From contig JBAZMZ010000001.1 in the NCBI GenBank assembly GCA_041649495.1, positions 623 through 64,622 on the forward strand: a stretch of 64,000 nt of DNA, in the 5' to 3' direction. The translations under genes were made by a program, and so were the position numbers. This DNA comes from Minisyncoccota bacterium (lineage in GTDB: Bacteria > Patescibacteriota > Minisyncoccia > Phycocordibacterales > XYD1-FULL-46-19). This document shows, piece by piece, positions 1 to 64,000 of the stretch. Under the pieces are notes generated by a model, which worked only from the letters and a program-made list of their open reading frames with translations, searched no databases and had not been told where the DNA came from. The first letter of the stretch is position 1. Every line of letters starts with the position of its first letter.

Positions 1-29
1 AAACCGAGACTAGTTTGTTTTTGCATTTT

Positions 30-72
30 GTCCGCGCGGACTCCTCCCCAGACCTCTCCTCCGCGCGTGACA
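30..72. other. GC-rich imperfect hairpin upstream of murD (gtccgcgcgga...tccgcgcgtgac). It may be a terminator or leader structure.
   Basis: Inverted repeat visible in the sequence; AT-rich surroundings. Confidence 0.25.
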
Positions 73-122
73 CATTACCGATTTTGAAAATAGGTTCGGA
101 TTTGGTAGAATAAAGGCACCCA

Positions 123-1640
123 ATGAAAACTTCTTTAAATTATAAAAACTTCTTTAAGGGTAAGAAGATTACTGTCCATGGTTTGGGACTATTGGGGCGG
201 GGGATTGGTGATGTGATTTTTTTGGCGCAACAGGGGGCGGATTTGACGGTGACGGATTTAAAGACAGAAGATCAACTTGCTCTCTCGTTAGCTCAAATTA
301 AAAAAGCTTTAAAACCAGAAGTTTTTAAAAAAATAAAATTCGTGCTCGGTGAACATAAATTAGAAAACTTCAGGAATAAAGATTTTATTCTTAAGGCAGC
401 CGGGGTGCCGATTGATTCAGAATTTATTGAGGAAGCAAAGAAAAATAAAATTCCGATTAAAATGGACGCTTCGTGGCTTGCAGAGTTGGTCGAGGGGGCT
501 TGCCCTGAGCGAAGTCGAAGGGTGAAAATTATTGGCGTCACGGGTACGCGGGGCAAATCAACCGTCACTCACTTGATTTATGAAATTTTAAAGGCTTGGC
601 GACCCGAGGGGAATCCTTTGGGGTCAGTTCAAGGGTTCCCCTCGGGTCGCGTGTTTCTCGGTGGCAACGTGAGAGGTTTAGCCACCTTGCCCTTGCTTAA
701 AAAAGTAAAAAAAGGGGATATCGTGGTCATGGAATTAGATTCTTGGCAATTGCAAGGTTTCGCTGACTCAAAAATCAGCCCAAATATTTCGGTCTTTACG
801 AATTTAATGGTGGATCATCAAAATTATTATGGTTCGACTTCGCTCACCACAAGTTCCAATCCGATGAATCTTTATTTTGCCGATAAAGCAAATATCTATC
901 GCTGGCAAAAAAAGGGAGATTATTTGGTGGCGGGGGGTGAGGTGGCGAAAAGAATTAAATTAGATCTTAAAAAATCAAGGCACGCCCTTGATTGTTTGGG
1001 GCAATTAATTGTGCCGGACGCTGAAATTATCCCAAAAAGTTGGAAGATAAAATTATTGGGTGAACATAATTTATTAAATATTGCTTACGCCGTGACGGTG
1101 GCTAGAATTTTGGATGTGCCAGAAAAAATAATTAAACAAGTCGTTGAGAATTATGCTGGCGTGCCCGGACGCCTGGAATTTTTGCGTGAAGTTAAGGGGG
1201 TAAAATATTATAACGATACCACGGCCACCACGCCAGACGGAGTAATCGCGGCGCTTAAGGCCTTGAACCTGCCCCGACGACGGTCATCGGGAAATTTCCC
1301 GATGACCGTCGTCGGGGCAGGAGCTAAAATTATTCTAATTGGCGGAGGGCGAGATAAAGAGTTAGATTATAAAAAGTACGCGCCGGTGGTCAAAAAATCA
1401 GTTAAAGCCCTCGCCCTATTTCAAGGTACCGCGACTGATAAAATAATTAAAATATTAAATAAAACTAAATTTCCAGTTCAAGTTTTTGATAACATGCCAT
1501 CGGCGTTTACTTGGGCTAATTCGTTTGCTCAAAAAGGGGACATCGTCCTTCTTTCTCCCGGTGCGGCCAGTTTTGGCGTCTTTAAAAATGAGTTTGACCG
1601 CGGGGATCAATTTGTAAATTTGGTTAAAAAAATAAAATAA
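123..1640 (+). CDS. murD: UDP-N-acetylmuramoylalanine--D-glutamate ligase (MurD), carrying in-frame insertions
   Basis: N-terminal Rossmann motif GLGLLGRGIG and the Mur ligase P-loop GVTGTRGKST. It sits immediately upstream of murC. Confidence 0.85.
   Translation: MKTSLNYKNFFKGKKITVHGLGLLGRGIGDVIFLAQQGADLTVTDLKTEDQLALSLAQIKKALKPEVFKKIKFVLGEHKLENFRNKDFILKAAGVPIDSEFIEEAKKNKIPIKMDASWLAELVEGACPERSRRVKIIGVTGTRGKSTVTHLIYEILKAWRPEGNPLGSVQGFPSGRVFLGGNVRGLATLPLLKKVKKGDIVVMELDSWQLQGFADSKISPNISVFTNLMVDHQNYYGSTSLTTSSNPMNLYFADKANIYRWQKKGDYLVAGGEVAKRIKLDLKKSRHALDCLGQLIVPDAEIIPKSWKIKLLGEHNLLNIAYAVTVARILDVPEKIIKQVVENYAGVPGRLEFLREVKGVKYYNDTTATTPDGVIAALKALNLPRRRSSGNFPMTVVGAGAKIILIGGGRDKELDYKKYAPVVKKSVKALALFQGTATDKIIKILNKTKFPVQVFDNMPSAFTWANSFAQKGDIVLLSPGAASFGVFKNEFDRGDQFVNLVKKIK
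600..649. repeat. palindromic element family A, copy in murD (in frame, encodes EGNPLGSVQGFPSG)
   Basis: cgacccgaggggaa...ttcccctcgggtcg: 14-bp perfect inverted arms around the cctttggggtcagttcaagg core. Confidence 0.85.
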
Positions 1641-3004
1641 TGGATCTAAAAGAAATTAACCCCTCGACCTTGCTCGGGGCAAGAAAAGTTTATTTTATTG
1701 GCATTGGGGGCATTGGCATGTCAGCGGTGGCAAGGATGTTTACCTTGCGAAGCCTGGGCGGAGGGGGGCTGGTTCAAATATCTGGCTCAGATCGCTCAAA
1801 ATCGCTCGTGACTGAAGAATTAGAAAAATTGGGAATCAAAGTTTTTTACGAACAAAAAGCGGAGAATATTGCTAATGATATTGATTTGGTGATTTATACA
1901 ATTGCGATTACTGAAGATAATCCTGAATTAAGAAAGGCGAGGGAATTGGGGATAAGGTGCTTAACTTATCCCGAAATGCTCGGCGTGATTTCGGACGGCA
2001 AATACACCGTTGCGGTGGCGGGGACGCACGGCAAAACGACCACGACGGCGATGATTGCCGAGATGATGATTGAGGCGGGTTTAGACCCGACGGTGGTGGT
2101 AGGGTCGTTATTGGGGTCGGGCACGAATTTTATCGCTGGTCAGAGCCAATATCTAGTGGTTGAGGCCTGTGAGTATCGACGCTCGTTTTTGAATCTTCAT
2201 CCGACCTTGGCGGTAATAACGAATATCGATAATGATCACTTAGATTACTATAAAGACTTGGCTGATATCCAGTCGGCTTTTGCGGAATTTGCCGGTCGAT
2301 TGCCAAGCGATGGTTATTTGGTTTGTGACGTCAATGATCCACTTTTGGCATCAGCGATAGAATCAGCGAAAAAGAAAGGCGTGCAAATTATTGATTATTC
2401 ACAACTTGGAGGTTTAACCTCCAAGTTGGATTTGCAAGTGCCCGGGAAGCATAATCTCGAAAATGCTAAGGGTGCGCTGGCGGTGGGGGAGGTGTTGGGG
2501 ATTAGCCCCTCGACGATGCTCGGGGCGTTGAACAAGTTCAACGGCACCTGGCGACGGTTTGAGTTTAAGGGTAAGACAAAAGGTGGCGCCTGGGTTTATG
2601 ACGATTACGCTCATCATCCGACCGAAGTTTCGGCGACGATTCAGGCGGGGCGCGAATTTATGAAGAAGAAAGGGTTAGGGGGGAAATTAATTATTGCTTT
2701 TCAACCACATTTATATAGTCGCACTAAATTACTGAAAGAAGATTTTGCACGCGTCTTGGCGCAAGCCGACGAAATTATTTTGGCGCCAATTTACGCAGCG
2801 CGTGAGGCGATTGACCCAGAAATTAATTCGGAAATTTTGGGGAATCTCATTAAGGGCAAAAATGATAAGATTAAAGTCGTAAATAATCTTGAGGAAGTCA
2901 AAAATTATTTGATTGAAAACAACAAAAATGGCGATTTGATTATTACTATGGGGGCGGGGGATATTAGCACAATTGGCGCCCAGTTGGTTGAAGCCAAAGC
3001 CTAA
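1640..3004 (+). CDS. murC: UDP-N-acetylmuramate--L-alanine ligase (MurC)
   Basis: GIGGIGMSAVARM and the GTHGKTTTTAMIA P-loop. Its start overlaps the murD stop (ATAATGG). Confidence 0.9.
   Translation: MDLKEINPSTLLGARKVYFIGIGGIGMSAVARMFTLRSLGGGGLVQISGSDRSKSLVTEELEKLGIKVFYEQKAENIANDIDLVIYTIAITEDNPELRKARELGIRCLTYPEMLGVISDGKYTVAVAGTHGKTTTTAMIAEMMIEAGLDPTVVVGSLLGSGTNFIAGQSQYLVVEACEYRRSFLNLHPTLAVITNIDNDHLDYYKDLADIQSAFAEFAGRLPSDGYLVCDVNDPLLASAIESAKKKGVQIIDYSQLGGLTSKLDLQVPGKHNLENAKGALAVGEVLGISPSTMLGALNKFNGTWRRFEFKGKTKGGAWVYDDYAHHPTEVSATIQAGREFMKKKGLGGKLIIAFQPHLYSRTKLLKEDFARVLAQADEIILAPIYAAREAIDPEINSEILGNLIKGKNDKIKVVNNLEEVKNYLIENNKNGDLIITMGAGDISTIGAQLVEAKA
1658..1683. repeat. repeat family B (aacccctcgacNNNgctcggggcaag; encodes NPSTxLGA), copy at the murC N-terminus
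   Basis: Shared 26-nt motif, in frame. Confidence 0.7.
2504..2527. repeat. repeat family B, copy inside murC (SPSTMLGA)
   Basis: agcccctcgacgatgctcggggcg. Confidence 0.65.
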
Positions 3005-3025
3005 ATTTGCTATAATCAAACCCAT

Positions 3026-3253
3026 ATGAATATGCGACATATTGTTTGGCGTAATCGGGCGAGCGCTATTTTAGGGCTAGTGGTGATGATCGTTCCCTTC
3101 ACCGGTTTTCCGGAGGGAATGAAAGAGTCGTTAATTATTTTAGCTGGCTTTCTGATTGTTATTTTTGGTTTTTCCCGAAGCTATAATAGTTACGCTTACT
3201 CAGGCGAAGAAAAGAAGCCCGTCGCGGTTGATACTCCAACCGAGCCCCATTAA
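3026..3253 (+). CDS. small two-TM membrane protein, hypothetical
   Basis: 75-aa ORF with two hydrophobic helices; no recognisable domain. Confidence 0.35.
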   Translation: MNMRHIVWRNRASAILGLVVMIVPFTGFPEGMKESLIILAGFLIVIFGFSRSYNSYAYSGEEKKPVAVDTPTEPH

Positions 3254-3255
3254 CA

Positions 3256-4458
3256 ATGTCCCAACCAATTTCCAGACGAAACGGTTTAGCTTTATCAGCC
3301 GTTGTTTTAACGGTTTTTGTGGCGGGCCTGATTTCTTTCGCTACATTTTCTTCTCTGGGGGCGATTGCTTCGCCGGCTAGCTTCTTGATGGAAAAAAGTG
3401 AGAGAGCTTCGAGCTCTGATCCCGCTCAATTATCTCTTCCGTCAACTATTGTTTCGCATCAAGCTCCACCCAAACCTCTGCATGCGGTTTATATGTCGAG
3501 CTGGGTGGCTGGCACACCAGAGGTGAGGAAAAAATTATTAGAACGACTCGAAGGAACAAATATCAACACCATCGTGATTGATGTTAAAGATTCTTCGGGA
3601 AAAATTGTGGTGAAGTTAAACGCCCCCGCGCTGGCCAAATACGAATCGTTCGATAGCCATGTCTCGGACATTGTGGCTTTTGTCGCCGAGCTCCATCAAA
3701 AAGGTTTTTATGTGATCGGTCACATCTCCGTTTTCCAAGATAATTACCTAACGCGTCGACGATCTGATCTGGCTATTCAGCGTTTGGATACCGGTCAGAT
3801 TTGGGAAGACAAAAAGGGTTTGGCCTGGCTTGATCCGAGTTCGCGCGAAGTTTGGGACTACGCGGTGGCCGTGGCCAAGGAGGCCTACGTGGCCGGTTTT
3901 GACGAATTGAATTTTGATTATGTGCGGTTTCCGTCTGACGGCGAGATTTCTCAAATGCGTTTTCCTTATTATGACGCGCAAGAAAAAACTAAATCAGAGG
4001 TGATCGAAGAATTTTTTAGTTATCTCCACGATCAAATGCAGAGTATTGGGGCGCTCACTTCGGCCAATTTGTTTGGGCTGACGACGACTAACATTGATGA
4101 TTTAGGGATCGGTCAAATTTTAGAAAAGGCGACCCCATATTTTGATTTTATTTGCCCGATGGTTTATCCCTCGCATTATCCAGCCGGTTGGCGCGGTTAC
4201 CATAATCCAGCCAAAGCGCCCTACCAAGTGATTAAAATCTCGCTCGATTCGGCAGTCAAAAGGCTTAACGCTCAAGGTCTCCCGGCCGAAAAACTTCGCC
4301 CCTGGCTTCAAGATTTCAATTTGGGCGCGATTTATACGGCCAGTCTGATTAAGGCCGAAATCAAAGCGGTTAACGATGCCGGCCTCGACTCTTGGCTGAT
4401 GTGGGACCCTAAGAATAAATACACCATTAGTGTCTATCGCCAGACCGACGCGAATTAG
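3256..4458 (+). CDS. membrane-anchored GHL10/DUF187-like putative glycoside hydrolase (TIM barrel)
   Basis: N-terminal TM segment, then HAVYMSSW...NTIVIDVKD...LNFDYVRFP, typical of the COG1306/GHL10 family. Confidence 0.55.
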   Translation: MSQPISRRNGLALSAVVLTVFVAGLISFATFSSLGAIASPASFLMEKSERASSSDPAQLSLPSTIVSHQAPPKPLHAVYMSSWVAGTPEVRKKLLERLEGTNINTIVIDVKDSSGKIVVKLNAPALAKYESFDSHVSDIVAFVAELHQKGFYVIGHISVFQDNYLTRRRSDLAIQRLDTGQIWEDKKGLAWLDPSSREVWDYAVAVAKEAYVAGFDELNFDYVRFPSDGEISQMRFPYYDAQEKTKSEVIEEFFSYLHDQMQSIGALTSANLFGLTTTNIDDLGIGQILEKATPYFDFICPMVYPSHYPAGWRGYHNPAKAPYQVIKISLDSAVKRLNAQGLPAEKLRPWLQDFNLGAIYTASLIKAEIKAVNDAGLDSWLMWDPKNKYTISVYRQTDAN

Positions 4459-4476
4459 GTATAATAGTAAATAGCT

Positions 4477-6180
4477 ATGGCCGAGACGATAATTAATTAT
4501 TTTGCTCAGACTGATTTTCGCGGGAAGAGAATTCCGTTTGGGATTAAGGGTGATGATCGAGCGCGCCATGTTTATGTGATTGGTAAGACGGGCATGGGCA
4601 AGTCTTGTTTGTTGGAGAATATGGCGGTGCAGGATATCCAAAATGGTGAGGGGATGGCCTTCATCGATCCACACGGCAAATCGGCTGAATTATTACTTGA
4701 TTTTGTGCCACCCGAACGACTCAAAGATGTTATATATTTCGCACCCTTTGATCTTGAGCACCCAATTTCTTTTAATGTGATGGAAGATGTGGGTCCGGAC
4801 CAGCGTCACTTGGTGGCGAATGGTTTAATGTCCTCGTTTAAGAAAATTTGGCCAGATGTTTGGTCGAGCCGAATGGAGTACATTTTAAATAATTGTTTAC
4901 TGGCACTTTTAGAATATCCTGACTCGACTCTTTTGGGGGTGAATCGTTTGTTGTCAGACAAAGACTATCGCAAACAAGTGGTTGATAATATTACCGACCC
5001 GTCGGTGCGATCGTTTTGGCTTGATGAATTTGCCAAGTATAACGAACGCTATATGCAGGAGGCGGGCGACGCGATTAAGAACAAGATCGGGCAATTTACG
5101 GCTAACCCCTTGATTCGTAATATTATCGGTCAAACCAAGTCCTCATTTGATTTGCGCGAGGCGATGGACAGCAAAAAGATTTTGATTGTTAACCTGTCAA
5201 AAGGGCAATTGGGTGAGCAAAACGCCAATCTCTTGGGCGGTATTTTAATTACCAAGATTTATTTGGCGGCGATGTCGCGAGCGGGCGTGGGGGCGGGGAT
5301 TTCGAAATTGCCCTACTTTTATGTTTTTATCGATGAGTTTCAATCTTTTGTCAACGATTCGTTTGCTGATATTTTGTCCGAGGCGCGCAAATATAAATTA
5401 AGTTTGACGATTGCTCATCAATATATTGAACAGATGCCAGAGGAGGTGCGGAACGCGGTTTTTGGCAACATTGGCACGACCATTGCTTTTCGGGTCGGCC
5501 CATTTGATGCCGAAGTGTTGGAGAAAATCTTTTTACCGACCTTTACGCAAGAAGACCTCGTCAATTTGGGTTTTGCTCAAATTTATTTAACGCTGATGAT
5601 TAACGGGGTTGGCTCGCCACCTTTTTCGGCCGTGACCTTGCCCCCAATTGTGTCGACGACCGCGTCGATTAAAGATCAAATCATCAAGTCTTCGCAGAAA
5701 AATTATGCTAGTCCGCGGGAATTGGTGGAGACAAAAATTACAACTTGGTTTGAACCGGTGGTTAAATTTACCGCTAAATCAGAGCCGAAAAAATCAGAAA
5801 ACTCAAAAACACCTCAAACTTTTCAATCGAGTTTGCCTCTCGCAAAGACGACTAAGGCGGTTTCAAAACCCGTCGCGACTCCGGTTACGAAATCAGCGCC
5901 CAAACCATTAGCTAAGCCGGCGCCTCCCAAAGCTTTTTCGTTGAGCATCTTGAAAAATAAAGCGCAAAGTTCTAACCCCTCGACTCCGCTCGGGGCAAGT
6001 AAAAATAAAGACGAGCTCAAAGCCTTTTTGGGCGAAATTATGGCCAACAAAAAACCCAAAACTGTTTCAGCTTCCTCAACTTCTAATCCGTCAGTCAGAT
6101 CAAATTCTCAACCTGACCCCAAAAAAGAAATTCCCCAAGATGTCCTCGAAGATCTATTAGCCGTTAAGCCGGGAGAGTAA
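4477..6180 (+). CDS. HerA/DUF87-like (T4SS coupling-protein-like) P-loop NTPase with a Pro/Lys/Ser-rich low-complexity C-terminal tail
   Basis: Walker A HVYVIGKTGMGKS, FIDPHGK and Walker B FYVFIDEFQ. The last ~170 aa are low complexity. Confidence 0.6.
   Translation: MAETIINYFAQTDFRGKRIPFGIKGDDRARHVYVIGKTGMGKSCLLENMAVQDIQNGEGMAFIDPHGKSAELLLDFVPPERLKDVIYFAPFDLEHPISFNVMEDVGPDQRHLVANGLMSSFKKIWPDVWSSRMEYILNNCLLALLEYPDSTLLGVNRLLSDKDYRKQVVDNITDPSVRSFWLDEFAKYNERYMQEAGDAIKNKIGQFTANPLIRNIIGQTKSSFDLREAMDSKKILIVNLSKGQLGEQNANLLGGILITKIYLAAMSRAGVGAGISKLPYFYVFIDEFQSFVNDSFADILSEARKYKLSLTIAHQYIEQMPEEVRNAVFGNIGTTIAFRVGPFDAEVLEKIFLPTFTQEDLVNLGFAQIYLTLMINGVGSPPFSAVTLPPIVSTTASIKDQIIKSSQKNYASPRELVETKITTWFEPVVKFTAKSEPKKSENSKTPQTFQSSLPLAKTTKAVSKPVATPVTKSAPKPLAKPAPPKAFSLSILKNKAQSSNPSTPLGASKNKDELKAFLGEIMANKKPKTVSASSTSNPSVRSNSQPDPKKEIPQDVLEDLLAVKPGE
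5974..5999. repeat. repeat family B, copy in the HerA-like ATPase tail (NPSTPLGA)
   Basis: aacccctcgactccgctcggggcaag. Confidence 0.7.
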
Positions 6181-6960
6181 TTTAGCTAACTCTAGGCGGA
6201 CAAAGCGACGAATTAAAGCGTAAGAAAAACCCGGATAAAACTCTCGGTATTTTTTGACTAGGTTTAAATTTTCCATCATTAATCTAAGTCGATCGGTGTT
6301 TGAAATATTCGAACCGTGCTGACGATAATTGAGATCGTAAGAGGGAAGATTATGGAGTTTGCCTTTTTGACCCAATTTGAGCCATAAATCATAGTCCTCA
6401 ATGCCGTTTAGGTTCGGATGATAACCATTTACAGACCGGGCAATATCTCGTCGATAAAGGATGCTCGAGTGGGCGAAAGGATTTTTTGCTAAAATTTGTA
6501 CCCTAATTTGCCCGTCTTGTTCTGGGTTGAGATAGCGTTTTCGTTCTTGATTATTCTGGTCGATAACAATTACTCCTGTACCAACGGCGACATAATTGGG
6601 GTGATCGTCGAGAAAATCAATTTGTTTTTTTAGTTTATCTGGGCTGTTCCAAATATCATCACTATCCAAAATAGCGACATATTTGCCTCGAGACTCTTGA
6701 AGGGCACGATTTCGCGAGGCACAAATGCCTAAATTTCTTTCATTTTTGAAATAACGAATTCTTGCATCAGTAAGATATTTTTTAACAATTTCTTCTGTTT
6801 GGTCGGTTGAGCCATCGTCGACAATAATTATTTCCCAATGGGTAAAGCTTTGGGCTAAGACGCTTTCAATTGTTTGAGCAATAAAATTGGCTCGATTATA
6901 AGTAATAATATTAACACTGACTTTTATTTGGGGCTCTAATTTCGTGGTAATTTGGTCCAT
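6157..6960 (-). CDS. family 2 glycosyltransferase
   Basis: VSVNIITYNRANF...IIIVDDGSTD...DSDD motifs. Confidence 0.8.
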   Translation of the reverse strand: MDQITTKLEPQIKVSVNIITYNRANFIAQTIESVLAQSFTHWEIIIVDDGSTDQTEEIVKKYLTDARIRYFKNERNLGICASRNRALQESRGKYVAILDSDDIWNSPDKLKKQIDFLDDHPNYVAVGTGVIVIDQNNQERKRYLNPEQDGQIRVQILAKNPFAHSSILYRRDIARSVNGYHPNLNGIEDYDLWLKLGQKGKLHNLPSYDLNYRQHGSNISNTDRLRLMMENLNLVKKYREFYPGFSYALIRRFVRLELAKLLSRLNG

Positions 6961-7826
6961 GTTGGGGGGATAATATCATCTATTTTGATACTACCATTAT
7001 TAAACCAGATGTCTGGCGCAATAACAATCTTGTTGGGATTTTCGTTGAGCCAAGCGCCCCACCAAGAGAAACTTGAATTAGCGATAATATTATGTTTACA
7101 CTTACTCATCAAAACTAGTTCCTGGTAATCAGTCAGTTCTTTCTCTTGTTTATTTTCCGAAACATAAGTTACTAGATGGCTATTAAATTTCATATTAGCC
7201 TTAACCCAATCAACATCATCACTAAATACAAAGAAAGCTGGATTCTCAATCTTTGTTTCAATTAACTCAATGGCTTTTTTGTAATAATTTGCCGAACAGA
7301 TTCCTAACCCTTTTAAATTAGTTGTCAAAAGGTAGTCGGTCCTTCGGACGGCAAGCGAGACAGAGTTGGTAGTTGTTATCTGATTCAATAGTTCAGGATT
7401 TGTTTGGTCAAGAGGGGTCTTGAGAGTAAAATCTTTTTGGATGACTTCTTTGATATCAGAAAAGTACTTGAAACTTTGCCAATAGCCGTCTAAATAGATA
7501 TCTTTACCCTGGGCCATCTCTTTTTTTATTCTGCTAATTACCCGAGGTTCCCAGCCGGTGTGGTGAACTCGTAGGATTTTAAATTTGAAACCGCGCCAGG
7601 CTTTGGATGCCAAACCAAGAGAGTATTTATTTTTTTTAATTTCTTGGTGGTTAGCAAAGTTCTCTTCGATAGCAAAAACTTTTAATCCGTAAGCGCGAAA
7701 ATGCTCTCGATCGTAGCCAGTTCGATCTAATTTTAGCCCCGTCTTTTGGGTGACAGCTAATTCTCGTCCCAAAGCATATTGAAACATTTGATTGCCGAGC
7801 CCGCCTTTTAAATTGACGGTAATCAT
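6936..7826 (-). CDS. GT11 alpha-1,2-fucosyltransferase-like glycosyltransferase
   Basis: N-terminal GGLGNQMFQYA signature of the GT11 fucosyltransferases. Confidence 0.75.
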   Translation of the reverse strand: MITVNLKGGLGNQMFQYALGRELAVTQKTGLKLDRTGYDREHFRAYGLKVFAIEENFANHQEIKKNKYSLGLASKAWRGFKFKILRVHHTGWEPRVISRIKKEMAQGKDIYLDGYWQSFKYFSDIKEVIQKDFTLKTPLDQTNPELLNQITTTNSVSLAVRRTDYLLTTNLKGLGICSANYYKKAIELIETKIENPAFFVFSDDVDWVKANMKFNSHLVTYVSENKQEKELTDYQELVLMSKCKHNIIANSSFSWWGAWLNENPNKIVIAPDIWFNNGSIKIDDIIPPTWTKLPRN

Positions 7827-8584
7827 TTTTCCGTCGATATTTTAAAGCTGATAATAATCTCCTCATTTTTATTAAGTACTTTTTTCCAATTTGGTTTTAA
7901 ATCTTGGTGAAAAAAATAATCTCCATTACCCATTATCCTCTGTATTTTAAAGCCGGTCTGCTTGGTAATTAATTCAATTTGCCAATAGGGCAGGGGATTA
8001 ATATGATATTCAAAACAGTCGGGGGTGAACCAGGGAAAATATCCTGTTAACCAAAATTTTAAACGACTTCTCGTTGATAAAATATTTGGCGTACTAATAA
8101 TAAAAAGCCCGTCTGGTTTGAGCATTCTTCTTGCTTGTCGGAAAAATTCCCAGGGATTTTCTAGGTGCTCGATGATTTCTTGGCCGACAATTATATCGAA
8201 GGATTGCTCGAGAAAAGGGTAAGGAAAATGATTCAAATCCCAGATTGAATTTTTTTTGTCAACTTTGGTTGACGCAATATCTACATTAGAGACGTTATAA
8301 CCCAAAAGTTCAAAAATCGTCGAGACCTGGCCAGTTCCGCCCCCTAGATTAAGAAGTTTCTTTTTTTGGTTGTTTATGCTCAACTCTCTCGTGATTGTCT
8401 CTATGACACCGGGTGAGGCATGACAATAAAGGGAATCAACTAAATATCTGCGCCAACCATAGAAGAAACTTCTCTCTTCGTGTCGAAATTGTTTTTTTAA
8501 ATTGACAACTAGATCATCGGTCGGTGCTTCAATGTTTAAAAGGCCTGTTCTCTTAAGCCAATTTTTAATAAGATTATTTTTCAT
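7823..8584 (-). CDS. class I SAM-dependent methyltransferase
   Basis: LLNLGGGTGQ glycine-rich SAM motif followed by an acidic residue and a DIIV motif. Confidence 0.6.
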   Translation of the reverse strand: MKNNLIKNWLKRTGLLNIEAPTDDLVVNLKKQFRHEERSFFYGWRRYLVDSLYCHASPGVIETITRELSINNQKKKLLNLGGGTGQVSTIFELLGYNVSNVDIASTKVDKKNSIWDLNHFPYPFLEQSFDIIVGQEIIEHLENPWEFFRQARRMLKPDGLFIISTPNILSTRSRLKFWLTGYFPWFTPDCFEYHINPLPYWQIELITKQTGFKIQRIMGNGDYFFHQDLKPNWKKVLNKNEEIIISFKISTEK

Positions 8585-9317
8585 GTTGTTTTGTTGCTAT
8601 TATAACATAGTCAAGAGTTAGCCAACGTTTATTGGTTAGCCAGTCAAGGAATAGTGAAATAATTTGAATTGGCCCCAAAATAAAAATAGACAGGGTGATT
8701 TTTAGGATGGTGTTTCTAAAAGCTAAGCTTTCAAAGACAAAGGCGGAAAATATCTGTCCTAAAACACCAAAGATTCCAGTTGTTTGAGTCAAGCTGGAGA
8801 TTTCGAGACCGTTTTGAGTTAGTAATTGTTCTAACCCATATCGAGTAAAACGGTAAAAATCATAAGGAATCTCATGTTCGTTCCAAACAAAGGGTGTCGT
8901 GATAAAAACTTGCCCATCTGTTTTTAGGGTCCGAGCCATTTCGTTTAGTAATTTTGCTGGTTCGGGGGTGTGTTCTAGAACTTGAGTACACAGAATTACT
9001 TCAAATTGATTGTCTGGGAAGGGGATATGCACGCCGTCAAAAAATTTATCAACCGTTTTCTCTTGATCGGTATGTCCACCCCCTTCAATATCTATTCCTT
9101 GGTAAGAAGAAGATAGAAAAAGGTTCTTATACGGCTTATTGCCACAGCCGACATCTAATATTTTAGAATTATGGGGGACTACTCTAGAGAATTTTCTGAT
9201 CTGGCAATAAAGGGCTCTTCGGCTAATAAAATACGGATTTAAAAAAATTGAGTACCAACTGGGTCGAAAAAAGATGGCCTCAATAATCTGCTTCTTGTTT
9301 TTTCTAAGATCGATCAT
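8574..9317 (-). CDS. class I SAM-dependent methyltransferase with a C-terminal TM segment
   Basis: ILDVGCGNKPY motif I and FEVILCTQVLEH motif. Confidence 0.7.
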   Translation of the reverse strand: MIDLRKNKKQIIEAIFFRPSWYSIFLNPYFISRRALYCQIRKFSRVVPHNSKILDVGCGNKPYKNLFLSSSYQGIDIEGGGHTDQEKTVDKFFDGVHIPFPDNQFEVILCTQVLEHTPEPAKLLNEMARTLKTDGQVFITTPFVWNEHEIPYDFYRFTRYGLEQLLTQNGLEISSLTQTTGIFGVLGQIFSAFVFESLAFRNTILKITLSIFILGPIQIISLFLDWLTNKRWLTLDYVIIATKQHEK

Positions 9318-10231
9318 AAGTTTTTGGTTACTATATCTAAGAAGGGGTTATTATATAATAGGTATTTTAATTTCTCCACACGGGTAAACTGACTGAAACC
9401 GTGGTTAAAATTTGGATCAATTTGAGCCACGCAAGTTATTGATTTTCTTATTGCCTCGATATAAGGTCGGTAAAAGGTTTTTCTTTTGGTGGCTGGAATA
9501 AAGTAGCCCTTAGCCTCAACAAATTTATCTTGATTGAGAAGTTTGAAAGCATGAAAATGATAAAAAATTACCTTTGGGGGTATCGAAGTTCGTATATTCC
9601 AGGGAGCTAGGCCAGCTCCAGGGTGTTGGATGACCGATAGGTTGGGGAATCTCTCGGGCCAATCGTTTAAATATAGCTGATCGCCGTAAAGACCATTTTC
9701 TAATCGATCGAAACACCAATCAATTACTTTATTAGCCCACCATTTAACAGCTTCTTGGCCGACCTTGTCATTTTTGAAATAAACAAAACCGACATTAAAA
9801 CGACCAACCTTTTGCGTAAATTCTTGTTGTTTTTTGGGAAAACGGTGCTCAATAATCCCAATTGAATTATTGCCAATTTCGACAAAGATTGGCTCTGGAT
9901 TATCAAAGAAATAGAGATCAGCGTCGAGGTAAGTAATACTTTCAACTTCTTCTTTTTTCAGCATAAAATGGCATAAATTAGCTGTGCAAGTCCACGCATA
10001 TTCGGCTGGGTTGCGAGAGGGTCTGACTCTTAATAGTCGTTCGTCTTCAAACTCAGACATCTTTATCAGCTTTATTTTTGGGAGATCCATCTTGGAAAGC
10101 AAGTCATATGTTTCTTCCTCTAAACAGAGAATCCAGAGAGTAAAATTAGGACAATGCTGCTTAAGTGAAAAATACAAAGCTAGGCCTCGATAAAGATAAT
10201 TCTTGTCAAATAGAGTGCAAAAATTACACAT
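9314..10231 (-). CDS. putative nucleotide-diphospho-sugar transferase (GT8-like, DxD)
   Basis: YLDADLYFF DxD-like motif in a glycan-cluster context. Confidence 0.4.
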   Translation of the reverse strand: MCNFCTLFDKNYLYRGLALYFSLKQHCPNFTLWILCLEEETYDLLSKMDLPKIKLIKMSEFEDERLLRVRPSRNPAEYAWTCTANLCHFMLKKEEVESITYLDADLYFFDNPEPIFVEIGNNSIGIIEHRFPKKQQEFTQKVGRFNVGFVYFKNDKVGQEAVKWWANKVIDWCFDRLENGLYGDQLYLNDWPERFPNLSVIQHPGAGLAPWNIRTSIPPKVIFYHFHAFKLLNQDKFVEAKGYFIPATKRKTFYRPYIEAIRKSITCVAQIDPNFNHGFSQFTRVEKLKYLLYNNPFLDIVTKNL

Positions 10232-11033
10232 GTTTTTTTAGTTTAAACAGGTAGCCCTTAAATTCTCCCCGAAAATTATGGCGCGCAATCTTTCTTTCTG
10301 GAGTTTCAAAATCTATTATCAACTCATATCGGGGGGCCAAAAAGTCTAGTAATTTTTGTTCACTGAAAAACCAACATGGGTAGCTGGCAGAGTAAATTTG
10401 TGGCGGGACTTTTTGGAGAGTAATAAAATCCTTGTTCCGTTTAGTTACACTTGTTCGGTCAAAGATTATAAATTCTAAATTTTTTGACAAAACTTCAGTC
10501 AAAATATCATACGGTTTTTCTATATACTGCAAAGAGCTGGAAAAAACTATTGTTGTTGGGTTAGTTTTTTTGATGCAATCTGAAATATTTTTGTAGAAAT
10601 TAAGTTGTTTATTAGAAAAATTTTCCTGCCCACATTTAACAAAGTTCGGTTGTTCAACAACGTTCCAGTGGATAGACAACAAATGTTTTATAAAAGGAAG
10701 GTGTTGGAAATAAATGCTCCCAAGGGAACCACCAAAATCAATCAGATTTAATCTCTGGCTATTTTGCCCGGCTACAAAGAGGAGGTTTGCTAGTAATGGC
10801 CACCGGGGTTCTTTTTTGTAAAACAAAACGGAATCTCGTTCATAAGTTGCCTCACCGGTCGTGACCTTAAGTAGGGCATTTTTAACTCTAGACAATATCA
10901 ATTTGTCGTTATAGCCGGTACTTTTTAATGCCACTTCAGACCAGTTTTGGTAAGGTCCAAACCAGCCATATCTTTGGCTGAGAATAAACCCCCTGATCTT
11001 TTTTGGGGTAACTTTTTTAAGAAAATTTTTCAT
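10224..11033 (-). CDS. TIGR04325-like methyltransferase of polysaccharide clusters
   Basis: YGWFGPYQNWSEV...IDFGGSLGS resembles the LIC12133/TIGR04325 family. Confidence 0.5.
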   Translation of the reverse strand: MKNFLKKVTPKKIRGFILSQRYGWFGPYQNWSEVALKSTGYNDKLILSRVKNALLKVTTGEATYERDSVLFYKKEPRWPLLANLLFVAGQNSQRLNLIDFGGSLGSIYFQHLPFIKHLLSIHWNVVEQPNFVKCGQENFSNKQLNFYKNISDCIKKTNPTTIVFSSSLQYIEKPYDILTEVLSKNLEFIIFDRTSVTKRNKDFITLQKVPPQIYSASYPCWFFSEQKLLDFLAPRYELIIDFETPERKIARHNFRGEFKGYLFKLKKHV

Positions 11034-11770
11034 ATTATTTTTGCAGCACTGTCAGTTGTTCGATGGCCTTTGGCCCTTTCGAAGTAAGAATTGAATATCT
11101 TAAGGGCATCTTTGGGGGAAATTAAGTTATTCCTAACGCAATACCAATTTAAATAATTTTTCTCATAGACATTTGACCTAAAGGTTGCCCTAGCTTTTTT
11201 CACATTAAGAGCTCCAAGGGCGCTGAGGCGATGATTCCCATCAATAACCAAATATCTTACCTGGTTGTCTGTTTTGATGAGGCGGACTAACTCTATATAG
11301 TTATTATTTTTTTGGGGCTCATAACCGTTTTTTTTGATCAAATAATAGGCTCTTTCTAGCCAAACGAATTCTTCTTCGAGCCTAAAATTCAAGACACCTT
11401 TTGCTGAAAAGTGGGTCATAATGTCTGGGCAGTCGTTAGGGTCATCGAGCCAACAGCGGTCTTTTTCCATAAAAACACTTTTATTGTATTTAATCCATGG
11501 ATAAATCCAGAGGGGGACGTAATTTTCCAAAGTTATCCCTAGTGCTTGCCCTAGGTTTTTGGGTCTGTAATATTTTATAAAATCTATGAATTTTTCTTGT
11601 CGCTTGTCTTTTTCTATACCGTCATGCAGCTCGAGCGTATAGGTTTGATATGGATTATAATCATTGCCCCCATAACGGAAGCCTCCATAATGAACACACT
11701 CGTTTATCGATACTTCAACAGCAAAAGGAGGAATTATTTTTTTTAGGATCGATTTTATGAATTGTGGCAT
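11030..11770 (-). CDS. hypothetical protein with a ParB/sulfiredoxin-like DGxHR motif
   Basis: YLVIDGNHRLSALGAL. Confidence 0.3.
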   Translation of the reverse strand: MPQFIKSILKKIIPPFAVEVSINECVHYGGFRYGGNDYNPYQTYTLELHDGIEKDKRQEKFIDFIKYYRPKNLGQALGITLENYVPLWIYPWIKYNKSVFMEKDRCWLDDPNDCPDIMTHFSAKGVLNFRLEEEFVWLERAYYLIKKNGYEPQKNNNYIELVRLIKTDNQVRYLVIDGNHRLSALGALNVKKARATFRSNVYEKNYLNWYCVRNNLISPKDALKIFNSYFERAKGHRTTDSAAKII

Positions 11771-12435
11771 ACTATGTAAATTCTCTCCCTATTTAAGGGG
11801 TCATCTTTACCTAAAACAAAATTATCTTTGATTTTTAGGTTGTGTATTTTTAATATCTCGCTTATCTCTTCTTTTTTATGAATAAAGTTTTTTATATCTC
11901 CCCAGGTTTTAATCTCATTTTTTCCTAACGCGAGATTCTTAATCTTACGTATTTTTCTTATAAGTCGGGAAGCAAGGGGGAGTTTTTTTTCTTGTCTCGG
12001 TTCAAATGTTTGAATAATTAATTCTTTTCGAAAAATACGACCAAATTCAGAAATCATCTTGTTGAGATCTTTTGAATTTAATAGATGAACTAATCTCCAG
12101 CAGATGACATAATCGATTGAATTGCCAGGAAAAGGCAGGGACGTGACATTGCCCAAGAATAGCTTTATTTTTTCATTATTTTTAAATTTATCTCTTACTT
12201 TTGCTAACATATCCGCAGAGATATCTGCTCCCATGACCGTCATATTTTTTTCCAGGAAGAAATCTACAAACCGACCAGTGCCAATGGGGGCATCAAGAAT
12301 GGTCGTCCCCATATCTAACCGAGAGAAGTAATCTCTTACAAAATCTTGCTCCCTTTCCCAAATCGGTTCGACAACACGGTCCCTCTCGTAATTATCGGCG
12401 ATATCCCCATAATAAGCTTTATTAGCGTTTATCAT
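11755..12435 (-). CDS. class I SAM-dependent methyltransferase
   Basis: ILDAPIGTGRF motif I and IDYVICWRLVHL. Confidence 0.7.
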   Translation of the reverse strand: MINANKAYYGDIADNYERDRVVEPIWEREQDFVRDYFSRLDMGTTILDAPIGTGRFVDFFLEKNMTVMGADISADMLAKVRDKFKNNEKIKLFLGNVTSLPFPGNSIDYVICWRLVHLLNSKDLNKMISEFGRIFRKELIIQTFEPRQEKKLPLASRLIRKIRKIKNLALGKNEIKTWGDIKNFIHKKEEISEILKIHNLKIKDNFVLGKDDPLNRERIYIVCHNS

Positions 12436-12436
12436 T

Positions 12437-13366
12437 TTATTTTAATTTAGAAATTATTCGGCGCCAAATTTTTATTAAAAAAATTACTGGCCATGAATGA
12501 TTAAATTCAGAATGCATGATTGAAAAAATTATCTTATCATATTCTTTATCAACAACAAGGTTGCCATTATTTTTTAGGGGGAAATTAAGCTCTTGTCTTT
12601 CTAGCTTTTCGATTTGGGGCATTAAGGTCTTTGTATGGGTTGCCTCGGGGCCAAAGCCAATATTTGCTATTAAGTTTCTAGAAGGGAAAATAGCCAAACC
12701 ATTATAAAATGTTCTGAAAAAGGCCCATTGATATTCCCATTTTTTCTCTCTAATTCCAATGTTAAACAAATAGCGACGAGCCCAGTATTGTTTATTGTTG
12801 CCAATTTTTTCTTTTATTTTTTTCCTAGTCTCTCGGTCTTTCCATTGTTTCATTTCTGGATCGAGGAGCTCCCATGCTCGACGCCATGTTGCCCATCCCC
12901 AGACACCGCCTAGTGCCGAGAAGTAATAGTCTTGTTGGTCAGCTTTCCATTCCCCAGCCCAATTCATTCCGCTGACCATCATTATTTTGTTGTCATTCTT
13001 GTATTTTTCCAGCATTTGTTCACAGAAAAAGAAGAAAGATTGATTAGGTAAACAATCGTCCTCTATGATAATTGCTCGATCATATTTGGCTAAAATTTGA
13101 TTGATGCCGGAATAGACCCTCTCACTACAACCTAAATTAGTGCTAGAAAAGTCTTTAATAAATTCACAATCCCAGTCAATATCGGCGACTACGGCTTGGG
13201 ACTGTTCACATAACTCTTTTTCTCCGGGTTTATCTGGCCGAGGCCCGTCGGCTACAATATAAAGGTATTTTGGTTTGACTCTCTTGATCTCCTCAAAAAC
13301 TCGGATAGCCCGATCTGGCCGATTGAAGATGACAAATAAAATTGGGGTATTTAAAACCAGGGCCAT
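12437..13366 (-). CDS. putative glycosyltransferase (GnT-I-like EDD motif)
   Basis: PILFVIFNRPD...IIEDDCLP motifs. Confidence 0.45.
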   Translation of the reverse strand: MALVLNTPILFVIFNRPDRAIRVFEEIKRVKPKYLYIVADGPRPDKPGEKELCEQSQAVVADIDWDCEFIKDFSSTNLGCSERVYSGINQILAKYDRAIIIEDDCLPNQSFFFFCEQMLEKYKNDNKIMMVSGMNWAGEWKADQQDYYFSALGGVWGWATWRRAWELLDPEMKQWKDRETRKKIKEKIGNNKQYWARRYLFNIGIREKKWEYQWAFFRTFYNGLAIFPSRNLIANIGFGPEATHTKTLMPQIEKLERQELNFPLKNNGNLVVDKEYDKIIFSIMHSEFNHSWPVIFLIKIWRRIISKLK

Positions 13367-13527
13367 AACTTAATTTTAATTGTAACTTAAAATCTCGCAT
13401 GTTTCAAGCTGAGTTTTGCTCTAAAAATGCTTGATTTTTTGATAGATAAACAAAATTATGCAGACTCTTTATTTGGAAGATTAAAGACATGACAATTAGA
13501 TAATGAATCAATAGTTTGCAATTATCG

Positions 13528-13576
13528 CAAAAAAATATAAGCAAAGAGCCTGGCAATGATTTCCACTGCCAGGCTC
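13528..13576 (-). terminator. rho-independent terminator downstream of the radical SAM gene
   Basis: Perfect 10-bp stem (gagcctggca/tgccaggctc) followed by a U-run on the minus strand. Confidence 0.6.
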
Positions 13577-13635
13577 GAAAAGAACGGGATGCAATTTCCT
13601 CTGCTTCTGCACAGAATGGAAGATGGCAGATCCCC

Positions 13636-15069
13636 TTACCCTATGCTGTGCTCGATGCTTTGTACCACGGTCTGTGGGTAAGGGATACCCAACTCTTCCC
13701 GCACTTTCTGTTCGACTTGGTCTCGCCGGGCGACGACTTCCTCCGCCGACAAGAAGTCGGTGAAGACATTTGCTTGGTATTCCCCGGGGCGTCCTTTGTA
13801 GAAGCTCCCGGAGAACGCTAGCCAATCGATCTCCCGGCTATAAAGTCGGTCGCCATTGGGACGGGTGTAGACCCACACTCCTGCTCTCGTCGGGTCTGGG
13901 ACAGCTTCGTCATGGTAGGACGTTCCTGGGTACACCGTAACGATTGTGGCGTCAAAGTCGTCCACGCCATTTTCAAGCAGCCACTTCTGTGTCGCTTGGA
14001 TCGTTGCCGACGATTCACCTGGGTGGCCAATTGACATCAGGGCCTTGACCTTTAGTTGATGAGCCCGAGCGATTTCCACGCATCGGGTGTTCTCCTCCGC
14101 TGTTGATCGCTTGCTCATGTTCTGGAGCATTCTGTCCGACCCTGACTCAAAACCCGCCAGGATCCAGCGGAAACCGGCTTCGTACATCAGCCCAGCTTGT
14201 TCATTCGTGAAAAGTTGGGACTTCACGAATCCGCGAAGACGGAATTCTGCACCGAGACGCTCTTGTAGTCCGATGATTCCCCTTAGTAATTTGGGGAACA
14301 TCGGGCTCACATTGAGCTCGTCGTCAAAGAACATGAAGCCTTTGACGCCGTAAGTCTGGTGCAATTGCTCTATCTCGGCCAAGATGCTTCCGATGGGGCG
14401 ACTACGCATTCGCCGAAACGAAGGCGCATGACGCCCGCCACAGAATCCACAACCAAACGGGCAGCCGAGTTGCGAGACGAGGCTTAAGGCCTCTTCTCCC
14501 TCGATTCGGTAGTGATAACTACCGATATCGATGAGTTCTCTGTCGGGCCAAGGGAGACGGGCTAGGTCCTCTCTTGTTAAGAACAGGGGGCTTTTGGGAT
14601 CGTCGGCACTGATCAGTTTGGGCGGGTTGGGCCCTAATGCCACGAAGATGGCCTTTTCACCATCCCCGGCGACCAGGACGTCAACCAAGTCCTTTAGCTG
14701 ACGCAGGGCCACTGTCGCTCGGCCGGGAGATTTTTCTCTTCGCGCTGAGGCGTTGATCAGTGTCACGTGAGCTCCACCCAAAATAATCCGGACCGTTGGC
14801 TGTTCGTGGCGAATAATTGCCACGATTTTGGCCACGGCCGGCATCTGTGGTGTTGTGGCCGTGATACCAACGGTCACGGGTTTTGTCTCCCGCAAATACT
14901 CACAGAGGACTTCTTCATAATTGACGGTGCCGGACAGATCCAACACCTCAACCCGAAGACCCTTCTCCTCCATTGCTGCTGCCACCTTTAGTGCCCCCAG
15001 ACTGACGAATACTCGCTGGTCAGACAGGAAAGCGGAAGGGGTCATGATTAGGCACACTTTTTTATCCAA
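13636..15069 (-). CDS. B12-binding domain radical SAM protein (class B radical SAM, putative methyltransferase); distinctly GC-rich
   Basis: CPFGCGFC (CxxxCxxC) cluster after an N-terminal B12-binding-like domain. GC content is far above the flanks. Confidence 0.8.
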   Translation of the reverse strand: MDKKVCLIMTPSAFLSDQRVFVSLGALKVAAAMEEKGLRVEVLDLSGTVNYEEVLCEYLRETKPVTVGITATTPQMPAVAKIVAIIRHEQPTVRIILGGAHVTLINASARREKSPGRATVALRQLKDLVDVLVAGDGEKAIFVALGPNPPKLISADDPKSPLFLTREDLARLPWPDRELIDIGSYHYRIEGEEALSLVSQLGCPFGCGFCGGRHAPSFRRMRSRPIGSILAEIEQLHQTYGVKGFMFFDDELNVSPMFPKLLRGIIGLQERLGAEFRLRGFVKSQLFTNEQAGLMYEAGFRWILAGFESGSDRMLQNMSKRSTAEENTRCVEIARAHQLKVKALMSIGHPGESSATIQATQKWLLENGVDDFDATIVTVYPGTSYHDEAVPDPTRAGVWVYTRPNGDRLYSREIDWLAFSGSFYKGRPGEYQANVFTDFLSAEEVVARRDQVEQKVREELGIPYPQTVVQSIEHSIG

Positions 15070-15134
15070 GACGTTTCTCCTTCTGCTTTCAAGCAGGGTT
15101 GTGTGAATGACAAAGTTTCCTTTTAAAAAATACT

Positions 15135-16127
15135 CTAAATAGAGCTATTTGTCAAATTCAAATTTTTTGTAAATATTTTCTTAAATCGGTGTTTAATCCT
15201 TAAATAATAACCCAAAAGACTATCCCTTGGGACATAAATTGGCGATGGGAACTTAATTTGCAATGGGGGATGTGTTCTCCCAAAGGTTTTTTCGGGGTTA
15301 GGTATTAAAATATCACCTATTTCTATTAGTTCACTCAGTATATTCCTGGTAAAATCGCGACAATTAAATGTACAGATGAAATCAAGAGCTTTTTTGTTAA
15401 AAACATAATAATGTTCAACAAAAATATCCCTCCAATTATAGTTCATTTTACCGTCATTGTACTCTCTCAAATAATAAGATTCATTAAAATTCACACGATG
15501 TAAATACTCCACCTCAGGGCAGGTATAGGCACTCAATCCGGCACATAAAAAGCGCCAAGCAAAGCCCTGAGTGTCAAAACCGTGTAATGTAGGGTACCCT
15601 CCAGTTTTAGCAAAAGCTTCTTTTGTATACATAAAATTGACACAGAGGGGAAGAAAGCCTTTGTTTTTTGAGAGTAAAGATTCAAACGGTATTTTTTTGT
15701 TGAGGTAAGGGGAGGTTTCTATGTGGTGGATATTTTCGATATTTTTACCGCTAAACTTTATTGATCGATGGATGGTTACTCCGTCACATTCTTTTTCTTT
15801 CAAAAATTTTACCATTTTTCCTAATGCTCCTTTGGGTAACAAGTCATCACTGTCCAAACAAAAAATAATATTTCCGGTAGATTTTTGGACGGCAGTATTT
15901 CTTGTTGCTCCGCCACCTAAATTTTTTTCGTGTTGGTAATGGCCAAGATTGGGGTATTTTCTAGCCAATTTCTCAATAACTTCTTGGGTTTTGTCTGTTG
16001 AAGCATCGTCAACCAAGATCAATTCAAATGGAATTGTCAGTCCTTGCTGACAGGCCGAAACCACGGCTTCTTCGAGCGTGTCTTGGCAATTATAACAGGG
16101 GATTATTATAGATAATTTATCGTTCAT
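15135..16127 (-). CDS. family 2 glycosyltransferase
   Basis: LSIIIPCYNCQDTL...LILVDDASTD...DSDD. Confidence 0.8.
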   Translation of the reverse strand: MNDKLSIIIPCYNCQDTLEEAVVSACQQGLTIPFELILVDDASTDKTQEVIEKLARKYPNLGHYQHEKNLGGGATRNTAVQKSTGNIIFCLDSDDLLPKGALGKMVKFLKEKECDGVTIHRSIKFSGKNIENIHHIETSPYLNKKIPFESLLSKNKGFLPLCVNFMYTKEAFAKTGGYPTLHGFDTQGFAWRFLCAGLSAYTCPEVEYLHRVNFNESYYLREYNDGKMNYNWRDIFVEHYYVFNKKALDFICTFNCRDFTRNILSELIEIGDILIPNPEKTFGRTHPPLQIKFPSPIYVPRDSLLGYYLRIKHRFKKIFTKNLNLTNSSI

Positions 16128-16131
16128 CTAG

Positions 16132-17022
16132 TCAATCGTTATTTTTTATCAAATTGATCCAATAGTCCAGGAAAAGAGGTTTAGTATTGGCTTGGGCCAT
16201 TATCTCTGTGTATTTACTAGCTAACTCTGTTTCGGAGAAATTTTTAATTTCTTGCCAGTCATCAACGAGCCAAATAGGCAGCCCTAATTGTGAAAAAGAT
16301 TCCATCATAAATGAGCGTTTCACTATCGGGATGACTCCTAGGTACATCGCCTCCCACATTCTATGAGAATCAATGGCATTACCTGGGGGCGAAGCTACAA
16401 ATTTATAGCCGTTTAATTTCTCTAAATACTGTTTGGCGTTTAGTTTCCCCCTTATTTCGTCTGCAGAGGGGCATTTAATGAGGGCATCATAAGCTGGCTG
16501 TCTTTCCCCTGGATTGGTGGAGATACTGAAACCAAACAGAATACGATTTATTTTATCCCCTCCTTTCCATCGGTTTTTGTCAAAAAGTTTTGTTATTCCA
16601 TTATTATAATAGCTTAAATTCTCTAGTCCGGCGGGAATGGGTGTAATTTGGGGGTGGGAGACAGTAACACTCATCGCGTACCATTTGTTAATCTTTTTGT
16701 CTGCGTATTTCGCCAATTGCTCAGTAACTAGAGTATCTCCGTTATGGGTAATTAATATATAGGGCTTAGTAATATGGGGGTGGACTTCTTGAAAGAATTT
16801 TTCAGCTTGCTCAATGCAAACAAAAATTATCGTGTTTTCTTTTATCTTCCCTAAAACAATTGAATTTAATCCTTTTTCGTATACCATATTTGCAAAAGCC
16901 CTGAAAGAATCACCGCTTATATAGGGGCAACTTGAGGGATGAGGATTAGGCAACAGCTTAATTGCTCGTCGATACAGACCTCGCCTTAATCTAAAGATAA
17001 AATTTTGAATAAGGAGAAACAT
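16132..17022 (-). CDS. hypothetical protein of the glycan cluster (possibly glycosyltransferase-like)
   Basis: Lies in an operon with GT and MT genes; no clear motif. Confidence 0.35.
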   Translation of the reverse strand: MFLLIQNFIFRLRRGLYRRAIKLLPNPHPSSCPYISGDSFRAFANMVYEKGLNSIVLGKIKENTIIFVCIEQAEKFFQEVHPHITKPYILITHNGDTLVTEQLAKYADKKINKWYAMSVTVSHPQITPIPAGLENLSYYNNGITKLFDKNRWKGGDKINRILFGFSISTNPGERQPAYDALIKCPSADEIRGKLNAKQYLEKLNGYKFVASPPGNAIDSHRMWEAMYLGVIPIVKRSFMMESFSQLGLPIWLVDDWQEIKNFSETELASKYTEIMAQANTKPLFLDYWINLIKNND

Positions 17023-17028
17023 AGTGCT

Positions 17029-17790
17029 TTAAGGCTGAGTCGCCTCTTTTGCTTGGTATAAATAATCAACACCATTGATAATTGTAATTAGTTGGTAGTT
17101 GTAATCTAGAAAAGACCCTATTTTTTTTTGTCTTTTCTCGCTATGTATCTCAATAAGTAAAAAATTTGGCTTATACTTCCTAAAGCTTAAGCCTCTCAGA
17201 GCTTCTAGCTCGTAACCCTCGATATCTAGAGTAAGTAGATCTATCGTTCTCATTTTATGACTTAAAAAATACTCATCTAAAAGTGAGTCTAATGTCGAGG
17301 TTGGAACGGTGATTTCTCTCGCGGTTATTTTCTGAGCTTTTTCACCAGCACGAACCCAATCTAAATAGTCAAACGAATCATCTTTGACTATGGTCATGGC
17401 GTTACAGTCAATAAGCGTTAAAACTGGTTTTAGAAAATCACAACTGACCAAAGCTTTTTTAACGATTATCGATCGGGGACGATTTATCTGGCAATATCGG
17501 CTGGCTCGGGTCGGTTCTATTATTATCCCGGTCCAACCCAGGAAACGTTCAAGGTAGTAAGTTGGATCTTGAAAGTAGCCATCATTTCCTCCTCCCACAA
17601 CAAAAAATCCTCCTTTTTTGTTGATATATTTTAACAATTTGTCGTGACCCAAATAAGGTTTAGAAAATTTTTCATCTCCCCACCATTCATATATTTTCCT
17701 TTTAAGTATTGTTAGTTGCGCAAATAGGTAGGGTTTTATTTTTTTTAGTATATTTATCATTGCTTTATGAGTTTTTGCCACTATCGACAC
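17029..17790 (-). CDS. FkbM-family methyltransferase
   Basis: IDLLTLDIEGYELEALRG, typical of Methyltransf_21/FkbM. Confidence 0.65.
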   Translation of the reverse strand: MSIVAKTHKAMINILKKIKPYLFAQLTILKRKIYEWWGDEKFSKPYLGHDKLLKYINKKGGFFVVGGGNDGYFQDPTYYLERFLGWTGIIIEPTRASRYCQINRPRSIIVKKALVSCDFLKPVLTLIDCNAMTIVKDDSFDYLDWVRAGEKAQKITAREITVPTSTLDSLLDEYFLSHKMRTIDLLTLDIEGYELEALRGLSFRKYKPNFLLIEIHSEKRQKKIGSFLDYNYQLITIINGVDYLYQAKEATQP

Positions 17791-18655
17791 TGCTGTTTGT
17801 TCTCCAGAAGCAAATGGGAATTTTATTGTCGGTTCCTACGGAGTATAACAGATTCATCCTGATTTGAAAGTCACGGTCTGAAAAGCGAACAAGACGATCT
17901 TTTTTATTTCTGTAAAGTCCAACCGAAAGAGCTTTTTTCCGCGAAAAGGTTGATCCAGAATGAGTCATGTTCAAACTGCAAAAATCCTCAAAACCTAAGG
18001 CGTCGCTCGGGGTTGTTATCTGTAGGGAGATATCTTTTATCGAAAAATGATCTTCCACCCTTTTTTTACTTGTCTCGAGAAAATTGTCGTTGTCAAAATT
18101 TATATTACCAAACCCTATTAAGGCCAAATCTTTTCGATCCCTGAGCATCCGCAAAGATATTTCTATTGCATCATGCATTAAATAGTCGTCATCGTTGAGG
18201 ATCATCACCACGTCGGTTGTTGCTAACCCGGTCGCCCTGTTTATGCTTAACGCTTGGCCCAAGTTTTTTTCGTTTTTGCGAACAATAAACTCTATTTTCT
18301 CTTCGGGATTATTTTTTTGATAATCTGATACCAAGCCTCGAATAACCTCTGAGGTCTGGTCGCGCGAACAATCATCAATCAAAATTACCTGGTCAGGGAG
18401 ACGAGTCTGGTTAATAATTGATCTAAAAGTCAAGGATAAGAACTTGCTGTGGTTATAACAAGGGACAATAATGGCAATTGTCCTAACTCTGGTTGGTTCA
18501 TTAACTTTCTTTCCCTCGAACTCTTTTTTGAATCTCATCATCTTATTAAGAGGTACTTGACGCTGGCGAATTAGCTCCAAAAACCATTTAGGTAATAATC
18601 CCCGAATAGTGATTTTGGCATTGTATTTAAACATCTCTCGTTGGCTTCTGTTCAT
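17765..18655 (-). CDS. family 2 glycosyltransferase
   Basis: IAIIVPCYNHSKFL...VILIDDCSRD...DDD. Confidence 0.75.
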   Translation of the reverse strand: MNRSQREMFKYNAKITIRGLLPKWFLELIRQRQVPLNKMMRFKKEFEGKKVNEPTRVRTIAIIVPCYNHSKFLSLTFRSIINQTRLPDQVILIDDCSRDQTSEVIRGLVSDYQKNNPEEKIEFIVRKNEKNLGQALSINRATGLATTDVVMILNDDDYLMHDAIEISLRMLRDRKDLALIGFGNINFDNDNFLETSKKRVEDHFSIKDISLQITTPSDALGFEDFCSLNMTHSGSTFSRKKALSVGLYRNKKDRLVRFSDRDFQIRMNLLYSVGTDNKIPICFWRTNSSVDSGKNS

Positions 18656-20199
18656 GGTTTGGAAAAATTTTTGATTCGGAGAATTGCTAAATTAGAAAAC
18701 TTTTTAAAATCTTGCCAATCTTCTTTTTCCACAAAACCCAAGACTTTATAGAGAAGCAGGTAAACAATAACCGCGCCGGGACCCAAGATGGCCAGGGTCG
18801 GGAAGTTGACGATTAAGGGTGAAATTAAAAATTTAGCAACAAAAAAGAAAATAGCCGCAGTCGTGCCAATTCGCCAGATAATTTGGCGATAATATTTGCC
18901 TCGGCCAATTAGGCCCAAATATTTTTTCTCAGCGAAATAAATCATATAAAAGATAGGCAACATTGATAAAAGATAGGCCCAGGCGGCACCGGTGACGCCA
19001 TATTTGGGTAGCAAAAGGAAGAGGAAGAGGGCATTTAGCCCGGCCATAATAGTGTTGAGAATAGAGGAAAATTTTATTTTGCCTAAACCGAAAAAGAAAG
19101 CATTGATGGGCGAAAGCAGGGCAATCATGAAATTTGTCAAAGTTAAGATAACCAAAATGTTGGTGGATTTATTGGCCACGTCGGCATTTATCCAGTAACG
19201 CATGATGGGGTAAGCTAAAAAAATTACAGATAAGGAAATGGCCGAGGCAATAGTTGTGACCAAACGAACAGAACGGATGTAAAAACGCCGAAGTTGTTCT
19301 TGGTTACCCGTACCATTGATGCTGGCCGAAATGGGGAAAATAATCCCAGAGAGGTTGTCGGTTACCCCCGGGATGCGGGCGGCGACATTGCCGGGCAAAC
19401 TATAGTAAGTCAGCTGCGTTGGGCCGATAAAGATTGGGATAATTAGTCGATCTAGGTAGGCAAGGGAAGTACTAGCCGTATTGTTTATTACTGTGGCAAT
19501 TCCAAAACGATAACAATGTCTAATTTCTTCCTTGTCCCAGCCTAATTGGTAATGAGCCAGGGGTAGGATTTGGAGAGCGTATCGACGTCGGACTAAAACA
19601 AAGATGGCAGTTAGGATTAACTGGGAAATAAAAATGGCGATTAATTTATAGCCGAGCAAAACTAAAATCAGAATTGTTAATGGGGAGAGCGTAAGATAAA
19701 CGATGTTAACTTTGGAAGAAATATCATAACGCTGGAGCGCTTCGGGGATAATGTTGTATGAATTATTAATTGAACTGATAAAAAAACTCAGACCAGCAAT
19801 AATAAAGAGGATTAGATAAAACTGTTGGCCAGCGAGACGGTCAGCGAAAAGCCAACGACCCCCCAATGAAAGTAAGATTGTGGTGGTTAGGCCAGAAAGA
19901 CCAATGAGGAGGAAGAGGCTATTGGCTGAACGGAGCAACTTTTTGATTTTTTCAGTTTCCAACTGGGCTGAGTATTCGGCGAGGAATTTCATTACGGCGT
20001 AAGAGATCCCCAAGTCGAGCAAGCCGAGCAAACTAGTGATTGCTCCGATAAAGATGTAGATACCATAATCTTTGGCCCCTAATCTAAGGACAACAATTGG
20101 GGTAATAAGAATCGAAAAAACCATTGGCCAGATAAAAGCCGTAAAACGATAAGAAATATTCTTTAGGGTCTTGTAGGTTAAAGAAGAGGTTTCCATCAT
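18652..20199 (-). CDS. oligosaccharide flippase (Wzx/MOP family), polytopic membrane protein
   Basis: Roughly 12-14 predicted TM helices, 515 aa, lying inside the glycan cluster. Confidence 0.75.
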   Translation of the reverse strand: MMETSSLTYKTLKNISYRFTAFIWPMVFSILITPIVVLRLGAKDYGIYIFIGAITSLLGLLDLGISYAVMKFLAEYSAQLETEKIKKLLRSANSLFLLIGLSGLTTTILLSLGGRWLFADRLAGQQFYLILFIIAGLSFFISSINNSYNIIPEALQRYDISSKVNIVYLTLSPLTILILVLLGYKLIAIFISQLILTAIFVLVRRRYALQILPLAHYQLGWDKEEIRHCYRFGIATVINNTASTSLAYLDRLIIPIFIGPTQLTYYSLPGNVAARIPGVTDNLSGIIFPISASINGTGNQEQLRRFYIRSVRLVTTIASAISLSVIFLAYPIMRYWINADVANKSTNILVILTLTNFMIALLSPINAFFFGLGKIKFSSILNTIMAGLNALFLFLLLPKYGVTGAAWAYLLSMLPIFYMIYFAEKKYLGLIGRGKYYRQIIWRIGTTAAIFFFVAKFLISPLIVNFPTLAILGPGAVIVYLLLYKVLGFVEKEDWQDFKKFSNLAILRIKNFSKP

Positions 20200-20975
20200 G
20201 TAAAGATGACACCGATCCCCCCCCAGTCTCGGGGTGGAGTGGCAATCAATTCCTTAAAGTTTTTCTCCAGCCTAATCTCATTCCAGAAGTGGTCAACCTG
20301 GCATTCGGGACTACTCTTGTGTTGAGCAATGTCATGAAAAGCGATAATTCCACCGATTCTGACCATGGGAGAATAAAATTCGTAATCCTTTTTTACTCCA
20401 GCGTAGGTGTGGTCACCGTCAATAAAGAGGAAATCTATTTTTTCTTCTAAAATTTCTCGCAATCTCTCTTGAGTTCCCTGATGATGGGAATTAGCCCGTA
20501 ACAAATGCAATTTTTGTTTTGGCGTAGCAAATTTTTTGTAAACTTTTGTTCTCCATGCGGGGTAGCCTCCCCCATCTTCCCATGGTAGGTCAAGACTGAC
20601 GATTGTAGCATTTTCTGTTGCAAGACGGGTAAACAGAAAAAGTGTTCCTCCTCTGGCGGTGCCAATTTCTAAAACAGTCTGAGGTTTTAGATCTTCAACA
20701 ATTTTTGTTAGCTCAGTAATTTCCCAACGAACTTGTTTGGGTCTAATTAAGTGTCCCCATTTGTCAAACAAAAAGCTCACAAGCGGTAGGGCCGATGGCT
20801 TCTTTTGGACTTCGCGGGAGATTTTCCATAAAGCGAGGGGGCGCAAAAGAGGCTCGAGTTTTGTCAATAAGGGTTGGACGGAACGGACGAAAAAAAAGAA
20901 TAATTTGCGACAAAATTCCCTACCTCCTTTTTGAGATAAAGTTTCCCACGCTTTTTGATTCAGTGACTTAGCCAT
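20196..20975 (-). CDS. class I SAM-dependent O-methyltransferase (CmcI/Methyltransf_24-like)
   Basis: VLEIGTARGGT...FLFIDGDHTYAGV. Confidence 0.6.
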   Translation of the reverse strand: MAKSLNQKAWETLSQKGGREFCRKLFFFFVRSVQPLLTKLEPLLRPLALWKISREVQKKPSALPLVSFLFDKWGHLIRPKQVRWEITELTKIVEDLKPQTVLEIGTARGGTLFLFTRLATENATIVSLDLPWEDGGGYPAWRTKVYKKFATPKQKLHLLRANSHHQGTQERLREILEEKIDFLFIDGDHTYAGVKKDYEFYSPMVRIGGIIAFHDIAQHKSSPECQVDHFWNEIRLEKNFKELIATPPRDWGGIGVIFT

Positions 20976-21077
20976 TTTAATCGATTTGGGGTGATTAAAA
21001 CCATCTAAATCTTAGCATTATTTGGGCAATTTGCCAAAATGGTTTAAAACAAAGTTTTATGTTATACTGATAAACAT

Positions 21078-23165
21078 ATGACAATTAATAATATCAACAA
21101 ATGGCTCCGATACCTTATTTATACTGGCCTCTTCCTTGTCCCCTTTATTCCGCTTTTTGTCTCAACTTCGATGTTTTTTCCTTTCATTACTGGCAAAAAT
21201 TTCGCTTTTCGGATTATTGTCGAAATCATTTTTGCCCTGTGGGCGATTTTGGTCTTAACCGACAAAACGGCTAGACCCAAATATTCTTGGCTTTTGTGGG
21301 CAATCGTGGCTCTTATTGTCGTTGATGGTTTGGCCACCTTGTTCGGTCTCTATCCTTATCGCAGTTTTTGGTCCAATTATGAGCGTATGGACGGTTATAC
21401 TAATATTTTACATCTGGGGGCTTATTTTCTGGTTTTAATCTCTGTTTTGAAAGATAAAGCCAAATGGTTTTGGCTAGCCAACACCTCTCTTTTGGCCAAT
21501 GTTTATATTGTCGGTTACAGCTTTCTCCAATTGGTTGGGAAAGTGCAAATTCATCAAAGTGGCACTCGGCTTGATGCCTCGCTTGGTAATTCAGCTTATT
21601 TAGCTGTTTATGTGCTCTTTCATATCTTCATCGCTGGCTATCTATTGCTAGCACAATGGAGCAAAAATAAAATATTGTCAACTTTTTACATTATAATGAT
21701 GGTTGCTGACACTATTATCTTGTATTACACGGCGACTCGTGGAGCGATTTTGGGTTTAATCGGTGGGGTCTTGGTGGTTGGTTTGTTGTTGGCTATTTTG
21801 AGTCGGGGCCAGACGCGAAAAATTTCGGGCCTTATTATCGCGCTGGTTATTTTGCTTGTGGCTGGTTTTTGGTCGGTGAAAGGTACCGATTTTGTCAAAA
21901 ATAATCAGGTTCTGACGCGTTTTGCCACCTTGTCTTTGTCGGAGGGGACGGCCCAATCTCGTTTTTTGATTTGGCAGATGAGCTGGCAAGGTTTTCAAGA
22001 ACATCCGGTTTTGGGTTGGGGTCCAGAAAATTACACGATGGTTTTTAGTAAATATTATAATCCTAAAATGTGGGGCAACGAGCCTTGGTTTGATCGGTCA
22101 CACAATATTTTCTTCGATTGGCTGATTAACGCTGGTGCGCTCGGACTTCTTGCTTATCTGTCAATTTATGGGACCCTTCTTTATTATCTTTGGTTTGGTC
22201 GGCGAGGAAAATCAAATTCGGTTATTGATACAATTAGTGGTAAAAGTTTATTAACCGGTCTTTTGGCCGCTTACTTTTTCCACAATATTTTTGTTTTTGA
22301 CAACTTAGTTAGTTACATTTTATTTTTCTCACTGGTCGCTTTTATTCATTTCGAAATGACGGAGGAAAAAGGGGACGAAATTTTGAAAGTTAAGAATAAT
22401 TATCAGGCCAATAAAAAAACGCTTAGCAATTATAACGCCAGTTTAATTGCTCCCGTTGCCTCGGTTGTTATCATTGTGGCCATGGGCTCGATTATTTACT
22501 TTGCCAATCTTAAACCAATTGAGGCGTCAACTTCTTTGATTAAAGCTTTATCGTCTAATCAGGCGGGGGTAACCGGTAATTTGGAGTATTACAAAAAAGT
22601 TTTTACGCTGGACACTTTTGGTTCGGGCGAAGCGCGGGAGCAATTGGTGACAAAAACCCTTAACGTCTTAAATGGTGCTAAAGTCTCTAATGATTTGAAG
22701 AATCAATTTGTTCAATTAATCGATGGGCAAATAAAAGTTCAGTTAGCGCAATTTGACCAAGACGCGCGGGCCCTGTCATTTTTTGGTTCTTATTTTACGG
22801 CGACGGGTCGAGTTGATGAAGGTTTAGCTTTATTACAAAAAGCGCATGAGCTATCACCCAAGAAACAACAAATCACTTTTGCTCTTATCTCAGCTTATGT
22901 GCAAAAGCAGGACGCGACGAATGCGATTAAATTAGCGCAAGAAGCTTATGAGCTTGATCCGACTTATCCCGAAGCGCGAAAAATTTATGCTTTAATTCTC
23001 TTAATGACCAGTCAAAACAAATTGGCTCAAGAAATTTTAGCGCCGATCAAAAATTCGGCCAACTATTATAATGACGATCGCTTCATTAATCTTTACCAAC
23101 AAGCGGGCGATCAAAAATCGCTTCAAGAGATAAATTCTTTGCGCGCGGCTGCAAACAAAAAATAA
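21078..23165 (+). CDS. O-antigen ligase/polymerase-like polytopic membrane protein with a C-terminal TPR domain
   Basis: Multi-TM N-terminal half with a Wzy_C-like loop; C-terminal repeats such as LSFFGSYFTATGRVDEGLALLQKAHELSP. Confidence 0.7.
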   Translation: MTINNINKWLRYLIYTGLFLVPFIPLFVSTSMFFPFITGKNFAFRIIVEIIFALWAILVLTDKTARPKYSWLLWAIVALIVVDGLATLFGLYPYRSFWSNYERMDGYTNILHLGAYFLVLISVLKDKAKWFWLANTSLLANVYIVGYSFLQLVGKVQIHQSGTRLDASLGNSAYLAVYVLFHIFIAGYLLLAQWSKNKILSTFYIIMMVADTIILYYTATRGAILGLIGGVLVVGLLLAILSRGQTRKISGLIIALVILLVAGFWSVKGTDFVKNNQVLTRFATLSLSEGTAQSRFLIWQMSWQGFQEHPVLGWGPENYTMVFSKYYNPKMWGNEPWFDRSHNIFFDWLINAGALGLLAYLSIYGTLLYYLWFGRRGKSNSVIDTISGKSLLTGLLAAYFFHNIFVFDNLVSYILFFSLVAFIHFEMTEEKGDEILKVKNNYQANKKTLSNYNASLIAPVASVVIIVAMGSIIYFANLKPIEASTSLIKALSSNQAGVTGNLEYYKKVFTLDTFGSGEAREQLVTKTLNVLNGAKVSNDLKNQFVQLIDGQIKVQLAQFDQDARALSFFGSYFTATGRVDEGLALLQKAHELSPKKQQITFALISAYVQKQDATNAIKLAQEAYELDPTYPEARKIYALILLMTSQNKLAQEILAPIKNSANYYNDDRFINLYQQAGDQKSLQEINSLRAAANKK

Positions 23166-23366
23166 TTTTTCTTAAATTATTTTTTAAAGTTATCATCATA
23201 CGATGATTGCTTCGTTCGAAAAACTCACGAGTTATCCACAACTTTTTTTAAAAAAGTGTTGTCGATAATTTTTTTTTGAGCGATAATTATCAGTAAGAGT
23301 AACAACGTTGCTAAAGGTCGAATGTTGTTTATCCTCTTTAGTAAATAAAAACAAAAAATAAAAATT

Positions 23367-23435
23367 ATGGCAGCAAAGAAAAAGGCCAAGAAAGTTGCAA
23401 AGAAAAAGGCCAAGAAAACCAAGAAGAAGAAATAG
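23367..23435 (+). CDS. 22-aa lysine-rich micro-ORF (MAAKKKAKKVAKKKAKKTKKKK)
   Basis: ATG..TAG with an internal 18-nt direct repeat, followed by a terminator hairpin. There is no clear Shine-Dalgarno sequence. Confidence 0.2.
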   Translation: MAAKKKAKKVAKKKAKKTKKKK

Positions 23436-23465
23436 TCTCTTCTATTCTCTAAGTAAGTACACCAA

Positions 23466-23505
23466 GAAAACTCCGTCGGTCACCTCCGAGGGAGTTTTCT
23501 TTTGG
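23466..23505 (+). terminator. rho-independent terminator
   Basis: Stem gaaaactcc...ggagttttc followed by ttttggg. Confidence 0.5.
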
Positions 23506-23556
23506 GAGACAAAATTTTTTCATTTTTGGGGTTTTTGTGCTAAGATTGCCTAATCA

Positions 23557-26115
23557 ATGTCTATTTTGACTAAAATTTTAGGTGATGCGAGCACCAAGTT
23601 TGTTAAGACGACCCAGGGTGTGGTGGCTCGGGTTAACGCGTTGGAGGGGGAAATTAGCGCCCTAACTGACGAGCAACTGAAAGCCAAAACCCAAGAATTC
23701 AAACAGTGCCTAGGGGTAATTAGTGAGAATAGCGAAGCCGAGAAAAACGAAACGCTTGACGATATTTTACCCGAGGCTTTTGCGGTGGTGAGAGAGACGG
23801 CTAAACGTTTGCTTGGCCAGCGCCATTTTGATGTGCAACTTATCGGCGGGCTCGCCCTCCATCAAGGCAAAATTGCCGAAATGAAAACAGGGGAGGGAAA
23901 AACTTTAGTCGCCACTTTACCGATTTATCTTAACGCCTTAACGGGGAAGGGCGCCCACGCGGTGACCGTTAACGATTACTTGGCTCGACGGGACGCGGTT
24001 TGGATGGGGCAAATTTATAATTTTCTCGGTCTCTCGGTGGGTGTGCTCAATAACCAAACTTCTTATCTCTATGATCCGACCCACACGGATGCCGAAAAAG
24101 ATAAAGAAAGAGATACTGAAGGATCGTTCAAAGTTGTGCACGAATTTCTTCGACCTTGTTCGCGCCGAGAGGCTTATGCGGCGGATATTTTGTATGGCAC
24201 CAATAATGAATATGGTTTCGATTATTTGCGTGACAATATTGCTCATCGGCCCGAAGAGCAGGTTCAACGGCTTGATCCACTAGCTAGACATCATTTCGCC
24301 ATTGTCGACGAGGTAGACTCAATCTTGATTGATGAGGCGCGCACCCCGCTCATTATCTCCGCGCCCTATGGTGAGTCCGAAAAATTGTATGGCACTTTTG
24401 CTCAAGTTGCGCGGTCTCTAACTAAGGAGGCCGATTACACGGTTGACGAAAAATTTAAATCTATTTCTTTGACGGATGAGGGGATTACGCGGGCGGAAAA
24501 GATGTTGGGTGTCGAGAATATTTATACTGACAAAGGTATCAAATATGTTCATCATTTAGAAACGGCGGTGCGAGCCAAAGCCCTGTTTGAACTTGATCGT
24601 GATTATGTGGTACGGGACGGCGAGATTGTGATTGTTGATGAATTTACTGGTCGACTCCAACCGGGTCGGCGTTGGTCGGAGGGTTTACACCAAGCGATCG
24701 AAGCGAAGGAGGGGGTGGAGGTCAAAGAGGAGTCGCGGACTTTTGCCACTATCACTTTGCAAAATTATTTTCGGCTTTATCAAAAATTAGCGGGGATGAC
24801 GGGAACCGCTCAAACCTCGGCTGAAGAATTTCTCAAAGTTTATGGCCTGGAGGTGATTTCGATTCCTACCAATAAACCCAGCCGGCGGGAGGATCTTGGC
24901 GATTATATTTTTCAAACCGAGGCGGGCAAGATTTCAGCCGCTGTCAAAAAAGTTAAGGAGCTTAATCAACAAGGTCAGCCGGTCTTAATCGGCACCTCGT
25001 CAATTGAGAAAAACGAATTATTGTCCGCTTATTTCAAAAAAGAGGGGATTGAGCACAAGGTTTTGAATGCCAAAAACCACGAAGAAGAGGGTAATGTGAT
25101 TGCGGGCGCTGGTCGCCAAGGGAGCGTCGTCATTGCGACGAATATGGCTGGCCGCGGGGTGGACATTAAATTGGGCGGACCGACACCAACGCCCGAGGAA
25201 CAAGAGGAGGTAAAAAATCTTGGTGGATTATTTGTTTTGGGCACCGAACGCCATGATGCCAGGCGGATTGATGATCAGCTCCGTGGTCGTTCGGGTCGTC
25301 AAGGTGATCAAGGCACGACGCAATTTTATGTCTCGCTCGAAGATGATTTGATGCGAGTTTTTGGTTCAGATCGGATTAAGGGGATGATGGGGCGTTTTGG
25401 TATCCCCGAAGATGAGCCAATTCAGAATCGACTGGTTTCGCGCGCGTTGGAGGGGGCGCAGGCTAAAATTGAGGGTTTTAATTTTGATATGCGCAAACAT
25501 TTGCTCGAGTATGACGATGTGGTTAGTCATCAACGGCAAACGATTTATGATCGACGCAATCAGATTTTATTGGGTGGAAAAACGGAAATTGACGAGTTCA
25601 TCGCTAACGCGACAGAATTATTACCTATCCCCGACGAAGACAAAGAGAGATTAGTGGCGGGGGTTAACAAGAAGCGAGAAGAATTGGGCGAAGAAAAATT
25701 TGTCGTTCTCGCTCGCCAGACCATCCTGCAGGTGATTGATATGTTTTGGGTTGAGCATTTGGAAGCGATTGATTATCTGCGCGGGAGTGTTCGCTTGCGC
25801 GCTTATGGCCAACGCGATCCTTTGGTGGAATTCAAGAAAGAGGGCTTGTCGTTATTCAAAGAAATGGAATTGGCAATTTTTGGCAATTCGCTCGAGTTAT
25901 TGGCTAAGGTTGAGGGCGAGCTCAAAACCGAGACGGTCAAGGTCCAAGAAGTTCATAACCAAGCCGAGCTGATTCTTAATGCTACCAACTCCAACTCCAA
26001 ATCCAACCCCGGCTCGGCCAAGGCCGAGCCGGCCAAACCTCATGATAAAGTTGGCCGTAACGACCCCTGCCCTTGCGGTTCGGGCAAAAAATACAAGAAG
26101 TGTTGTGGCCAGTAG
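23557..26115 (+). CDS. secA: preprotein translocase ATPase SecA
   Basis: KMKTGEGKTLVATL Walker A, the DEVDSILIDEARTPLIIS motif and a C-terminal CPCGSGKKYKKCCG zinc motif. Confidence 0.95.
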   Translation: MSILTKILGDASTKFVKTTQGVVARVNALEGEISALTDEQLKAKTQEFKQCLGVISENSEAEKNETLDDILPEAFAVVRETAKRLLGQRHFDVQLIGGLALHQGKIAEMKTGEGKTLVATLPIYLNALTGKGAHAVTVNDYLARRDAVWMGQIYNFLGLSVGVLNNQTSYLYDPTHTDAEKDKERDTEGSFKVVHEFLRPCSRREAYAADILYGTNNEYGFDYLRDNIAHRPEEQVQRLDPLARHHFAIVDEVDSILIDEARTPLIISAPYGESEKLYGTFAQVARSLTKEADYTVDEKFKSISLTDEGITRAEKMLGVENIYTDKGIKYVHHLETAVRAKALFELDRDYVVRDGEIVIVDEFTGRLQPGRRWSEGLHQAIEAKEGVEVKEESRTFATITLQNYFRLYQKLAGMTGTAQTSAEEFLKVYGLEVISIPTNKPSRREDLGDYIFQTEAGKISAAVKKVKELNQQGQPVLIGTSSIEKNELLSAYFKKEGIEHKVLNAKNHEEEGNVIAGAGRQGSVVIATNMAGRGVDIKLGGPTPTPEEQEEVKNLGGLFVLGTERHDARRIDDQLRGRSGRQGDQGTTQFYVSLEDDLMRVFGSDRIKGMMGRFGIPEDEPIQNRLVSRALEGAQAKIEGFNFDMRKHLLEYDDVVSHQRQTIYDRRNQILLGGKTEIDEFIANATELLPIPDEDKERLVAGVNKKREELGEEKFVVLARQTILQVIDMFWVEHLEAIDYLRGSVRLRAYGQRDPLVEFKKEGLSLFKEMELAIFGNSLELLAKVEGELKTETVKVQEVHNQAELILNATNSNSKSNPGSAKAEPAKPHDKVGRNDPCPCGSGKKYKKCCGQ

Positions 26116-26363
26116 GCTAATCTAAAGGACAGTTAAAGGACAAATCTTGGAGACGGGGTTTGTCCTTTAGGTTTGGGGTCCGAAATAACTTAACTTTAAC
26201 TTCGGCTTAAGTAGTGGAGACTGGACTTATTTGATTTTTCCTTGCTTTATTAGGGTGGTTCTGCTAGTAATTAAACCAGTCATTGTTCTTAACTCTGTGA
26301 TTTGTTCTTAAGAAAACTTGATATGCTCTTTTTCGGATTATTATCTGTTTCTGAAACAGAGCT

Positions 26364-28709
26364 ATGTTTTCTTACTTAGCCCCATTGGGCAAAAAACTTG
26401 TCGTCCTAACCCTGCTTGCGGGGATTTTAGTGATGCCAGTTTCGCCCCTGTTGGCCGAGGAGATCGCTGACGCTCAAGTTTCTTCTCCAGTGGTTGTTGA
26501 AGTTGAACAACCAAGCGAATCGATCGAAGTGGTGGCAATACCTGATGTGATTCAGGCTGAACCGATTGCCTCTGACCAAACTCCGGTTTGCGATGAGCCA
26601 ATTATTATTGACACTGACAGTGTTATTGATACCGCTGATACCGTCATTGATCCAATTATCGAGCCAACCGACTCGATTGTCGCACCAGATACTGAAGTGA
26701 TAATTGCTTCAGATACGCCAGCGATTGCTCCCGTTGTTGAAACCGAGCCTGAAGTCCAGATCGAAGCCAACCTTGAACCGATTAAGGATAATGTGGCCGA
26801 GGATAGTTTTACCACTTTAAGTGGCGAAACCGAGCCTGATCTTGATGATGGTGACGAAAGGAGTTTTGAGACTCTTTCGGCGACTCCGATTGAGGATCTC
26901 GATAACCTAGCAATTAGCGACGAAAATCCTTTTGGTGAAGAACCAAATTGGGATAATTTGGCAATTAGCGACGAGCAAAATGGAGAAACAACTAATAACG
27001 AAACAGACAACCCGTGGGCGGAGAGTGACGAAAATTCGTTTCTGACCCTCTCATCGCCGGTCGACACGGTCACAACCAGCAACGAAAGATCTTTCACGAC
27101 GGCCAGTGCTCCTGTTGATACTTTGACGGTTAGCCTTGAGAACTCGTTTACGACTCAAGCGACCGCGATTGATACCCTAACAATTAGCGCCGAGCAAAGC
27201 TTTACCACGGTCACTACTCCGGTTGACACCTTGGCGATTAGCGCTGAACAGTCTTTCACTACCACCGATATCCCGGTGATTGACCCTCTAGCGATCAGCC
27301 CAGAGCAATCTTTTACCACGGCGACTATCCTAGTTGATACGCTGGTGATTAGTGACGAGCATAATTTTAATACTTTACCTGACGGGCCGATGACTGACTC
27401 AGTCATTAGCGATGAGGGCTTCTTCATGACGGCGAGCGTTCCCCCGATTGACACTCTAGCCATCAGCCCTGAACAGTCTTTCATTACCACCGATATCCCC
27501 GTGATTGACCCTCTAGCGATCAGCTCAGAGCAATCTTTTACAACCGCGACTATCCCAGTTGATACTTTAGCGATTAGTGATGAACAGTCTTTTGCTACTC
27601 TCACTCCACCGACTCCTGACACTCTAAGTGTGAGCGACGAATTATCTTTTACCACCTTAAGTCAACCAACCGATAACTTAGTTGTTAGTGACGAAAATTC
27701 GTTCACCACTTCAGGCTCGCCAATAATTGTTGACCCAGTGGTGAGCGAGGAAAATTCTTTTACGACTCTCTCTGGCTTTGGCCCGACGCCAACTCCAACC
27801 CCGACTCCTCCAAGCAGTAGTCATTCCTCAAGCATTAGCCGAGTTGTTTTGCCAATTCCATATACTTGCCCGATTTTCCTAAAGAAATTTATTAGATCTG
27901 GTCAAGCCAATGACCGCTATGAAGTCATCAAACTCCAAGCCTTCTTGAAAGTGTTTGAGGGTTTCCATAATCTGAAAATCACTGGCGTTTATGATCGCGA
28001 GACCTATCGAGCGGTGGAAATTTTCCAAGCCCGTTATCTGCGCGATGTCCTTAAGCCGTGGGGGATTACTGACCCAACCGGCTATGTCTATATCACAACT
28101 CGTCAAGCGATCAATAAAATTTATTGTGGTCAAGATACCAGAAATAATCTTGATTTGTATAACTTAGTGGCTCGAGAATATTATCAAGCGACCGGCGAAT
28201 ATCTAGAAATGCCGATCGAAGAACCCGAAGATCTCGATGGGGGCTATTATCTTATGGCAACCACGACTCCGACCACAACCCTTTCGGTGACTCGACCGAA
28301 TGTTTTCTTGGCCGGTGTGGGGGAGCTCTTGAGTTTTATGGGTGATAATTTCTGCTGGCTCTTAAATCTATTTCTCTTACTTCTAATCTTTTTCTTGCTT
28401 TGGTTACTCTGGCAAGTGAGTCGTGAGGATGAAGAGGTGGTTGATGAAGGTGAATCAAAAAATTCGTTACCCCCAGGCGTTGTTTCCCTGGAAGACTTAG
28501 ACGATGACATTTATCCAGTGACTGAAGAAGAGATAATTCCAACCGAGGAGGCTACGATTTTGCCCGAGGAGGCCATGGCTCCGGCTGACGAAGATTCGGA
28601 AGTGCTTCTTGGTGCCGAAGATGAAGAAGAATTGGCCAAATTGGCCGAAGAAGACGAAACGAAGCTCGAAGTCTTGGATAATAACCCGTGGCAGGAGATG
28701 TTGACTTAA
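26364..28709 (+). CDS. large acidic tandem-repeat cell-surface protein with a peptidoglycan-binding-like domain, C-terminal TM anchor and acidic tail
   Basis: Signal peptide; about 14 repeats of D(T/P)L(A/T)IS(A/P/D)EQSFTT...; PT linker; PG_binding_1-like segment (VYDRETYRAVEIFQARY); TM helix LLNLFLLLLIFFLLWLLW. Confidence 0.7.
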   Translation: MFSYLAPLGKKLVVLTLLAGILVMPVSPLLAEEIADAQVSSPVVVEVEQPSESIEVVAIPDVIQAEPIASDQTPVCDEPIIIDTDSVIDTADTVIDPIIEPTDSIVAPDTEVIIASDTPAIAPVVETEPEVQIEANLEPIKDNVAEDSFTTLSGETEPDLDDGDERSFETLSATPIEDLDNLAISDENPFGEEPNWDNLAISDEQNGETTNNETDNPWAESDENSFLTLSSPVDTVTTSNERSFTTASAPVDTLTVSLENSFTTQATAIDTLTISAEQSFTTVTTPVDTLAISAEQSFTTTDIPVIDPLAISPEQSFTTATILVDTLVISDEHNFNTLPDGPMTDSVISDEGFFMTASVPPIDTLAISPEQSFITTDIPVIDPLAISSEQSFTTATIPVDTLAISDEQSFATLTPPTPDTLSVSDELSFTTLSQPTDNLVVSDENSFTTSGSPIIVDPVVSEENSFTTLSGFGPTPTPTPTPPSSSHSSSISRVVLPIPYTCPIFLKKFIRSGQANDRYEVIKLQAFLKVFEGFHNLKITGVYDRETYRAVEIFQARYLRDVLKPWGITDPTGYVYITTRQAINKIYCGQDTRNNLDLYNLVAREYYQATGEYLEMPIEEPEDLDGGYYLMATTTPTTTLSVTRPNVFLAGVGELLSFMGDNFCWLLNLFLLLLIFFLLWLLWQVSREDEEVVDEGESKNSLPPGVVSLEDLDDDIYPVTEEEIIPTEEATILPEEAMAPADEDSEVLLGAEDEEELAKLAEEDETKLEVLDNNPWQEMLT
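26880..27790 (+). repeat. in-frame tandem coding repeats of about 66-72 nt (LAISxEQSFTT units)
   Basis: Visible periodicity in both nucleotide and protein sequence. Confidence 0.8.
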
Positions 28710-28866
28710 CTTAAATTTTCTGGTAGAGATGGAGGTAGAAAATAACAATTGTTCTTTGTAAAGGACAATTTTGGGATATAGGTAGAGAGTCTCGGTTACT
28801 GTGTGATCGAGATGGTTGATAAAGGTGTGTCAGATGCGAGGTTCTCTCGCAGAAAGAAGGTTCGTC

Positions 28867-30243
28867 ATGTTGCGTCATCTCCCGGTTCTCGTGTTGTGTG
28901 TGTTGGTGTGTGTCGTGTTGGCTGGGTGTCCGAAATCGACGGATGTGGAGGTAACGGTTGAGGCCTACGACTTGGCGGGCCAATCGCTGGGAGTGGAGTC
29001 GTCTCCTGTGCCGTCGGCCACGATGGGGCAGTATGTCGTCGCGCCGGGCGTGGCGACTTTCGACTTCCTCCGCAACGGAGGTTTTGGGCGTTTGTCGTCG
29101 CCCGAAAAGGTGACGGCGACCTATTGCCTCGTGTACCCAGGCTTCGAGCATTTTTTGCTCGTTGCCGACCTGATGAGCGAGCAGTTTACCTTGCTCGATT
29201 CTGGGGGCAAGGTCTTGGCCGAGAAAGTTGGGCCGGAAGATGTAGCGGCTCTCTTGCTCCTTCTTGGTTATGGGACAGTAAATACGGTCTTCCCATTGCT
29301 TGTGGAGACTTCGGGGGTGACCGTTGAGTTCCTTGAGACTCTGGTGTGGCCGGCGGTTTTCGATATCGCTGGGCACCAGGGGTTTCGGACCACTGTCCCT
29401 ATGGGGTTAGCGGTCGCTTGGGCACTGCTTGAGGTCTCTTTTCAGAAAGAGGATGGACTGGGAGACTTTTCCTACCTCATTTTTCCCAGCGACCCAGCTA
29501 GCGAAGGCGAAGGTGAAGGTGAAGGTGAAGGTGAGGGCGAAACCTGGGTTCAAGTGCCCAGTCTGTCAGGGCTCAACTGGGCCCAAGCGGACGAGGTCTT
29601 GGCTGGGGTTGGTCTCTTGGTAGGTCAAGAAGTGGCTACCGAGGCTAGCTCAACGGTGCCAGCGAACATCATTATTCGCTGGACGCCGACTGGCACGGTG
29701 TTGGTTGGGACAGTGATTAACCTCATCGTCTCGACCGGGCCGGGGACCGCAACGGTTCCCGATCTGACGGGTCTCGATCAGGACGAGGCCGAGGAAGCGA
29801 TTGAGGCGACCTGCCTCAACCTCGGTTCGGTAACCTTTGCCTCAAGTGCGACGGTTCCGGCTGGTCGAGTGATCAGTTGGTCGCTGACGGGTCTGCAACC
29901 CTGCGGAACGGCGATTTCGATCGTCATTTCCACGGGGCCAGTGATTGTTCCACCCGAGATGTCGGTGGAGATCAGGGCCCCGCTCAGTGGGCAGGTTTAC
30001 GAGGTTGGGGAGACTGTCACGGTGACGGTCATGCCCCGAGGTGACCCAGCCGGTGGCCCATACCGTCTCGTCGTTCGCAATGCCGAGCTGGCAACGCGGA
30101 CGATCAACAATGTGACATTGGAAGTGGGGGTTTCTCTCACTTTCGACCTCGCCATGCCAGGGAGCGGATCATTTACCGCTTACCTGGAAAGTCACAGTGG
30201 GGTCTCGGTTGAGACCTATTGTCCCTACTCGGTCGCCGAGTAG
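28867..30243 (+). CDS. GC-rich lipoprotein with a (GE)n repeat and two PASTA-like domains
   Basis: Lipobox VLAGC; GEGEGEGEGEGE run; PASTA-like VPSLSGLNWAQADEVLAGVGL... and VPDLTGLDQDEAEEAIEA...IVISTGP. GC content is much higher than the flanks. Confidence 0.6.
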   Translation: MLRHLPVLVLCVLVCVVLAGCPKSTDVEVTVEAYDLAGQSLGVESSPVPSATMGQYVVAPGVATFDFLRNGGFGRLSSPEKVTATYCLVYPGFEHFLLVADLMSEQFTLLDSGGKVLAEKVGPEDVAALLLLLGYGTVNTVFPLLVETSGVTVEFLETLVWPAVFDIAGHQGFRTTVPMGLAVAWALLEVSFQKEDGLGDFSYLIFPSDPASEGEGEGEGEGEGETWVQVPSLSGLNWAQADEVLAGVGLLVGQEVATEASSTVPANIIIRWTPTGTVLVGTVINLIVSTGPGTATVPDLTGLDQDEAEEAIEATCLNLGSVTFASSATVPAGRVISWSLTGLQPCGTAISIVISTGPVIVPPEMSVEIRAPLSGQVYEVGETVTVTVMPRGDPAGGPYRLVVRNAELATRTINNVTLEVGVSLTFDLAMPGSGSFTAYLESHSGVSVETYCPYSVAE

Positions 30244-30267
30244 TAGAATATCCCATGTCCTCACGGA

Positions 30268-30305
30268 CCGGGTTGTGCCTTTGCGCACGATCCGGTCCTT
30301 TTCAA
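30268..30305 (+). terminator. rho-independent terminator
   Basis: ggaccgg...ccggtcc 7-bp stem followed by ttttcaattc. Confidence 0.5.
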
Positions 30306-30398
30306 TTCTAGTTGACAAAATAGGACTACTTGTGCTAGGAATGGGCTATTAAAAGATCGATTTTAAGAGTTATTATTAAGTTAATTTATAAGCAAAAT

Positions 30399-31007
30399 AT
30401 GAAGAAATTAGGATTTTTGGTTCTCGCTTTGTCTTTGGTCCTCGTCTTGAGCTCAGTCGTCTCGGCGGCTGGTTTGGTGGCGACGATCACCTCCCCAACG
30501 GCTGGGGCGACCTATAGCGTTGGACAAACTATTAACCTTTCCGCGACGAGCGCCAGTGCTGTGGGTGCCGTTAATTATATTTGGTCTTTCAGTGATGGCA
30601 CCACTAGCCGGACTGGTCAGACTCAAGCCGTGGCTTTTACCACGGCTGGTGCCAAGACCATTACTTTAATGGCTGGCGATGCTTCAGGGGCTAATAGCAC
30701 TAAGACGGTTGGTGTCACAATCAACGCTGTTGCTTCTAATCGACCAGTTATCTCTAATATTGCCACGAGCAATATTACCCAAACTGGTGTGACGATTACT
30801 TGGACCACCGATATCCCCGCTTCGAGCCGAGTTATTTATGACTCGACTAGTCACGCTGATATTACGGGCGCGACTGCGCCGAATTTTGGTTACGTTGCTT
30901 CGACTCCCGAAACGGATGTTGAGACTAAAGTAACCAGCCACTCGGTGACGATCTCGGGCTTAAGTCCCGCCACCAAGTATTATTTCCGCGTTTTGTCGCA
31001 AGGCTAA
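30399..31007 (+). CDS. secreted protein with Ig-like/PKD and fibronectin type III-like domains
   Basis: Signal peptide; VTITWTTD...YYFRV FN3-like motif. Confidence 0.55.
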   Translation: MKKLGFLVLALSLVLVLSSVVSAAGLVATITSPTAGATYSVGQTINLSATSASAVGAVNYIWSFSDGTTSRTGQTQAVAFTTAGAKTITLMAGDASGANSTKTVGVTINAVASNRPVISNIATSNITQTGVTITWTTDIPASSRVIYDSTSHADITGATAPNFGYVASTPETDVETKVTSHSVTISGLSPATKYYFRVLSQG

Positions 31008-31020
31008 TTCACTTTCGCAA

Positions 31021-31070
31021 AATCAAGGACCGCCCTTGCTTATCCAAGCAAGGGCGGTCCTTGATTTTTA
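31021..31070 (+). terminator. strong rho-independent terminator
   Basis: Perfect 20-bp stem (aatcaaggaccgcccttgct / agcaagggcggtccttgatt) followed by ttta. Confidence 0.8.
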
Positions 31071-31120
31071 GTCACAGCCAGGTGTCACCTTTTTGTTGCT
31101 ATGTTATTATAAACAACGAA

Positions 31121-32005
31121 ATGAAACTACAAGAAAATTTTTTGTTATCTAAAATCACTACTTTTCAATTAGGTGGGCCGGCCAAGTTTTATTTGAAAGT
31201 GAGAACGCCCGAAGAGGCGGTGGCGGCGGTTTTAATCGCGCAAGACAAAAAAATTAAATACCACTTGGTGGGAGGTGGGAGTAATCTCGTTTTTAATGAT
31301 GAAGGTTTTGCCGGGCTGGTGATTCATTGGCAGATAGCTAGACCGAGTCTAGCTGATATCATGGTTAAGAAGAAAGAGCGGGAAATTATTGTTTCGGCGG
31401 TAATTAAATTAGCCGATTTGATTAAAACAGCGAACAAAAATGGTTTGGCTGGTTTAGAAAAATTGGCCGGGATTCCCGGTCAAGTGGGGGGCGCGGTGGT
31501 CGGCAATGCCGGCGCTTATGGTCAAGCGATCAGTGATCGTTTGCGCTGGGTGGAAGTTTTCGATGGCCAACGGGTTCGACGCCTGACCAAGAAAAATTGT
31601 TGTTTTGATTATCGCGAGAGTATTTTCAAAAAAAATAAGTGGTTAGTTTTGCGGGTCGCTTTTAAATTAAAAAAAGGTCAGGCTCAAAATTTAATTAAAG
31701 AAAGTCAAAAAATTACCAAAATTCGCTGGGCCAAATTTGGCCAACATCCGATTTGCGCTGGCAGTTTTTTTAAAAATGTTTATCAAAACGGCGAGCGTCT
31801 TCCCACGGCGACTTTAATCGAACAAGCGGGCGCGATTAATTTAAAAGCTGGTGGTATTAGTGTCGCGCCGTGGCATCATAATTTTTTAATCAACGATGGT
31901 TCGGGCACGACGCGTGATTTAAAAAAATTAGCGAAGCGTTTAAAAAAAGTTGTCCACCAAAAACTAGGGATTGAACTGGCAGAAGAGGTGCGGTTCGTAG
32001 TATAA
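31121..32005 (+). CDS. murB: UDP-N-acetylenolpyruvoylglucosamine reductase (MurB)
   Basis: FAD-binding GGGSNLVF motif and MurB fold motifs. Start chosen at MKLQENF. Confidence 0.85.
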   Translation: MKLQENFLLSKITTFQLGGPAKFYLKVRTPEEAVAAVLIAQDKKIKYHLVGGGSNLVFNDEGFAGLVIHWQIARPSLADIMVKKKEREIIVSAVIKLADLIKTANKNGLAGLEKLAGIPGQVGGAVVGNAGAYGQAISDRLRWVEVFDGQRVRRLTKKNCCFDYRESIFKKNKWLVLRVAFKLKKGQAQNLIKESQKITKIRWAKFGQHPICAGSFFKNVYQNGERLPTATLIEQAGAINLKAGGISVAPWHHNFLINDGSGTTRDLKKLAKRLKKVVHQKLGIELAEEVRFVV

Positions 32006-32060
32006 TAAAAATAAGTTATTACTAAATTTGTTATTAGTTTTACTAATTAAAAATTTTTTT

Positions 32061-33020
32061 ATGAAAAAACATATTTTCTTTTTTGGTGGCTTAGTGATTG
32101 TGGTGATCCTTATCGCGTTGGCGCTAACTTTTAATCAGGTTGGTTGGCCCTCCGTTTTTAATTCTCAAACTGTAACCGGTTTTGGTGGGGGATTGGGCGA
32201 AAGTTTTTCCGCTGACTCTAATTTAAAAATCGCGACGGCTGATCGAGCGATGGCACCATCAGCTACGGCCGAAATTTTGCCCCGCCAAGTAACGAAAACT
32301 GGCAACCTAAGTATTTTGGTTACGACCGCTGAAGACACGGCGCAAAATATTCAAGCCATTGCCGAGAGCGTCGCGGGGTATGTCAGTGATACCTATCTTT
32401 ACGAAGTCACGACCGGAGTTAAAGCGGGCGCCATCACCATTCGTGTCCCAGCCGACAAATTTGACCAGACTCTCTCCCGCATCAAAGAGTTGGCCATTAA
32501 GGTTGAATCTGAAAATATTAATGCCAATGATGTTACCGATCAATTTATCGATCTCGAAGCCCGTCTGAAAAATCTTGAAGCGCAAGAAGATCAATATCTC
32601 GGTATTTTGAAAAAGGCGACCGCGGTGGAAGATGTTTTGAAAGTGACCAACCAATTGAATCAAGTCCGTCAACAAATTGACAGTTGGCAAGGCCAGCTCA
32701 AATATCTCAATAGTCAAATTGACTTGTCCACGATTACAGTTAATTTGACCGCCGAAAAAGAAGTTCAGATCTTTGGTCTCCATTGGCGTCCAATTACGGT
32801 GGTTAAGCAAGCGGTCCGCTCGCTCTTAAACGGTTTAGTTCATTACGCTAATTTGATTATTGCTATTATTATCTTCTTGCCGGTCATTGCTCTCTGGCTG
32901 ATTACCCTCCTGCTCATCGCCTGGCTTATCTGGTGGGTGGTCAAAAAATTAAAATCAAAGAAACTCCCGCTCATTCAAGCACCAACCAAAAAGAAAACCA
33001 AGAAACTGGTTGCGAAATAA
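32061..33020 (+). CDS. DUF4349-like membrane protein (N-terminal and C-terminal TM segments around a central coiled coil)
   Basis: Architecture and the NLEAQEDQYL coiled coil. Confidence 0.5.
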   Translation: MKKHIFFFGGLVIVVILIALALTFNQVGWPSVFNSQTVTGFGGGLGESFSADSNLKIATADRAMAPSATAEILPRQVTKTGNLSILVTTAEDTAQNIQAIAESVAGYVSDTYLYEVTTGVKAGAITIRVPADKFDQTLSRIKELAIKVESENINANDVTDQFIDLEARLKNLEAQEDQYLGILKKATAVEDVLKVTNQLNQVRQQIDSWQGQLKYLNSQIDLSTITVNLTAEKEVQIFGLHWRPITVVKQAVRSLLNGLVHYANLIIAIIIFLPVIALWLITLLLIAWLIWWVVKKLKSKKLPLIQAPTKKKTKKLVAK

Positions 33021-33061
33021 TCACTCTTTATCTCGTCGGTTAATTGTGTATAATTAACCTT

Positions 33062-34546
33062 ATGTCATATAAACCCACCATTGGGCTGGAGATTCATGTG
33101 GAGTTGAAGACGGCGACGAAGATGTTTTGTCGGTGTCAGAATAATCCAGCCCTTTCGACTTCGCTCAGGGCAGGCGAAACACGACCTAATATTAATATCT
33201 GTCCCGTTTGTACGGCCCAGCCGGGAGCATTGCCGGTTATTAATAAAGAGGCGGTGCGACAGGTTTTGCGCGTCGGCGTGGCTTTGAACGGGACGGTGGC
33301 GGACTTTACCGAATTTGATCGCAAAAATTATTTTTATCCCGATATCCCAAAGGGTTATCAGATTAGTCAATACAAATACCCGCTCATTTCTGGCGGTGAA
33401 TTAAACGGCGTTAAGATTACCAGAATTCATCTTGAAGAAGATACGGCCAAATCGACGCATAGCGACAAAGCTGATGAAAGTTATATTGATTTTAATCGCT
33501 CGAGTTTGCCCTTGATGGAGTTGGTGACCGAACCGGTGATTCATGATGGTCAGACGGCTTCGGCGTTTGCCAAAGAATTGCAGACGCTGATGCGCTATCT
33601 CGGCGCGTCAGAAGCGAATATGGAAAAAGGGCAGATGCGGATTGAGGCGAATATCTCGGTGGCTCGTTCCAACGTTCTTGGCACCAAGGTTGAGGTGAAA
33701 AATCTCAATTCTTTTAAGTCGGTGGAGAAAGCGATTGATTTCGAAATTGCGCGCCAAATCGAAGTTTTAGAAAATGGGGATAAGGTAATACAGGAGACGC
33801 GGGGTTGGGACGAAAATAAACAAATCACTTTCAGCCAACGGCTCAAGGAGTCGTCGCATGATTATCGTTATTTCCCTGATCCGGATTTACCCAAACTTTT
33901 TTTAAGCGAAATTCCCGAATTTAGTCTCGAGGCGATTAAAAAATCTTTGCCCGAATTGCCGTGGGAGCGACGCCAACATTTTACCGAGCAACTTGGTTTG
34001 AAATCAGAAGATGTTGAAGTCTTTGTGCAAAGTCATAAATTAGCCGAATTTTTCCGCGCCGTCGCCGAAAAATTGGTGCCCAAGGGGAACCCTTTGGGAG
34101 CCGTTCAAGGGTTCCCCTTGGGCCCTTTGGCCGAGGCCTACCTTCAGTCTGCCGTCAATTATCTCACGACTGATTTGCTGGGACTGGCGCCCACGCCCGA
34201 TGAATTAACTTTGCCCGAACCGAGCGATTATGCCGAGCTGATTAAAATGGTGGTCGAGAAAGAAGTTTCTTCGCGGGGGGCCAAAGACATTTTGGCGGTG
34301 ATGTTGCGCGAGGGAGGCGAGCCAAGAGTGATTGCCAGGGCGAAAGGCTTGTTCCAAGTTCATGACGAAGGCGCGATCTCGACGATTATTGATGAGGTGA
34401 TAAAGAAAAACGAAGCAGTTTTTGCCGAATTTAAGGCCGGCAAAGAAAAATCACTTCAATTCTTGATTGGCCAAGCGATGAAAGCCAGTCATGGTTCTGC
34501 CAATCCCGAATTACTCAAAAAACTGTTGCAAAATAAGGCGAAATAG
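33062..34546 (+). CDS. gatB: aspartyl/glutamyl-tRNA(Asn/Gln) amidotransferase subunit B, carrying an in-frame palindromic insertion
   Basis: YKPTIGLEIHVELKT...HLEEDTAKS; C-terminal GatB/YqeY domain. Confidence 0.9.
   Translation: MSYKPTIGLEIHVELKTATKMFCRCQNNPALSTSLRAGETRPNINICPVCTAQPGALPVINKEAVRQVLRVGVALNGTVADFTEFDRKNYFYPDIPKGYQISQYKYPLISGGELNGVKITRIHLEEDTAKSTHSDKADESYIDFNRSSLPLMELVTEPVIHDGQTASAFAKELQTLMRYLGASEANMEKGQMRIEANISVARSNVLGTKVEVKNLNSFKSVEKAIDFEIARQIEVLENGDKVIQETRGWDENKQITFSQRLKESSHDYRYFPDPDLPKLFLSEIPEFSLEAIKKSLPELPWERRQHFTEQLGLKSEDVEVFVQSHKLAEFFRAVAEKLVPKGNPLGAVQGFPLGPLAEAYLQSAVNYLTTDLLGLAPTPDELTLPEPSDYAELIKMVVEKEVSSRGAKDILAVMLREGGEPRVIARAKGLFQVHDEGAISTIIDEVIKKNEAVFAEFKAGKEKSLQFLIGQAMKASHGSANPELLKKLLQNKAK
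34078..34123. repeat. palindromic element family A, copy in gatB (encodes KGNPLGAVQGFPLG)
   Basis: gcccaaggggaac cctttgggagccgttcaagg gttccccttgggc. Confidence 0.85.
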
Positions 34547-34575
34547 GCGAAAGGCCAGATCGGCTCCGATTTTGC

Positions 34576-34603
34576 TTGACAAATAATAGCGTTATGCTAT
34601 ACT
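34576..34603 (+). promoter_or_regulatory. sigma70-like promoter (TTGACA, 16-nt spacer, TATACT)
   Basis: Near-consensus hexamers directly upstream of the GC-rich RNA island. Confidence 0.6.
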
Positions 34604-34609
34604 GGAAGA

Positions 34610-34968
34610 GTATATGTTCCTTGTGTTCTTAGGAGAGTGGCTAGCTCGATCGAGTGTCGACGAGTTAGCCCAGACGACAATGGAGGAAAGTCCCATGCGC
34701 ATTCGTGGTTCCACGTTCCAACTCCCCTCGCCCCCCAATATGACGATTAAGGATGACGCGTTCGTCGCCGGCATCGCGGCCGCCGCGCGAGCCTAGCCTC
34801 GCCAGGAGGCAGGCCCCGCACGAAAGGAGTTCGTTATGAAGATTTTGGGTAGACCGCCGTAACGGCGGCCACAGAGTCGCTCCGTCTAAGGTTCTCGAGT
34901 CTCGCACAGGCATTGCGAACGCCATCGGCGTCGTCGCGTCGGCCCTGCGAGACTCGGGGCCTTTTTTG
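34610..34968 (+). ncRNA. rnpB: GC-rich structured RNA, candidate RNase P RNA (P4/CR-I-like GGAGGAAAGUCCCAUGC motif), ending in a U-run terminator
   Basis: Near-consensus promoter upstream and a GC-rich stem plus U-run terminator at the end; GC far above the flanks. GAGGAAAGUCC-AUGC matches CR-I of bacterial RNase P RNA, and AUUUUGGGUAG recalls CCAAAUUUUGGUAGG of type B. I could not find the complementary P4 3' strand by eye. The only ORF (60 aa) spans the -10 region, has no Shine-Dalgarno sequence and reads like translated structured RNA. Confidence 0.45.
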
Positions 34969-35080
34969 TTTCAGCTATTTTTTTGCTAAAATCGAGATAA
35001 ACCCCATTAGAAATTTCACAATTTTTTTAATGTGCTAGAATAGGGTGTTGAGGGATTATTAAAATAAATTTATAAAAATT

Positions 35081-36136
35081 ATGGCCAGTCAAATTTCTAA
35101 CGGGGCGAGAAAAGTAAAAGTGGGGATTAATGGTCTGGGGCGAATTGGTCGGGCGTTTCTTAAATTGGCGATTAAAAATCCGGACCTTCAAATTGTTGGC
35201 GTTAATGATTTGGGCGATTTGGCCAACATCGCTTATCTTTTGAAATACGATAGCGCCTATGGCCAATTTGCGGGGACAATCGAAACGAAAAATGATGGAG
35301 CGGGTCAAGCGTTAATTGTTAATGGTCAAACCATCAAATTTTTACAAGAAAAAGATCCCGCTCAATTACCGTGGGGCGAGTTGATGGTGGATGTGGTGGT
35401 GGAGTCAACGGGGGTTTTCGAAACTTACGCGAAGGCCAAGGCTCACTTGGATGCTGGTGCCCGCAAGGTGGTAATTTCGGCACCAGTCAAAGATGAGCCA
35501 GTGGCGGGCGTGCCCGGTGGCACTTTCTTAATTAATATCAATGACGAAAAATTGAGCGACCAAGTCATGACTTCGAACGGTTCCTGCACGACTAATTGCG
35601 CCGCGCCAGTAATCAAAATTTTAGATGAAGCGCTCGGCGTTGAGAAGGCGTTACTTAATACGATCCATGGTTATACCGCGACGCAAAAATTGGTGGATGT
35701 GGCTGATGTCAAAGATTGGCGTCGGGGCCGGGCGGGGGCGGTTAACCTAATTCCCTCCACGACGGGTGCGGCGGTCGCAGTCGGGCAAGTCATCCCGCAA
35801 GTTCAGGGCAAATTTGATGGCATCGCCATTCGGGTGCCGGTCATTACCGGTTCGATGATTGATGTCACTTTTATCGCTAAGCGACCCACGTCAGTTGAGG
35901 AAGTCAATGTTATTTTAGAAAAAGCTTCCACTCTGCCCCAATGGCAAAAAACTTTTAGCGTGACGAAAGAAGCGCTCGTTTCCTCTGATATTCTTGGTAG
36001 CCCGTTTGCTTCCATTGCCGACTTATCTTATACCAAAGTCGTGGGCGGTAATCTCGTCAAAGTGATGGCTTGGTACGACAACGAAGCCGGTTATACCAAT
36101 ACGCTCGTGGAGCATGTGCTAAAATTGGGACAATAG
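35081..36136 (+). CDS. gap: glyceraldehyde-3-phosphate dehydrogenase
   Basis: VGINGLGRIGR and the SNGSCTTNCAAP active-site motif. Confidence 0.9.
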   Translation: MASQISNGARKVKVGINGLGRIGRAFLKLAIKNPDLQIVGVNDLGDLANIAYLLKYDSAYGQFAGTIETKNDGAGQALIVNGQTIKFLQEKDPAQLPWGELMVDVVVESTGVFETYAKAKAHLDAGARKVVISAPVKDEPVAGVPGGTFLININDEKLSDQVMTSNGSCTTNCAAPVIKILDEALGVEKALLNTIHGYTATQKLVDVADVKDWRRGRAGAVNLIPSTTGAAVAVGQVIPQVQGKFDGIAIRVPVITGSMIDVTFIAKRPTSVEEVNVILEKASTLPQWQKTFSVTKEALVSSDILGSPFASIADLSYTKVVGGNLVKVMAWYDNEAGYTNTLVEHVLKLGQ

Positions 36137-36151
36137 TGTTATAATTAACTC

Positions 36152-36640
36152 ATGACTATTTACTTGGGTACTGACCATGCGGGGTTTGAATTGAAGGAGC
36201 AGATTAAAGATTATCTGAAGGGAAAGGGTTTGGCTGTGCAAGACCAAGGCGCTTTTACTTTGGATCCCGAAGATGATTACACCGATTATGTGAAAATTGT
36301 GGCCAAAATGGTTCAGGGTGATTCGGAGAGTCGGGGGATAATTTTGGGTGGGTCTGGTCAAGGTGAGGCGATTTGTGCTAACCGGTTTAAGGGCGTGCGG
36401 GCGGCGCTTTATTATGGTCCCTCGGCTTCACTCGGGACAAGTGGTCCGCTCGATATTATTAAACTTTCGCGTGAACATAATGACACTAATGTTTTGTCGC
36501 TGGGTGCGCGGTTTTTGAATTTTGAGCAAGCCAAAGAAGTGATTGATTTGTGGTTGGCCACACCGTTTTCTCAAGACCCTCGTCATGTTCGGCGGATTAA
36601 AGAGATTGATGACGATGAATCAATGGGGCGAGTTATCTAA
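36152..36640 (+). CDS. rpiB: ribose-5-phosphate isomerase B
   Basis: IYLGTDHAGFELK; RpiB/LacAB family. Confidence 0.85.
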   Translation: MTIYLGTDHAGFELKEQIKDYLKGKGLAVQDQGAFTLDPEDDYTDYVKIVAKMVQGDSESRGIILGGSGQGEAICANRFKGVRAALYYGPSASLGTSGPLDIIKLSREHNDTNVLSLGARFLNFEQAKEVIDLWLATPFSQDPRHVRRIKEIDDDESMGRVI

Positions 36641-36674
36641 TCCCTAAATACTAGATACTAAATACTAAACCAAC

Positions 36675-37337
36675 ATGGAAATAATTCCCTCGATCATTGC
36701 GGATAATTTTGAAGAAGTCAAAACTCGATTGATTCGCGTCGAGGGTTTAGTGGACTGGGTCGAATTGGATATTGCCGATGGTGTTTTTGTACCGAGTTTT
36801 ACTTGGCCAATGTTGTTAGGGCAAGCCCCCGAGGATTTAAAAGAGGTTGACGGCAAAACCAAAATCAGTGCCCATTTAATGGTTGAACACCCCGAAACTT
36901 TGATTGACGACCCCTCAACTCCGTTCGGGGCAAGTTGGCAGGAGGTAGTTGATCGCCTTATTATTCATTACGAATCGACGGACGAGATTGAAAAAATAAT
37001 CGAAACCAAAGGCGCGCATATTAGTCTTGGTTTGGCGCTTGAATTGGCCACGCCAGTTGAAAAAATTTATCATTATTTAGATAGAGTAAAATTAGTTCAA
37101 TTAATGAGTATCGAACGCGTTGGTTACTCGGGTGAAAAATTTGACGAACGAGTCTTTGAAAAAATTAAAACGCTTAAAACCAATTGGCCAGATGTCAAAA
37201 TAATTATTGATGGCGGGATTGATCTGGAAATTGGCCGGCGCCTCAAAGAAGTTGGTGCCGATGGTCTCGTGATTGGCTCCCGCATTTGGCAGGCGCCCAA
37301 TATCGAAGAAACAATTAAAAGTTTCCAAAATTTGTGA
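36675..37337 (+). CDS. rpe: ribulose-phosphate 3-epimerase, carrying an in-frame repeat insertion
   Basis: IIPSIIADNF...LDIADGVFVP...IIDGGI motifs. Confidence 0.75.
   Translation: MEIIPSIIADNFEEVKTRLIRVEGLVDWVELDIADGVFVPSFTWPMLLGQAPEDLKEVDGKTKISAHLMVEHPETLIDDPSTPFGASWQEVVDRLIIHYESTDEIEKIIETKGAHISLGLALELATPVEKIYHYLDRVKLVQLMSIERVGYSGEKFDERVFEKIKTLKTNWPDVKIIIDGGIDLEIGRRLKEVGADGLVIGSRIWQAPNIEETIKSFQNL
36910..36935. repeat. repeat family B, copy in rpe (DPSTPFGA)
   Basis: gacccctcaactccgttcggggcaag. Confidence 0.65.
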
Positions 37338-38188
37338 TTCTTACTGACGATAAATTAAAATATTTAGAAACGAAAGCGCGAGAAATTAGACGCTCGATTA
37401 TTTCGATGTTGGTCGAGGCGCGATCGGGGCATACGGCGGGGGCACTTGGTATGGCCGATATTTTCACGGCCCTTTATTTTGGTTTACTTAATCACGACCC
37501 TAAGAGGCCTGATTGGGAGGGGAGAGATCGGGTGGTTTTATCAAATGGCCATATTTGCCCGGTTTTGTATGCGACTTTGGCCGAAGCCGGTTATTTTGAG
37601 AAAAAAGAATTAATGACTCTTCGTAAATATGGTTCGCGTTTACAGGGCCATCCGCATCGGGAATTTTTCCCGTTGGCCGAGACTAGTTCTGGTCCGCTCG
37701 GTGAGGGTTTGGCGCAAGCGGTGGGGATGGCTTTGGCTGACCGTCTCGATGTCGTCTCAATCCGCCTCGCCGGCGGGCCGGTCTTACACCGTTTTTTCTA
37801 TTGTTTAATGAGCGATGGCGAATTACAAGAGGGCTCGACTTGGGAGGCGGTGATGTTAGCGGGCAAAGAAAAACCGCATAATTTAATCGCGATTATCGAT
37901 CGCAATAATATCCAAATTGATGGTCAAACTGAAGATGTGATGCCTCTCGAACCGTTGGTTGACAAATGGCGGGCATTTGGTTGGCAAGTGATCGAGATTG
38001 ATGGGCACAGTTTTCCCGAAATTTTTGACGCCGTGGGGATGGCCAAATCGGTTTTTAATCGTCCGTCGGTGATCATTGCTCACACCACGCCCGGCAAAGG
38101 TGTGCCCGAATTCGAAAACAAATTCGAATGGCACGGCAAAACACCAACAAAAGAAGAAGGGAGGCAGGCACTTGATGAAATAAATTAG
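37334..38188 (+). CDS. transketolase, N-terminal (TPP-binding) subunit of a split enzyme
   Basis: GHTAGALGMADIFTALYF, GHICPVLYA and GPLGEGLA motifs. Confidence 0.85.
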   Translation: MILTDDKLKYLETKAREIRRSIISMLVEARSGHTAGALGMADIFTALYFGLLNHDPKRPDWEGRDRVVLSNGHICPVLYATLAEAGYFEKKELMTLRKYGSRLQGHPHREFFPLAETSSGPLGEGLAQAVGMALADRLDVVSIRLAGGPVLHRFFYCLMSDGELQEGSTWEAVMLAGKEKPHNLIAIIDRNNIQIDGQTEDVMPLEPLVDKWRAFGWQVIEIDGHSFPEIFDAVGMAKSVFNRPSVIIAHTTPGKGVPEFENKFEWHGKTPTKEEGRQALDEIN

Positions 38189-38505
38189 TAAAAGTCTTTC
38201 AAAAGATAAGGTGCCCCGCGTTTCCTTGGGGCACCGAGTGTTCGAGCACCGGTAACAAGATTGGCCTTCTCTTGCTTTATATTGGGCTAGGAGACGGGGG
38301 AAGCCCGCTCAGGGATCGCCGGTGCATCAATCCTTTTCACCTCTCATTTTAATCTAGCAAATCTATTAATAATATGCAAATATTGAGGGGGTAGTTTTAA
38401 ATCAACTTCAAAATTACCTGGCAAGATTTGTTACCAAAATTTACAATTGTTAATTTTGGTAGTGAGAGGTGGTTTTCGTTTGACGATTGTTTTATAATTA
38501 AAGAA

Positions 38506-39507
38506 ATGAATCTCAACCCTAAAATTTATGAGTTAAACGTTGAACAGAAAGCAATTCGCGAGGGGTTTGGCGAGGGGGTGATTGAAGCGGGGGAGAGGGA
38601 TAAGAAGGTGGTAGTGTTGTGCGCGGACTTGAAGGAGTCAACGCGGGTTGAAGAATTTTCGCAGAAATTCCCTGACCGATTTTTTGAATTGGGGGTCGCT
38701 GAACAAAATTTAGCGAGCGTGGCGTCGGGGTTGGCCTCGATGGGTAAAGTGCCCTTCATTGCCTCGTATGCGATTTTTTCACCCGGGCGGAATTGGGAAA
38801 TGATTCGGACGACGATTTGTTATAACCAGACCAATGTCAAAATTGTTGGCGCGCACGCGGGGTTGAATGTTGGTCCCGATGGTGGGTCGCACCAAATGCT
38901 CGAGGATATTGCTTTAACCCGAGTTTTACCCAGAATGACGGTCGTCGTGCCTTGTGATGCAGTTGAAGCGAAGAAGGCGACTCTGGCTCTGGCCGAAATG
39001 GTTGGCCCGAGTTATCTTCGTCTGGCGCGTGCCAAGAGTCCGATCGTGACGACTGACGAGGCGTCGTTTGAGATTGGAAAAGCTGAAGTTTTGCTTGATG
39101 ATGAAAAACCAGAAGTGGCGATTATCGCTTGTGGTCTCTTGGTTTATAATTCTTTAATGGCGGCGCGCAAATTGGCGCGCGAGGGGATCAAAGTTTCAGT
39201 CATCAATAATCACACTATTAAACCACTAGATGAAAAAACAATTTTAGAAGCTGTAAAAAAAACTTGCCCGCCAATGGGCGGGGTCGGGGCGGTTGTCACT
39301 TGCGAAGAACATCAAAAAGCGGGCGGTTTGGGTAGCGTGGTGGCGGAATTTTTGGCGCAAAATTATCCCGTGCCAATCGAATTTGTGGGTGTCGCCGACC
39401 GCTTTGGCCAATCTGGCGAACCGGCCGAATTAATGGAACATTATGGTCTCGGGGTTGATGATATTATTGAAGCGGTAAAAAAGGTAATTAAAAGAAAGAC
39501 TACTTAA
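38506..39507 (+). CDS. transketolase, C-terminal (pyrimidine-binding) subunit
   Basis: KAIREGFGEG...FELGVAEQN motifs. Start chosen at MNLNPKIYEL. Confidence 0.85.
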   Translation: MNLNPKIYELNVEQKAIREGFGEGVIEAGERDKKVVVLCADLKESTRVEEFSQKFPDRFFELGVAEQNLASVASGLASMGKVPFIASYAIFSPGRNWEMIRTTICYNQTNVKIVGAHAGLNVGPDGGSHQMLEDIALTRVLPRMTVVVPCDAVEAKKATLALAEMVGPSYLRLARAKSPIVTTDEASFEIGKAEVLLDDEKPEVAIIACGLLVYNSLMAARKLAREGIKVSVINNHTIKPLDEKTILEAVKKTCPPMGGVGAVVTCEEHQKAGGLGSVVAEFLAQNYPVPIEFVGVADRFGQSGEPAELMEHYGLGVDDIIEAVKKVIKRKTT

Positions 39508-40556
39508 CTTTTTTTTTCAATTTCCGTGCGGGTGAGGAGGCCGGCGTGGGGGCCGATTTGGGTGACGACCGAGGCAGAATTAATCGCGCCCCAAGCGAGA
39601 GCTTGATCGGCGGGCAAATTATTGGCGGTGGCGACGAGAAAGGCGGCGGCGAAGGCGTCACCGGCACCAGTGCGTTCAAGGGCGGGACCAAAATTGGTGA
39701 AGGCGGGGATTTGGTAAAAATTATTTTGGTCGTCGAGAACACTGGCGCCATTCTCGCCATCGGTGATGACGACGATTTTGGGACCCAGATTTTTAATTGA
39801 CTCAGCTAATGTGCGAAAAACGACTTTGGGCGAATTTGGTAATCGAGGAGAGACCTCGGGCTCATCAGAGGACTCACCTCGATTACTGATTTTGGTTGCT
39901 TCTTGTTTGTTGCAAAAAAGAATTTCGGTGCGGGCATAAATTGCTTTCAATTTTTCAACGCCAGCTTTTAATTGCCAAGTGCCGGGGCTGAAGGCGAGCT
40001 TGGTTTCGGGTTGAGCCGTGAGCCAATCGGCAATTTGTTGATGAACTGAACCATCGCTGTCGCTCATTGATGACAAATAGAGCCAATTAGCTTCTGGATT
40101 ATCGGGCTCGCTCTGAGCGGACTGGTGGTGAGTATCGTCGAACCGGTCGAAGGGGAAATAATTCGGATAATTTTCGTGCTTAACTAAAATCGTGCGGTCA
40201 TCGGCATACCATAAAACATAATTATAATTAGTTGGGACATCGGCATTTTTCTTGACCCAAGTCGTGTTGATTCCTGCTTCATTTAACTTGGCTAAAGTTT
40301 TTTGGCCGTGGTCGTCGTCGCCGACATTCGAGATATAAGCTACCGCTAGACCGAGTCTGGCGGAACCGAGAGCGACATTTGAACTATTGCCCCCGGCTGG
40401 GACCTCAGTGACCGAGTCGTAAGGAATCTTCGACGCAAACTTCATACAAATCTTGCATTCTGGTTTGTCGATTTGGCAATTTAATTCGGCCTCACTTAAC
40501 CTAATAAAGGCGTCGGTGGCGTTATCCCCCACGGAGATTAAATCAAATTTTTTCAT
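39504..40556 (-). CDS. PfkB-family carbohydrate kinase (ribokinase-like)
   Basis: N-terminal GG motif and C-terminal GAGDAFAAAF anion-hole motif. Confidence 0.75.
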   Translation of the reverse strand: MKKFDLISVGDNATDAFIRLSEAELNCQIDKPECKICMKFASKIPYDSVTEVPAGGNSSNVALGSARLGLAVAYISNVGDDDHGQKTLAKLNEAGINTTWVKKNADVPTNYNYVLWYADDRTILVKHENYPNYFPFDRFDDTHHQSAQSEPDNPEANWLYLSSMSDSDGSVHQQIADWLTAQPETKLAFSPGTWQLKAGVEKLKAIYARTEILFCNKQEATKISNRGESSDEPEVSPRLPNSPKVVFRTLAESIKNLGPKIVVITDGENGASVLDDQNNFYQIPAFTNFGPALERTGAGDAFAAAFLVATANNLPADQALAWGAINSASVVTQIGPHAGLLTRTEIEKKS

Positions 40557-40572
40557 ATGCTATTATTATAGC

Positions 40573-41460
40573 ATGCAAACTTTAAGACAAATAATTAAAG
40601 AGGCGGAGGCGAAGAAGACGGCCATTGGCCACTTCAATATCTCTAACCTCGAAGGCTTGTGGGCTATTTTTCGTGCGGCGCAAGGTTTATCCGCCTCTGG
40701 CGGAACGCCAATGCCAGTGATTATTGGTGTCTCCGAGGGTGAACGAGATTTTGTCGGCGTGCCTCAAGCGGTGGCCCTGGTGGCGAGCTTGAAGCAGGAA
40801 TTTGATTACCCAATTTTTTTGTCGGCGGACCATACTTCGTCATTTGAGCGGGCCAAGGAGGCGATTGATGCCGGTTTTGATTTAATTGTTTTTGATCGCA
40901 GTGAATTGTCTCTTGATGAAAATATTGCGGAAACAAAAAAATGTGTCATTTATGCGCGAGGTGTTAATCCGGAGATTTTAATTGAGGGTGAGTTGGGCTA
41001 TATTGGCAAATCGTCAAAGATGCTCGACGAAATTCCTGAAGGGGCAGCGATTGGTGATGAGGCCATTACTAAGGCCGAGGAGGCCAAGCGCTTGGTTGAA
41101 GAGACGGGTCTCGATCTTTTCTCGCCGGCTGTTGGCAATTTGCACGGGATGTTAAAGCACGCGCCCAACCCTCGATTAAATATTGCGCGCATTAAAGAAA
41201 TTCATGAAGCGACCGGCGTCCCGCTTGTCTTGCACGGCGGGTCTGGTCTCACTGATGAAGATTTTGTCTCGGCGATTGAGGCGGGGGTGGCGATTGTCCA
41301 CATTAATACCGAATTGCGTTTGGCTTATCGCGACGCTTTGCGCGAAGCTCTCCAAGATTATCCTGAAGAAATTGCGCCTTATAAAATTCTCAAGGATGCG
41401 GTGGCCGGGATGAAAGATGTCACCACCCGTCGCTTGCGTTTATTTTCGCGAATTGGTTAA
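40573..41460 (+). CDS. fba: class II fructose-bisphosphate aldolase
   Basis: AIGHFNISNLE...LHGGSG motifs. Start chosen at MQTLRQ. Confidence 0.85.
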   Translation: MQTLRQIIKEAEAKKTAIGHFNISNLEGLWAIFRAAQGLSASGGTPMPVIIGVSEGERDFVGVPQAVALVASLKQEFDYPIFLSADHTSSFERAKEAIDAGFDLIVFDRSELSLDENIAETKKCVIYARGVNPEILIEGELGYIGKSSKMLDEIPEGAAIGDEAITKAEEAKRLVEETGLDLFSPAVGNLHGMLKHAPNPRLNIARIKEIHEATGVPLVLHGGSGLTDEDFVSAIEAGVAIVHINTELRLAYRDALREALQDYPEEIAPYKILKDAVAGMKDVTTRRLRLFSRIG

Positions 41461-41508
41461 ATAAGAGAGGAGTGGTGTGTGTTTGCTATAAAAACGGAGG
41501 GTTTTTTC

Positions 41509-41793
41509 ATGAAAGAACGCCCGGTTCTTTGTCTTTTTTTCGATTCATCGGTTGGCGGGGATCGGAGGGTTCTCGCGGGGAGCTTTGCGGTTGAGCTTTG
41601 CGAGAAAGGGGGGGTTTTCGTTGTCTCCTCGGAAGAAGATGCCGATGTCTCCTTTTTCCTCAAAGAAGGTGGGGGGATGATCCTTGTTCGTCTCCGCAAT
41701 GGCGATGAGACCGAGATATTTTCCCCTGTGTCCCCCTCGGTCATTGGTTTGGGCAAAAAGGATGGGTTTTGGGACTTGCTCCTGGCCCCATAA
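41509..41793 (+). CDS. hypothetical small protein
   Basis: GGAGGG Shine-Dalgarno 8 nt upstream of the ATG; GC-rich; a terminator follows. Confidence 0.3.
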   Translation: MKERPVLCLFFDSSVGGDRRVLAGSFAVELCEKGGVFVVSSEEDADVSFFLKEGGGMILVRLRNGDETEIFSPVSPSVIGLGKKDGFWDLLLAP

Positions 41794-41810
41794 AAAGAAT
41801 TGAACAGCAA

Positions 41811-41856
41811 CCCGGGTGGCGCGCTTGCGCGTCGCCCGGGCTTTACTTTTTTAGGT
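41811..41856 (+). terminator. imperfect GC hairpin plus T-run terminator
   Basis: cccgggtggcgcgc...gcgcgtcgcccggg followed by ctttactttttt. Confidence 0.5.
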
Positions 41857-41878
41857 TTTTCGTTATACTGGACCAGTT

Positions 41879-42538
41879 ATGTTTAAATTGACCGCGGAAA
41901 AACGCGATATTTTAGGTAAGAAGGTTAGTAACTTGCGCGAGGCAGGCGAACTCCCGGCGGTAGTTTATGGTGGCCAGAAGGAGACTTTAGCCATTACTCT
42001 CAATCAAGCCGAATTTCAAAAGGTCTTAACTCAAGCGGGCGAATCGACCATTGTTTCTTTGGCGGTTGATGGTCAAGCCCAAGATATCTTAATTCATGAT
42101 GTTCAGACTGACCCGCTCTCGGGCTTTCCTGTCCACGCTGATTTTTATATTGTTAGTCAAGACAAAGAGCTTGAGGTGGCGGTTCCGCTTATCTTCGAAG
42201 GGGTGGCGCCAGCGGTTAAGGATTTGGGCGGGAGCTTGGTCAAAGTTTTGCACGAATTAGAAATTCGCGCTTTGCCGAAGAATTTGCCTCACGATATTAC
42301 GGTTGATATTTCTTCCCTCGTGGCCTTGGATAGCCAGATTTTGATTAAAGATTTGAAATTGCCAGTTGGTGTCGAATCGGTGCTTGATGTTGAAGAAGTG
42401 GTGGCCGCCATTACCGAGGCGGGCGAAGAAGTGATTGAAGAAGTGGCGCCGGTTGATCTCTCGGCGATTGAAGTCGAGAAGAAGGGTAAACAAGAAGAGG
42501 CGACTGAAGAAGGCGACGCTCCAACGGACGAGAAATAA
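41879..42538 (+). CDS. rplY: 50S ribosomal protein L25/general stress protein Ctc, with an acidic tail
   Basis: KRDILGKKVSNLREAGELPAVVYG. Confidence 0.85.
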   Translation: MFKLTAEKRDILGKKVSNLREAGELPAVVYGGQKETLAITLNQAEFQKVLTQAGESTIVSLAVDGQAQDILIHDVQTDPLSGFPVHADFYIVSQDKELEVAVPLIFEGVAPAVKDLGGSLVKVLHELEIRALPKNLPHDITVDISSLVALDSQILIKDLKLPVGVESVLDVEEVVAAITEAGEEVIEEVAPVDLSAIEVEKKGKQEEATEEGDAPTDEK

Positions 42539-42565
42539 TTTTTTATCTCTGCTATAATATTCCTG

Positions 42566-43882
42566 ATGAAGAATCGGTTGATTTTTTTGTGGTTCGGGTG
42601 GCTGGTGATTTCGGCGGTGATTTTTTTGCCGTTGGCAACTCGGGCCGAAACCACTCAAGAAAAAGAGGCGCGTTTGAACGCGGAGCTTAAGGTGGTGGAG
42701 GCGGAGATTGCGGGCCAAAAAAGCTTGCTTCAATCTAAACAAAAAGAGACGGCGAGTATTCAGCGTGACATCGACATTTTGACCTACAAAATCAATACGG
42801 CCCAACTTAATATCAAAGCCAAACAAATCGAAATTGCGCGCTTGGGTGGCGATATTGTCCAGAAAGAAAAAACCATTGGCACTTTAGAGGAACAGCTTGA
42901 TCAAGAAAAAACCTCTCTGGCTGAATTGTTGCGTCAAACGCGGGAGCTTGACGATAGTACTTTTGCTGAAATTGTTTTAAGCCCACAGACTTTATCGAAT
43001 TTATTTGTCGATCTCCAACGTTTTCATTCGGTCGAAGATCATGTTCAAGACTCGTTGGCGACCGTGCGGGGGGTTAAGAAAAATACCGAAACGCAAAAAA
43101 CGGTCCTCGAAAGTCGACGTGACGCTGAGACCAATGCCAAGAAAGCGATTGAAAATGAGAAAGCAAATATCGAGCAATTAAATAAAGAGAAAACTACTCT
43201 CCTAAACGCGAGTAAAGCGAAGGAGAATTCTTACAAAGCGGTAATTGCGAAGAAAGAAAAAGAACGGGCGGAGATTCGGAGTGCTCTTTACCGTTTGCGG
43301 GGAGCGACGAATATTACTTTTGGCCAAGCCCTCGAACATGCCAATTTTGTTTCCGCTAAAACTGGTGTTCGTCCGGCTTTTCTCTTGGCCATTATTACCC
43401 AAGAGTCTAATTTGGGCGAAAATATCGGAACTTGTAATCGGCCGGGCGACCCAGCCTCAAAGAGTTATAAATCAGTGATGAAGCCGAGTCGGGACATTGA
43501 GCCCTTTGAAAAAATTTGTAAAGAATTGGGGATTGATCCGGTTGGTCAACCTGTCTCTTGCCCTTACGGTGGGGGTTATGGTGGAGCCATGGGGCCGGCC
43601 CAATTTATCCCGTCAACTTGGATGGGGATGAAGAGCGCGGTTTCCAAAGTGACCGGCAATAATCCACCTAACCCGTGGGACGCGAGAGACGCCTTCACGG
43701 CCTCGGGTCTCTATTTGCGCGATTTGGGCGCAGACGGTGGCACTTATACCACGGAACGCAAAGCGGCGCTCAAGTATTATGCTGGGGGCAATTGGTCTTT
43801 GGCTAAAAACGCTTTTTACGGCAACGAAGTAATGGCGATTGCCACCAAATATCAGAAGCAAATCGACATCTTGCAGAATTAA
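42566..43882 (+). CDS. secreted coiled-coil protein with a C-terminal MltB-like lytic transglycosylase domain
   Basis: Signal peptide; roughly 200-aa coiled coil; ITQESNLG and GAMGPAQFIPSTW motifs. Confidence 0.6.
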   Translation: MKNRLIFLWFGWLVISAVIFLPLATRAETTQEKEARLNAELKVVEAEIAGQKSLLQSKQKETASIQRDIDILTYKINTAQLNIKAKQIEIARLGGDIVQKEKTIGTLEEQLDQEKTSLAELLRQTRELDDSTFAEIVLSPQTLSNLFVDLQRFHSVEDHVQDSLATVRGVKKNTETQKTVLESRRDAETNAKKAIENEKANIEQLNKEKTTLLNASKAKENSYKAVIAKKEKERAEIRSALYRLRGATNITFGQALEHANFVSAKTGVRPAFLLAIITQESNLGENIGTCNRPGDPASKSYKSVMKPSRDIEPFEKICKELGIDPVGQPVSCPYGGGYGGAMGPAQFIPSTWMGMKSAVSKVTGNNPPNPWDARDAFTASGLYLRDLGADGGTYTTERKAALKYYAGGNWSLAKNAFYGNEVMAIATKYQKQIDILQN

Positions 43883-43906
43883 TAAAATTAGTGTATAGTC
43901 TGTCGT

Positions 43907-44167
43907 ATGAAAAAGGATATCCACCCTAAATATTACGAAGCTGAAGTCACTTGCGCCTGTGGCAATACCTTTACAGTGGGCGCGTCAGTTGAGAAAATCA
44001 ATGTTGAAATTTGTAGCGCTTGCCACCCATTTTTTACTGGTAATGAGAAGGTGGTAGATACCGCCGGCATGGTTGAGAAATTCCGCGGTCGCGCCGCCAA
44101 AGCGACGGCTCCCAAGAAGAAAGTGGCCAAGAAAACTGCCTCGACCAAAACTAAAGAGGATAAATAG
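43907..44167 (+). CDS. rpmE: 50S ribosomal protein L31
   Basis: MKKDIHPKY...CxC...[10 protein letters not shown]. Confidence 0.9.
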
Positions 44168-44170
44168 ATA

Positions 44171-45124
44171 ATGGAGATTGCTGATTTCAGAGCCAACCCG
44201 AAGACGGCCTATTGGGCGGGAGTTTTTGACGATTTAGCCGGTAAAATTACTGAAGCGAAAGATTTGTTGGCCAAAGATGCTTCGGTTAAAGATCTGGCTG
44301 AAGAAGAAATTAAAGAGCTGGAGAAACAGCAAGCCGAGATTTTGGTTAAGATGGAAGAAATTTTGGCACCCAAAGCGGGAGAGAGTGAGCCCGACAGCCC
44401 TCGAATTGTGATGATCGAATTAAGAGCTGGGGCGGGTGGGGAAGAAGCGGCGTTGTTTGCCTACGAGTTAGCTCAAACTTATGCTAAATATGCCACCCTC
44501 CAAGGTTGGGTCTTTTCGCTGGTTGACGAATCATTGTCGCCAATGGGGGGTTACAAAGAAGCGACTTTCGAAATTGTCGGTAATGGCGCTTACGATTCTT
44601 TCAAATACGAAATGGGGGTCCACCGCGTGCAACGGGTGCCGGCCACCGAGAAATCGGGGCGAGTTCATACCTCAACTATTTCGGTGGCGGTTTTGCCGGT
44701 CAGGGAATATAGCGAAATCAAAATCAATCCGGGAGATTTAGAGATTGAATTTACGCGCTCGGGTGGGGCTGGCGGACAAAATGTTAATAAAGTCGAAACC
44801 GCCGTGCGAATGGTTCACAAGTCAACGGGCTTGGCGGTGCGTTGTCAGAGCGAACGAACCCAATTAAGGAATAAGGAAAAGGCGCTCGAAATGCTGGCGG
44901 CTAAAATTGAGGATCAAGAACGGCAAGCTGAAGAGGCTAAGTACTCGGCCGAGCGCAAGAGCCAGATTGGCACCGCTGATCGCTCTGAAAAAATCCGCAC
45001 CTACAATTTTCTTCAAGACCGGATTACCGACCATCGCATTAAGAAATCTTGGCACGGCATTGAACGCATTCTCGCCGGCAACCTTGACCCCATTTTCACT
45101 GACCTGAAAGAAGGCCTAAAATAA
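44171..45124 (+). CDS. prfA: peptide chain release factor 1
   Basis: GGQNVNK motif and a PAT tripeptide (the RF1 PxT type). Confidence 0.8.
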   Translation: MEIADFRANPKTAYWAGVFDDLAGKITEAKDLLAKDASVKDLAEEEIKELEKQQAEILVKMEEILAPKAGESEPDSPRIVMIELRAGAGGEEAALFAYELAQTYAKYATLQGWVFSLVDESLSPMGGYKEATFEIVGNGAYDSFKYEMGVHRVQRVPATEKSGRVHTSTISVAVLPVREYSEIKINPGDLEIEFTRSGGAGGQNVNKVETAVRMVHKSTGLAVRCQSERTQLRNKEKALEMLAAKIEDQERQAEEAKYSAERKSQIGTADRSEKIRTYNFLQDRITDHRIKKSWHGIERILAGNLDPIFTDLKEGLK

Positions 45125-45126
45125 GG

Positions 45127-45153
45127 CCTAATGGAGGTCTCGCCTCCATTAGG
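45127..45153 (+). terminator. hairpin just after the prfA stop, with no U-run
   Basis: cctaatggagg tctcg cctccattagg, 11-bp stem. Confidence 0.35.
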
Positions 45154-45168
45154 GTAGTTGTCATGAAC

Positions 45169-45197
45169 TTGACAAATGATTTGCGTGGGTGTATAAT
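45169..45197 (+). promoter_or_regulatory. consensus sigma70-type promoter (TTGACA, 17-nt spacer, TATAAT)
   Basis: Perfect hexamers with a 17-nt spacer. Confidence 0.65.
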
Positions 45198-45240
45198 ATC
45201 GTCAGATTTCTTTGGAGCTACAACTACAAGGAGGTTTACG

Positions 45241-45408
45241 GTGGAGATGGAAATGGGAAAACAACCAGAGGAAGACCATTTCGGTCACGAAATGGTTGAC
45301 ATTGTCGCCATGGGGGTCGGGGCGATGATCTCACTTTTGGTCAGCGAAGTGTTGTTGGCGGTGGCGGTGGCGGTTTTTTGTTCGGTGTTTAGGGGGCTGG
45401 TCTCGTGA
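45241..45408 (+). CDS. small single-TM membrane protein of about 55 aa (GTG or ATG start)
   Basis: AAGGAGG Shine-Dalgarno 6 nt upstream of the GTG; hydrophobic C-terminal helix; two hairpins follow. Confidence 0.35.
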   Translation: MEMEMGKQPEEDHFGHEMVDIVAMGVGAMISLLVSEVLLAVAVAVFCSVFRGLVS

Positions 45409-45429
45409 CCAGTCCCTCGATACGGGCTT

Positions 45430-45468
45430 GTCCGGCGGTCGATTTAGACCGCCGGACATCTTTGTTTA
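45430..45468 (+). terminator. rho-independent terminator (perfect 11-bp stem)
   Basis: gtccggcggtc gattta gaccgccggac followed by atctttgttt. Confidence 0.65.
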
Positions 45469-45514
45469 TGGCCCACCTTGCCTTTATTAGGGTTTTTTGT
45501 TAAACTCTCCCTGT

Positions 45515-46285
45515 ATGAATGAAGCAGTAAAAGATCAGGCCAAAGAAGATTTGGTGAAAAAGATGTTTGATTTGGGGGCGCATTTTGGTTATGGCAAAAA
45601 TAGCCGACACCCGTCAAGCAAGTCTTTTTTGTTTGGGTTGAAGAATAAGACGGTCGTTATTGACTTAGAGAAGACGGCCGAGAGTTTAAGTGTGGCCAAG
45701 GCCTTCGCTCGGGAATTGGGTCAGAGTAAGAAGGCGATTATTTTTGTCGGCACTAAAACTGAAGCCCAAAAAGCTGTGACCGAAGTTGCCGGCTTGGCCA
45801 ATTTGCCTTATGTCATCGAGCGTTGGATTGGTGGGACAATGACTAATTTTCGACAAATTCGTTCACGCATCGATCGTTTATTGAAACTTAAGGATGAAGA
45901 GGCGACGGGCGAGTTAAAAAAATATACCAAAAAAGAACGAGGGGTGATTGCCAAAGAAGTGGCGAATCTCGAGCGTTATTTTGGTAGTTTGACTGATCTA
46001 ACCAAATTACCCGGCGCGATTTTTGTGGTTGATCCTAAGAAGGAGGATATTGCCGTGGCCGAAGCGAAGAAATTAAATATTCCGGTTATCGCCTTGGCTA
46101 ATTCTGACTGCAATATTGAGGGGATTGCTTATCCGATTATGGCTAACGATGCGCAACGTAAAGTCATTGATTTTGTTGCTCGCGAAATCGCAATGGCTTA
46201 TAATGAAGGAGTGAAGGAAGACGAAAAAGAAATCATAAAAGAAAAAGAGGTAGAAAAAAAAGATGATCACAACGGAACAAATTAA
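45515..46285 (+). CDS. rpsB: 30S ribosomal protein S2
   Basis: MFDLGAHFGY...FVVDP motifs. Confidence 0.9.
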   Translation: MNEAVKDQAKEDLVKKMFDLGAHFGYGKNSRHPSSKSFLFGLKNKTVVIDLEKTAESLSVAKAFARELGQSKKAIIFVGTKTEAQKAVTEVAGLANLPYVIERWIGGTMTNFRQIRSRIDRLLKLKDEEATGELKKYTKKERGVIAKEVANLERYFGSLTDLTKLPGAIFVVDPKKEDIAVAEAKKLNIPVIALANSDCNIEGIAYPIMANDAQRKVIDFVAREIAMAYNEGVKEDEKEIIKEKEVEKKDDHNGTN

Positions 46286-46718
46286 AGAACTTCGCGATCG
46301 AACTGGGATCTCAATTGCGCAATGTAAAAAAGCGCTCGAAGATGCTGGGGGCGATATCAACAAGGCTTTAGACTTTCTAAAAGAGAAGGGGGCCGAAGTC
46401 GCGGAGAAAAAGGCGACGCGCGAACTTCACGCCGGTTTGGTTAGTGCCTATATTCACTCTGACCACAAGCTGGGAGCTTTAGTGGAGGTTCATGTGGAGA
46501 CCGATTTCGTGGCCAAGAACGAAGGCTTCCAAGCGCTGGCGGATGACCTCGCGATGCATATCGTGGCGATGAACCCAGCTGATGTGGCCGAACTTCTCAC
46601 CCAACCCTTTATCAAGGATCCGACCTTGACAATTGACGATTTGGTTAAGAATCACATCCAGAAATTTGGCGAACGAATTGAGATTGCTCATTTTGCTCGG
46701 CTCGATTCCAAAAACTAA
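46263..46718 (+). CDS. tsf: elongation factor Ts (short form)
   Basis: ITTEQIKELRDRTGISIAQCKKALEDAGGDINKAL UBA-like N-terminus. Confidence 0.85.
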   Translation: MITTEQIKELRDRTGISIAQCKKALEDAGGDINKALDFLKEKGAEVAEKKATRELHAGLVSAYIHSDHKLGALVEVHVETDFVAKNEGFQALADDLAMHIVAMNPADVAELLTQPFIKDPTLTIDDLVKNHIQKFGERIEIAHFARLDSKN

Positions 46719-46726
46719 AACCCTAT

Positions 46727-47158
46727 ATGGTTTATTATATTTTAGCGGTCGTGGCGCTGGTTTCGCTGGCCATTCTCTCCTTCCTTTTTCGGCGCCAAAT
46801 CATGATCAATCGAGCCAAAAATCTCGATTATAATGAGTTGAATCATTACGGGGTGGCGAATGTGATGATTGATTACTTGGCTTTTAAGATTGTGCGTTTT
46901 TGCCAGTCAGGGTTAAGGAAACTTTATCTTTTCTTTCTTCATTTTGTGAAAAATTCGATGGCGACGGCGCGTTACGCTATTGTTAAAACCGAAAGACGCT
47001 TTAACCAAATTGTTGATTCGGCGCCTAGCCCCGAAGAAATTCATAAAACCGACAAAGTCTCTTTTTTCTTGAAAGAGATTAAAGATCACAAAGATGCCAC
47101 TATGGCTGAAATCCAAATCATGGCCGATGAGGCGAAAAAGGTCGAAAGTGAAAACTGA
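46727..47158 (+). CDS. hypothetical membrane protein
   Basis: N-terminal TM helix; no domain identified. Confidence 0.4.
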   Translation: MVYYILAVVALVSLAILSFLFRRQIMINRAKNLDYNELNHYGVANVMIDYLAFKIVRFCQSGLRKLYLFFLHFVKNSMATARYAIVKTERRFNQIVDSAPSPEEIHKTDKVSFFLKEIKDHKDATMAEIQIMADEAKKVESEN

Positions 47159-47230
47159 GCCAGCACGAGGATTCGAACCCCGGACCTTCGCTTTACAAAA
47201 GCGTTGCTCTACCAACTGAGCTATGCTGGC
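47158..47230 (-). tRNA. tRNA-Thr (anticodon UGU)
   Basis: 73-nt cloverleaf: acceptor GCCAGCA/UGCUGGC, D arm GCUC-AGUUGGUA-GAGC, anticodon loop UUUGUAA, T arm CGGGG-UUCGAAU-CCUCG. CCA is not encoded. Confidence 0.9.
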
Positions 47231-47302
47231 GTTTCTATATTAAAGCGTATTTTTAACAATCAGGCAATTTGTTTTTACTGATTTTTTCGTTATAATCTAG
47301 GA

Positions 47303-48130
47303 ATGACCGAACGAGAGCAAAAGGGGCATCTTCATCCTTTAACGCAGATTATTAACGAGGTGGTGGACGCTTTTCGCGACTTGGATTTTGTGGTGGCCGA
47401 GGGGCCAGAAATTGAGGACGAATATCATAATTTTGACGCACTGAATGTTCCGGCGGATCATCCGGCGCGGGATATGTGGGATACTTTTTGGCTCCGACCG
47501 CAGGGAGGAGCCCCGAGCGACTCGTCCCGAGCTGGGTCGAGGGAAGTCGAGGGGTTAAAAAAATTATTAAGAACTCACACTTCACCCGTTCAAATTAGAT
47601 ATTTAGAAAATAATAAACCGCCACTACGAATTATCGTGCCAGGCAAAGTTTTTCGTTATGAGGCGACAGACGCGCGACACGAGGCGCAATTTTTTCAAAT
47701 TGAAGGTTTACTGGTGGACAAAAAAGTGAGCGTGGCCGACATGAAAGGCAGTTTAGAACATTTTTTGCAAAAGATTTTTGGTCAGAAGGTGCAGATTCGC
47801 CTTCGCCCCTCCTTCTTTCCTTTTGTCGAGCCGGGTTTTGAGGTGGATATGATTTGTCCCGCTTGTTTACCCGCCATAGCTTCAGCGAAGGAGGGTCACA
47901 AGGAAGATGAAGAGAAAAAATGCTCAGTTTGTAGTGGCACTGGTTGGCTCGAGATTATGGGTGCGGGTTTGGTTCATCCTCATGTCTTCAAATCCGTTGG
48001 CCTTAATCCTGACGAGTGGCAAGGCTTTGCCTTTGGGCTCGGCCCTGAGCGTTTGGCCATGGTTAAATGGGGGATTGAAGATATCCGGAATTTTTATAAT
48101 GGCGATTTAAGATTCATTAATCAGTTTTAG
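47303..48130 (+). CDS. pheS: phenylalanine--tRNA ligase alpha subunit (short form)
   Basis: FRYEATDARHEAQFFQIEGL class II motifs; GFAFGLGPERLAM. Confidence 0.85.
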   Translation: MTEREQKGHLHPLTQIINEVVDAFRDLDFVVAEGPEIEDEYHNFDALNVPADHPARDMWDTFWLRPQGGAPSDSSRAGSREVEGLKKLLRTHTSPVQIRYLENNKPPLRIIVPGKVFRYEATDARHEAQFFQIEGLLVDKKVSVADMKGSLEHFLQKIFGQKVQIRLRPSFFPFVEPGFEVDMICPACLPAIASAKEGHKEDEEKKCSVCSGTGWLEIMGAGLVHPHVFKSVGLNPDEWQGFAFGLGPERLAMVKWGIEDIRNFYNGDLRFINQF

Positions 48131-48159
48131 CTTAAAAGCTTACTTGCTTACAAACTTAC

Positions 48160-50190
48160 ATGCTTGTCTCTCATAATTGGCTCCAAAAATATTTTGACGC
48201 AAAATTGCCTAAGGCGAGCGTTTTAGCGGATAAAATAATTTTTCACGCTTTTGAAGTCGAAGATATTGTCGAAAAAGATGGTGATTGCTTAATGGATGTT
48301 AAAGTATTGCCCGATCGCGCTCATGATTGCTTGTGTCATTATGGCCTGGCTAAAGAAATTTCGGCGCTATTTGATTTGAGGCTTAAATCTGCCGTCACCA
48401 AGGGGAACCCTTTGGGAGCAGTTCAAGGGTTTCCCTTGGTGACGGTTCGGAATCTTAATATTAAAATTGAGGATGAAAAACTTTGTCGGCGATACATCGG
48501 GAGAATGGTTGAGAATGTTGCCGTCAAAAATTCAGCTGATTGGCTTAAAAAAGATTTAGAAAAATTAGATCAGCGTTCGATTTTTAATATTGTTGATTTG
48601 GCTAATTACGTGATGTTCGATGTGGGGCAACCCTTGCACGCGTTTGACGCTGATAAAGTTCAGGGAGGAATCACGGTGCGGTTGGCGAAGACGGGAGAAA
48701 AAATCACGACTCTTGATAACCAAGAAGTTAATTTGGATGAAAGCATTTTAATCATTGCTGATGATGAGGGCCCGCTAGCGATCGCGGGGATTAAGGGGGG
48801 CAAAAAAGCCGAAGTGACCAATGAGACGAAAAACTTGATTTTAGAATCAGCCAATTTTGATCCAGTTAATATCCGCCAGACGGCGCAAAAAATTGGTATT
48901 AGAACCGATGCTTCAAAAAGATTTGAAAATGAAATTTCGACTGAAGTGGCGGGTTATGCCATGGATTTACTCACTGATTTAATAATCAAAGAGGCCGGGA
49001 CAAGCGAAACAAAAGTCGGGGAAAAAGTTGACGAGTATAAAATTAAAAATATTCCCGCGCCGATTGAATTTGCCATTAAAGAATTTAGTGAAAGATTGGG
49101 AGTAGACATTGCGCCTGAAGAGTCTATTAAAATTCTTGAGAGCTTGGGTATTGAAGTTGAAGTGAGCACCAAGGGGAACCCTTTGGGAGCAGTTCAAGGG
49201 TTTCCCTTGGTGCGCTTGACCCCTCCGGTTGAGAGATTAGACCTTCAAGCGAAAGAAAATTATGTGGAAGAAGTGGGGCGAATCTATGGGTATGACAAAA
49301 TTGCCGGCGTGGTGAGTTTGGGAGCCGAGCTTCCAAACTCCCGAAGCTCGGCTCCCAAACTCTCGGGAGCCGAAGCTGAAGCGGAGAAAAGATTTAATCT
49401 CGCCAATAAAATCCGGGTGATTTTGAAGGGGGAAGGTTTTACTGAAGTTTATGGCTATACTTTTACCAACAAGGGCGAAGTCGAAGTGGCGAATCCGTTG
49501 GCGAGTGATAAAAAGTTTTTGCGCACTAATTTAACCGATTGGCTGATCGAAAAAATTAAATTTAATTTGCCTTATGTTTTATTTGATAACGAAGCGGTTA
49601 AGATTTTTGAAATCGGGAAAGTTTTTGTCGGCGGAAAAGAGGAGACTCGATTGGGGTTGGGGATTGGCTACAAAAAGAAAATTAAAGGTCAGGATGCACA
49701 GAAGGAAGTTGAGGGGACTTTGGTTAAGTTGGCGGAGCGGTTCGAGATTCAATCTCTGGAGGCTTTGAGATTGGATCTCGAACCGCCAACGGTTGACGAG
49801 GTTTCCGCGGTTCAAGAATTTAATTTTGATAAGTTATCCGAAGAAATTAAAGAGGCAAAAGAAGTTAAGTTGTCAGACCTAATCAACAAAAACGCTAGTT
49901 ATAAACTTGTCTCGCCTTACCCGCGCATTATCCGTGACGTTGCCGTTTGGGTGCCCGAGAATACTCAAACCGATGAAGTGGCAAAAATTATAAAAGAATC
50001 AGCAGGGGAGCTTTGTGTGGCGGGGCCGATTCTTTTTGACGAATTTGCAAAGGAAGGGAGAAAGTCGCTGGCCTTTCGCCTCGTCTTTCAATCTTACACC
50101 AAAACCCTCTCCGATGATGAAACTAACGCCCCAATGGCTCAAATTATTAAAAATCTCGAAAAACAAGCTGGTTTTGAAGTGAGGAAATAA
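48160..50190 (+). CDS. pheT: phenylalanine--tRNA ligase beta subunit (reduced form), carrying three in-frame inverted-repeat insertions
   Basis: B3/B4 and B5 domains; C-terminal FDEF anticodon-binding-like domain. Confidence 0.8.
   Translation: MLVSHNWLQKYFDAKLPKASVLADKIIFHAFEVEDIVEKDGDCLMDVKVLPDRAHDCLCHYGLAKEISALFDLRLKSAVTKGNPLGAVQGFPLVTVRNLNIKIEDEKLCRRYIGRMVENVAVKNSADWLKKDLEKLDQRSIFNIVDLANYVMFDVGQPLHAFDADKVQGGITVRLAKTGEKITTLDNQEVNLDESILIIADDEGPLAIAGIKGGKKAEVTNETKNLILESANFDPVNIRQTAQKIGIRTDASKRFENEISTEVAGYAMDLLTDLIIKEAGTSETKVGEKVDEYKIKNIPAPIEFAIKEFSERLGVDIAPEESIKILESLGIEVEVSTKGNPLGAVQGFPLVRLTPPVERLDLQAKENYVEEVGRIYGYDKIAGVVSLGAELPNSRSSAPKLSGAEAEAEKRFNLANKIRVILKGEGFTEVYGYTFTNKGEVEVANPLASDKKFLRTNLTDWLIEKIKFNLPYVLFDNEAVKIFEIGKVFVGGKEETRLGLGIGYKKKIKGQDAQKEVEGTLVKLAERFEIQSLEALRLDLEPPTVDEVSAVQEFNFDKLSEEIKEAKEVKLSDLINKNASYKLVSPYPRIIRDVAVWVPENTQTDEVAKIIKESAGELCVAGPILFDEFAKEGRKSLAFRLVFQSYTKTLSDDETNAPMAQIIKNLEKQAGFEVRK
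48392..48445. repeat. palindromic element family A, copy 1 in pheT
   Basis: ccgtcaccaaggggaaccc tttgggagcagttcaa gggtttcccttggtgacgg (19-bp arms, one mismatch). Confidence 0.85.
49166..49213. repeat. palindromic element family A, copy 2 in pheT
   Basis: gcaccaaggggaaccc tttgggagcagttcaa gggtttcccttggtgc. Confidence 0.85.
49321..49383. repeat. third in-frame inverted-repeat insertion in pheT (ggagccgagcttc...gaagctcggctcc plus a partial third arm)
   Basis: Perfect 13-bp inverted repeat separated by 9 nt, then gggagccgaagctgaagc; encodes GAELPNSRSSAPKLSGAEAEAEK. Confidence 0.7.
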
Positions 50191-50209
50191 AAAACCTTAA
50201 AAAACAAAA

Positions 50210-50445
50210 AGACGTGATCGGACCGTCTTAGTTGTGGCCTTCGCGTCAGCAGGTTGGCCGTACCAGTGTGAGGTGCCCGGACTCAGCTCCCTATCTCTAG
50301 GAGAACCTTACCTTGGGCTCCAGCCTTGTTAGGCAATGGTGGCTCACGCCTTGGACCTTGCCACTCACGTCTGTTCCCTGCCCTTTATCGACAGGGGGTA
50401 TTGTTTTGTGCCAGGTCCGAATTAATACTACTAAAAGGCTACTAA
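50210..50445 (+). other. GC-rich structured intergenic segment ending in a hairpin plus U-run; candidate small RNA or leader of unknown identity
   Basis: GC well above the flanks; hairpin CCCUGCCCUUUAUCGACAGGGGG followed by UAUUGUUUUGU; no ORF. Confidence 0.3.
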
Positions 50446-50499
50446 TTTGTCCAGTTTTTATTGTTTGTTTTTAGGGTTGAGTTATGCTATAATAACCTT

Positions 50500-52560
50500 A
50501 TGAATAGCCCTAAAACACGCAAATATAGCGCGGACGATATCGTGGTGCTCGAGGGTCTAGATCCGGTTCGTAAGCGTCCTGGTATGTATATTGGTTCGAC
50601 TGGCGAGGATGGCCTCCACCATCTCTTGGTTGAGATTTTTGACAACTCTCGCGATGAGGCGATGAACGGTTTTTGTAGTGAGATTGAAGTTGCTCTTTTG
50701 CCTGGTAACGCGGTGCGCATTGTGGATAATGGCACAGGGATCCCAGTTGATGTCCATAAAAAAACTAAAGTCTCGGCGCTCGAAACGGTGCTTACTGTTC
50801 TCCACGCCGGTGGCAAATTTGAAGGTGATGGTTATAAAATCTCTGGCGGTTTGCATGGTGTCGGCGCGTCAGTGGTTAACGCCCTTTCGACTTGGCTCAA
50901 GGCCGAGGTTCATCGTGATGGTGGCAAATACGCACAAGAATACGCGCAGGGCAAGAAAAAAAATAATGTTAAAAAGGTGGCTAGTTCCAAGCTTCACGGG
51001 ACCGTTATTATGTTCCAACCTGATCCAACGATTTTTTCTGAAACCGTCTATGATTGGGATCGAGTCGTTAATCATTTGCGTGGGCAGGCTTATCTCGTCA
51101 AAGGTTTGCGGGTTCGAGTGATTGATGCGCGCGACACGAAGGAGAAAATCGATCTCGACAAGATCTTTTGGTTGAAGGAACTCGAGCTTGAGGTGCCGTC
51201 AAAAACTTTCTATTTTGAGGGCGGGTTATTGTCTCTCGTGCGTTATTATAATCGTCACGACAAACCGCTTCATCGCGAGATTTTTTATGTTGAGAAAGAA
51301 GCGAATGAAGTGATGGTAGAAGTAGCGCTTCAATATGTTGATGATATTGATGCCAAAGAAACCAGTTTTACTAACAACACGATTACGCCGGAGGGCGGGA
51401 TGCACTTAACCGGCTTTCGTTCGGCGCTGACCCGAATTCTAAATGATTACGGTAAGAAAAATAATATTTTAAAAGAGAGTGAGGGAGGTTTGACTGGCGA
51501 CGATGTGCGCGAAGGGCTAACCGCGGTGATTTCGGTCAAATTAAGAAACCCGCAATTTGAGGGTCAGACTAAGGCCAAATTGGGGAGTGTGGAGGCTCGC
51601 GGGGCCGTCGAAACGGTCTTCGGCGAGGCCTTTAACGCTTATCTAGAAGAACACCCCGATGACGCCAAAGCTATCATCAGCAAGTCAATTTTGGCTCTCA
51701 AAGCTCGTAAGGCGGCCAAAGCGGCCAAGGATAGCGTGATTCGTAAGGGGGCGCTGGAGGGTATGACCTTGCCAGGCAAATTGGCTGATTGTCAAAGTCG
51801 CGATCCGGAAGAATCCGAAATCTTTATTGTGGAGGGTGATTCGGCCGGTGGCTCGGGTAAACAAGGGCGTGATCGCCATACTCAAGCGATTCTCCCGCTC
51901 AAGGGCAAGATTTTGAATGTCGAGAAAGCGCGTCTTGATAAGATGTTGGCGTTTAAAGAAATCAAATCGCTGATTATTGCGATGGGGGTGGGGATTGGCG
52001 ATATGATGGATCTTTCAAAATTACGTTATCATAAAATTATTATCGCGACCGATGCCGACGTGGACGGGGCGCATATTACGACCTTATTGTTGACTTTCTT
52101 TTTCCGTTATTACAAACCCTTGATTGATGCAGGACATATTTATATCGCTCAACCGCCGTTGTATAAAATTAAAAAAGGTAAAGAAACGGTTTACGCTTAT
52201 ACCGATGAAGAAAAGGCCAAAGTGATTAAGTCGATGGGGGGCAATGAGACTGAAGTGAAAGAGGTTGACGATTCGCTTGAAACGGATATTGGGGGAGAAG
52301 AAAATGAGGGGGGAGAGGAAATAGAAGCTAAGGCCAAATCAGGCAAAATCTCGATTCAACGCTATAAGGGTTTGGGCGAAATGAATCCTGAAGAATTATG
52401 GGAAACCACCATGAACCCGGCTTCTCGCATCTTGAAACAAGTGACCGCGCTCAATGTGGAAGAAGCCGACAAGACCTTCGACGTCTTAATGGGTTCGGAA
52501 GTTGAACCCCGCAAAATCTTCATTCAGACCCACGCGCATTTGGCGAACGTTGACGTCTAG
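50500..52560 (+). CDS. gyrB: DNA gyrase subunit B
   Basis: GHKL ATPase motifs (LEGLDPVRKRPGMYIGS, GLHGVG), the Toprim EGDSAGG motif and the PLKGKILN motif. Confidence 0.9.
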   Translation: MNSPKTRKYSADDIVVLEGLDPVRKRPGMYIGSTGEDGLHHLLVEIFDNSRDEAMNGFCSEIEVALLPGNAVRIVDNGTGIPVDVHKKTKVSALETVLTVLHAGGKFEGDGYKISGGLHGVGASVVNALSTWLKAEVHRDGGKYAQEYAQGKKKNNVKKVASSKLHGTVIMFQPDPTIFSETVYDWDRVVNHLRGQAYLVKGLRVRVIDARDTKEKIDLDKIFWLKELELEVPSKTFYFEGGLLSLVRYYNRHDKPLHREIFYVEKEANEVMVEVALQYVDDIDAKETSFTNNTITPEGGMHLTGFRSALTRILNDYGKKNNILKESEGGLTGDDVREGLTAVISVKLRNPQFEGQTKAKLGSVEARGAVETVFGEAFNAYLEEHPDDAKAIISKSILALKARKAAKAAKDSVIRKGALEGMTLPGKLADCQSRDPEESEIFIVEGDSAGGSGKQGRDRHTQAILPLKGKILNVEKARLDKMLAFKEIKSLIIAMGVGIGDMMDLSKLRYHKIIIATDADVDGAHITTLLLTFFFRYYKPLIDAGHIYIAQPPLYKIKKGKETVYAYTDEEKAKVIKSMGGNETEVKEVDDSLETDIGGEENEGGEEIEAKAKSGKISIQRYKGLGEMNPEELWETTMNPASRILKQVTALNVEEADKTFDVLMGSEVEPRKIFIQTHAHLANVDV

Positions 52561-54398
52561 TTTCGGTTTTTAATTTCAGCGAGAATTTTGGTGATGAAGT
52601 TGGGGAGGGAAACTTTTTCGCTTTTGTCGTCAGAATTGCGAGTCTCGACGGTGATCATTTTTTCTTCCATTTCTTTATCGCCAAGAACGACGAGGTAAGG
52701 GATTTTTTGCATTTTGGCGTTTCTAATCTTTTTGCCCAAGGTCTCATTTGATTCGTCTAGCTCTGTTCTGATGCCATTTTCTTTTAGCGAGGCGAAAACT
52801 TCTTGCGCGTAAGCCATTTGCTTTTCGCTAATTGGTAAAATTTTCACTTGGACTGGCGCGAGCCAAGTGGGGAAGGCACCAGCATAATGTTCAATTAATA
52901 AGCCAATGAATCTTTCGAAACTGCCGAATAAAGCGCGGTGAAGCATGTAGGGTCGTTCTTCTTGGCCCTCACTATTGGTAAAGGTCATCTCGAATCGTTC
53001 GGGCAAGTTAAAGTCAAATTGGAGGGTTGAACATTGCCAGAGTCGACCCAAACAATCCTTAATCTTGAAGTCTAACTTCGGGCCATAGAAAGCGGCTTCC
53101 CCCAATTCTTCTTGAAAGTCGAGCTTTTTTTCTTGGGCAATTTTTCGTAAGACATTTTCGGTGAATTCCCAACCTTCATCGGTGCCAGCATATTTATCTT
53201 TATTTTGCGGATCACGAAGTGAGAGAAAGACTTTAACCGAATTGATATCAAAGCCAAAAGCCTCATAAATGAAGAGAATAAAATCAACAACCTGTTTTAA
53301 TTCTTGTTCAACTTGATCTTGACGACAAATGATGTGGGCATCATCTTGAGTAAAACCGCGAACCCTGGTTAAACCCGATAACTCGCCTCGTTTTTCAAAT
53401 CGATAAACTGTTCCGCACTCGGCCCAACGTAAGGGCAGGTCACGGTAAGAGTGAGGATTATTTTTATAGATTTGAACATGGAAAGGGCAATTCATTGGTT
53501 TGATCAAATATTCCTCTGACTTTTCCGCTTTTTGACCTAATTGTCTCTCTTCTAATGTTTGCCCGACTTCCATTGGTGGATACATACTCTTGTTGTAAAA
53601 GCCCCAATGGCCCGAAGTCTCCCAAAGAATTTTACTACCAATATGGGGACTTCTAACTAAATCATAGCCATTTTCTAAATGTTTGGCATACCAAAAATCC
53701 TCAATCACTCGCCAGAGAATAGCGCCCTTGGGATGCCAGAGAGGTAAACCGAGGCCAACTTTTTCGTCGATATGAAAGAGGTCTAATTCCTTACCCAATT
53801 TACGATGATCCCTTTTTTCGGCTTCGGCTTGTTGGTCGAGGTAAGTGTCGAGCTCGCCTTTGTTGGCAAAAGCGACGCCATAGATACGAGTCAGCATTTT
53901 ATTTTTCTCATCACCCTGCCAATAAGCGCCAGCGACCCGAGTCAGGCGAAAAGCGTCGCGAGCAATTTCGCTCGAGTTAGCCACGTGGGGCCCGGCGCAA
54001 AGATCGGCAAAGTTTGCCTGGCTTTCTGGCGACGAGGTGTCTGATTTATAAATAGAAATTTTTTCACCAGTTTTGTCGAGCACTTCAATTAACTCCAATT
54101 TATAAGGCTCGTTAGCAAAAATTTCTCGCGCTTGATCGGCGCTAATTTCTTCGCGCCTGAAGTCTATATTTTGACTGACCAAGGCACGTATCGCTTTTTC
54201 TAATTCTAATAGCTCATTTTCGGCCGGTACGGTTTGACCAAAATCAAAATCATAATAAAAGCCGTTTTCAATGATCTGGCCAATCCCCAATTTGATCTCG
54301 GGATATTTGGCCTTAATGGCTATGGCTAATAAATGAGCCAGCGAATGACGAATTTTGTTTATGCTGAGCTCTATCGAAGTATTTATATTGTTTTCCAT
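52557..54398 (-). CDS. thrS: threonine--tRNA ligase
   Basis: HSLAHLLA zinc-site region, class II motifs and C-terminal anticodon-binding domain. Confidence 0.9.
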   Translation of the reverse strand: MENNINTSIELSINKIRHSLAHLLAIAIKAKYPEIKLGIGQIIENGFYYDFDFGQTVPAENELLELEKAIRALVSQNIDFRREEISADQAREIFANEPYKLELIEVLDKTGEKISIYKSDTSSPESQANFADLCAGPHVANSSEIARDAFRLTRVAGAYWQGDEKNKMLTRIYGVAFANKGELDTYLDQQAEAEKRDHRKLGKELDLFHIDEKVGLGLPLWHPKGAILWRVIEDFWYAKHLENGYDLVRSPHIGSKILWETSGHWGFYNKSMYPPMEVGQTLEERQLGQKAEKSEEYLIKPMNCPFHVQIYKNNPHSYRDLPLRWAECGTVYRFEKRGELSGLTRVRGFTQDDAHIICRQDQVEQELKQVVDFILFIYEAFGFDINSVKVFLSLRDPQNKDKYAGTDEGWEFTENVLRKIAQEKKLDFQEELGEAAFYGPKLDFKIKDCLGRLWQCSTLQFDFNLPERFEMTFTNSEGQEERPYMLHRALFGSFERFIGLLIEHYAGAFPTWLAPVQVKILPISEKQMAYAQEVFASLKENGIRTELDESNETLGKKIRNAKMQKIPYLVVLGDKEMEEKMITVETRNSDDKSEKVSLPNFITKILAEIKNRN

Positions 54399-54507
54399 AT
54401 TTTTTTAATTAATAATTAGACTTGACTTTTTAATAATTGGGTATAGACTACAAGGACAAATGGCTTCGGCCCGACTCACGCGCAAGCGTGAGGTTACAAG
54501 GAAGAAC

Positions 54508-54906
54508 TCAAGGGATCAAAGCCTTGAGTTTTTTCGTCAACTCACCAAACTCTTCTTCTGGCAAATCTCCGACCTTGTAGCTTAATCTCTTGGCGTCAAT
54601 TAGGCGTATTTGAGATAAAATAGCACTGCCATAAACATTATCTTGGGTAGTTATTTTAAAGTAATAGATAGATTCCTTGTTGTTTGAAGTTAAAGGAATA
54701 CCCCAAAATATTTCATTGTTGAATTTTCTAATGATTATTATTGGCCGGAGAAAATCAATACCTTTGCCATCCTGTTCAAACCCGATGTTTTCTCCAAGAT
54801 GGCAATACCAAATTTCTCGTTCATGAAAAAAGGCTCGATTAATGTCCGGCTCATTCTGAAGTCGACTTTTTAACGGTTGCCAATTTTTGTAATTTTTTTC
54901 TTCCAT
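54508..54906 (-). CDS. PemK/MazF/EndoA-family toxin (mRNA interferase-like)
   Basis: REIWYCHLGENIGFEQDGKG..FLRPIIII...GIPLTS...ILSQIRLIDAKRL..LPEEEFGELTKKL aligns with B. subtilis EndoA and E. coli MazF core motifs. Confidence 0.7.
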   Translation of the reverse strand: MEEKNYKNWQPLKSRLQNEPDINRAFFHEREIWYCHLGENIGFEQDGKGIDFLRPIIIIRKFNNEIFWGIPLTSNNKESIYYFKITTQDNVYGSAILSQIRLIDAKRLSYKVGDLPEEEFGELTKKLKALIP

Positions 54907-54941
54907 TATTTTGATTTTTTAACGAAGATAATAAAACGAAG

Positions 54942-54979
54942 CGCCCCGGCAAAAACACAAAGTGTTTTTGCCGGGGCGA
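54942..54979. terminator. perfect 17-bp palindromic hairpin 35 nt upstream of the mazF-like start; terminator-like on both strands
   Basis: cgccccggcaaaaacac aaag gtgtttttgccggggcg. Confidence 0.5.
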
Positions 54980-55191
54980 TAATTTGTTTAGAATTTTCGC
55001 GGTTCCACCCGACTTCGCCCTGCCGAAGTTCCTTTTTTGAACGAAGGCTGGCAACCTCATTACTGATTAGATTAGTCCCAGCTCGGGAACCCATTTAATG
55101 GGCGAGTGGTTGGTAGCCACTCCAATCTCTAAGGTAATTTAATGTTAGGCCTTATTGAATAAATTGTCAAATTGTTATATCGTATTAGAGT

Positions 55192-56142
55192 ATGAAAAAA
55201 TATCTAATTGTCCTTCTCGTTGTTATTTTAATTAGTATTGTGGCTCGGGCAATTTATTTGAAATTAAATAATTCTCCAGAAGATCAAGCTGTTTTCAACC
55301 GGGTTATCTTAAGGGGAACTAAGGGTGGTTATTATTTTTCTAGTCGCGAGGGTGAATCAATCTATTTGTCCACAAAGGTGGCGGGTCAATACAATGACTT
55401 TTTAGCAGAAAATTTTGATAAAGAATTAAATATTGAGGGTTGGGTTACTGAATATCCTTGTCCCAAAAACGAAGACAAAATGACCCAATGTTTTAATGGC
55501 AAAATGTTAAGCCAATTAGACAGAGTTTCTTTATCTGCTGAATCGTTCCCTGTTCAATCGACGGCCCATCAATATTCTTGCCAAGCGGATAATGATTGCC
55601 ATCTCTCTTGCATTTGGGGAGCGGTTAACGAAGCTTGGTATGTGAACAACGGACAAGAGGAGAATTGTGTCGGTGGTTGTAATGGTATTGGGATGAAAGT
55701 TCATTGCGTTAATAATGTTTGCCACACTTTTCTTGTTAATGATAAACCAGCCGATTTTTACTGCAGTGGTCGCGACAAGAAATTTAATTTGTCAGGACAA
55801 ATTTCTTGCGCTAAAGAAAACGAAGCCATCGGTGCGATGGAGATGCCAAATCAATGTTGTATCGGGTTGTTACCGATGGTCGGCGGTTATAACGAAACGA
55901 ATTGTAGCTTGCCCCCAGCTCCCACTGGTTTGAGTGTTTGTTCAAATTGTGGTGATGGTGTTTGCAACCAAGGAGTTGAAAATAAATGTAATTGCCCGGC
56001 CGATTGTGGTAACGAAAAAAAGAAATGCGAAGATTATGAAAATGTCTGTGGCGAAGCGCTCTTTGAACAACAACAAAAAAGCGGAGACATCTACGATCCG
56101 GATAAAAAATGCTGGTTCAAATGTGTTACCCCGGGCACTTAA
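55192..56142 (+). CDS. secreted cysteine-rich protein (about 36 Cys) with an MKKYLIV signal anchor
   Basis: N-terminal TM/signal; dense Cys pattern (CxxC, CNC, CPADC). Confidence 0.55.
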   Translation: MKKYLIVLLVVILISIVARAIYLKLNNSPEDQAVFNRVILRGTKGGYYFSSREGESIYLSTKVAGQYNDFLAENFDKELNIEGWVTEYPCPKNEDKMTQCFNGKMLSQLDRVSLSAESFPVQSTAHQYSCQADNDCHLSCIWGAVNEAWYVNNGQEENCVGGCNGIGMKVHCVNNVCHTFLVNDKPADFYCSGRDKKFNLSGQISCAKENEAIGAMEMPNQCCIGLLPMVGGYNETNCSLPPAPTGLSVCSNCGDGVCNQGVENKCNCPADCGNEKKKCEDYENVCGEALFEQQQKSGDIYDPDKKCWFKCVTPGT

Positions 56143-56166
56143 TTCTATCATTAATCCATAAATTTT

Positions 56167-56799
56167 ATGAAAAAATATCTAATTGTTCTAATCGTTGTCG
56201 TTCTGGTTATTATCAGCGCCGGAGTTGTTTATTGGAAATTGATTAAACCAATTTCAATTGTTCCCGACCAGGTTGCTTGTACCGAAGAAGCCAAAATTTG
56301 CCCCGATGGTTCAGCTGTTGGCCGTCAAGGCCCAAATTGTGAATTTGCGGAGTGTCCAGTTGCTCAAGCGGTTGACGAAACGGCTGATTGGAAGATTTAC
56401 AAAAATGATAAATATGGGTTTGAGTTTAAGTATCCAAGTAATTGGTCACTATCTAGCCAGGGTTCAGATCAAGAGATAAACATAAGACATTACTCAGATT
56501 CTTCGCAAAAGAAATTTGACGGAGCGATTATTCTTACGGTTGGTATGCCGATTGCAGGTGGCGAAAGACCAGATTTGGTTAAATCAGAAGAAGTAAAGGT
56601 TGATGGACAGATAGCGACGAGAAAGATTGAGAGCTGGAGCGCTCAAAGTAACAATAATTTAAGTTATCAATTGAATATCGAGTCAGGATCAAAAATTCTT
56701 ATCAGTGTTTACGCTTATGACGGAGAACACGGATATAGTTTGGATACTTATAACAGTCTTCTAGATAAAGTAATGGGGACTTTCAAATTCACCCAATAA
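56167..56799 (+). CDS. secreted or anchored hypothetical protein, N-terminal paralog of the preceding gene
   Basis: The first ~30 nt are nearly identical to the start of the 55192 gene (atgaaaaaatatctaattgt). Confidence 0.5.
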   Translation: MKKYLIVLIVVVLVIISAGVVYWKLIKPISIVPDQVACTEEAKICPDGSAVGRQGPNCEFAECPVAQAVDETADWKIYKNDKYGFEFKYPSNWSLSSQGSDQEINIRHYSDSSQKKFDGAIILTVGMPIAGGERPDLVKSEEVKVDGQIATRKIESWSAQSNNNLSYQLNIESGSKILISVYAYDGEHGYSLDTYNSLLDKVMGTFKFTQ

Positions 56800-56805
56800 T
56801 TAAAG

Positions 56806-56935
56806 CTCTTTTACTGCCTCGATAATAATACTCGGCTCACCCCGCCTTCGCTGAAGCTACGGACGGGCAAGCGTTACGATGGGAGATTTTACCGCGGGAG
56901 GTGACGGTCCCTGTTGACTTTAGGCTGAGAATTGA
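56806..56935 (-). pseudogene. degenerate duplicate of the dnaE 3'-terminal coding segment; direct repeat partner of 57665..57745
   Basis: tgcctcgataataatactcggctcacc...gttacgatgggagattttaccgcgggaggtgacgg versus tgcctcaataattatactcggctcacc...gttgcgatgagaaattttcccacggagggcgacga. About 30-nt indel. Translates to ..RGKISHRN.., matching the DnaE tail. Confidence 0.6.
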
Positions 56936-56951
56936 CTAAAATAAAGATAAT

Positions 56952-57218
56952 ATGGATATGAAAGGAATTGACAAAAATTACACTTTTCGCGTTATCATTG
57001 AACCGGAAAGCCCCAAGGGTTTTCATGGTTTTGTACCATTGCTTCGTGGTCTGCATACTTTTGGCGACTCGATGGATGAGGTCAGAAAAAATCTTAAAGA
57101 GGCGATAATTTGTCATTTGCAAGGTTTGGCCAAGGATAAACAGCCAGTTCCCCAAGAAGAAAACACTTTTGAGCTGGTTCAAACCTTTTCAGCTAAAGAA
57201 TTAGCCTTGAGTTGCTAA
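56952..57218 (+). CDS. hicB: HicB-family antitoxin
   Basis: YTFRVIIEPESPKGFHGFVPLLRGLHTFGDSMDEVRKNLKEAIICHLQ (HicB/UPF0150 N-terminal domain). Confidence 0.75.
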   Translation: MDMKGIDKNYTFRVIIEPESPKGFHGFVPLLRGLHTFGDSMDEVRKNLKEAIICHLQGLAKDKQPVPQEENTFELVQTFSAKELALSC

Positions 57219-57225
57219 TTTAATT

Positions 57226-57462
57226 ATGCCGAAATTACCAGTAATTAAAGTCCGAGAGCTGGTAAAAATTTTAGATAGGCTTGGTTTTTTGAAACATCAT
57301 TGTATCGGTAGTCATGCTCAATTCAAACGTATCGATGGTTATCGAATTACAATTCCAATCCATCACGGCAAGGATTTTGACAAGGGAATCTTGAGAGGAA
57401 TAATTGGTGACCTTAATTTAACCGTTGACGAGTTTATTGTTCTCTTAAAAAAGAAAAAATAA
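57226..57462 (+). CDS. hicA: HicA-family toxin (YcfA-like mRNA interferase)
   Basis: MPKLPVIKVRELVKILDRLGF...GSHAQFKRIDGYRITIPIHHGKDFDKGILRGII. Confidence 0.75.
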   Translation: MPKLPVIKVRELVKILDRLGFLKHHCIGSHAQFKRIDGYRITIPIHHGKDFDKGILRGIIGDLNLTVDEFIVLLKKKK

Positions 57463-57483
57463 TTATTATTAATTTTTAATTTA

Positions 57484-57663
57484 ATGATGAAAAAATATAT
57501 AATTATTGCTGTTGTTGTCGTTATTGTAATAATAACCCTAAGTTTTTACAGGATGACAGGGCACTGTCTTTCTGGTTACGATATCGCCGGGGGTTGTGAA
57601 AAAGAGACTTCTGGAATTACGTGTTTTGATGATGTTTTGACAAAGTGTCGTTTTGGGTTTTAA
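57484..57663 (+). CDS. 59-aa Cys-containing small protein with an MMKKYIII signal anchor; third member of the MKKY paralog set
   Basis: Shares its N-terminus with the 55192 and 56167 genes; not in the ORF track because it is under 60 aa. Confidence 0.4.
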   Translation: MMKKYIIIAVVVVIVIITLSFYRMTGHCLSGYDIAGGCEKETSGITCFDDVLTKCRFGF

Positions 57664-57664
57664 A

Positions 57665-60600
57665 TTATAATTCTTTCATTGCCTCAATAATTATACTCGG
57701 CTCACCGTTGCGATGAGAAATTTTCCCACGGAGGGCGACGATTTTGTCGGGGATTAAGAGCTCGCGATATTTTTCGTAGACATCAGAAAAGGCGACCGCT
57801 TCGATCGAGTCGGTGAAGTCAAACATTTTGATAAAGGCCATCTTTTTGTTATTTTTGGTGATTATTTCGCGCACGGTATCAATAACGCCGCCGGTAATGG
57901 CGGGGAAGCCTTCTTTTTGTTCGCGATGATGTTTGATGGTATTTTCGGGTTTGTCGAAGCGGTCACGATAAGGTTCAAGCGGATGGCCCGAGACATAGAG
58001 ACCCAATAATTCTTTTTCCCAGGCGAGTTTGGTTTTAGGGTCAACCGGCTCAACTTCTTTTAATCGCAAGGCCGGCGGAGTTGCTGTTTCTGGTAATAAG
58101 CCAAAGAGCGAAGTTTGGTTGGCATTATTGCCCAATTCTTGCCGATTGAAGGCGAGGGCTTCATCCACATTGCCGAGGACTTGTCCGCGTTCCACCCCCA
58201 AGCTATCAAAGGCACCAGCTTTAGCGAGGGCTTCGAGCGATTTCTTGTTCATATTTTTGTGCTTCACGCGTGAGAGAAAATCGGCATAATCTTGATATAA
58301 ACCATTTTGTTTTCGTTCTTCCACGATAAAATGAGAAATCTCTTGACCGAGATTTTTGATCGTCACCAGACCAAATCTAATCCGGTCGAGACCGTCGGTA
58401 TTCTTTTTTGATAATTTTTCAGCTGCTTCGGTTAAGCCACTTGAACCGAGGCCTTTAATCACCGTGAAGTCTTCGAAACTTTCATTAATATCAGGGGGCA
58501 AAACGGGCAAATTCATTCGGCGACACTCGGTAATAACCTCGGCAATTTTTTCGGTGTCACCCGCTTCGGCCGAGAGCACGGCCGTCATATATTCGGAGGG
58601 GTAATTGGCTTTTAAGTAACTAGTTTGGTAAGCGACTCGGCCGTAACTAGCGGCGTGGGCTTTGTTGAAGCCGTAAGCGGCAAAGGGTTCGATCAAAAGC
58701 CAGAGTTCGTGGGCCTTTTTCTCAGACAAACCGTTTTTTACTAGACCGTCAAACAATTTACCTTTTTGCGCCTCCATTTCTTTAGGAATTTTTTTACCCA
58801 TCGCTTTGCGCAATTTGTCGGCCTCAATCCACGAATAGCCGGCTAAGTGGATGGCGGTGAGCATGACATCATCTTGGTAAACCAATACGCCGAACGAGTG
58901 GTGAAGAATCGGTTCGAGTCGCGGGTCAAGATATTTAACCAGAGCGGGGTTGTGTTTGCGTTTAATATATTCGGGAATCATTTCCATTGGACCCGGACGA
59001 TACAGGGCGACCATGGCGTTAATATCGAAAATCGTGGTGGGTTGAAGCTCCTTAAGCCAACGGGTCATGCCCGCGCCACTAAGTTGGAAAAGACCAATTG
59101 TTTCGCCGCGAGCCAGCATCGCAAAAGTTTTCGTATCGTCGAGCGGGATATTGTTGATGTCAATAATCACGCCATGAACTTTTTTAATAATTTTAATGGC
59201 GTCTTCGAGGATGGAGAGATTGCGAATCCCGAGGAAATCATATTTCAGCAAGCCCGCATCCTCCACGGCGTGCATCTCGTATTGAGTAATGGTTTTGCCA
59301 CCCTTAGGGTCAAATTGAACGGGCGTGAAGTCGGTAATCTCGGTGGGGGAAATGACGACGCCAGCGGCGTGGACCGAAATATGTCGAGCGCAACCCTCGA
59401 TTTTTTTCGCCAAGTCAATAATTTTTTTGGTGTCGGCATCTTTCTTATACATTTCTTCTAATTCTGGCACCATCTCTAGCGCGTGGGTGATGGTCATCGG
59501 AAAGCCTTGTGAGCCCATCGGGATTAATTTTGAAATTTGATCGCCAATCGCGTAAGGGTAACCAAGGGCGCGAGACACATCGCGCACTGCCCCGCGGGCC
59601 ATCATTGAACCGAAAGTGCCAATTTGGGCGACATTATTCTCGCCGTATTTATGGCGAGCATACTCAATAATCTCATCGCGTCGTTTGTCGGCGTAATCCA
59701 TATCGATATCGGGCGGCGACGGTCGGTCGGCATTCAAGAACCGCTCGAAGGGCAGTTCATAATAGAGCGGGTCAACATTAGTAATGCCGATAATAAAAGA
59801 AATAAGCGAACCCGCGGCCGAGCCTCGAGTATTAGTAAAAATCCCCGTTTCGTGAGCGTGATTAATAAGGTCGGACACGACGAGAAAATAGGGCGAATAA
59901 CCTTTTTTGCTAATCACCTCGAATTCATATTCCATTCTGGTTCGAGCCAACTCGGCTCGGTCAGGATTTTGTTCAATATATTTAGCCAAACCGGCTTCAG
60001 CCATTTTTTTGAGTTCTTGATTATAATCAGAATCAGGGGGCACGGGATAACGGGGGAAGGTCCATTGGCCTAATTCAAGTGTGACATCACAGCGCTCGGC
60101 AATCTTCAAGCTATTTTCAATGGCTTCGGGGACTTGGGCAAAGTTTTTCGCCATCTCTTCACTAGAAAGAAAAGAAAAATCTTCCTCTGTATTAGTGACG
60201 CCCTTCAAATCAGACAAATCATTGCCAGTTTGGATGGCGAGCAGGGTGTGGTGAGCTTCGGCGTCGTCTCTGTTTAGATAATGTGTATCCTGGGTCGCGA
60301 CTAGGGGAATATTTAATTTTTTCCCCAATTCGATAACTTTAGCCGTAATTTCGGTTTGGTTTTCAACAAACGGGTGGTGCATTATTTCGAGATAATAATT
60401 GTCAACGCCAAAAATTTCTTGGTATTCTTTGATCACCCCCTCCGCTTTTTCGGGTTCATAAACTAAAGTTTTCGAGAGCTCTCCGCCCCGACAACCCGAG
60501 AGACAAATCAAGCCCTCGTGATATTCACGCAACAATTCTTTATCCGCCCGTGGTTTGTAATAATAGCCTTCGAGGTTGGCTTTGGTGACAATTTTAATTA

Positions 60601-60898
60601 AGTTATGATAACCCTCAAGATTTTTGGCTAAAAGGGTTAGATGGTAGCGTCGCGCATCGACATGGGGCTCCTTATTAAATCGACTGCGGGGGGCGACATA
60701 AATTTCGCAACCTAAAATCGGTTTAATTTCTTGTTTGAGGCATTCTTTATAAAATTCGATGACGCCATACATACTCCCGTGGTCAGTAATGGCCACGGCT
60801 GGCATACCGAATTCTTTGGCTTTTTTGACCAATTGGGGGATTTTGATGAGCCCGTCCAAGAGACTATAATGGGTGTGATTATGGAGATGCACGAACAT
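57665..60898 (-). CDS. dnaE: DNA polymerase III alpha subunit
   Basis: PHP domain (HLHNHTHYSLLDG), polymerase core; 1077 aa from MFVHLHNH. Confidence 0.9.
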   Translation of the reverse strand: MFVHLHNHTHYSLLDGLIKIPQLVKKAKEFGMPAVAITDHGSMYGVIEFYKECLKQEIKPILGCEIYVAPRSRFNKEPHVDARRYHLTLLAKNLEGYHNLIKIVTKANLEGYYYKPRADKELLREYHEGLICLSGCRGGELSKTLVYEPEKAEGVIKEYQEIFGVDNYYLEIMHHPFVENQTEITAKVIELGKKLNIPLVATQDTHYLNRDDAEAHHTLLAIQTGNDLSDLKGVTNTEEDFSFLSSEEMAKNFAQVPEAIENSLKIAERCDVTLELGQWTFPRYPVPPDSDYNQELKKMAEAGLAKYIEQNPDRAELARTRMEYEFEVISKKGYSPYFLVVSDLINHAHETGIFTNTRGSAAGSLISFIIGITNVDPLYYELPFERFLNADRPSPPDIDMDYADKRRDEIIEYARHKYGENNVAQIGTFGSMMARGAVRDVSRALGYPYAIGDQISKLIPMGSQGFPMTITHALEMVPELEEMYKKDADTKKIIDLAKKIEGCARHISVHAAGVVISPTEITDFTPVQFDPKGGKTITQYEMHAVEDAGLLKYDFLGIRNLSILEDAIKIIKKVHGVIIDINNIPLDDTKTFAMLARGETIGLFQLSGAGMTRWLKELQPTTIFDINAMVALYRPGPMEMIPEYIKRKHNPALVKYLDPRLEPILHHSFGVLVYQDDVMLTAIHLAGYSWIEADKLRKAMGKKIPKEMEAQKGKLFDGLVKNGLSEKKAHELWLLIEPFAAYGFNKAHAASYGRVAYQTSYLKANYPSEYMTAVLSAEAGDTEKIAEVITECRRMNLPVLPPDINESFEDFTVIKGLGSSGLTEAAEKLSKKNTDGLDRIRFGLVTIKNLGQEISHFIVEERKQNGLYQDYADFLSRVKHKNMNKKSLEALAKAGAFDSLGVERGQVLGNVDEALAFNRQELGNNANQTSLFGLLPETATPPALRLKEVEPVDPKTKLAWEKELLGLYVSGHPLEPYRDRFDKPENTIKHHREQKEGFPAITGGVIDTVREIITKNNKKMAFIKMFDFTDSIEAVAFSDVYEKYRELLIPDKIVALRGKISHRNGEPSIIIEAMKEL

Positions 60899-60918
60899 GA
60901 TAGTATGTAGTATATAGT

Positions 60919-61542
60919 ATGTCGTATGTAGGGGCAAAAAAGTGGCTAATTGGGATAGATGAAGCCGGGCGGGGGGCGTTGGCCGGGCCGGTGGCGGTGG
61001 GGTTGGTGGCGTGGGAAATTAAAAAGTGGCTGGCGATTAAAAAGTTTTTAAAAGATTATCCGGTTGGTAAAGATTCGAAAAAACTAACGCCCAAACAGCG
61101 CGATTTTTGGTTTGGGAAGATTGAGGAATTAAGTGTTAAACATCCGGTGTTTAACACTGTGACGTTGGTGAGCAATAAAATAATAGATAAAAAAGGGATA
61201 AATTTTACTATTAAGACTGGGATAAAAAAGAATTTAGAAAACTTTCAGCGACTTGGAAGTTTAACTTCCAAGTCGCTGGTGCTTCTGGATGGTGGTTTAA
61301 AAGCCCCGGCCGAGTGGGTCAATCAGCAAACGATCATTAAAGGTGACGAGAAAGAATTAATCATTTCCTTGGCTTCAATCGTGGCCAAAGTTTCAAGAGA
61401 TAGAAAAATGATCAAATTAAGTCAGAAATATCCTCATCACAGCCTTCATCAGCACAAAGGTTATGGTACCAAACTCCATTATCAAAAAATCACCGAATTT
61501 GGTGTTTTAATTATCCACCGACAAAGCTACTTGTCTAATTAA
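60919..61542 (+). CDS. rnhB: ribonuclease HII
   Basis: LIGIDEAGRGALAGPVAV active-site motif. Confidence 0.85.
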   Translation: MSYVGAKKWLIGIDEAGRGALAGPVAVGLVAWEIKKWLAIKKFLKDYPVGKDSKKLTPKQRDFWFGKIEELSVKHPVFNTVTLVSNKIIDKKGINFTIKTGIKKNLENFQRLGSLTSKSLVLLDGGLKAPAEWVNQQTIIKGDEKELIISLASIVAKVSRDRKMIKLSQKYPHHSLHQHKGYGTKLHYQKITEFGVLIIHRQSYLSN

Positions 61543-61564
61543 TTGATTAGTTGTATATTAAAAC

Positions 61565-61935
61565 TGGATTGGATAGGAGTTAATTCGGGGTCTCAATGCG
61601 CCCGGAGGGCGCGTAGGAGAAAACAAGGACGACCGCAGTAGCCTTTTTGACGGTGGTGGAACGACCTGTCAGTGAGGGAATTCGATTTCTTTTCGAACTA
61701 AGGGAGGGAGCAACAGAGGATCGCCAGAGGGAAATCCTGACAAACTCTGATGTTTTCACTAATCACGAACTCCAAGAGTTCGGAAGGAGATCGGAGTACC
61801 TGTCTGTCAAGCAGAGGGTGTCCGACCTGCTTGATGAGAGGGGATACAAACAGAAGCCGTTTGGAGAAAGGAGGGGTGTATTCGTCACCCATTCACGACC
61901 GCCGGGTGACTGACCGACAAGGTTTTTTCTAGTTT
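61565..61935 (+). ncRNA. GC-rich structured RNA-like island of unknown identity, ending in a 10-bp hairpin plus U-run
   Basis: GC above 50% against ~40% flanks; many local hairpins (GAACUC-CAA-GAGUUC, GGGUCGACGC...GCGCCGACCC followed by UUUCUUG). The only ORF starts at TTG with no Shine-Dalgarno. Confidence 0.35.
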
Positions 61936-62023
61936 TCCTATCCAGAGAATTGGGTCGACGCTGTATCCGGATGCGCCGACCCTTTCTTGATTATAATTAG
62001 CGAATAAGCTATAATAGAATTAT

Positions 62024-62248
62024 ATGGTAATCAGAATGCGACATACCCGGGCCCACACCGGGAATCGACGGTCTCATCACGCGCTTAAGGTGTCGGCTTT
62101 GGGGGTCTGTGAAAAATGTCAGGCGCCTAAGGCGGGCCATCAGCTTTGCCCTAATTGCGGGACTTATCGCGGACGCGAAGTAGTGAATGTTTTGGCTAAG
62201 GTAGAGAAAAAGGCGGCGAAGAAGAAGCGCGCCATGGCTCAAAATTAA
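62024..62248 (+). CDS. rpmF: 50S ribosomal protein L32
   Basis: RRSHHAL...CxxC...CPNCG zinc ribbon. Confidence 0.8.
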
Positions 62249-62281
62249 ATAATTTCGTTAACTTAGATTTTTTGAAAAAAT

Positions 62282-63208
62282 ATGGCTAATCGTCATTTAT
62301 GTCGGAGTTTGGCAATGCAGATCCTCTTTGAATTAGATTTTCAAGAGGGGGTTAAATCGAGCAATGATATTGAAGAAACGATTAAGCGCGTGGCTCTCGA
62401 ATTCGGTCCGGGGATCGAAGATTTGTCATTTGTTGAAGAAGTGGTGCGGGGAGTGATGACCCACCAAGAGAAGATTGATTTGATTATTGGCAAGGCCGCG
62501 CCTGATTGGCCTCTCGAACAAATTGCAGCTGTGGATCGCAATGTGCTCCGATTAGGTTTATATGAATTGATTTTTGGTGATCGGGCTGATGTGCCGGCCA
62601 AGGTGGCGATTAATGAGGCGATCGAATTGGCCAAGACCTTTGGCGGTGAATCAAGCGGGCGTTTTGTTAATGGCGTGCTCGGCACGGTTTATAAAGAATT
62701 AGGCGAACCGGGCAAAGATGAGGCGCCAGTTAAGAAGAATAAAATTGTGGATATCCCTTATGATCAAATGCCGATTGAGAAATTAGGCGGAGCGGTGGTT
62801 TACTCGCGGGGCGCTGATGGTGAAATTTCTCTCGCGATGGTGCACGACGTCTTTGGTCGCTGGACGCTCTCAAGGGGGCATATTGAAAAGGGTGAATCAG
62901 TTGTGGCTGGTGTGACTCGTGAAATTAAAGAAGAAATGGGTATCGATATCGAAGTGGGCGAGGCTTTGGGCCAGAATGAATATATCGCTTCTGATCCAGA
63001 AAAAGGAAAAACGCGTCGACAAGTTAATTATTTTTTGGGCGAAGCCTGTTTGGGAAAGGCTGGCACTCGGCCTGAGTTGTTCTTGGCGAAAAAAGGTGGA
63101 CTGGATGATGTGAAGTGGTTTCCTCTGGCTGAAGTGCCCGAGCTCAATATGTATGACGACATGGTGCCGATTATTACCAAAGCGATTAAGATTTTACTCA
63201 ATCGTTAA
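62282..63208 (+). CDS. nusB: NusB antitermination factor fused to a C-terminal NUDIX hydrolase domain
   Basis: N-terminal ~150 aa is NusB-like (RSLAMQILFELDF...AVDRNVLRLGLYEL). C-terminal has the Nudix box GHIEKGESVVAGVTREIKEEMGI. Confidence 0.75.
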   Translation: MANRHLCRSLAMQILFELDFQEGVKSSNDIEETIKRVALEFGPGIEDLSFVEEVVRGVMTHQEKIDLIIGKAAPDWPLEQIAAVDRNVLRLGLYELIFGDRADVPAKVAINEAIELAKTFGGESSGRFVNGVLGTVYKELGEPGKDEAPVKKNKIVDIPYDQMPIEKLGGAVVYSRGADGEISLAMVHDVFGRWTLSRGHIEKGESVVAGVTREIKEEMGIDIEVGEALGQNEYIASDPEKGKTRRQVNYFLGEACLGKAGTRPELFLAKKGGLDDVKWFPLAEVPELNMYDDMVPIITKAIKILLNR

Positions 63209-63251
63209 ATTTGTAGATTTGCAGGTATTTGTAGATTGGCGTCGCATTTTT

Positions 63252-63932
63252 ATGAAAGACTTTCAAAAAAAGATTAATTATCATTTCCAAAATCCCAGCT
63301 TGCTTAAGCAAGCTTTTCTTCATCGATCTTACCTCAATGAGCACAAAGATCTTAATCTGGAGCATAATGAGCGTTTAGAATTTTTGGGCGATGCGGTCTT
63401 AGAATTAGTGGTGACAGATTGGTTGTATCGAAATTATTCGGATAAACCGGAGGGGGAATTGACCGCTTATCGGGCCGCTTTGGTCAACGCTAACACTTGC
63501 GCCGATTTAGCCAGTGAGTGGGGGATGAACGAATTGTTGATGCTCTCAAAAGGGGAGGCTAAGGACACCGGTCGGGCGCGTCAAATTATTTTGGCCAATG
63601 CTTTTGAGGCGGTGGTAGGGGCGATTTATCTGGACGGTGGTTATGAGCCGGCCCGGGCTTTTATCGCGCAAACGGTTTTCCCTCAAGCCGACCAAGTGAT
63701 TAAAAAGAATTTAGTCGAAGATTATAAAAGTCATTTTCAACATCGAGCGCAAGAAGCGATGGGGATAACGCCTACCTATCAAGTTTTGTCCGAGACTGGT
63801 CCCGATCATGACAAAAAATTTACGGTTGGCCTGTATCTTGGCGATCAAAAAATTGCCGAGGGTTCGGGTCATGCCAAACAAGAAGCTGAACAATCCGCCG
63901 CTCGCGCCGGTCTGGAAGCTAAGGGTTGGTAA
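63252..63932 (+). CDS. rnc: ribonuclease III
   Basis: HRSYLNEH...ERLEFLGDAVLELVV catalytic signature and a C-terminal dsRBD. Confidence 0.85.
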   Translation: MKDFQKKINYHFQNPSLLKQAFLHRSYLNEHKDLNLEHNERLEFLGDAVLELVVTDWLYRNYSDKPEGELTAYRAALVNANTCADLASEWGMNELLMLSKGEAKDTGRARQIILANAFEAVVGAIYLDGGYEPARAFIAQTVFPQADQVIKKNLVEDYKSHFQHRAQEAMGITPTYQVLSETGPDHDKKFTVGLYLGDQKIAEGSGHAKQEAEQSAARAGLEAKGW

Positions 63933-64000
63933 TAAAATTACTAAGTATATTCTAACGACCGTTGGGAAATACTTAGTCTTATAAATAAGGTGTTTTGAGG

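Follow-up and report, generated by a model that had tools for sequence, protein, structure and literature searches.

Organization of the radical SAM locus

Analysis of the window (the whole stretch of 64,000 nucleotides from a Minisyncoccota contig) identified, between two surface-glycan operons of this Paceibacterota member of the candidate phyla radiation, a gene encoding a radical SAM protein. Judged by its sequence, the unit is predicted to be one complete, separately transcribed gene, with its own promoter, ribosome-binding site, open reading frame of 477 codons and terminator. The features of the locus are as follows:

15135..16127, minus strand: family-2 glycosyltransferase (GT2; Pfam Glycos_transf_2, 8e-35), last gene of the upstream operon and conserved left neighbour
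15127..15155, minus strand: predicted sigma-70-like promoter of the radical SAM gene (TTGACA, 17 nt, TATTTT; 10/12 matches in the scan)
15077..15080, minus strand: putative ribosome-binding site GGAG, read from the sequence, 7 nt 5' of the TTG
13636..15069, minus strand: radical SAM gene with N-terminal B12-binding-type domain (477 aa; TTG start at 15069, TAA at 13638-13636)
13534..13635, minus strand: in-frame continuation past the TAA, encoding the family's conserved C-terminal motif (G-D-L-P-S-S-I-L-C-R-S...)
13546..13576, minus strand: predicted intrinsic-terminator hairpin (13-14 bp stem, 8 G-C pairs; T-rich tail to about 13530)
13379..13407, minus strand: promoter-like site of the downstream operon (TTGAAA, 17 nt, TACAAT; promoter scan)
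12437..13366, minus strand: 309-aa protein, conserved right neighbour (faint GNT-I/GT-A likeness; Pfam GNT-I, E 0.001, below the cut-off)
13508-13825, minus strand: spurious ORF overlapping the radical SAM coding sequence (ORF list)
13516-13821, plus strand: spurious ORF overlapping the radical SAM coding sequence (ORF list)
14087-14353, plus strand: spurious ORF overlapping the radical SAM coding sequence (ORF list)

The family alignment placed the start of the gene at TTG 15069 and not at ATG 15045, since the TTG restores the family N-terminus KxVCLIxPPS and is located 7 nt after the GGAG. The promoter extends into the final codons of the GT2 gene upstream, and the downstream operon begins at 13366 with the 309-aa putative glycosyltransferase.

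A private terminator and intergenic spacers on both sides, among neighbours that overlap each other, had been anticipated by the original prediction and were recovered. The minus-strand hairpin (13576-13546) folds at -25.5 kcal/mol with a z-score of -5.9, a stability reached by 0 of 200 shuffled sequences; as in intrinsic (Rho-independent) terminators, a stable GC-rich hairpin is followed by a U-rich tract, 3' of the stop codon. The spacer upstream of the gene (15070-15134) measures 65 nt and the one downstream (13367-13635) 269 nt, whereas the neighbouring genes overlap or are at most 6 nt apart. No Rfam match to a riboswitch or other RNA element was obtained in the spacers; a single sub-threshold sRNA hit (E 0.37) fell inside the coding sequence.

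Base composition and codon usage

In 200-nt windows the GC content was 0.505-0.59 across 13600-15099, with flanks of 0.325-0.33 (13300-13599) and 0.32-0.36 (15000-15399). The switch coincides with the borders of the radical SAM gene, for which GC was 0.55 and GC3 (GC at third codon positions) 0.61; the adjoining genes have a GC content of 0.35-0.39 and the window a mean of 0.44. The GC-rich stretch at about 13.6-15.1 kb that had first drawn attention to the locus is therefore real, both in the windows and gene by gene.

The codon usage of the gene was foreign to the glycan cluster, whose 15 other genes have GC 0.35-0.43 and GC3 0.31-0.46, and also to the core genes of the window (GC about 0.46, GC3 0.40-0.53). 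From core codon usage and the amino acids of the radical SAM protein a GC3 of 0.48 was expected, 0.13 less than observed. Among two-fold pyrimidine-ending codons, C/(C+T) was 0.71, compared with 0.19-0.54 for the remaining 51 ORFs, making this codon usage the most extreme of the 52 window genes. The gene thus shows the atypical base composition and codon usage by which genomic islands are recognized.

A composition like that of highly expressed native genes would have spoken against a foreign character of the gene; in the window these genes gave C/(C+T) values of 0.24 (L25), 0.30 (GAPDH) and 0.45 (EF-Ts). Simple translational selection, as it acts on highly expressed genes, is not supported as a cause by these few genes, which do not have the same bias, and was rejected for now.

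Spurious ORFs on both strands, another expected hallmark of high GC, were present, two on the plus and one on the minus strand. They were not accepted as genes, as they lie in or across a well-supported coding sequence whose synonymous sites are unconstrained.

Syntenic orthologs in six related contigs

Orthologs of the radical SAM gene, with 58-63% amino acid identity, occupy the same slot in six related contigs (L002, L084, L086, L087, L088 and L089). These relatives share a Paceibacterota-type locus; two are named Paceibacterota by NCBI and the others are metagenome contigs. The order common to all seven loci is Wzy_C ... flippase ... GT2-radical SAM-GT ... GT11-GT2-TrwB-like-DUF4015, and the remaining gene content of the glycan loci differs among the seven in a mosaic manner. 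Identities of the neighbouring cluster genes range from 37 to 76%, a range that includes the values of the radical SAM orthologs. GT2 orthologs (50-75% identity) were found directly upstream in L002, L084, L087 and L088, and orthologs of the 309-aa protein (39-72% identity) directly downstream in L084, L086, L087, L088 and L089.

The regulatory layout is conserved as well. Promoter, gene and terminator, followed by a second promoter, occur in this order in 7/7 loci. L002 has an almost identical radical SAM promoter, and in 6/6 relatives a TTGAC[AT] box is in the same place. The orthologs have an AGGAG-like ribosome-binding site; a GC hairpin with a T-run directly 3' of the gene, and a TTGAAA-17-TAnAnT site after it, were found at 6/6 orthologous loci.

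None of the six relatives lacks the gene at the syntenic site, where a recent island would be expected to be absent. The original prediction had described a module dropped into the glycan operon and had named syntenic orthologs in relatives as the observation that would speak against it; six such orthologs exist. Since this GC-rich gene occupies one and the same slot on all six contigs, it is not a recent import: the compositional anomaly is real but old. The gene would have been inherited together with the Paceibacterota glycan locus, with which it is orthologous and syntenic on the related contigs.

Distribution and phylogeny of the family

In a search of 5.8 billion proteins the best non-self match had 62% identity and was itself a syntenic copy. 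The next-best homologs, after the syntenic copies, belong to a group labelled Geobacteraceae, whose genes are AT-richer than their hosts (GC 0.43, GC3 0.35-0.39). The best hits were not from high-GC phyla, no GC-rich donor was found, and no distant taxon provided closest homologs with matching composition. A metagenome scan for closer relatives retrieved the same lineages again, none more than 62% identical to the window gene.

The seven copies and the Geobacteraceae-labelled group form one clade (100% neighbour-joining bootstrap), in which the window copy and L002 pair at 86%; among the seven the branching is star-like and the tips are long. The family as a whole gave more than 4,600 hits and is carried by 421 of about 186,000 species representatives. 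It is patchy across phyla, and copies from candidate-phyla-radiation bacteria are polyphyletic, with four or more separate positions in the tree. Because of this patchiness and polyphyly, the Paceibacterota lineage is likely to have acquired the gene horizontally in the distant past.

Members are 55-60% identical between phyla and occur in glycan clusters from Elusimicrobiota and Nitrospirota to candidate-phyla-radiation bacteria. At 25 other loci, from other phyla or other candidate-phyla-radiation lineages, the 132 neighbouring genes were enriched in glycan functions, with 15 GT2, 13 GT1/GT4, 5 GDP-mannose dehydratase/epimerase and 5 FkbM genes. No characterized member was found in the literature on B12 radical SAM enzymes combined with polysaccharides, O-antigen or the candidate phyla radiation.

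The GC content of family genes follows that of their flanks (r 0.94, 80 loci). Many members in Elusimicrobiota and other hosts have a GC3 of 0.85-0.95, and in other low-GC hosts the family falls to GC 0.37-0.44 and GC3 0.28-0.46. The protein therefore does not require a high GC content, and GC-richness as an intrinsic property of the family was discarded.

Stability of the GC excess among the seven copies

All seven copies are GC-rich (GC 0.49-0.55, GC3 0.53-0.61), in surroundings where the GC3 of neighbours is 0.27-0.54. They lie 2.8 to 5.5 SD above the family regression of gene against flank GC, which was built from 68 loci outside the candidate phyla radiation (residual SD 0.024) and is thin below a flank GC of 0.43. 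C/(C+T) is 0.53-0.71 in the seven copies and roughly 0.2-0.45 in most neighbours. At L087 the neighbours reach 0.37-0.60 and the whole cluster leans to C-ending codons, a pattern that may indicate that the cluster has its home in a GC-richer Paceibacterota lineage not yet sampled.

Four-fold-site identity between orthologs was 0.28-0.36, close to the 0.25-0.27 expected for randomised sites, and in the 63 four-fold columns common to all seven the GC counts were near binomial. No AT-ward drift was seen, with 33 inferred four-fold changes from GC to AT and 43 from AT to GC, although parsimony is unreliable at such divergence and the near-saturation argument uses 63-148 sites. Since the GC-rich codon usage persists despite nearly randomised synonymous sites, it is a stable property of the gene, and would therefore be held by a gene-specific force.

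Taken together, the gene is probably a long-resident, separately transcribed, glycan-modifying radical SAM gene in which a GC-rich, C-ending codon usage has been held stable. Whether the excess is actively maintained is a narrower matter, which we put forward tentatively: the gene may have its own compositional equilibrium, at a GC3 of about 0.55-0.6 with C-ending two-fold codons, inside a hypervariable AT-rich locus. One candidate force is selection that acts on the codon usage or the mRNA of a slow radical enzyme with a transcript of its own. Another is GC-biased gene conversion or repair, if the gene served as a conserved anchor for recombination between two half-clusters that shuffle. When the gene was compared with the six orthologs in sliding windows, its nearest relative did not switch, so an intragenic mosaic that would support recombination-driven GC was not found.

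The excess could instead be a fading relic: an ancient transfer would have brought the gene from a very GC-rich donor to the ancestor shared by these Paceibacterota, and amelioration would still be incomplete. We regard this as rather unlikely, although several observations fit it: the patchy family with its scattered candidate-phyla-radiation copies, the existence of potential donors among the members with GC3 0.85-0.95, and a codon usage unlike both core and cluster genes. Saturation of the four-fold sites is also incomplete, and if a donor with a GC3 of 0.9 or more had contributed the gene shortly before the seven lineages split, about 0.55-0.6 could be left today. However, the four-fold identity implies that each lineage would have lost roughly two thirds or more of the excess, and the ancestor would have needed a GC3 of about 0.95 or above. 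The balance of inferred changes shows no movement towards AT, and all seven copies remain in a narrow GC3 band despite the spread of their neighbours. The nearest relatives outside the Paceibacterota, the Geobacteraceae-labelled genes, are AT-rich, and copies in other low-GC hosts have ameliorated to a GC3 of 0.28-0.46.

Xenologous replacement, by separate imports of foreign alleles from a GC-richer pool into the same slot of each lineage, would be in keeping with the star-like tree and its long tips and with the mosaic gene content of the seven loci. Between the window and L084 the radical SAM proteins are 62% identical, while the flanking GT2 and 309-aa proteins reach 75% and 69%. This scenario is nevertheless improbable. 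The seven copies join the Geobacteraceae-labelled group at full bootstrap support, so the pool would be the clade itself and the GC excess would be left unexplained; the databases held no closer allele, no segment of the gene was markedly closer to any relative, and the upstream promoter is conserved between the window and L002.

Mobility signs and assembly integrity

The horizontally acquired module of the original prediction, taken as a recent and private insertion of a foreign radical SAM cassette, accounts for the sharp GC borders, the foreign codon usage, the private terminator and the spacers. A second assembly of the same organism, moreover, breaks its contig inside the gene, at window position 14627. 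It is very improbable all the same, given that the ortholog occupies the corresponding slot in six relatives, where its regulatory layout and GC excess are also the same, and that the closest non-self protein is one of these syntenic copies. Signs of mobility, which characterize recent islands, were also lacking. At the flanks only short imperfect repeats, direct or inverted, were found, of the kind that arise by chance; the sole tRNA of the window is at 47157; no integrase or mobility genes were found beside the island, and no plasmid or phage homologs at E <= 1e-20. A TrwB-like gene does lie 7.5 kb away, but in relatives, too, it belongs to the conserved surroundings of the locus.

An assembly chimera, with a GC-rich piece from some other organism built into the contig, can be set aside: the independent GenBank contig of the same organism (GCA_041652655.1, JBAZGY010000026) does end inside the island at 14627, but it covers window positions 3636-14627 at 99.99% identity and so crosses the 3' junction, six independent assemblies from other samples have the same gene in the same place, and L002 shares the conserved promoter that overlaps the upstream gene.

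The gene resembles classical compositional genomic islands in its sharp GC borders and atypical codon usage. It differs from them in being equally atypical in six syntenic relatives, in its nearly randomised synonymous sites and in the lack of mobility signatures. Islands of GC content or codon usage are commonly taken as evidence of recent transfer; here an island with sharp borders and its own predicted promoter and terminator is a conserved syntenic ortholog in seven lineages, and composition alone would mislead. If the excess is indeed actively maintained, the gene would provide a clean natural case of a compositional island unrelated to recent transfer. The case could also be used to ask whether one bacterial gene can be kept off the composition of its genome by selection or by biased conversion.

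Domains, predicted fold and candidate chemistry of the protein

Two Pfam domains were detected above their cut-offs: B12-binding (PF02310; 2.7e-14, 53.5 bits against 32.1) at residues 23-120, and Radical_SAM (PF04055; 2.5e-21, 77 bits against 29.5). The CxxxCxxC motif, CPFGCGFC (C203-P-F-G-C207-G-F-C210), is invariant across the family and lies in a partial TIM barrel modelled at high confidence, as in the radical SAM superfamily. The AF2 model (pLDDT 88, pTM 0.88) gave Foldseek matches to AprD4, TsrM, MgmA/QCMT, TokK, OxsB and CysS (E 1e-12 to 5e-18).

The N-terminal Rossmann-type B12-binding domain that defines class B enzymes was recognized both by Pfam and by its fold, which is like those of TsrM, MgmA, TokK and OxsB. 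TsrM (6WTE), MgmA/QCMT (9CCB), TokK (7KDY), OxsB (5UL4) and CysS (9N1D) have the same order of a Rossmann B12-type domain followed by the CxxxCxxC barrel, and match the predicted fold at E 1e-12 to 1e-17 and TMq 0.52-0.67; 9CCB was also the best PDB sequence hit (1.9e-15). Identity to these proteins is just 14-21%, and they belong to pathways for antibiotics, cofactors or the modification of methyl-coenzyme M reductase (MCR), whereas the window family is found in cell-surface glycan loci and has its own C-terminal motif, EHSMGQxxLPxxILR. The window protein was not placed in any characterized class B subfamily (PhpK, BchE, HpnJ/R, MgmA, TsrM, BzaD and others), as 19/19 NCBIfam hits were far below their cut-offs; the best was to the methylating class-B PhpK family (117 bits, cut-off 600).

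GenK/GenD1 and Fom3-type enzymes of natural-product pathways, with which a comparison had been proposed, are B12-domain radical SAM enzymes that methylate an unactivated carbon of a sugar or small hydroxyalkyl group, a concept that the window protein would share. They were absent from the significant named hits of the window protein, and belong to antibiotic clusters, in contrast to the Wzx/Wzy-type surface-glycan locus of the window gene.

The proposed class B radical SAM enzyme was thus confirmed as a radical SAM protein with a B12-binding-type domain; its assignment to class B follows from the domain composition, which by itself is no proof, since AprD4 has a Rossmann-like domain and yet binds no cobalamin (PMC12931638). 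The proposed role in sugar modification is reasonable, given the occurrence of the family in glycan clusters across phyla, and we infer that the protein uses radical chemistry to modify a sugar, either in the glycan or in its precursor. Cobalamin-dependent C-methylation would be the most likely reaction, and AprD4-like dehydration or deoxygenation the next most likely.

A cobalamin-independent, AprD4-like dehydratase, or another non-methylating enzyme acting on a glycan sugar (an epimerase or ring modifier), is possible, if less than an even prospect. AprD4 (6FD2), a sugar 1,2-diol dehydratase of apramycin biosynthesis, is of similar size (about 450 aa) and has a sugar ring as its substrate; its N-domain is Rossmann-like, but it binds no cobalamin. 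At 19% identity it was the top structural match (TM 0.67-0.69, E 5e-18), and its sequence matches too (PDB E 2e-13; NCBIfam AprD4 model NF033070, 67.5 bits). The glycan cluster, besides, already holds at least six ordinary SAM methyltransferases. Candidate-phyla-radiation bacteria are not generally expected to make cobalamin, which also favors such an enzyme. Against it, the score for the AprD4 model is far under its cut-off of 500, the B12-binding domain exceeds its own, the best NCBIfam similarity is to the methylating PhpK family, and TsrM, MgmA and TokK match almost equally well. AprD4 also works with the reductase AprD3, and no AprD3-like reductase was found among the conserved neighbours in the seven loci.

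The family is very large and highly conserved and has no characterized member; its reaction, once identified, would add a radical step to the biosynthesis of cell-envelope glycans. It would also raise the question of whether these ultra-small candidate-phyla-radiation symbionts depend on scavenged cobalamin for building their surface.

The C-terminal stop of the window copy

The window copy stops at a TAA that takes the place of a conserved Gln, and the tail motif remains readable downstream: the translation reads ..EHSIG*GDLPSSILCRS.., compared with ..EHSMGQxxLPxxILRSS in the family. From the reading frame, the continuation appears to be a relic of the original C-terminus, and the window copy, from which the stop removes the conserved motif, may be impaired. 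Decay of the gene body was rejected, as 123/127 near-invariant family positions are kept in the window protein.

A GC-rich gene with its own predicted transcription signals

The GC content of the window averages 43.9%; in the 1-kb profile it reached 55.2% at 14001-15000, with stretches of 35-39% on either side. In 200-nt windows, GC was 0.505-0.59 at 13600-15099, falling to 0.325-0.33 at 13300-13599 and 0.32-0.36 at 15000-15399, so that the rise and fall match the borders of a single ORF, the radical SAM gene (13636-15069, minus strand). The ORF list showed one long minus-strand ORF for this gene plus short overlapping ORFs on both strands. Spacers of 65 nt on its upstream side and 269 nt on its downstream side surround it, whereas nearby genes abut or overlap. 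The signals at its two ends were:

15069, minus strand: start codon TTG of the radical SAM gene, with GGAG 7 nt before it
13576-13546, minus strand: predicted terminator hairpin with a stem of 13-14 bp and a T-rich tract after it

The TTG was taken as the true start because the N-terminus conserved in the family is recovered with it and a GGAG precedes it. Folding of the hairpin gave -25.5 kcal/mol, 5.9 SD below shuffled sequences. The original prediction of a GC-rich island with spurious ORFs on both strands, a private terminator, and spacers amid overlapping neighbours is thus correct, beyond chance.

Composition compared with native genes

The radical SAM gene had GC 0.55 and GC3 0.61; under core-gene codon preferences its amino acids would give GC3 0.48. 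Corresponding values were 0.35-0.43 and 0.31-0.46 for the other glycan-cluster genes, and about 0.46 and 0.40-0.53 for the core genes of the window. The strongest atypical signal lay in two-fold pyrimidine-ending codons, with C/(C+T) of 0.71 vs 0.19-0.54 in 51 other ORFs. A native highly-expressed-gene signature was rejected, since L25 (0.24), GAPDH (0.30) and EF-Ts (0.45) had far lower ratios. At four-fold sites, the C>G skew of other minus-strand genes was missing. The compositional anomaly of this gene is real.

The minus-strand core genes carry C (0.42-0.54) far over G (0.11-0.20) at four-fold sites, in agreement with the steadily climbing cumulative GC skew of the window, and core genes shun A there (0.04-0.16; e.g. 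39504-40556, 52557-54398 and 57665-60937, minus strand). The whole glycan locus (6157-23165) is AT-richer than the core genes, and its four-fold codons are more often A-ending (0.27 vs 0.11) and less often G-ending (0.13 vs 0.30); the radical SAM gene is therefore an island inside an already atypical locus.

A second GC-rich gene, 28816-30243 (plus strand; GC 0.58, GC3 0.65, 0.13 over core expectation), encodes a lipoprotein-like product that combines two PASTA domains with a (GE)n linker. It is followed by 30399-31007 (plus strand), a gene with PKD/fn3 domains, GC 0.51 and an unusually high GC2 of 0.56.

The gene holds the same slot in six relatives

The window is part of a Candidatus Paceibacterota MAG. 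The same locus was found on six other contigs from different samples; two clade matches are named Paceibacterota by NCBI, and the remaining contigs were grouped with them through the shared locus. This locus reads SecA / Wzy_C-TPR / (CTP-transferase) / flippase ... GT2 - radical SAM - about-305-aa protein, then ... GT11 - GT2 / TrwB-like / DUF4015 / Mur ligases, and the radical SAM gene occupied the identical slot in all six relatives. These syntenic orthologs contradict the proposal of a module recently dropped into the glycan operon; the island itself, and the protein call at domain level, stand. The radical SAM protein shared 58-63% identity with that of the window, other cluster genes shared 37-76% and the flanking TrwB-like protein 71-85%.

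The gene is a GC island in each of the six (GC 0.49-0.54, GC3 0.53-0.60; neighbours, GC 0.32-0.48), and the C-ending preference is found there too (0.53-0.64). All seven loci have a TTGAC[AT] -35 box and a Shine-Dalgarno site upstream, a GC-rich hairpin with a T-run immediately 3' of the gene and, beyond this terminator, a predicted promoter (TTGAAA-17-TAnAnT) for the downstream operon. The promoter sequence that reaches into the 3' end of the upstream GT2 gene was nearly identical in the window and contig L002. In L002 (about 9945-10000), the ortholog P0004 was called about 19 codons short; with an upstream in-frame GTG, the conserved N-terminal motif 'RVCLIIPPS' is regained.

A TrwB/TraG-like coupling ATPase (4477-6180, plus strand) and a DUF4015 putative glycoside hydrolase (3256-4458, plus strand) border the glycan locus in the window; the ATPase does so in all six relatives too, and DUF4015 was seen in the four with long enough fetched flanks. 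Both belong to a conserved frame around the locus, not to a mobility module. Gene content of both operons flanking the radical SAM gene is shuffled among relatives (6157-20975 compared with contigs L084, L087, L088 and L089), and the conserved gene occupies their junction: the downstream operon of the window corresponds to that of L087 gene for gene, and the upstream operon resembles L084 and L088. In L089, an extra GC-rich gene absent from the window (8721-9581, minus strand; 286 aa, GC 0.545, GC3 0.65, no recorded Pfam hit) lies between the TrwB-like gene and DUF4015.

GenBank contig JBAZGY010000026, another assembly of the window organism, was 99.99% identical to window 3636-14627. It ends at 14627, inside the island, which hints at reduced coverage or at variation between strains at the radical SAM gene.

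Family distribution and phylogeny

A search of 5.8 billion proteins gave more than 4,600 matches to the radical SAM protein, the best non-self matches having only 59-62% identity. Among GTDB species representatives, relatives are encoded at 421 loci in Elusimicrobiota, Nitrospirota, Planctomycetota, Acidobacteriota, Omnitrophota and several candidate-phyla-radiation lineages. At 80 of these loci gene GC tracked flank GC (r = 0.94, slope 0.77); high GC is therefore not a family property, and was rejected as an explanation. Relative to the gene-vs-flank line from 68 loci outside the candidate phyla radiation, the seven copies lay 2.8 to 5.5 residual SD too high. At 25 loci in other phyla and in further candidate-phyla-radiation lineages, the three nearest ORFs per side were enriched in glycosyltransferases of families 2 and 1/4, FkbM methyltransferases and GDP-mannose dehydratase/epimerases; the association with glycan synthesis is thus general.

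NJ analysis with bootstrapping joined the seven syntenic copies and a Geobacteraceae-labelled group into one clade in 100/100 replicates, the window and L002 being sisters in 86/100. That group (L005, L006 and L007: Geobacteraceae-labelled MAGs plus one 4.2-Mb chromosome) comprises the nearest relatives outside the seven, and the tree is compatible with its being either sister to them or nested among them. Its genes are AT-richer than their flanks (GC 0.43 vs 0.46-0.48), as might result if the gene had been passed on from a low-GC lineage. Copies from elsewhere in the candidate phyla radiation (among them Saccharibacteria, Falkowbacteria and Ryanbacteria) were placed on other branches, and this scatter implies past movement of the family between phyla. 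No GC-rich donor adjoined the clade of the seven copies and the Geobacteraceae-labelled group in the tree. The search for traces of mobility turned up none: border repeats of the island were at chance level only; no Rfam element or nearby tRNA was found around the gene, no plasmid or phage homologs of it, and no intragenic mosaic.

Origin of the GC excess

It is unlikely that the excess is the fading signature of a donor. Where residues are conserved, their four-fold sites agreed between orthologs at a near-random rate (0.28-0.36, vs 0.25-0.27 if randomised), and with so little residual identity simple decay would have had to begin at a GC3 of at least about 0.95. In 63 four-fold columns common to all seven copies, the G/C count per column was near binomial, GC4 per lineage was 0.52-0.67, and changes from the majority base numbered 33 from GC to AT against 43 from AT to GC; few sites underlie these counts, and parsimony is a weak guide between sequences so diverged, so donor decay retains some probability, though a low one. 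Family copies in other low-GC hosts have GC 0.37-0.44; the protein therefore tolerates low GC. A stable composition specific to this gene is the likelier reading. Two features stand out: a conserved radical SAM gene, predicted to be transcribed separately, of an uncharacterised, glycan-associated family, and a compositional island that appears to be maintained, not imported.

Encoded protein and its stop codon

Pfam placed a B12-binding domain at residues 23-120 and a radical SAM domain at 200-364, and a CPFGCGFC motif was found, in agreement with the predicted B12-binding radical SAM protein at domain level; no NCBIfam subfamily model came near its cut-off. Of the 127 near-invariant family positions, 123 are retained. 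An AlphaFold model from 25 input sequences was confident (pLDDT 88, pTM 0.88), with AprD4, TsrM, MgmA/QCMT, TokK, OxsB and CysS as best PDB structural matches. The best solved relative by sequence was 9CCB (1.9e-15), given as QCMT in a 2026 review (PMC12931638). According to that review, AprD4, alike in fold, has a Rossmann-like domain but does not bind cobalamin; cobalamin dependence is therefore only presumed here.

All 24 aligned homologs end in ..EHSMGQxxLPxxILRSS. The window copy reads ..EHSIG, TAA, then in-frame G-D-L-P-S-S-I-L-C-R-S, the TAA standing at the conserved Gln position (CAA to TAA) in both the window and the GenBank assembly. The frame after it is open through the terminator hairpin as far as 13534 (13534-13638, minus strand). 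The stop must be recent, because the C-terminal motif past it is still intact.

What the first reader, a model, noticed from the sequence alone, without database searches (positions are those of the whole stretch)
54400..55190. MazF/EndoA-like toxin without a recognisable antitoxin, preceded by a perfect 17-bp palindrome
The 132-aa minus-strand ORF aligns motif by motif with MazF, PemK and EndoA. The motifs are the G-x-IW...RP-IIII block, IPLTS, SQIRLIDAKRL and the acidic C-terminal helix.

The upstream ORF reads MGSRAGTNL... (62 aa). Its stop overlaps the toxin ATG in a TAATG arrangement, as in coupled toxin-antitoxin pairs. However, it has no Shine-Dalgarno sequence, no MazE, AbrB or RHH-like character, and it contains a perfect 17-bp hairpin (54942-54979).

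Two readings are possible. Either this is a solo toxin with a structured leader or terminator-like 5' element (possibly an RNA regulator), or the pair includes a novel antitoxin. Hairpins also flank the 3' end of the toxin gene.
Basis: partly seen in the sequence, partly recalled or inferred. Interest (0 to 1): 0.55.

Follow-up and report, generated by a model that had tools for sequence, protein, structure and literature searches.

The report
MazF-like toxin with partner small RNA
The "toxin without an antitoxin" is a real MazF-type RNA-cutting enzyme gene: its upstream "ORF plus palindrome" is a threonine-tRNA-sensing T-box leader, and the hairpins at its 3' end are a conserved small RNA gene on the opposite strand that accompanies this toxin family throughout the Patescibacteria and is probably its missing antitoxin.

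Summary
The 132-aa ORF is a MazF/PemK-fold protein, and the 17-bp palindrome, the TAATG overlap and the 3' hairpins are all present.

The interpretation needs revision.

1. The 62-aa upstream ORF is not a gene. It lies inside a divergent T-box leader with a Thr specifier ACC and a UGGA bulge that matches U73 of tRNA-Thr. The palindrome is the leader's intrinsic terminator.

2. No protein partner is conserved beside the toxin gene.

3. Every homologous locus examined (window plus 89 others, two subfamilies, all Patescibacteria) carries a roughly 80-nt small RNA gene, convergent and immediately after or overlapping the stop codon. It has a near-consensus promoter, a UUCG hairpin, a GNRA hairpin and a terminator. 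Covariation is strong, and G-U pairs mark the antisense strand as the one that folds.

4. Gene and RNA are duplicated together as one unit.

I conclude this is a toxin/cis-antisense-RNA module. It is like type I in layout but has a type II toxin fold, and I found no description of it. In Ca. Vogelbacteria the module sits between the thrS T-box and thrS, so toxin transcription is gated by tRNA-Thr charging. The RNA's antitoxin role and its mechanism are inferred, not shown.

The parts
55142..55170 (-). Promoter-like site of the leader: TTGACA (55170-55165), 17-nt spacer, TAACAT (55147-55142). Transcription start is about 55135.
   Evidence: 10 of 12 matches. TTGAC and the TA..AT hexamer are conserved in the four aligned leaders.
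54930..55135 (-). Divergent T-box-type leader RNA with threonine specificity. It contains the 62-aa 'ORF'.
   Evidence: Rfam RF00230 scores 28.1 bits, E=0.0023, below the gathering score of 93. The fold z-score is -5.2. Homologous leaders occur in L003, L081 and L082.
55104..55122 (-). Specifier hairpin GAGUGG-CUACCAA-CCACUC. The Thr codon ACC is at 55114-55112 and is followed by A at 55111.
   Evidence: ACCAA is invariant in the loop of all four leaders. The stem differs in all four, and 3 of 6 pairs show compensatory changes.
54998..55010 (-). T-box core GGGUGGAACCGCG. The UGGA bulge (55007-55004) would pair with the 3' UCCA of tRNA-Thr.
   Evidence: It is the only match (at up to 1 mismatch, and an exact one) in the 64-kb window. 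The tRNA-Thr(UGU) at 47157-47230 has discriminator U73.
54972..55011 (-). Antiterminator: CGGG / 7-nt bulge UGGAACC / GCGA.AAUU...AAUU.UCGC / CCCG. Its 3' strand is the 5' arm of the terminator.
   Evidence: ViennaRNA gives -7.9 kcal/mol for the antiterminator against -32.1 for the terminator. One A1 pair changes C-G to U-A in L082.
54942..54978 (-). The 17-bp perfect palindrome. It is the intrinsic terminator of the T-box leader and is followed by CUUCGUUUUAUUAU (to about 54930).
   Evidence: Five of 17 pairs show compensatory changes across the four leaders.
54906..55094 (-). 62-aa ORF (MGSRAGTNL...). It is a spurious reading frame inside the leader, not an antitoxin.
   Evidence: It has no Pfam hit. 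The frame is not kept in L081, L082 or L003, and the region is absent in L182. AlphaFold2 predicts a single helix with pTM 0.33.
54508..54906 (-). MazF/PemK-fold endoribonuclease gene (132 aa) with an extra N-terminal helix (residues 6-18).
   Evidence: Pfam PF02452. A PDB profile search hits B. subtilis EndoA at E=4e-4. The AlphaFold2 model (pLDDT 78) matches MazF structures with TM 0.66-0.77. R54-P55 is invariant and T73 nearly so across 22 homologues.
54422..54449 (+). Promoter of the convergent small RNA: TTGACT (54422-54427), 16-nt spacer, TAGACT (54444-54449).
   Evidence: Among 73 loci the -35 is TTGACT or TTGACA in 56 and the -10 is TATACT or TATAAT in 41. The -10 lies 12 nt before GGCUUCGG in 55 of 73. 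The spacer sequence is not conserved.
54456..54536 (+). Small RNA of about 80 nt, antisense to the toxin 3' end. It reads 5' ACAAAU, P1 GGC-UUCG-GCC (54462-54471), P2 CUCACGC-GCAA-GCGUGAG (54475-54492), an A-rich linker, then a terminator hairpin (54502-54533) and U-run. It overlaps the stop codon and the last 8-9 codons (54508-54536).
   Evidence: Alignment A3 and RNAalifold. Pair counts show 93.5% of cells paired and 266 double-change cells against 74 in shuffles. G-U pairs outnumber A-C mismatches 118 to 19. Covariance model R1 scores 95.6 bits here and 52-110 bits in 85 other loci.
52557..54398 (-). thrS (threonyl-tRNA synthetase, 613 aa). It is the gene the Thr T-box belongs with, and it lies 110 nt downstream of the toxin gene.
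   Evidence: Pfam tRNA-synt_2b, HGTP_anticodon and tRNA_SAD. The order toxin, small RNA, thrS, gyrB is kept in L003, L081, L082 and L182.

Best explanation
The locus is a three-part RNA-controlled unit on the minus strand.

**1. T-box leader.** A sigma-70-type promoter (55170-55142) drives a divergent T-box leader. Uncharged tRNA-Thr(GGU) would pair with the ACC specifier, which sits in a hairpin loop, and its 3' UCCA end would pair with the UGGA bulge. That would stabilise the weak antiterminator against the 17-bp terminator (the 'palindrome') and let RNA polymerase read into the next gene.

**2. Toxin gene.** That gene encodes a MazF/PemK-fold endoribonuclease. It has no protein antitoxin.

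**3. Convergent small RNA.** On the opposite strand, a near-consensus promoter beyond the toxin gene's 3' end fires back towards it and makes an RNA of about 80 nt. The RNA has a UUCG hairpin, a GNRA hairpin and a terminator that contains the toxin stop codon.

I propose that this RNA is the toxin's cognate antitoxin or regulator and that it acts mainly in cis. It would pair with the complementary 3' end or 3' UTR of the toxin mRNA, and the duplex would be cut or would destabilise the message. Cutting could also remove the stop codon and so send the product to trans-translation. The conserved 5' two-hairpin domain would provide stability and/or recognition by a protein.

**Shown:** the sequence features, their conservation and covariation, and the strict linkage of the toxin gene with the RNA gene.

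**Inferred:** transcription of the RNA, toxicity of the protein, the antitoxin role and the mode of action.

I put the existence of the small RNA gene at about 0.9 and the T-box reading at about 0.8. I put an antitoxin or negative-regulator role at about 0.55-0.6 and cis-antisense pairing as the main mode at about 0.45.
For: **Toxin**
- Pfam PF02452 at 42.3 bits, EndoA profile hit and MazF fold.
- R54 and P55 are invariant and T73 is nearly invariant.

**T-box**
- The core GGGUGGAACCGCG occurs exactly once in the window. The Rfam T-box hit has E=0.0023.
- The antiterminator has the canonical 7-nt bulge and excludes the terminator.
- The ACC+A loop is invariant while its stem covaries.
- UGGA matches U73 of the window's tRNA-Thr.
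- thrS lies downstream.

**No protein partner**
- Upstream regions are unrelated between loci.
- The largest cluster of neighbouring ORFs occurs in only 4 of 80 loci.

**Small RNA**
- A conserved element follows the stop codon in all 80 genome loci.
- The promoter hexamers sit at a fixed distance while the spacer between them varies.
- Covariation score is 0.512, against 0.211 in shuffles and at most 0.17 in slid controls. Nineteen of 21 predicted pairs show compensatory changes.
- G-U pairs outnumber A-C mismatches 118 to 19. Loops are UUCG in 71 of 76 and GNRA in 60 of 76, and only on the antisense strand.
- Model R1 finds the RNA beside every toxin gene held, including 10 loci not used to build it, and nowhere else in about 645 kb.
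- Four second copies each accompany a divergent paralogue.
- A second subfamily keeps the convergent promoter, P1 hairpin and second hairpin.
Against: - There are no expression data, so the RNA is inferred from sequence only.
- The Rfam T-box score is far below the gathering score (28 against 93). L003 and L081 are not detected at all. Stem I lacks the canonical long form.
- The RNA's 5' domain shows no locus-specific complementarity to the toxin's translation start region (p=0.51).
- In the second subfamily the overlap with the ORF is about 0-6 nt, so pairing needs read-through of the mRNA.
- P1 is conserved in sequence far beyond what antisense pairing needs, which points to protein recognition.
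- Wide distribution across Patescibacteria could equally mean a housekeeping RNase.
- L182 has the toxin, the RNA and thrS but no T-box, so the T-box link is not obligatory.
Confidence: 0.55

Rival explanations
1. The small RNA is the antitoxin but works as in type III systems. Its conserved P1/P2 domain would bind the MazF-like protein directly, possibly as a pseudo-substrate through the 5' ACAAAU. The antisense overlap would be incidental.
For: - P1 (AUGGCUUCGGCC) is nearly invariant across two subfamilies that share only modest protein identity (not measured), which antisense pairing does not require.
- The 5' domain does not co-vary with the translation start region.
- The overlap with the ORF almost vanishes in subfamily 2.
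- MazF proteins bind single-stranded ACA-type sites (established knowledge of the family).
Against: - A purely protein-binding RNA need not be convergent and abutting the stop codon, yet it is in every one of about 90 loci.
- There are no tandem repeats and no upstream position as in ToxI.
- ACA, ACAAA and related motifs are not depleted in the toxin ORFs.
Confidence: 0.3
2. The protein is not a toxin here. It would be a conserved Patescibacteria RNase with a routine role, and the small RNA would be its substrate, cofactor or an expression regulator. No addiction or defence function would be involved.
For: - The family is very widespread: 1356 and 930 protein clusters, at least 554 genome loci, and many candidate phyla.
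- There is no PADLOC defence hit.
- It is often embedded between housekeeping genes.
Against: - Positions vary between genomes and no neighbours are shared, as expected of mobile modules.
- Tandem paralogues occur, and at least one genome carries copies on two different contigs.
- The Arg and Thr that correspond by motif to the catalytic residues of toxic MazF enzymes are kept.
Confidence: 0.2
3. There is no small RNA. The conserved 3' element would be only a bidirectional terminator or an mRNA 3'-UTR stability element of a solo toxin.
For: - The third hairpin, with its A-tract and U-tract, looks like a bidirectional terminator.
- No transcript data exist.
Against: - TTGACW and TATAMT sit at fixed spacing on the antisense strand while the spacer between them varies.
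- G-U pairs outnumber A-C mismatches 118 to 19, and the UUCG and GNRA loops exist only on the antisense strand.
- P1 and P2 lie outside any terminator.
Confidence: 0.07
4. The 62-aa upstream ORF is a novel protein antitoxin, translationally coupled through TAATG.
For: - The ORF is open in the window and its stop overlaps the toxin ATG.
- One gene caller annotated it.
Against: - It is not conserved as a frame in L081, L082 or L003, and the region is absent in L182 and from the other 80 loci.
- It has no Pfam hit.
- AlphaFold2 gives pTM 0.33.
- Its sequence is fully explained by the T-box leader, whose stems change by compensatory substitutions.
Confidence: 0.02

Closest known systems
MazF / PemK(Kid) / EndoA toxins of type II toxin-antitoxin systems (Pfam PF02452)
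   Same: - The fold matches, and so do the family motifs (RP-hydrophobic strand, PLT, SQIR..D..R, C-terminal helix).
- The Pfam score is above the cut-off, and the model superposes on MazF-mt1, B. subtilis MazF and E. coli MazF.
   Different: - No MazE/PemI-type gene sits upstream, and no other protein partner is conserved.
- There is an extra N-terminal helix carrying invariant K4, W9 and K13.
- Usually there is no Shine-Dalgarno sequence, and the mRNA is often apparently leaderless.
- The conserved partner is a convergent small RNA.
Type I toxin-antitoxin systems with convergent, 3'-overlapping antisense RNAs (par Fst/RNA II of pAD1; TxpA/RatA and BsrG/SR4 of B. subtilis). Compared from my own knowledge; reviews PMC8167048 and PMC6562991 were listed but not read.
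   Same: - A small RNA with its own strong promoter is transcribed towards the toxin gene.
- It is complementary to the toxin mRNA 3' end.
- In subfamily 1 the two share a bidirectional terminator, as in par.
   Different: - Type I toxins are small hydrophobic peptides, whereas this is a 132-aa MazF-fold enzyme.
- This RNA has a sequence-conserved 5' domain of two hairpins outside the overlap.
- No second region complementary to the translation start region was found.
T-box riboswitches (Rfam RF00230), especially thrS leaders and the reduced-Stem-I forms reviewed in PMC7583486
   Same: - It has the T-box core sequence and a 7-nt bulge with UGGN matched to the tRNA discriminator base.
- Antiterminator and terminator are alternative structures.
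- The specifier is the cognate codon followed by a purine.
- An aminoacyl-tRNA synthetase gene lies downstream.
   Different: - It scores 28 bits against a gathering score of 93, and two of the four relatives are not detected.
- The specifier sits in the terminal loop of a hairpin within a predicted four-way junction. No canonical long Stem I was evident in the folds or the Rfam alignment; I did not search for the distal platform directly.
- According to PMC7583486, the distal platform is dispensable mostly in translational T-boxes and essential in transcriptional ones.
- The first gene downstream is a toxin, not thrS.
- The host is a Patescibacterium, and I found no paper on T-boxes in that group.
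Type III systems (ToxIN and relatives; my own knowledge)
   Same: An endoribonuclease toxin is paired with a structured RNA partner encoded beside it.
   Different: - ToxI-type antitoxins are tandem repeats upstream of the toxin on the same strand, and the toxin processes them.
- Here a single-copy RNA lies on the opposite strand, downstream.

Membership tests
MazF/PemK toxin family (PF02452) | Sequence matches the family HMM above the curated cut-off | tested here: met
   42.3 bits against a cut-off of 23.1, E=9.9e-11, covering profile positions 3-108 of 109.
MazF/PemK toxin family (PF02452) | MazF/Kid/CcdB-type SH3-like barrel with a C-terminal helix | tested here: met
   AlphaFold2 model with pLDDT 78.3 and pTM 0.71. 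The top 50 Foldseek PDB hits are all MazF or EndoA, with target-normalised TM 0.66-0.77.
MazF/PemK toxin family (PF02452) | Catalytic Arg in the 'RP-hydrophobic' strand and Thr/Ser in the following loop (R25/T48 of EndoA, R29/T52 of E. coli MazF; established knowledge) | tested here: inconclusive
   R54-P55 is invariant and aligns with EndoA R25. T73 in 'PLT' is nearly invariant, but the profile alignment places EndoA T48 two residues away. Activity was not tested.
Type II MazEF/PemIK module | Cognate protein antitoxin gene (MazE/PemI; AbrB or RHH fold) adjacent, normally upstream in the same operon | tested here: not met
   Upstream sequences are unrelated among 80 loci. No neighbouring ORF cluster occurs in more than 4 of 80 loci within 600 nt on either side. 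The 62-aa ORF is not conserved and has no fold.
Type I toxin-antitoxin system | Antitoxin is a small antisense RNA with its own promoter, complementary to the toxin mRNA | tested here: met
   This holds at the sequence level only. The promoter is conserved. The RNA is complementary to the stop codon, the last 8-9 codons and the 3' UTR. Transcription and pairing cannot be tested with these tools.
Type I toxin-antitoxin system | Toxin is a small (under about 60 aa) hydrophobic, membrane-active peptide | tested here: not met
   The protein is a 132-aa soluble MazF-fold protein.
Type III toxin-antitoxin system | RNA antitoxin made of tandem repeats upstream of the toxin gene on the same strand, separated from it by a terminator | tested here: not met
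   A single-copy RNA lies downstream on the opposite strand. Occasional tandem copies (L075, L186) are whole-unit duplications.
Type III toxin-antitoxin system | RNA binds and inhibits the toxin protein directly | not testable with these tools
   This needs binding and rescue assays. The sequence conservation of P1 is compatible with it.
T-box riboswitch (RF00230) | Reaches the Rfam gathering score | tested here: not met
   Window 28.1 bits and L082 22.0 bits, against a gathering score of 93. L003 has no hit at E up to 10 and L081 none at E up to 1.
T-box riboswitch (RF00230) | Conserved T-box sequence forming an antiterminator with a 7-nt bulge, whose UGGN pairs with the tRNA 3' NCCA | tested here: met
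   GGGUGGAACCGCG at 55010-54998. The fold is CGGG / UGGAACC bulge / GCGA.... UGGA matches U73 of the tRNA-Thr in the window.
T-box riboswitch (RF00230) | Mutually exclusive intrinsic terminator (or sequestrator) helix | tested here: met
   The 5' arm of the 17-bp terminator (CGCCCC...) is the 3' strand of the antiterminator. The energies are -32.1 against -7.9 kcal/mol. It is conserved with compensatory changes.
T-box riboswitch (RF00230) | Specifier codon cognate to the regulated synthetase, followed by a purine | tested here: met
   ACC-A is invariant in four leaders and thrS lies downstream. It sits in a terminal loop rather than the usual internal loop.
T-box riboswitch (RF00230) | Long Stem I with K-turn, AG bulge and distal loop platform that contacts the tRNA elbow | tested here: inconclusive
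   Folding predicts a four-way junction with three short hairpins. The Rfam alignment of Stem I is poor and runs into the promoter. No platform motif was recognised.

The most novel reading that the evidence does not exclude
This would be a previously undescribed class of toxin-antitoxin module, widespread in Patescibacteria, with these properties:

- A MazF-fold endoribonuclease is neutralised not by a MazE-type protein but by a dedicated, convergently transcribed structured small RNA.
- That RNA has a UUCG hairpin, a GNRA hairpin and a terminator, and it acts both by cis-antisense pairing and by direct recognition of its conserved 5' domain. It would therefore be a hybrid of types I and III built on a type II toxin.
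- In Ca. Vogelbacteria the toxin has additionally been placed under a tRNA-Thr-sensing T-box. This would couple toxin synthesis directly to amino-acid starvation.
Probability: 0.35. Interest if true: 0.85.

Novelty: new variant of a known kind. Interest (0 to 1): 0.78.

Why it matters
**Classification.** Toxin-antitoxin systems are classified by how the antitoxin works. MazF is the textbook type II toxin and is always described with a protein antitoxin. A MazF-fold family whose only conserved partner is a convergent small RNA would cross the type I, II and III boundaries. It would also show that a toxin fold can change its kind of antitoxin.

**Annotation.** More than two thousand protein clusters are currently annotated as "type II PemK/MazF family toxin", and some carry spurious neighbouring ORFs. 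The small RNA gives a concrete, testable candidate for the missing partner.

**RNA regulation in Patescibacteria.** It would add one of the first conserved regulatory small RNAs known in these organisms, whose RNA biology is almost unexplored.

**T-box biology.** The T-box finding appears to extend T-boxes to this group. It shows an unusual transcriptional T-box with its specifier in a hairpin loop. It also offers a direct wiring of tRNA charging to a growth-arresting RNase.

**Testability.** All of this can be tested in E. coli and in vitro without culturing the host.

Tried and rejected
1. **The 62-aa ORF as antitoxin: rejected.**
   - It has no Pfam hit.
   - The reading frame is not conserved.
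   - AlphaFold2 gives a single helix with pTM 0.33.

2. **A conserved protein partner on either side: none found.**
   - I ran all-against-all BLAST of the ORFs within 600 nt of the toxin gene in 80 loci.
   - The largest cluster occurs in only 4 loci.

3. **A known RNA family for the 3' element: none found.**
   - No Rfam family matched at E up to 1 in the window, L081, L082 or L182.
   - In L003, the weak hits that overlap the element are far below their gathering scores and mostly match only the hairpins (best E=0.09, SpF25 sRNA, 27 bits against a gathering score of 48).

4. **A second pairing site between the RNA's 5' domain and the toxin's translation start, as in par: not supported.** Cognate pairs gave -13.3 kcal/mol and non-cognate pairs -13.4 kcal/mol (p=0.51).

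5. **The decoy idea, tested through depletion of ACA, UAC or ACAAA in the toxin ORFs: no depletion.** The comparison was against synonymous-codon shuffles.

6. **A small peptide encoded by the RNA: rejected.** The AUG in AAAUGG is ACG in many of the loci, and the P2 length changes are not multiples of three.

7. **The module in viral contigs: not found.** Eighteen exact 16-mer hits were all chance matches in GC-rich coding DNA with no toxin gene nearby.

8. **A T-box directly before thrS in the closest ThrRS relatives: not found.**
   - L083 (67% identity) and L084 (61%) have dnaE followed by thrS, with neither a T-box nor the toxin.
   - So the ancestral state remains open.

9. **A T-box core match in L039: rejected.** It lies inside a coding region and is a chance match.

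10. **Literature: nothing found.** No paper describes a MazF/PemK toxin whose antitoxin is a small RNA (an antisense RNA that tunes a canonical MazE-MazF pair was listed, PMC8749433), nothing on such modules in Patescibacteria, and nothing on T-boxes in that group.
Full report
**1. What is in the sequence**

On the minus strand the window reads, 5' to 3':

- a sigma-70-like promoter, TTGACA-17-TAACAT (55170-55142);
- a leader of about 200 nt;
- a 132-aa ORF (54906-54508);
- a 110-nt gap;
- thrS (54398-52557);
- gyrB, convergent beyond thrS.

- The ORF matches Pfam PemK_toxin at 42.3 bits against a cut-off of 23.1.
- The 62-aa ORF ends in TAATG.
- The palindrome has perfect 17-nt arms, 54942-54958 and 54962-54978, with a 3-nt loop.
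- Hairpins follow the toxin stop codon.

**2. The toxin**

- The closest solved relative of a profile built from 22 homologues is B. subtilis EndoA/MazF, at E=4e-4.
- The AlphaFold2 model has pLDDT 78 and pTM 0.71. It superposes on MazF-mt1, B. subtilis, S. aureus and E. coli MazF with target-normalised TM 0.66-0.77.
- Beyond the MazF core there is an N-terminal helix (residues 6-18) carrying invariant K4, W9 and K13.
- R54-P55 is invariant and aligns with the catalytic Arg strand. T73 in 'PLT' is nearly invariant.
- No specific NCBIfam or PADLOC model fits.
- The family is large: 1356 clusters, 55-68% identical among the best 120. Nearly every source name points to Patescibacteria or Paceibacterota; the one exception, P0102 (Nanoarchaeota), is listed in section 9.

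**3. The 5' element is a T-box leader, not an antitoxin gene**

Rfam's only hit in 52000-58000 is the T-box model, at 28.1 bits and E=0.0023. That is well below the gathering score of 93. The individual T-box features are nevertheless present.

- **Core sequence.** GGGUGGAACCGCG at 55010-54998 is the only match in the window.
- **Antiterminator.** It folds as the canonical structure: CGGG, then the 7-nt bulge UGGAACC, then GCGA.AAUU / AAUU.UCGC, then CCCG, at -7.9 kcal/mol. Its 3' strand is the 5' arm of the 17-bp terminator, which folds at -32.1 kcal/mol and is followed by CUUCGUUUU.
- **Match to the tRNA end.** The UGGA of the bulge is complementary to UCCA, and the tRNA-Thr gene in the window has U73.
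- **Specifier.** A hairpin, GAGUGG-CUACCAA-CCACUC, presents the Thr codon ACC followed by A.

Homologous leaders precede the same toxin gene in three Ca. Vogelbacteria contigs: L003, L081 and L082.

- ACCAA is invariant while the stem differs in all four.
- Compensatory changes occur in 3 of 6 specifier pairs, 5 of 17 terminator pairs and 1 of 4 antiterminator A1 pairs.

The 62-aa frame is not kept in those loci. It has no ATG or is interrupted by stops, and in L182 the region is absent. It predicts a single low-confidence helix.

Stem I is atypical. The fold is a predicted four-way junction with the specifier in a terminal loop. A review states that reduced Stem I forms lacking the elbow platform are typical of translational T-boxes, and that the platform is essential in transcriptional ones (PMC7583486). 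This leader has a terminator, so it would be an unusual transcriptional variant. I rate the T-box reading at about 0.8.

**4. The 3' hairpins are a conserved convergent small RNA gene**

I fetched 80 genome loci that encode relatives of the toxin. Their upstream regions are unrelated, and no neighbouring ORF family occurs in more than 4 of 80 loci.

Every locus, however, has the same element right after the stop codon. Read on the opposite strand it is:

- TTGAC(T/A), a spacer of 16-18 nt, TATA(C/A)T;
- about 6 nt;
- ACAAA(U/C)-GGC-UUCG-GCC;
- a short junction;
- a covarying hairpin with a GNRA loop;
- an A-rich linker;
- a long hairpin plus U-run whose 5' arm contains the complement of the toxin stop codon.

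*Promoter evidence.*
- The -35 is TTGACT or TTGACA in 56 of 73 loci.
- The -10 is TATACT or TATAAT in 41 of 73, and most of the rest are one mismatch away.
- The -10 lies exactly 12 nt before GGCUUCGG in 55 of 73.
- The spacer sequences are not conserved.

*Structure evidence.*
- 93.5% of cells are paired.
- There are 266 double-change cells, against 74 ± 8 in shuffles.
- The covariation score is 0.512, against 0.211 in shuffles and at most 0.17 with slid partners.
- Nineteen of 21 RNAalifold pairs have compensatory changes.

*Strand evidence.*
- There are 118 G-U pairs and 19 A-C mismatches.
- Loops are UUCG in 71 of 76 sequences and GNRA in 60 of 76. On the toxin's strand these would read CGAA and UUGC, which are not stable tetraloops.

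*No ORF is conserved in the RNA.* AUG alternates with ACG, and length changes are not in threes.

*In the window.* The promoter is 54422-54449 (+). The RNA runs from about 54456 to about 54536 (+). It overlaps the stop codon and the last 8-9 codons of the toxin gene.

**5. The linkage is strict and the pair behaves as one unit**

- Covariance model R1 finds the RNA beside every toxin gene held, at 52-110 bits. That includes 10 loci not used to build the model. It finds the RNA nowhere else in 645 kb apart from weak opposite-strand echoes at the same sites.
- Four weaker extra hits each sit at the 3' end of a second, divergent toxin paralogue. They keep the promoter, the UUCG hairpin and the GCAA hairpin.
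- That paralogue defines a second subfamily specific to Patescibacteria, with 930 clusters.
- In four further loci of this subfamily, a convergent promoter drives AUUAUGGCUUCGGCC-UCCGAG, then a GC-rich hairpin, then CGAUGUUUU. One locus has a compensated variant of P1 and one has two tandem copies.
- In this subfamily the second hairpin is itself the terminator, and the overlap with the ORF shrinks to about 0-6 nt.
- The window has a single copy. Viral contigs have none.

**6. How it most likely works**

*Shown:*
- a MazF-fold gene with no conserved protein partner;
- a strictly linked, structured, promoter-bearing convergent RNA gene;
- in the window, a Thr T-box whose terminator lies 35 nt before the toxin ATG, leaving no room for another promoter.

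*Inferred:*
- The RNA is the cognate antitoxin or negative regulator.
- I favour cis-antisense action, at about 0.45. The invariant feature across both subfamilies is the convergent position abutting the stop codon, and a purely protein-binding RNA would not need that.
- In subfamily 1 the two transcripts share a bidirectional terminator, as in par of pAD1.
- In subfamily 2 the sense strand has no U-run after the hairpin, so the mRNA 3' UTR should be fully complementary to the RNA.
- Duplex cleavage could destabilise the message or remove the stop codon.
- The near-invariant P1 hairpin and the lack of any co-varying second target site suggest that the 5' domain is recognised by a protein. That protein could be the toxin itself, which is the type III-like rival (0.3).
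- A housekeeping-RNase reading cannot be excluded (0.2).

**7. The T-box and thrS context**

- The order toxin, small RNA, thrS, gyrB is kept in five contigs (window, L003, L081, L082, L182). Four of them have the Thr T-box upstream of the toxin, and L182 has none.
- The closest ThrRS relatives have dnaE followed directly by thrS, with neither element.
- The Thr specifier ties the T-box to thrS, so the toxin-RNA module most likely inserted between a thrS leader and thrS.
- The consequence, which is inferred, is that toxin transcription in the window is gated by uncharged tRNA-Thr.
- Whether thrS is still read through from the T-box promoter is open. The gap holds the RNA gene on the other strand. 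A weak -10-like hexamer follows AAGTCAAG in all five contigs, and only in L182 is it a perfect TATAAT.

**8. Comparison and novelty**

- The protein is a member of PF02452, but the locus fails the defining type II feature of an adjacent protein antitoxin.
- It has the layout of type I systems but fails the small-hydrophobic-toxin feature.
- It fails the type III repeat architecture.
- I found no paper describing a MazF/PemK toxin whose antitoxin is a small RNA (PMC8749433, listed, concerns an antisense RNA that tunes a canonical MazE-MazF pair), nothing on such modules in Patescibacteria, and nothing on T-boxes in that group.
- I classify it as a new variant of a known kind. It is of high interest because it is widespread, sharply defined and directly testable.

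**9. Seen in passing**

- A conventional HicB/HicA pair lies at 56952-57462.
- The toxin genes usually lack a Shine-Dalgarno sequence and often have a -10 box 6-8 nt before the ATG.
- A short hairpin-containing element lies on different sides of the module in L003 and L082.
- Some loci have tandem RNA modules: L019, L075 and L186.
- A nearly identical toxin is deposited as Nanoarchaeota.

Noticed in passing
window 56952-57462 (+): A conventional type II pair: a HicB-like antitoxin (88 aa, PF15919) followed by a HicA toxin (78 aa, PF07927). The genome therefore does use protein antitoxins elsewhere.
   Followed up: partly
window 55040-55135 (-); L003 3735-3830; L081 170-250; L082 2255-2335: The Stem I region of the T-box folds as a four-way junction, with the ACC specifier in a 7-9-nt terminal loop and two further short hairpins. 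No canonical K-turn or distal platform was recognised. That is unusual for a terminator-type T-box.
   Followed up: partly
L003 3955-3995 and L082 2975-3015: The element aaaacattt(t)aaaaaatgttcgcccaagaaaa lies between the T-box terminator and the toxin ATG in L003. In L082 it lies between the small RNA gene and the thrS ATG. This suggests the toxin-RNA module was inserted or moved at different points of the same thrS leader.
   Followed up: no
L075 4377-4483, L019 2408-2535, L186 1915-2060: The 5' hairpin modules of the small RNA are duplicated in tandem. L075 has two P1-P2 units, L019 has two P2 units and L186 has two whole units.
   Followed up: no
72 related loci, 60 nt upstream of the toxin ATG: Only 5 of 72 toxin genes have a Shine-Dalgarno core. 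In 25 of 72 a -10-like hexamer ends 4-12 nt before the ATG (peak at 6-8 nt), which suggests leaderless mRNAs.
   Followed up: partly
window 55192-57663 (+): About 2.5 kb of plus-strand genes lies between dnaE and the T-box promoter: two signal-peptide-like proteins that start MKKYLIV (one rich in Cys), the HicBA pair and a 59-aa membrane-like ORF. In L082 the T-box follows dnaE directly, and in L083 and L084 thrS follows dnaE directly.
   Followed up: no
protein P0102: A 117-aa protein 71% identical to the window toxin is deposited as 'Nanoarchaeota archaeon'. Over its whole length it is identical to P0005. It is either a binning error or a transfer between Patescibacteria and DPANN archaea.
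   Followed up: no
L184 813-1001 (JGI record of the same sequence as the window): A public gene call annotates the spurious 62-aa ORF inside the T-box leader as a protein-coding gene.
   Followed up: no
window 47157-47230 (-): The tRNA-Thr(UGU) gene has discriminator U73 and no encoded CCA. The tRNA-Thr(GGU) that the ACC specifier calls for is not in the window.
   Followed up: partly

Follow-up and report, generated by a model that had tools for sequence, protein, structure and literature searches.

Integrative elements and genomic islands may enter a gene at its 3′ end and restore that end; tRNA and tmRNA genes and some protein-coding genes are used in this way. Toxin-antitoxin genes are common cargo of genomic islands. 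Small repeats may also enter genes, as do the Rickettsia palindromic elements, which are palindromic repeats of ~100–150 nt that occur in frame inside protein-coding genes. Linear DNA can be integrated by homology-facilitated illegitimate recombination, in which one end is joined by homology and the other by an illegitimate join (PMC3240628). The Rickettsia elements are mentioned in PMC10969869.

The locus described here, at the 3′ end of the gene for the DNA polymerase III alpha subunit (dnaE), resembles 3′-end genomic islands in having direct repeats of the gene end around an insert, an intact gene, and the displaced end at the far border. It differs from such islands by the lack of an integrase and of a fixed core or boundary, by the size of the inserts (0.35–2 kb across events), by the presence of housekeeping-type genes among the cargo, and by vertical inheritance of the insert. 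The locus would share with homology-facilitated illegitimate recombination, described in naturally transformable bacteria, the combination of a homologous and a non-homologous border, the absence of an element-encoded recombinase, ordinary chromosomal cargo from a relative, and a join position that varies between events; the difference is that here we infer the process from genome comparison alone.

The window is the whole stretch of 64,000 nt that was analyzed. It comes from an uncultured groundwater bacterium of the Paceibacterota, similar to "Vogelbacteria". The features of the locus are as follows.

56167–56799, plus strand: MKKY210, the ancestral convergent neighbor of the dnaE tail
56800–56840, minus strand: distal part of copy 2, the displaced tail, GEPSIIIEAVKEL and stop, with the first G common to the tail and the insert boundary
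56841–56871, no strand assigned: GC-rich palindromic mini-element of 31 nt, between an Asn and a Gly codon of copy 2
56872–56905, minus strand: proximal part of copy 2, ..VTS RGKISHRN, with a deletion of ~27 nt relative to relative L204
56914–56942, plus strand: promoter-like site TTGACT-17-TAAAAT, upstream of hicB and at the copy 2 junction
56952–57218, plus strand: hicB-like antitoxin gene, 88 aa (HicB_lk, PF15919, E 6.9e-8, 33.1 bits)
57226–57462, plus strand: hicA toxin gene, 78 aa (PF07927, E 1.5e-12, 47.8 bits)
57484–57663, plus strand: MKKY59, a convergent neighbor of dnaE at a distance of 1 nt from the dnaE stop; the ORF of 59 aa contains Cys and its N-terminus is hydrophobic
57665–57739, minus strand: copy 1, the functional dnaE 3′ tail, ..VALRGKISHRNGEPSIIIEAMKEL and stop (stop codon 57665–57667)
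57665–60937, minus strand: dnaE; the gene-caller start lies slightly downstream of that of the longest ORF

Two Copies of the dnaE Tail

An earlier note on this DNA had reported a repeat of the dnaE tail around hicB, hicA and the 59-aa gene. The repeat is real: a second tail copy in direct orientation at 56800–56905 brackets the three genes, and its local alignment with copy 1 scored 63, compared to 33.5 for the best of 1388 other tiles of the window (z ~18 against shuffled sequences). The second copy begins at 56800, at its stop codon, and not at 56806 as had been noted. On the minus strand dnaE ends in ..VAL RGKISHRN GEPSIIIEAMKEL and a stop, while copy 2 reads ..VTS RGKISHRN, followed by 31 nt of inserted sequence and then GEPSIIIEAVKEL and a stop. 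Copy 1 lies inside the Pfam OB-fold match of DnaE, residues 1017–1090. The stop codon of copy 2 (56800–56802) directly abuts that of MKKY210 (56797–56799; TAA/TTA).

With the insert excluded, the two copies are 82% identical over 66 nt (12 differences); they share an identical run of 14 nt (ATACTCGGCTCACC). Ten of the 12 differences occur at third codon positions; in terms of codons, nine are synonymous and one gives an amino acid change. Copy 2 had been described as decayed, which does not hold, since its differences are synonymous and are accompanied by one insertion of the mini-element and one deletion of ~27 nt. An assembly artefact was ruled out by the four independent source samples ERZ27247350, 3300014204, 3300035208 and SRR8542065, contigs from which are 100% identical over window positions 54300–58400 (three span this region in full and the fourth covers 55949–58400), together with homologous structures in six other species-level genomes.

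Genes between the Tails

The hicB and hicA genes are adjacent on the same strand, separated by 7 nt, and the Pfam cut-off for both matches was 27 bits. The HicB match covers positions 1–64 of the 123 positions of the PF15919 profile, i.e. the N-terminal domain only, and the protein gave no other Pfam hit. As in HicAB type II modules, proteins with HicA and HicB Pfam domains are encoded by co-oriented neighbors with a promoter-like site upstream; different from these modules are the position of the antitoxin gene, which comes first, and the size of HicB, in whose 88 aa no DNA-binding domain was detected by Pfam. Judging by family, we presume that the pair works like other type II toxin-antitoxin systems, HicA being the mRNA interferase and HicB its neutralizer. 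The genes would be expressed from the promoter-like site at the junction, which is also kept in relatives L204 and L211.

MKKY59 is a small gene for a putative secreted protein. Its counterpart in L204, MKKY110, has a similar signal-like start and an unrelated body of 110 aa. On the other side of copy 2 lies MKKY210. L021, L006, L204 and L220 all have its conserved N-terminal half, and no homology between relatives was seen for the C-terminal half.

The dnaE End in Relatives

In L002 and L223 dnaE has one tail and faces a convergent MKKY-like gene, the stop codons of the two genes abutting, and this arrangement is the ancestral state. The comparison with relatives proposed in the earlier note indeed revealed the empty site, as five genomes (L002, L049, L221, L222, and L223) have one tail and no hicBA. 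The proposal that the original tail was displaced by an insertion, which brought a replacement, was supported as well, since copy 2 of the window has remained directly next to the stop codon of MKKY210. Copy 2 abuts the stop of the convergent gene in the same way in L021 and L220.

The nearest relative, L204 (86–87% nucleotide identity at the dnaE 3′ end), has the order thrS-MKKY228-copy 2-hicB-hicA-MKKY110-dnaE. Its junction between copy 2 and the promoter is the same as in the window, and its copy 2 forms 31 uninterrupted codons without a start codon. Because the hicBA insertion is common to L204, the event is old and inherited, predating the split of the two lineages, and not recent; the cassette divergence of 84.5% between window and L204 matches the dnaE divergence of 86%.

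Other relatives show further states. Two tails in tandem, with the mini-element and free of cargo, are present in L001, L021, L006 and L220. Independent tail duplications were found in L015 (junction at −122, cargo a starch synthase gene, glgA, on the same strand as dnaE), L004 (−61, a 312-aa ORF) and L011 (about −80, a 55-aa ORF), the cargo segments of L015 and L011 being non-homologous. The copies of L004 and L015 match the tails of their own genomes at ~90% identity. Copy 2 has decayed in L211, where a remnant of 17 nt is left, in L004 (two indels) and in L015 (a stop codon). A second dnaE tail with at least 12 of 14 residues was detected in 6 of 74 genomes, the background maximum being 6/14, and among 638 ORF ends tested a downstream copy was found for five, four of which were dnaE. 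The footprint at the dnaE end was observed in eight genomes of two candidate orders, and the cargo differs from one to the next.

A Palindromic Mini-Element in Copy 2

The mini-element in copy 2, whose placement is ambiguous by 1–2 nt, shifts the reading frame. It is present at the identical site in L001 (31/31), L220 (30/31), and, as a 30-nt form, in L021 and L006; the 31-nt form causes a frameshift in copy 2 and the 30-nt form an in-frame TAG. The core 20-mer was found in 117 metagenome contigs, once per contig and in 97 distinct contexts, although chance matches to folP account for some of the hits. The 64-kb window itself has a single copy. The element is in frame in ThrS (aligned) as well as in TatD-like, LeuRS-like and LysRS-like ORFs, and its hosts are very diverse (flank GC 36–70%). 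A predicted hairpin was not more stable than shuffled sequence, an Rfam search at repeat and hairpin matched no known structured RNA family, and a literature search by sequence or keyword found nothing on the element. Querying for DnaE proteins with the element in frame in the working tail returned just two short proteins, neither with the insert. We rejected the hairpin as the cause of the target duplication because its other contexts lack duplicated flanks.

Like the Rickettsia palindromic elements, this sequence is a GC-rich palindrome in housekeeping genes whose frame is kept (ThrS, TatD-like, LeuRS-like). It differs in its length of ~31–33 nt, in occurring once per contig rather than in many copies per genome, and in being out of frame or stop-bearing in copy 2 of dnaE. 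The mini-element may be useful as a marker for dating events at the dnaE end.

Proposed Acquisition by Host Recombination

With moderate confidence, we consider that host recombination, combining homology with an illegitimate join, brought new genes to the dnaE 3′ end long ago and left its footprint in the locus. Support comes from the significant and reproducible repeat, the empty sites, the arrangement in L204, the independent events with other cargo and junctions, and the lack of a recombinase, tRNA, phage or plasmid link. Further evidence lies in the differences between the tails. In L204 there are 14 synonymous and 1 non-synonymous differences over 32 codons, a synonymous bias with P = 0.009 even when half of the changes are placed in an unconstrained copy. 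Since the tail differences are synonymous in both genomes (9:1 in the window, 14:1 in L204), the two tails are derived from different dnaE alleles, both functional. The regenerated tail is an allele rather than a duplicate of the resident tail, as is characteristic of the homologous border in homology-facilitated illegitimate recombination.

In the proposed mechanism, dnaE and an MKKY-type gene would have been convergent in the ancestor, with abutting stop codons. A donor fragment from a related genome, carrying a dnaE 3′ end, a convergent MKKY-type gene and hicA-hicB, would have joined by homology within dnaE, and its far end would have joined illegitimately ~96 nt before the stop codon of the recipient's dnaE. 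A single crossover with a circularized fragment would be an alternative route to the same product. As a consequence dnaE would now end in the donor tail (copy 1), and the last ~96 nt of the recipient gene (copy 2) would be stranded past the cargo, still beside MKKY210. Copy 2 would later have carried the palindromic mini-element and, in the window lineage, lost ~27 nt. The cargo-free tandem tails of close relatives may be due to loss of cargo or to a similar event at an earlier time. The dnaE end is a recurrent hotspot, where homology in a conserved essential gene would admit foreign DNA and only insertions that rebuild the end would survive.

A search for the donor genome found none, and a sliding-window comparison gave nothing clear in terms of a recombination breakpoint inside dnaE. 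Other observations also count against host recombination. All four junction classes are located 61–122 nt from the stop codon, whereas joins made at random should reach further upstream as well; we attribute this clustering to a putative loss of long repeats. The mosaic distribution of features requires extra deletions or exchanges: the sister L204 lacks the hairpin that the window shares with L001, L220, L021 and L006, and the hicBA cargo is confined to the window and L204. Furthermore, copy 2 is codon-intact in six lineages, which a single old displacement does not predict. To our knowledge, homology-facilitated illegitimate recombination has not been described as affecting one gene end repeatedly across many lineages.

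Conservation of the Stranded Tail

That the last 14 codons of copy 2 stayed intact is unexplained by the acquisition described above. Across six lineages these distal codons show a total of 2 conservative amino acid changes. In a count over five lineages at least 22 substitutions were needed, 17 of them at third positions, and the conservation has a P of ~1e-9 under neutrality, a value obtained with 14 informative codons. A coding constraint from the opposite strand was rejected, as among all six frames conservation is highest in that of DnaE. Translation of copy 2 was also rejected, as in none of the genomes does it have a start codon or an open frame leading in, and the hairpin introduces a frameshift or TAG. 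Residue variants in copy 2 co-vary with copy 1 of the same genome (Val in L001, Leu in L006). The closest pairs of tails link a displaced to a functional one: copy 2 of the window pairs with copy 1 of L204 and copy 2 of L001 with the single tail of L222, both with 38/42 matches compared to a mean of 30.9.

A speculative and unlikely explanation is that the duplicated tails form a recombinase-free cassette slot at an essential gene end in Paceibacterota, the stranded tail being reused or overwritten and hence codon-perfect. If this is true, host recombination between the tails would bring in, exchange and remove toxin-antitoxin, variable secreted-protein and metabolic genes, and the stranded tail would regularly regain its role as a gene end or be overwritten from working ends.

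We also hold it to be unlikely that copy 2 is itself functional and kept by selection, either as a reusable gene end during gain and loss of cassettes or as a homology anchor for swaps of MKKY genes. Such selection would agree with the conserved distal codons, the frame preference, the co-variation with copy 1 and the pairing of displaced with functional tails, as well as with the replacement of MKKY bodies between the sisters (window and L204) on the inner side of both tails. The obstacles to translation, the decay of copy 2 in L211, L004 and L015, and the small number of informative codons argue against it.

Duplication in Situ and Integrative Elements as Unlikely Alternatives

A tandem duplication in situ of a unit consisting of the dnaE tail and the convergent MKKY gene, after which the paralogues would have diverged and hicBA would have arrived between the copies, appears improbable. 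It would be consistent with the presence of a convergent MKKY-type gene abutting each tail, with the similar 5′ ends of three MKKY genes (47 nt, 77–81%), with an exact match of 23 nt between the starts of MKKY110 of L204 and MKKY210 of the window, and with the ~90% identity of the copies in L004 and L015. However, such a duplication would be expected to leave random changes in the stranded copy, and synonymous ones were found. Moreover, MKKY59 and MKKY110 have bodies with no relation to those of MKKY210 and MKKY228, and the proposed unit has no place for the L015 cargo glgA, which is transcribed in the same direction as dnaE.

The earlier note had proposed an integrative element, and this part of its insertion reading was not supported, the reading as a whole being partly supported: the tail was displaced and replaced, without an integrative element or an island remnant. 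Direct repeats of the target and an empty site in relatives, both expected of a site-specific element, were indeed found. It is nevertheless doubtful that the locus is a remnant or satellite of such an element, one whose attP would mimic the dnaE tail and whose integrase would since have been lost or would act in trans. The cargo between direct repeats, the regenerated gene end, the 14-nt identical run in both window copies, the repeated use of the same gene end in two candidate orders, and the toxin-antitoxin genes typical of islands all fit this explanation. However, no recombinase, integrase, transposase or tRNA was found in the window from 38 to 64 kb or in the dnaE-thrS interval of any relative, Pfam scans having covered this part of the window and all interval ORFs; the gene calls of L198–L204 and L220 contained no recombinase, and there was no phage or plasmid match. 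The proximal boundaries differ between events (−122, −96, about −80, and −61), with no fixed crossover core; a plain starch synthase is among the cargo, and the cassette co-diverged with its host. The suggestion of a remnant of a larger island is further contradicted by MKKY210 being an ancestral neighbor. As a site-specific mobile unit hicBA was rejected, because more distant homologues (60–67% identity) have other housekeeping genes as neighbors and lack flanking repeats. A diversity-generating retroelement was dismissed, since the differing sites are not adenine-specific (A in copy 2 at 1/12 sites in the window and 3/19 in L204) and no reverse transcriptase was detected in the Pfam scans of the same window region and interval ORFs.

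Implications

How genes are gained in the tiny genomes of uncultured Patescibacteria, in which few mobile elements can be recognized, is little understood. The dnaE locus provides a concrete and repeated example in which an essential, conserved gene receives DNA at its end and that end is rebuilt, with no need for an integrase. The stranded gene end, which evolves as though it were still coding, presents a testable puzzle.

Two copies of the dnaE 3′ end in the window

An earlier note had claimed that the 3′ end of dnaE reappears downstream of the gene, bracketing hicBA and a small gene. This was confirmed, with slightly corrected coordinates:

57665-60937, minus strand: dnaE, C-terminal end ..VALRGKISHRNGEPSIIIEAMKEL and stop; its working tail (57665-57739) is copy 1
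56800-56905, direct orientation to the dnaE tail: second, displaced tail (copy 2), found by local alignment
56841-56871: 31-nt insert in copy 2
between the tails: HicB-like gene (PF15919)
between the tails: HicA gene (PF07927)
57484-57663, between the tails: 59-aa ORF with hydrophobic N-terminus

The HicA and HicB functions are putative, assigned from family membership. The similarity of the two tails is significant: the local alignment score was 63, the next best among 1388 other window tiles being 33.5, and comparison with shuffled sequence gave a z of ~18. On the minus strand copy 2 reads ..VTS RGKISHRN, followed by the insert and by GEPSIIIEAVKEL and stop, the latter in a shifted frame. 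An assembly artefact was ruled out because the region 54300-58400 is 100% identical in contigs of four independent samples (three covering it in full, the fourth from 55949).

With the insert left out, copies 1 and 2 are 82% identical across 22 codons. They differ at 12 nucleotides, ten of which are third codon positions, and by codon there are nine synonymous changes and one amino acid change (Met/Val, most relatives having Val). A stranded copy under neutral decay is expected to show mostly non-synonymous changes. The window's copy 2 is thus not the decayed tail described earlier; since the differences are mainly synonymous, the tails resemble two alleles whose divergence took place when each was a working gene end.

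Comparison with related genomes

The DnaE relatives, with amino acid identities up to 88-90%, are metagenome-assembled Paceibacterota ("Vogelbacteria"-like). Among relatives the order nusB - L32 gene - rnhB - dnaE - variable interval - thrS - gyrB is kept, with a dnaE-thrS interval of about 0 to 3.4 kb. Comparison of this interval, as proposed earlier, revealed single-tail sites in relatives L002 and L223 and the hicBA insertion in relative L204. At the single-tail sites the stop codons of dnaE and of a convergent gene of the MKKY type (genes with a signal-like start) lie directly next to each other. Copy 2 stands in the same relation to MKKY210 (56167-56799, plus strand; TAA directly followed by TTA), so copy 2 is the original tail and MKKY210 its original neighbour.

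L204, the nearest relative, has the order thrS - MKKY228 - copy 2 - hicB - hicA - MKKY110 - dnaE. Compared with the window, its HicA is 86% identical and its dnaE 3′ end 86-87% (nucleotide). Its copy 2 consists of 31 unbroken codons (LLVPDKIVALRGKISHRNGEPSIIIEAVKEL and stop), and lacks the palindromic insert and a start codon; between it and the L204 copy 1 there are 14 synonymous codon differences and one non-synonymous. The junction of copy 2 with a promoter-like site of hicB (TTGACT-17-TAAAAT) is common to both genomes, apart from an additional ~27-nt deletion in the window copy. The cassette is 84.5% identical, close to the dnaE value, so it has been inherited vertically since before the window/L204 split. 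In L211, whose HicA has 76% identity, copy 2 is reduced to a remnant of 17 nt.

Several side observations concern this neighbourhood. The 5′ ends of three MKKY genes (55192-55238, 56167-56213 and 57487-57533) are alike in DNA (77-81%, 47 nt), while their bodies are unrelated or replaced between sister genomes; this looks like cassette-style turnover of putative secreted-protein genes that retain a conserved signal-like start. ThrS (52557-54398, minus) is mosaic relative to close relatives, with identities of 70-88% in the N-terminal region, 27-60% in the catalytic core and 55-83% in the C-terminal region, in contrast to DnaE and GyrB (~88%); the core may have been replaced via recombination. 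In the region 54508-55229 (minus), a weak T-box leader match (54969-55229, 28 bits, E 1.4e-3) with a GGGTGGAACCGCG motif is accompanied by a perfect 17-bp hairpin (54942-54978). A PemK/MazF-like toxin gene (54508-54906) lies downstream of this leader, between it and thrS; both this gene and MKKY316 are missing from L204.

Recurrent duplication of the dnaE tail

Four relatives without cargo (L001, L021, L006 and L220) carry tandem tails: an intact tail and stop, a 13-nt spacer, (decayed GKIS)HRN, the insert, and GEPSI[IV][IL]EAVKEL and stop. The insert is that of window copy 2; L001 and L220 have its 31-nt form, and L021 and L006 a 30-nt form that contains an in-frame TAG. The dnaE-body tree groups (window, L204), (L001, L220), L021, L006 and (L002, L004), and on it hairpin and cargo are scattered in a mosaic pattern. 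This is most simply explained by more than one event at the dnaE tail and later deletions between repeated tails.

Independent tail duplications, enclosing unrelated cargo, were found at three further loci:

L015: junction -122 nt before the stop; cargo a 494-aa starch synthase
L004: junction -61 nt before the stop; cargo a 312-aa ORF with no Pfam match
L011: junction about -80 nt before the stop; cargo a 55-aa ORF

No homology was found between the L015 and L011 cargo segments. All junctions lie ≤122 nt from the dnaE stop, possibly because longer repeats soon disappear. In 6 of 74 genomes scanned, the last 14 dnaE codons recur (≥12/14 residues) downstream on the same strand, against a background maximum of 6/14 residues. 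When 638 ends of long ORFs were tested, five had a downstream copy, four of them dnaE. The sole other case is an RNase III-like gene (..GKSKQDAEQGAAADGLKKKGWAK and stop) in L064, a minus-strand ORF ending at reverse-complement coordinate 15520, whose 3′ end is repeated ~1.5 kb downstream.

The palindromic insert

The insert is one copy of a palindromic, GC-rich mini-element about 31-33 nt long (GCYTGCCCGCCRTAGCTTCAGCGAMGGCGGGG), also found in metagenome contigs L090, L180, L085, L117, L114 and L102. Its core 20-mer matched 117 metagenome contigs in 97 distinct contexts (flank GC 36-70%), including some chance hits to a folP motif. The contigs are very diverse, with one copy each. In AT-rich contigs resembling candidate phyla radiation genomes it lies in frame within ThrS (aligned to window ThrS) and within TatD-like, LeuRS-like and LysRS-like ORFs; in L102 it is a spacer of one verified CRISPR array. 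Its habit recalls that of the Rickettsia palindromic elements, which are far larger, and no description of it was found in the literature searched. Positions 1-125 of L191 contain tandem 71-nt units, each with a hairpin-like copy, which are not a clear CRISPR array.

Origin and maintenance of the tails

The earlier proposal that an insertion supplied a new dnaE end was right in outline. The integrative element invoked for it is unsupported: window 38-64 kb and all the relatives' intervals examined gave no recombinase, transposase or tRNA, and no phage or plasmid similarity was found. Since, in addition, hicBA homologues (60-67% identity) occur between other housekeeping genes without flanking repeats, the repeat belongs to the dnaE site, not to the cargo.

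The best fit is a host-mediated recombination event in which a related genome would have supplied the DNA. One end of the incoming DNA would have recombined homologously within dnaE, and the other would have been attached by an illegitimate join in the final ~100 nt of the recipient gene; if the fragment had been circularised, one crossover would be equivalent. Homology-facilitated illegitimate recombination is a described process (PMC3240628). Recombination of this kind accounts for the allelic nature of the tails, the differing junctions, the ordinary cargo and the absent integrase, as well as for the convergent MKKY-type gene abutting each tail, as at the donor's own locus.

As far as can be seen, translation of copy 2 is not possible. 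Over its 14 distal codons in five lineages at least 22 substitutions are required, 17 of them at third positions, with only two amino acid changes, both conservative and each as in that genome's own copy 1 (P ~1e-9 under neutrality). L220 as a sixth lineage adds no further amino acid change, and of the six frames that of DnaE is conserved best; in L220 and L006 the copies are only 69% identical (29/42 nt) but encode the same peptide. Of 153 tail pairs (mean 30.9/42), two of the four closest (38/42) join a displaced tail to another lineage's working tail: in one, window copy 2 is paired with copy 1 of L204, and in the other the displaced tail of L001 is paired with the sole tail of L222. Furthermore, the MKKY genes beside both tails have had their bodies replaced between the sister genomes (window and L204). 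We therefore favour a history in which recombination in this fast-changing interval has repeatedly overwritten copy 2 with sequence from working tails. Clear decay of copy 2 is seen in L211, L004 and L015. The hicBA insertion itself is an old event, one of several at a dnaE-tail hotspot.
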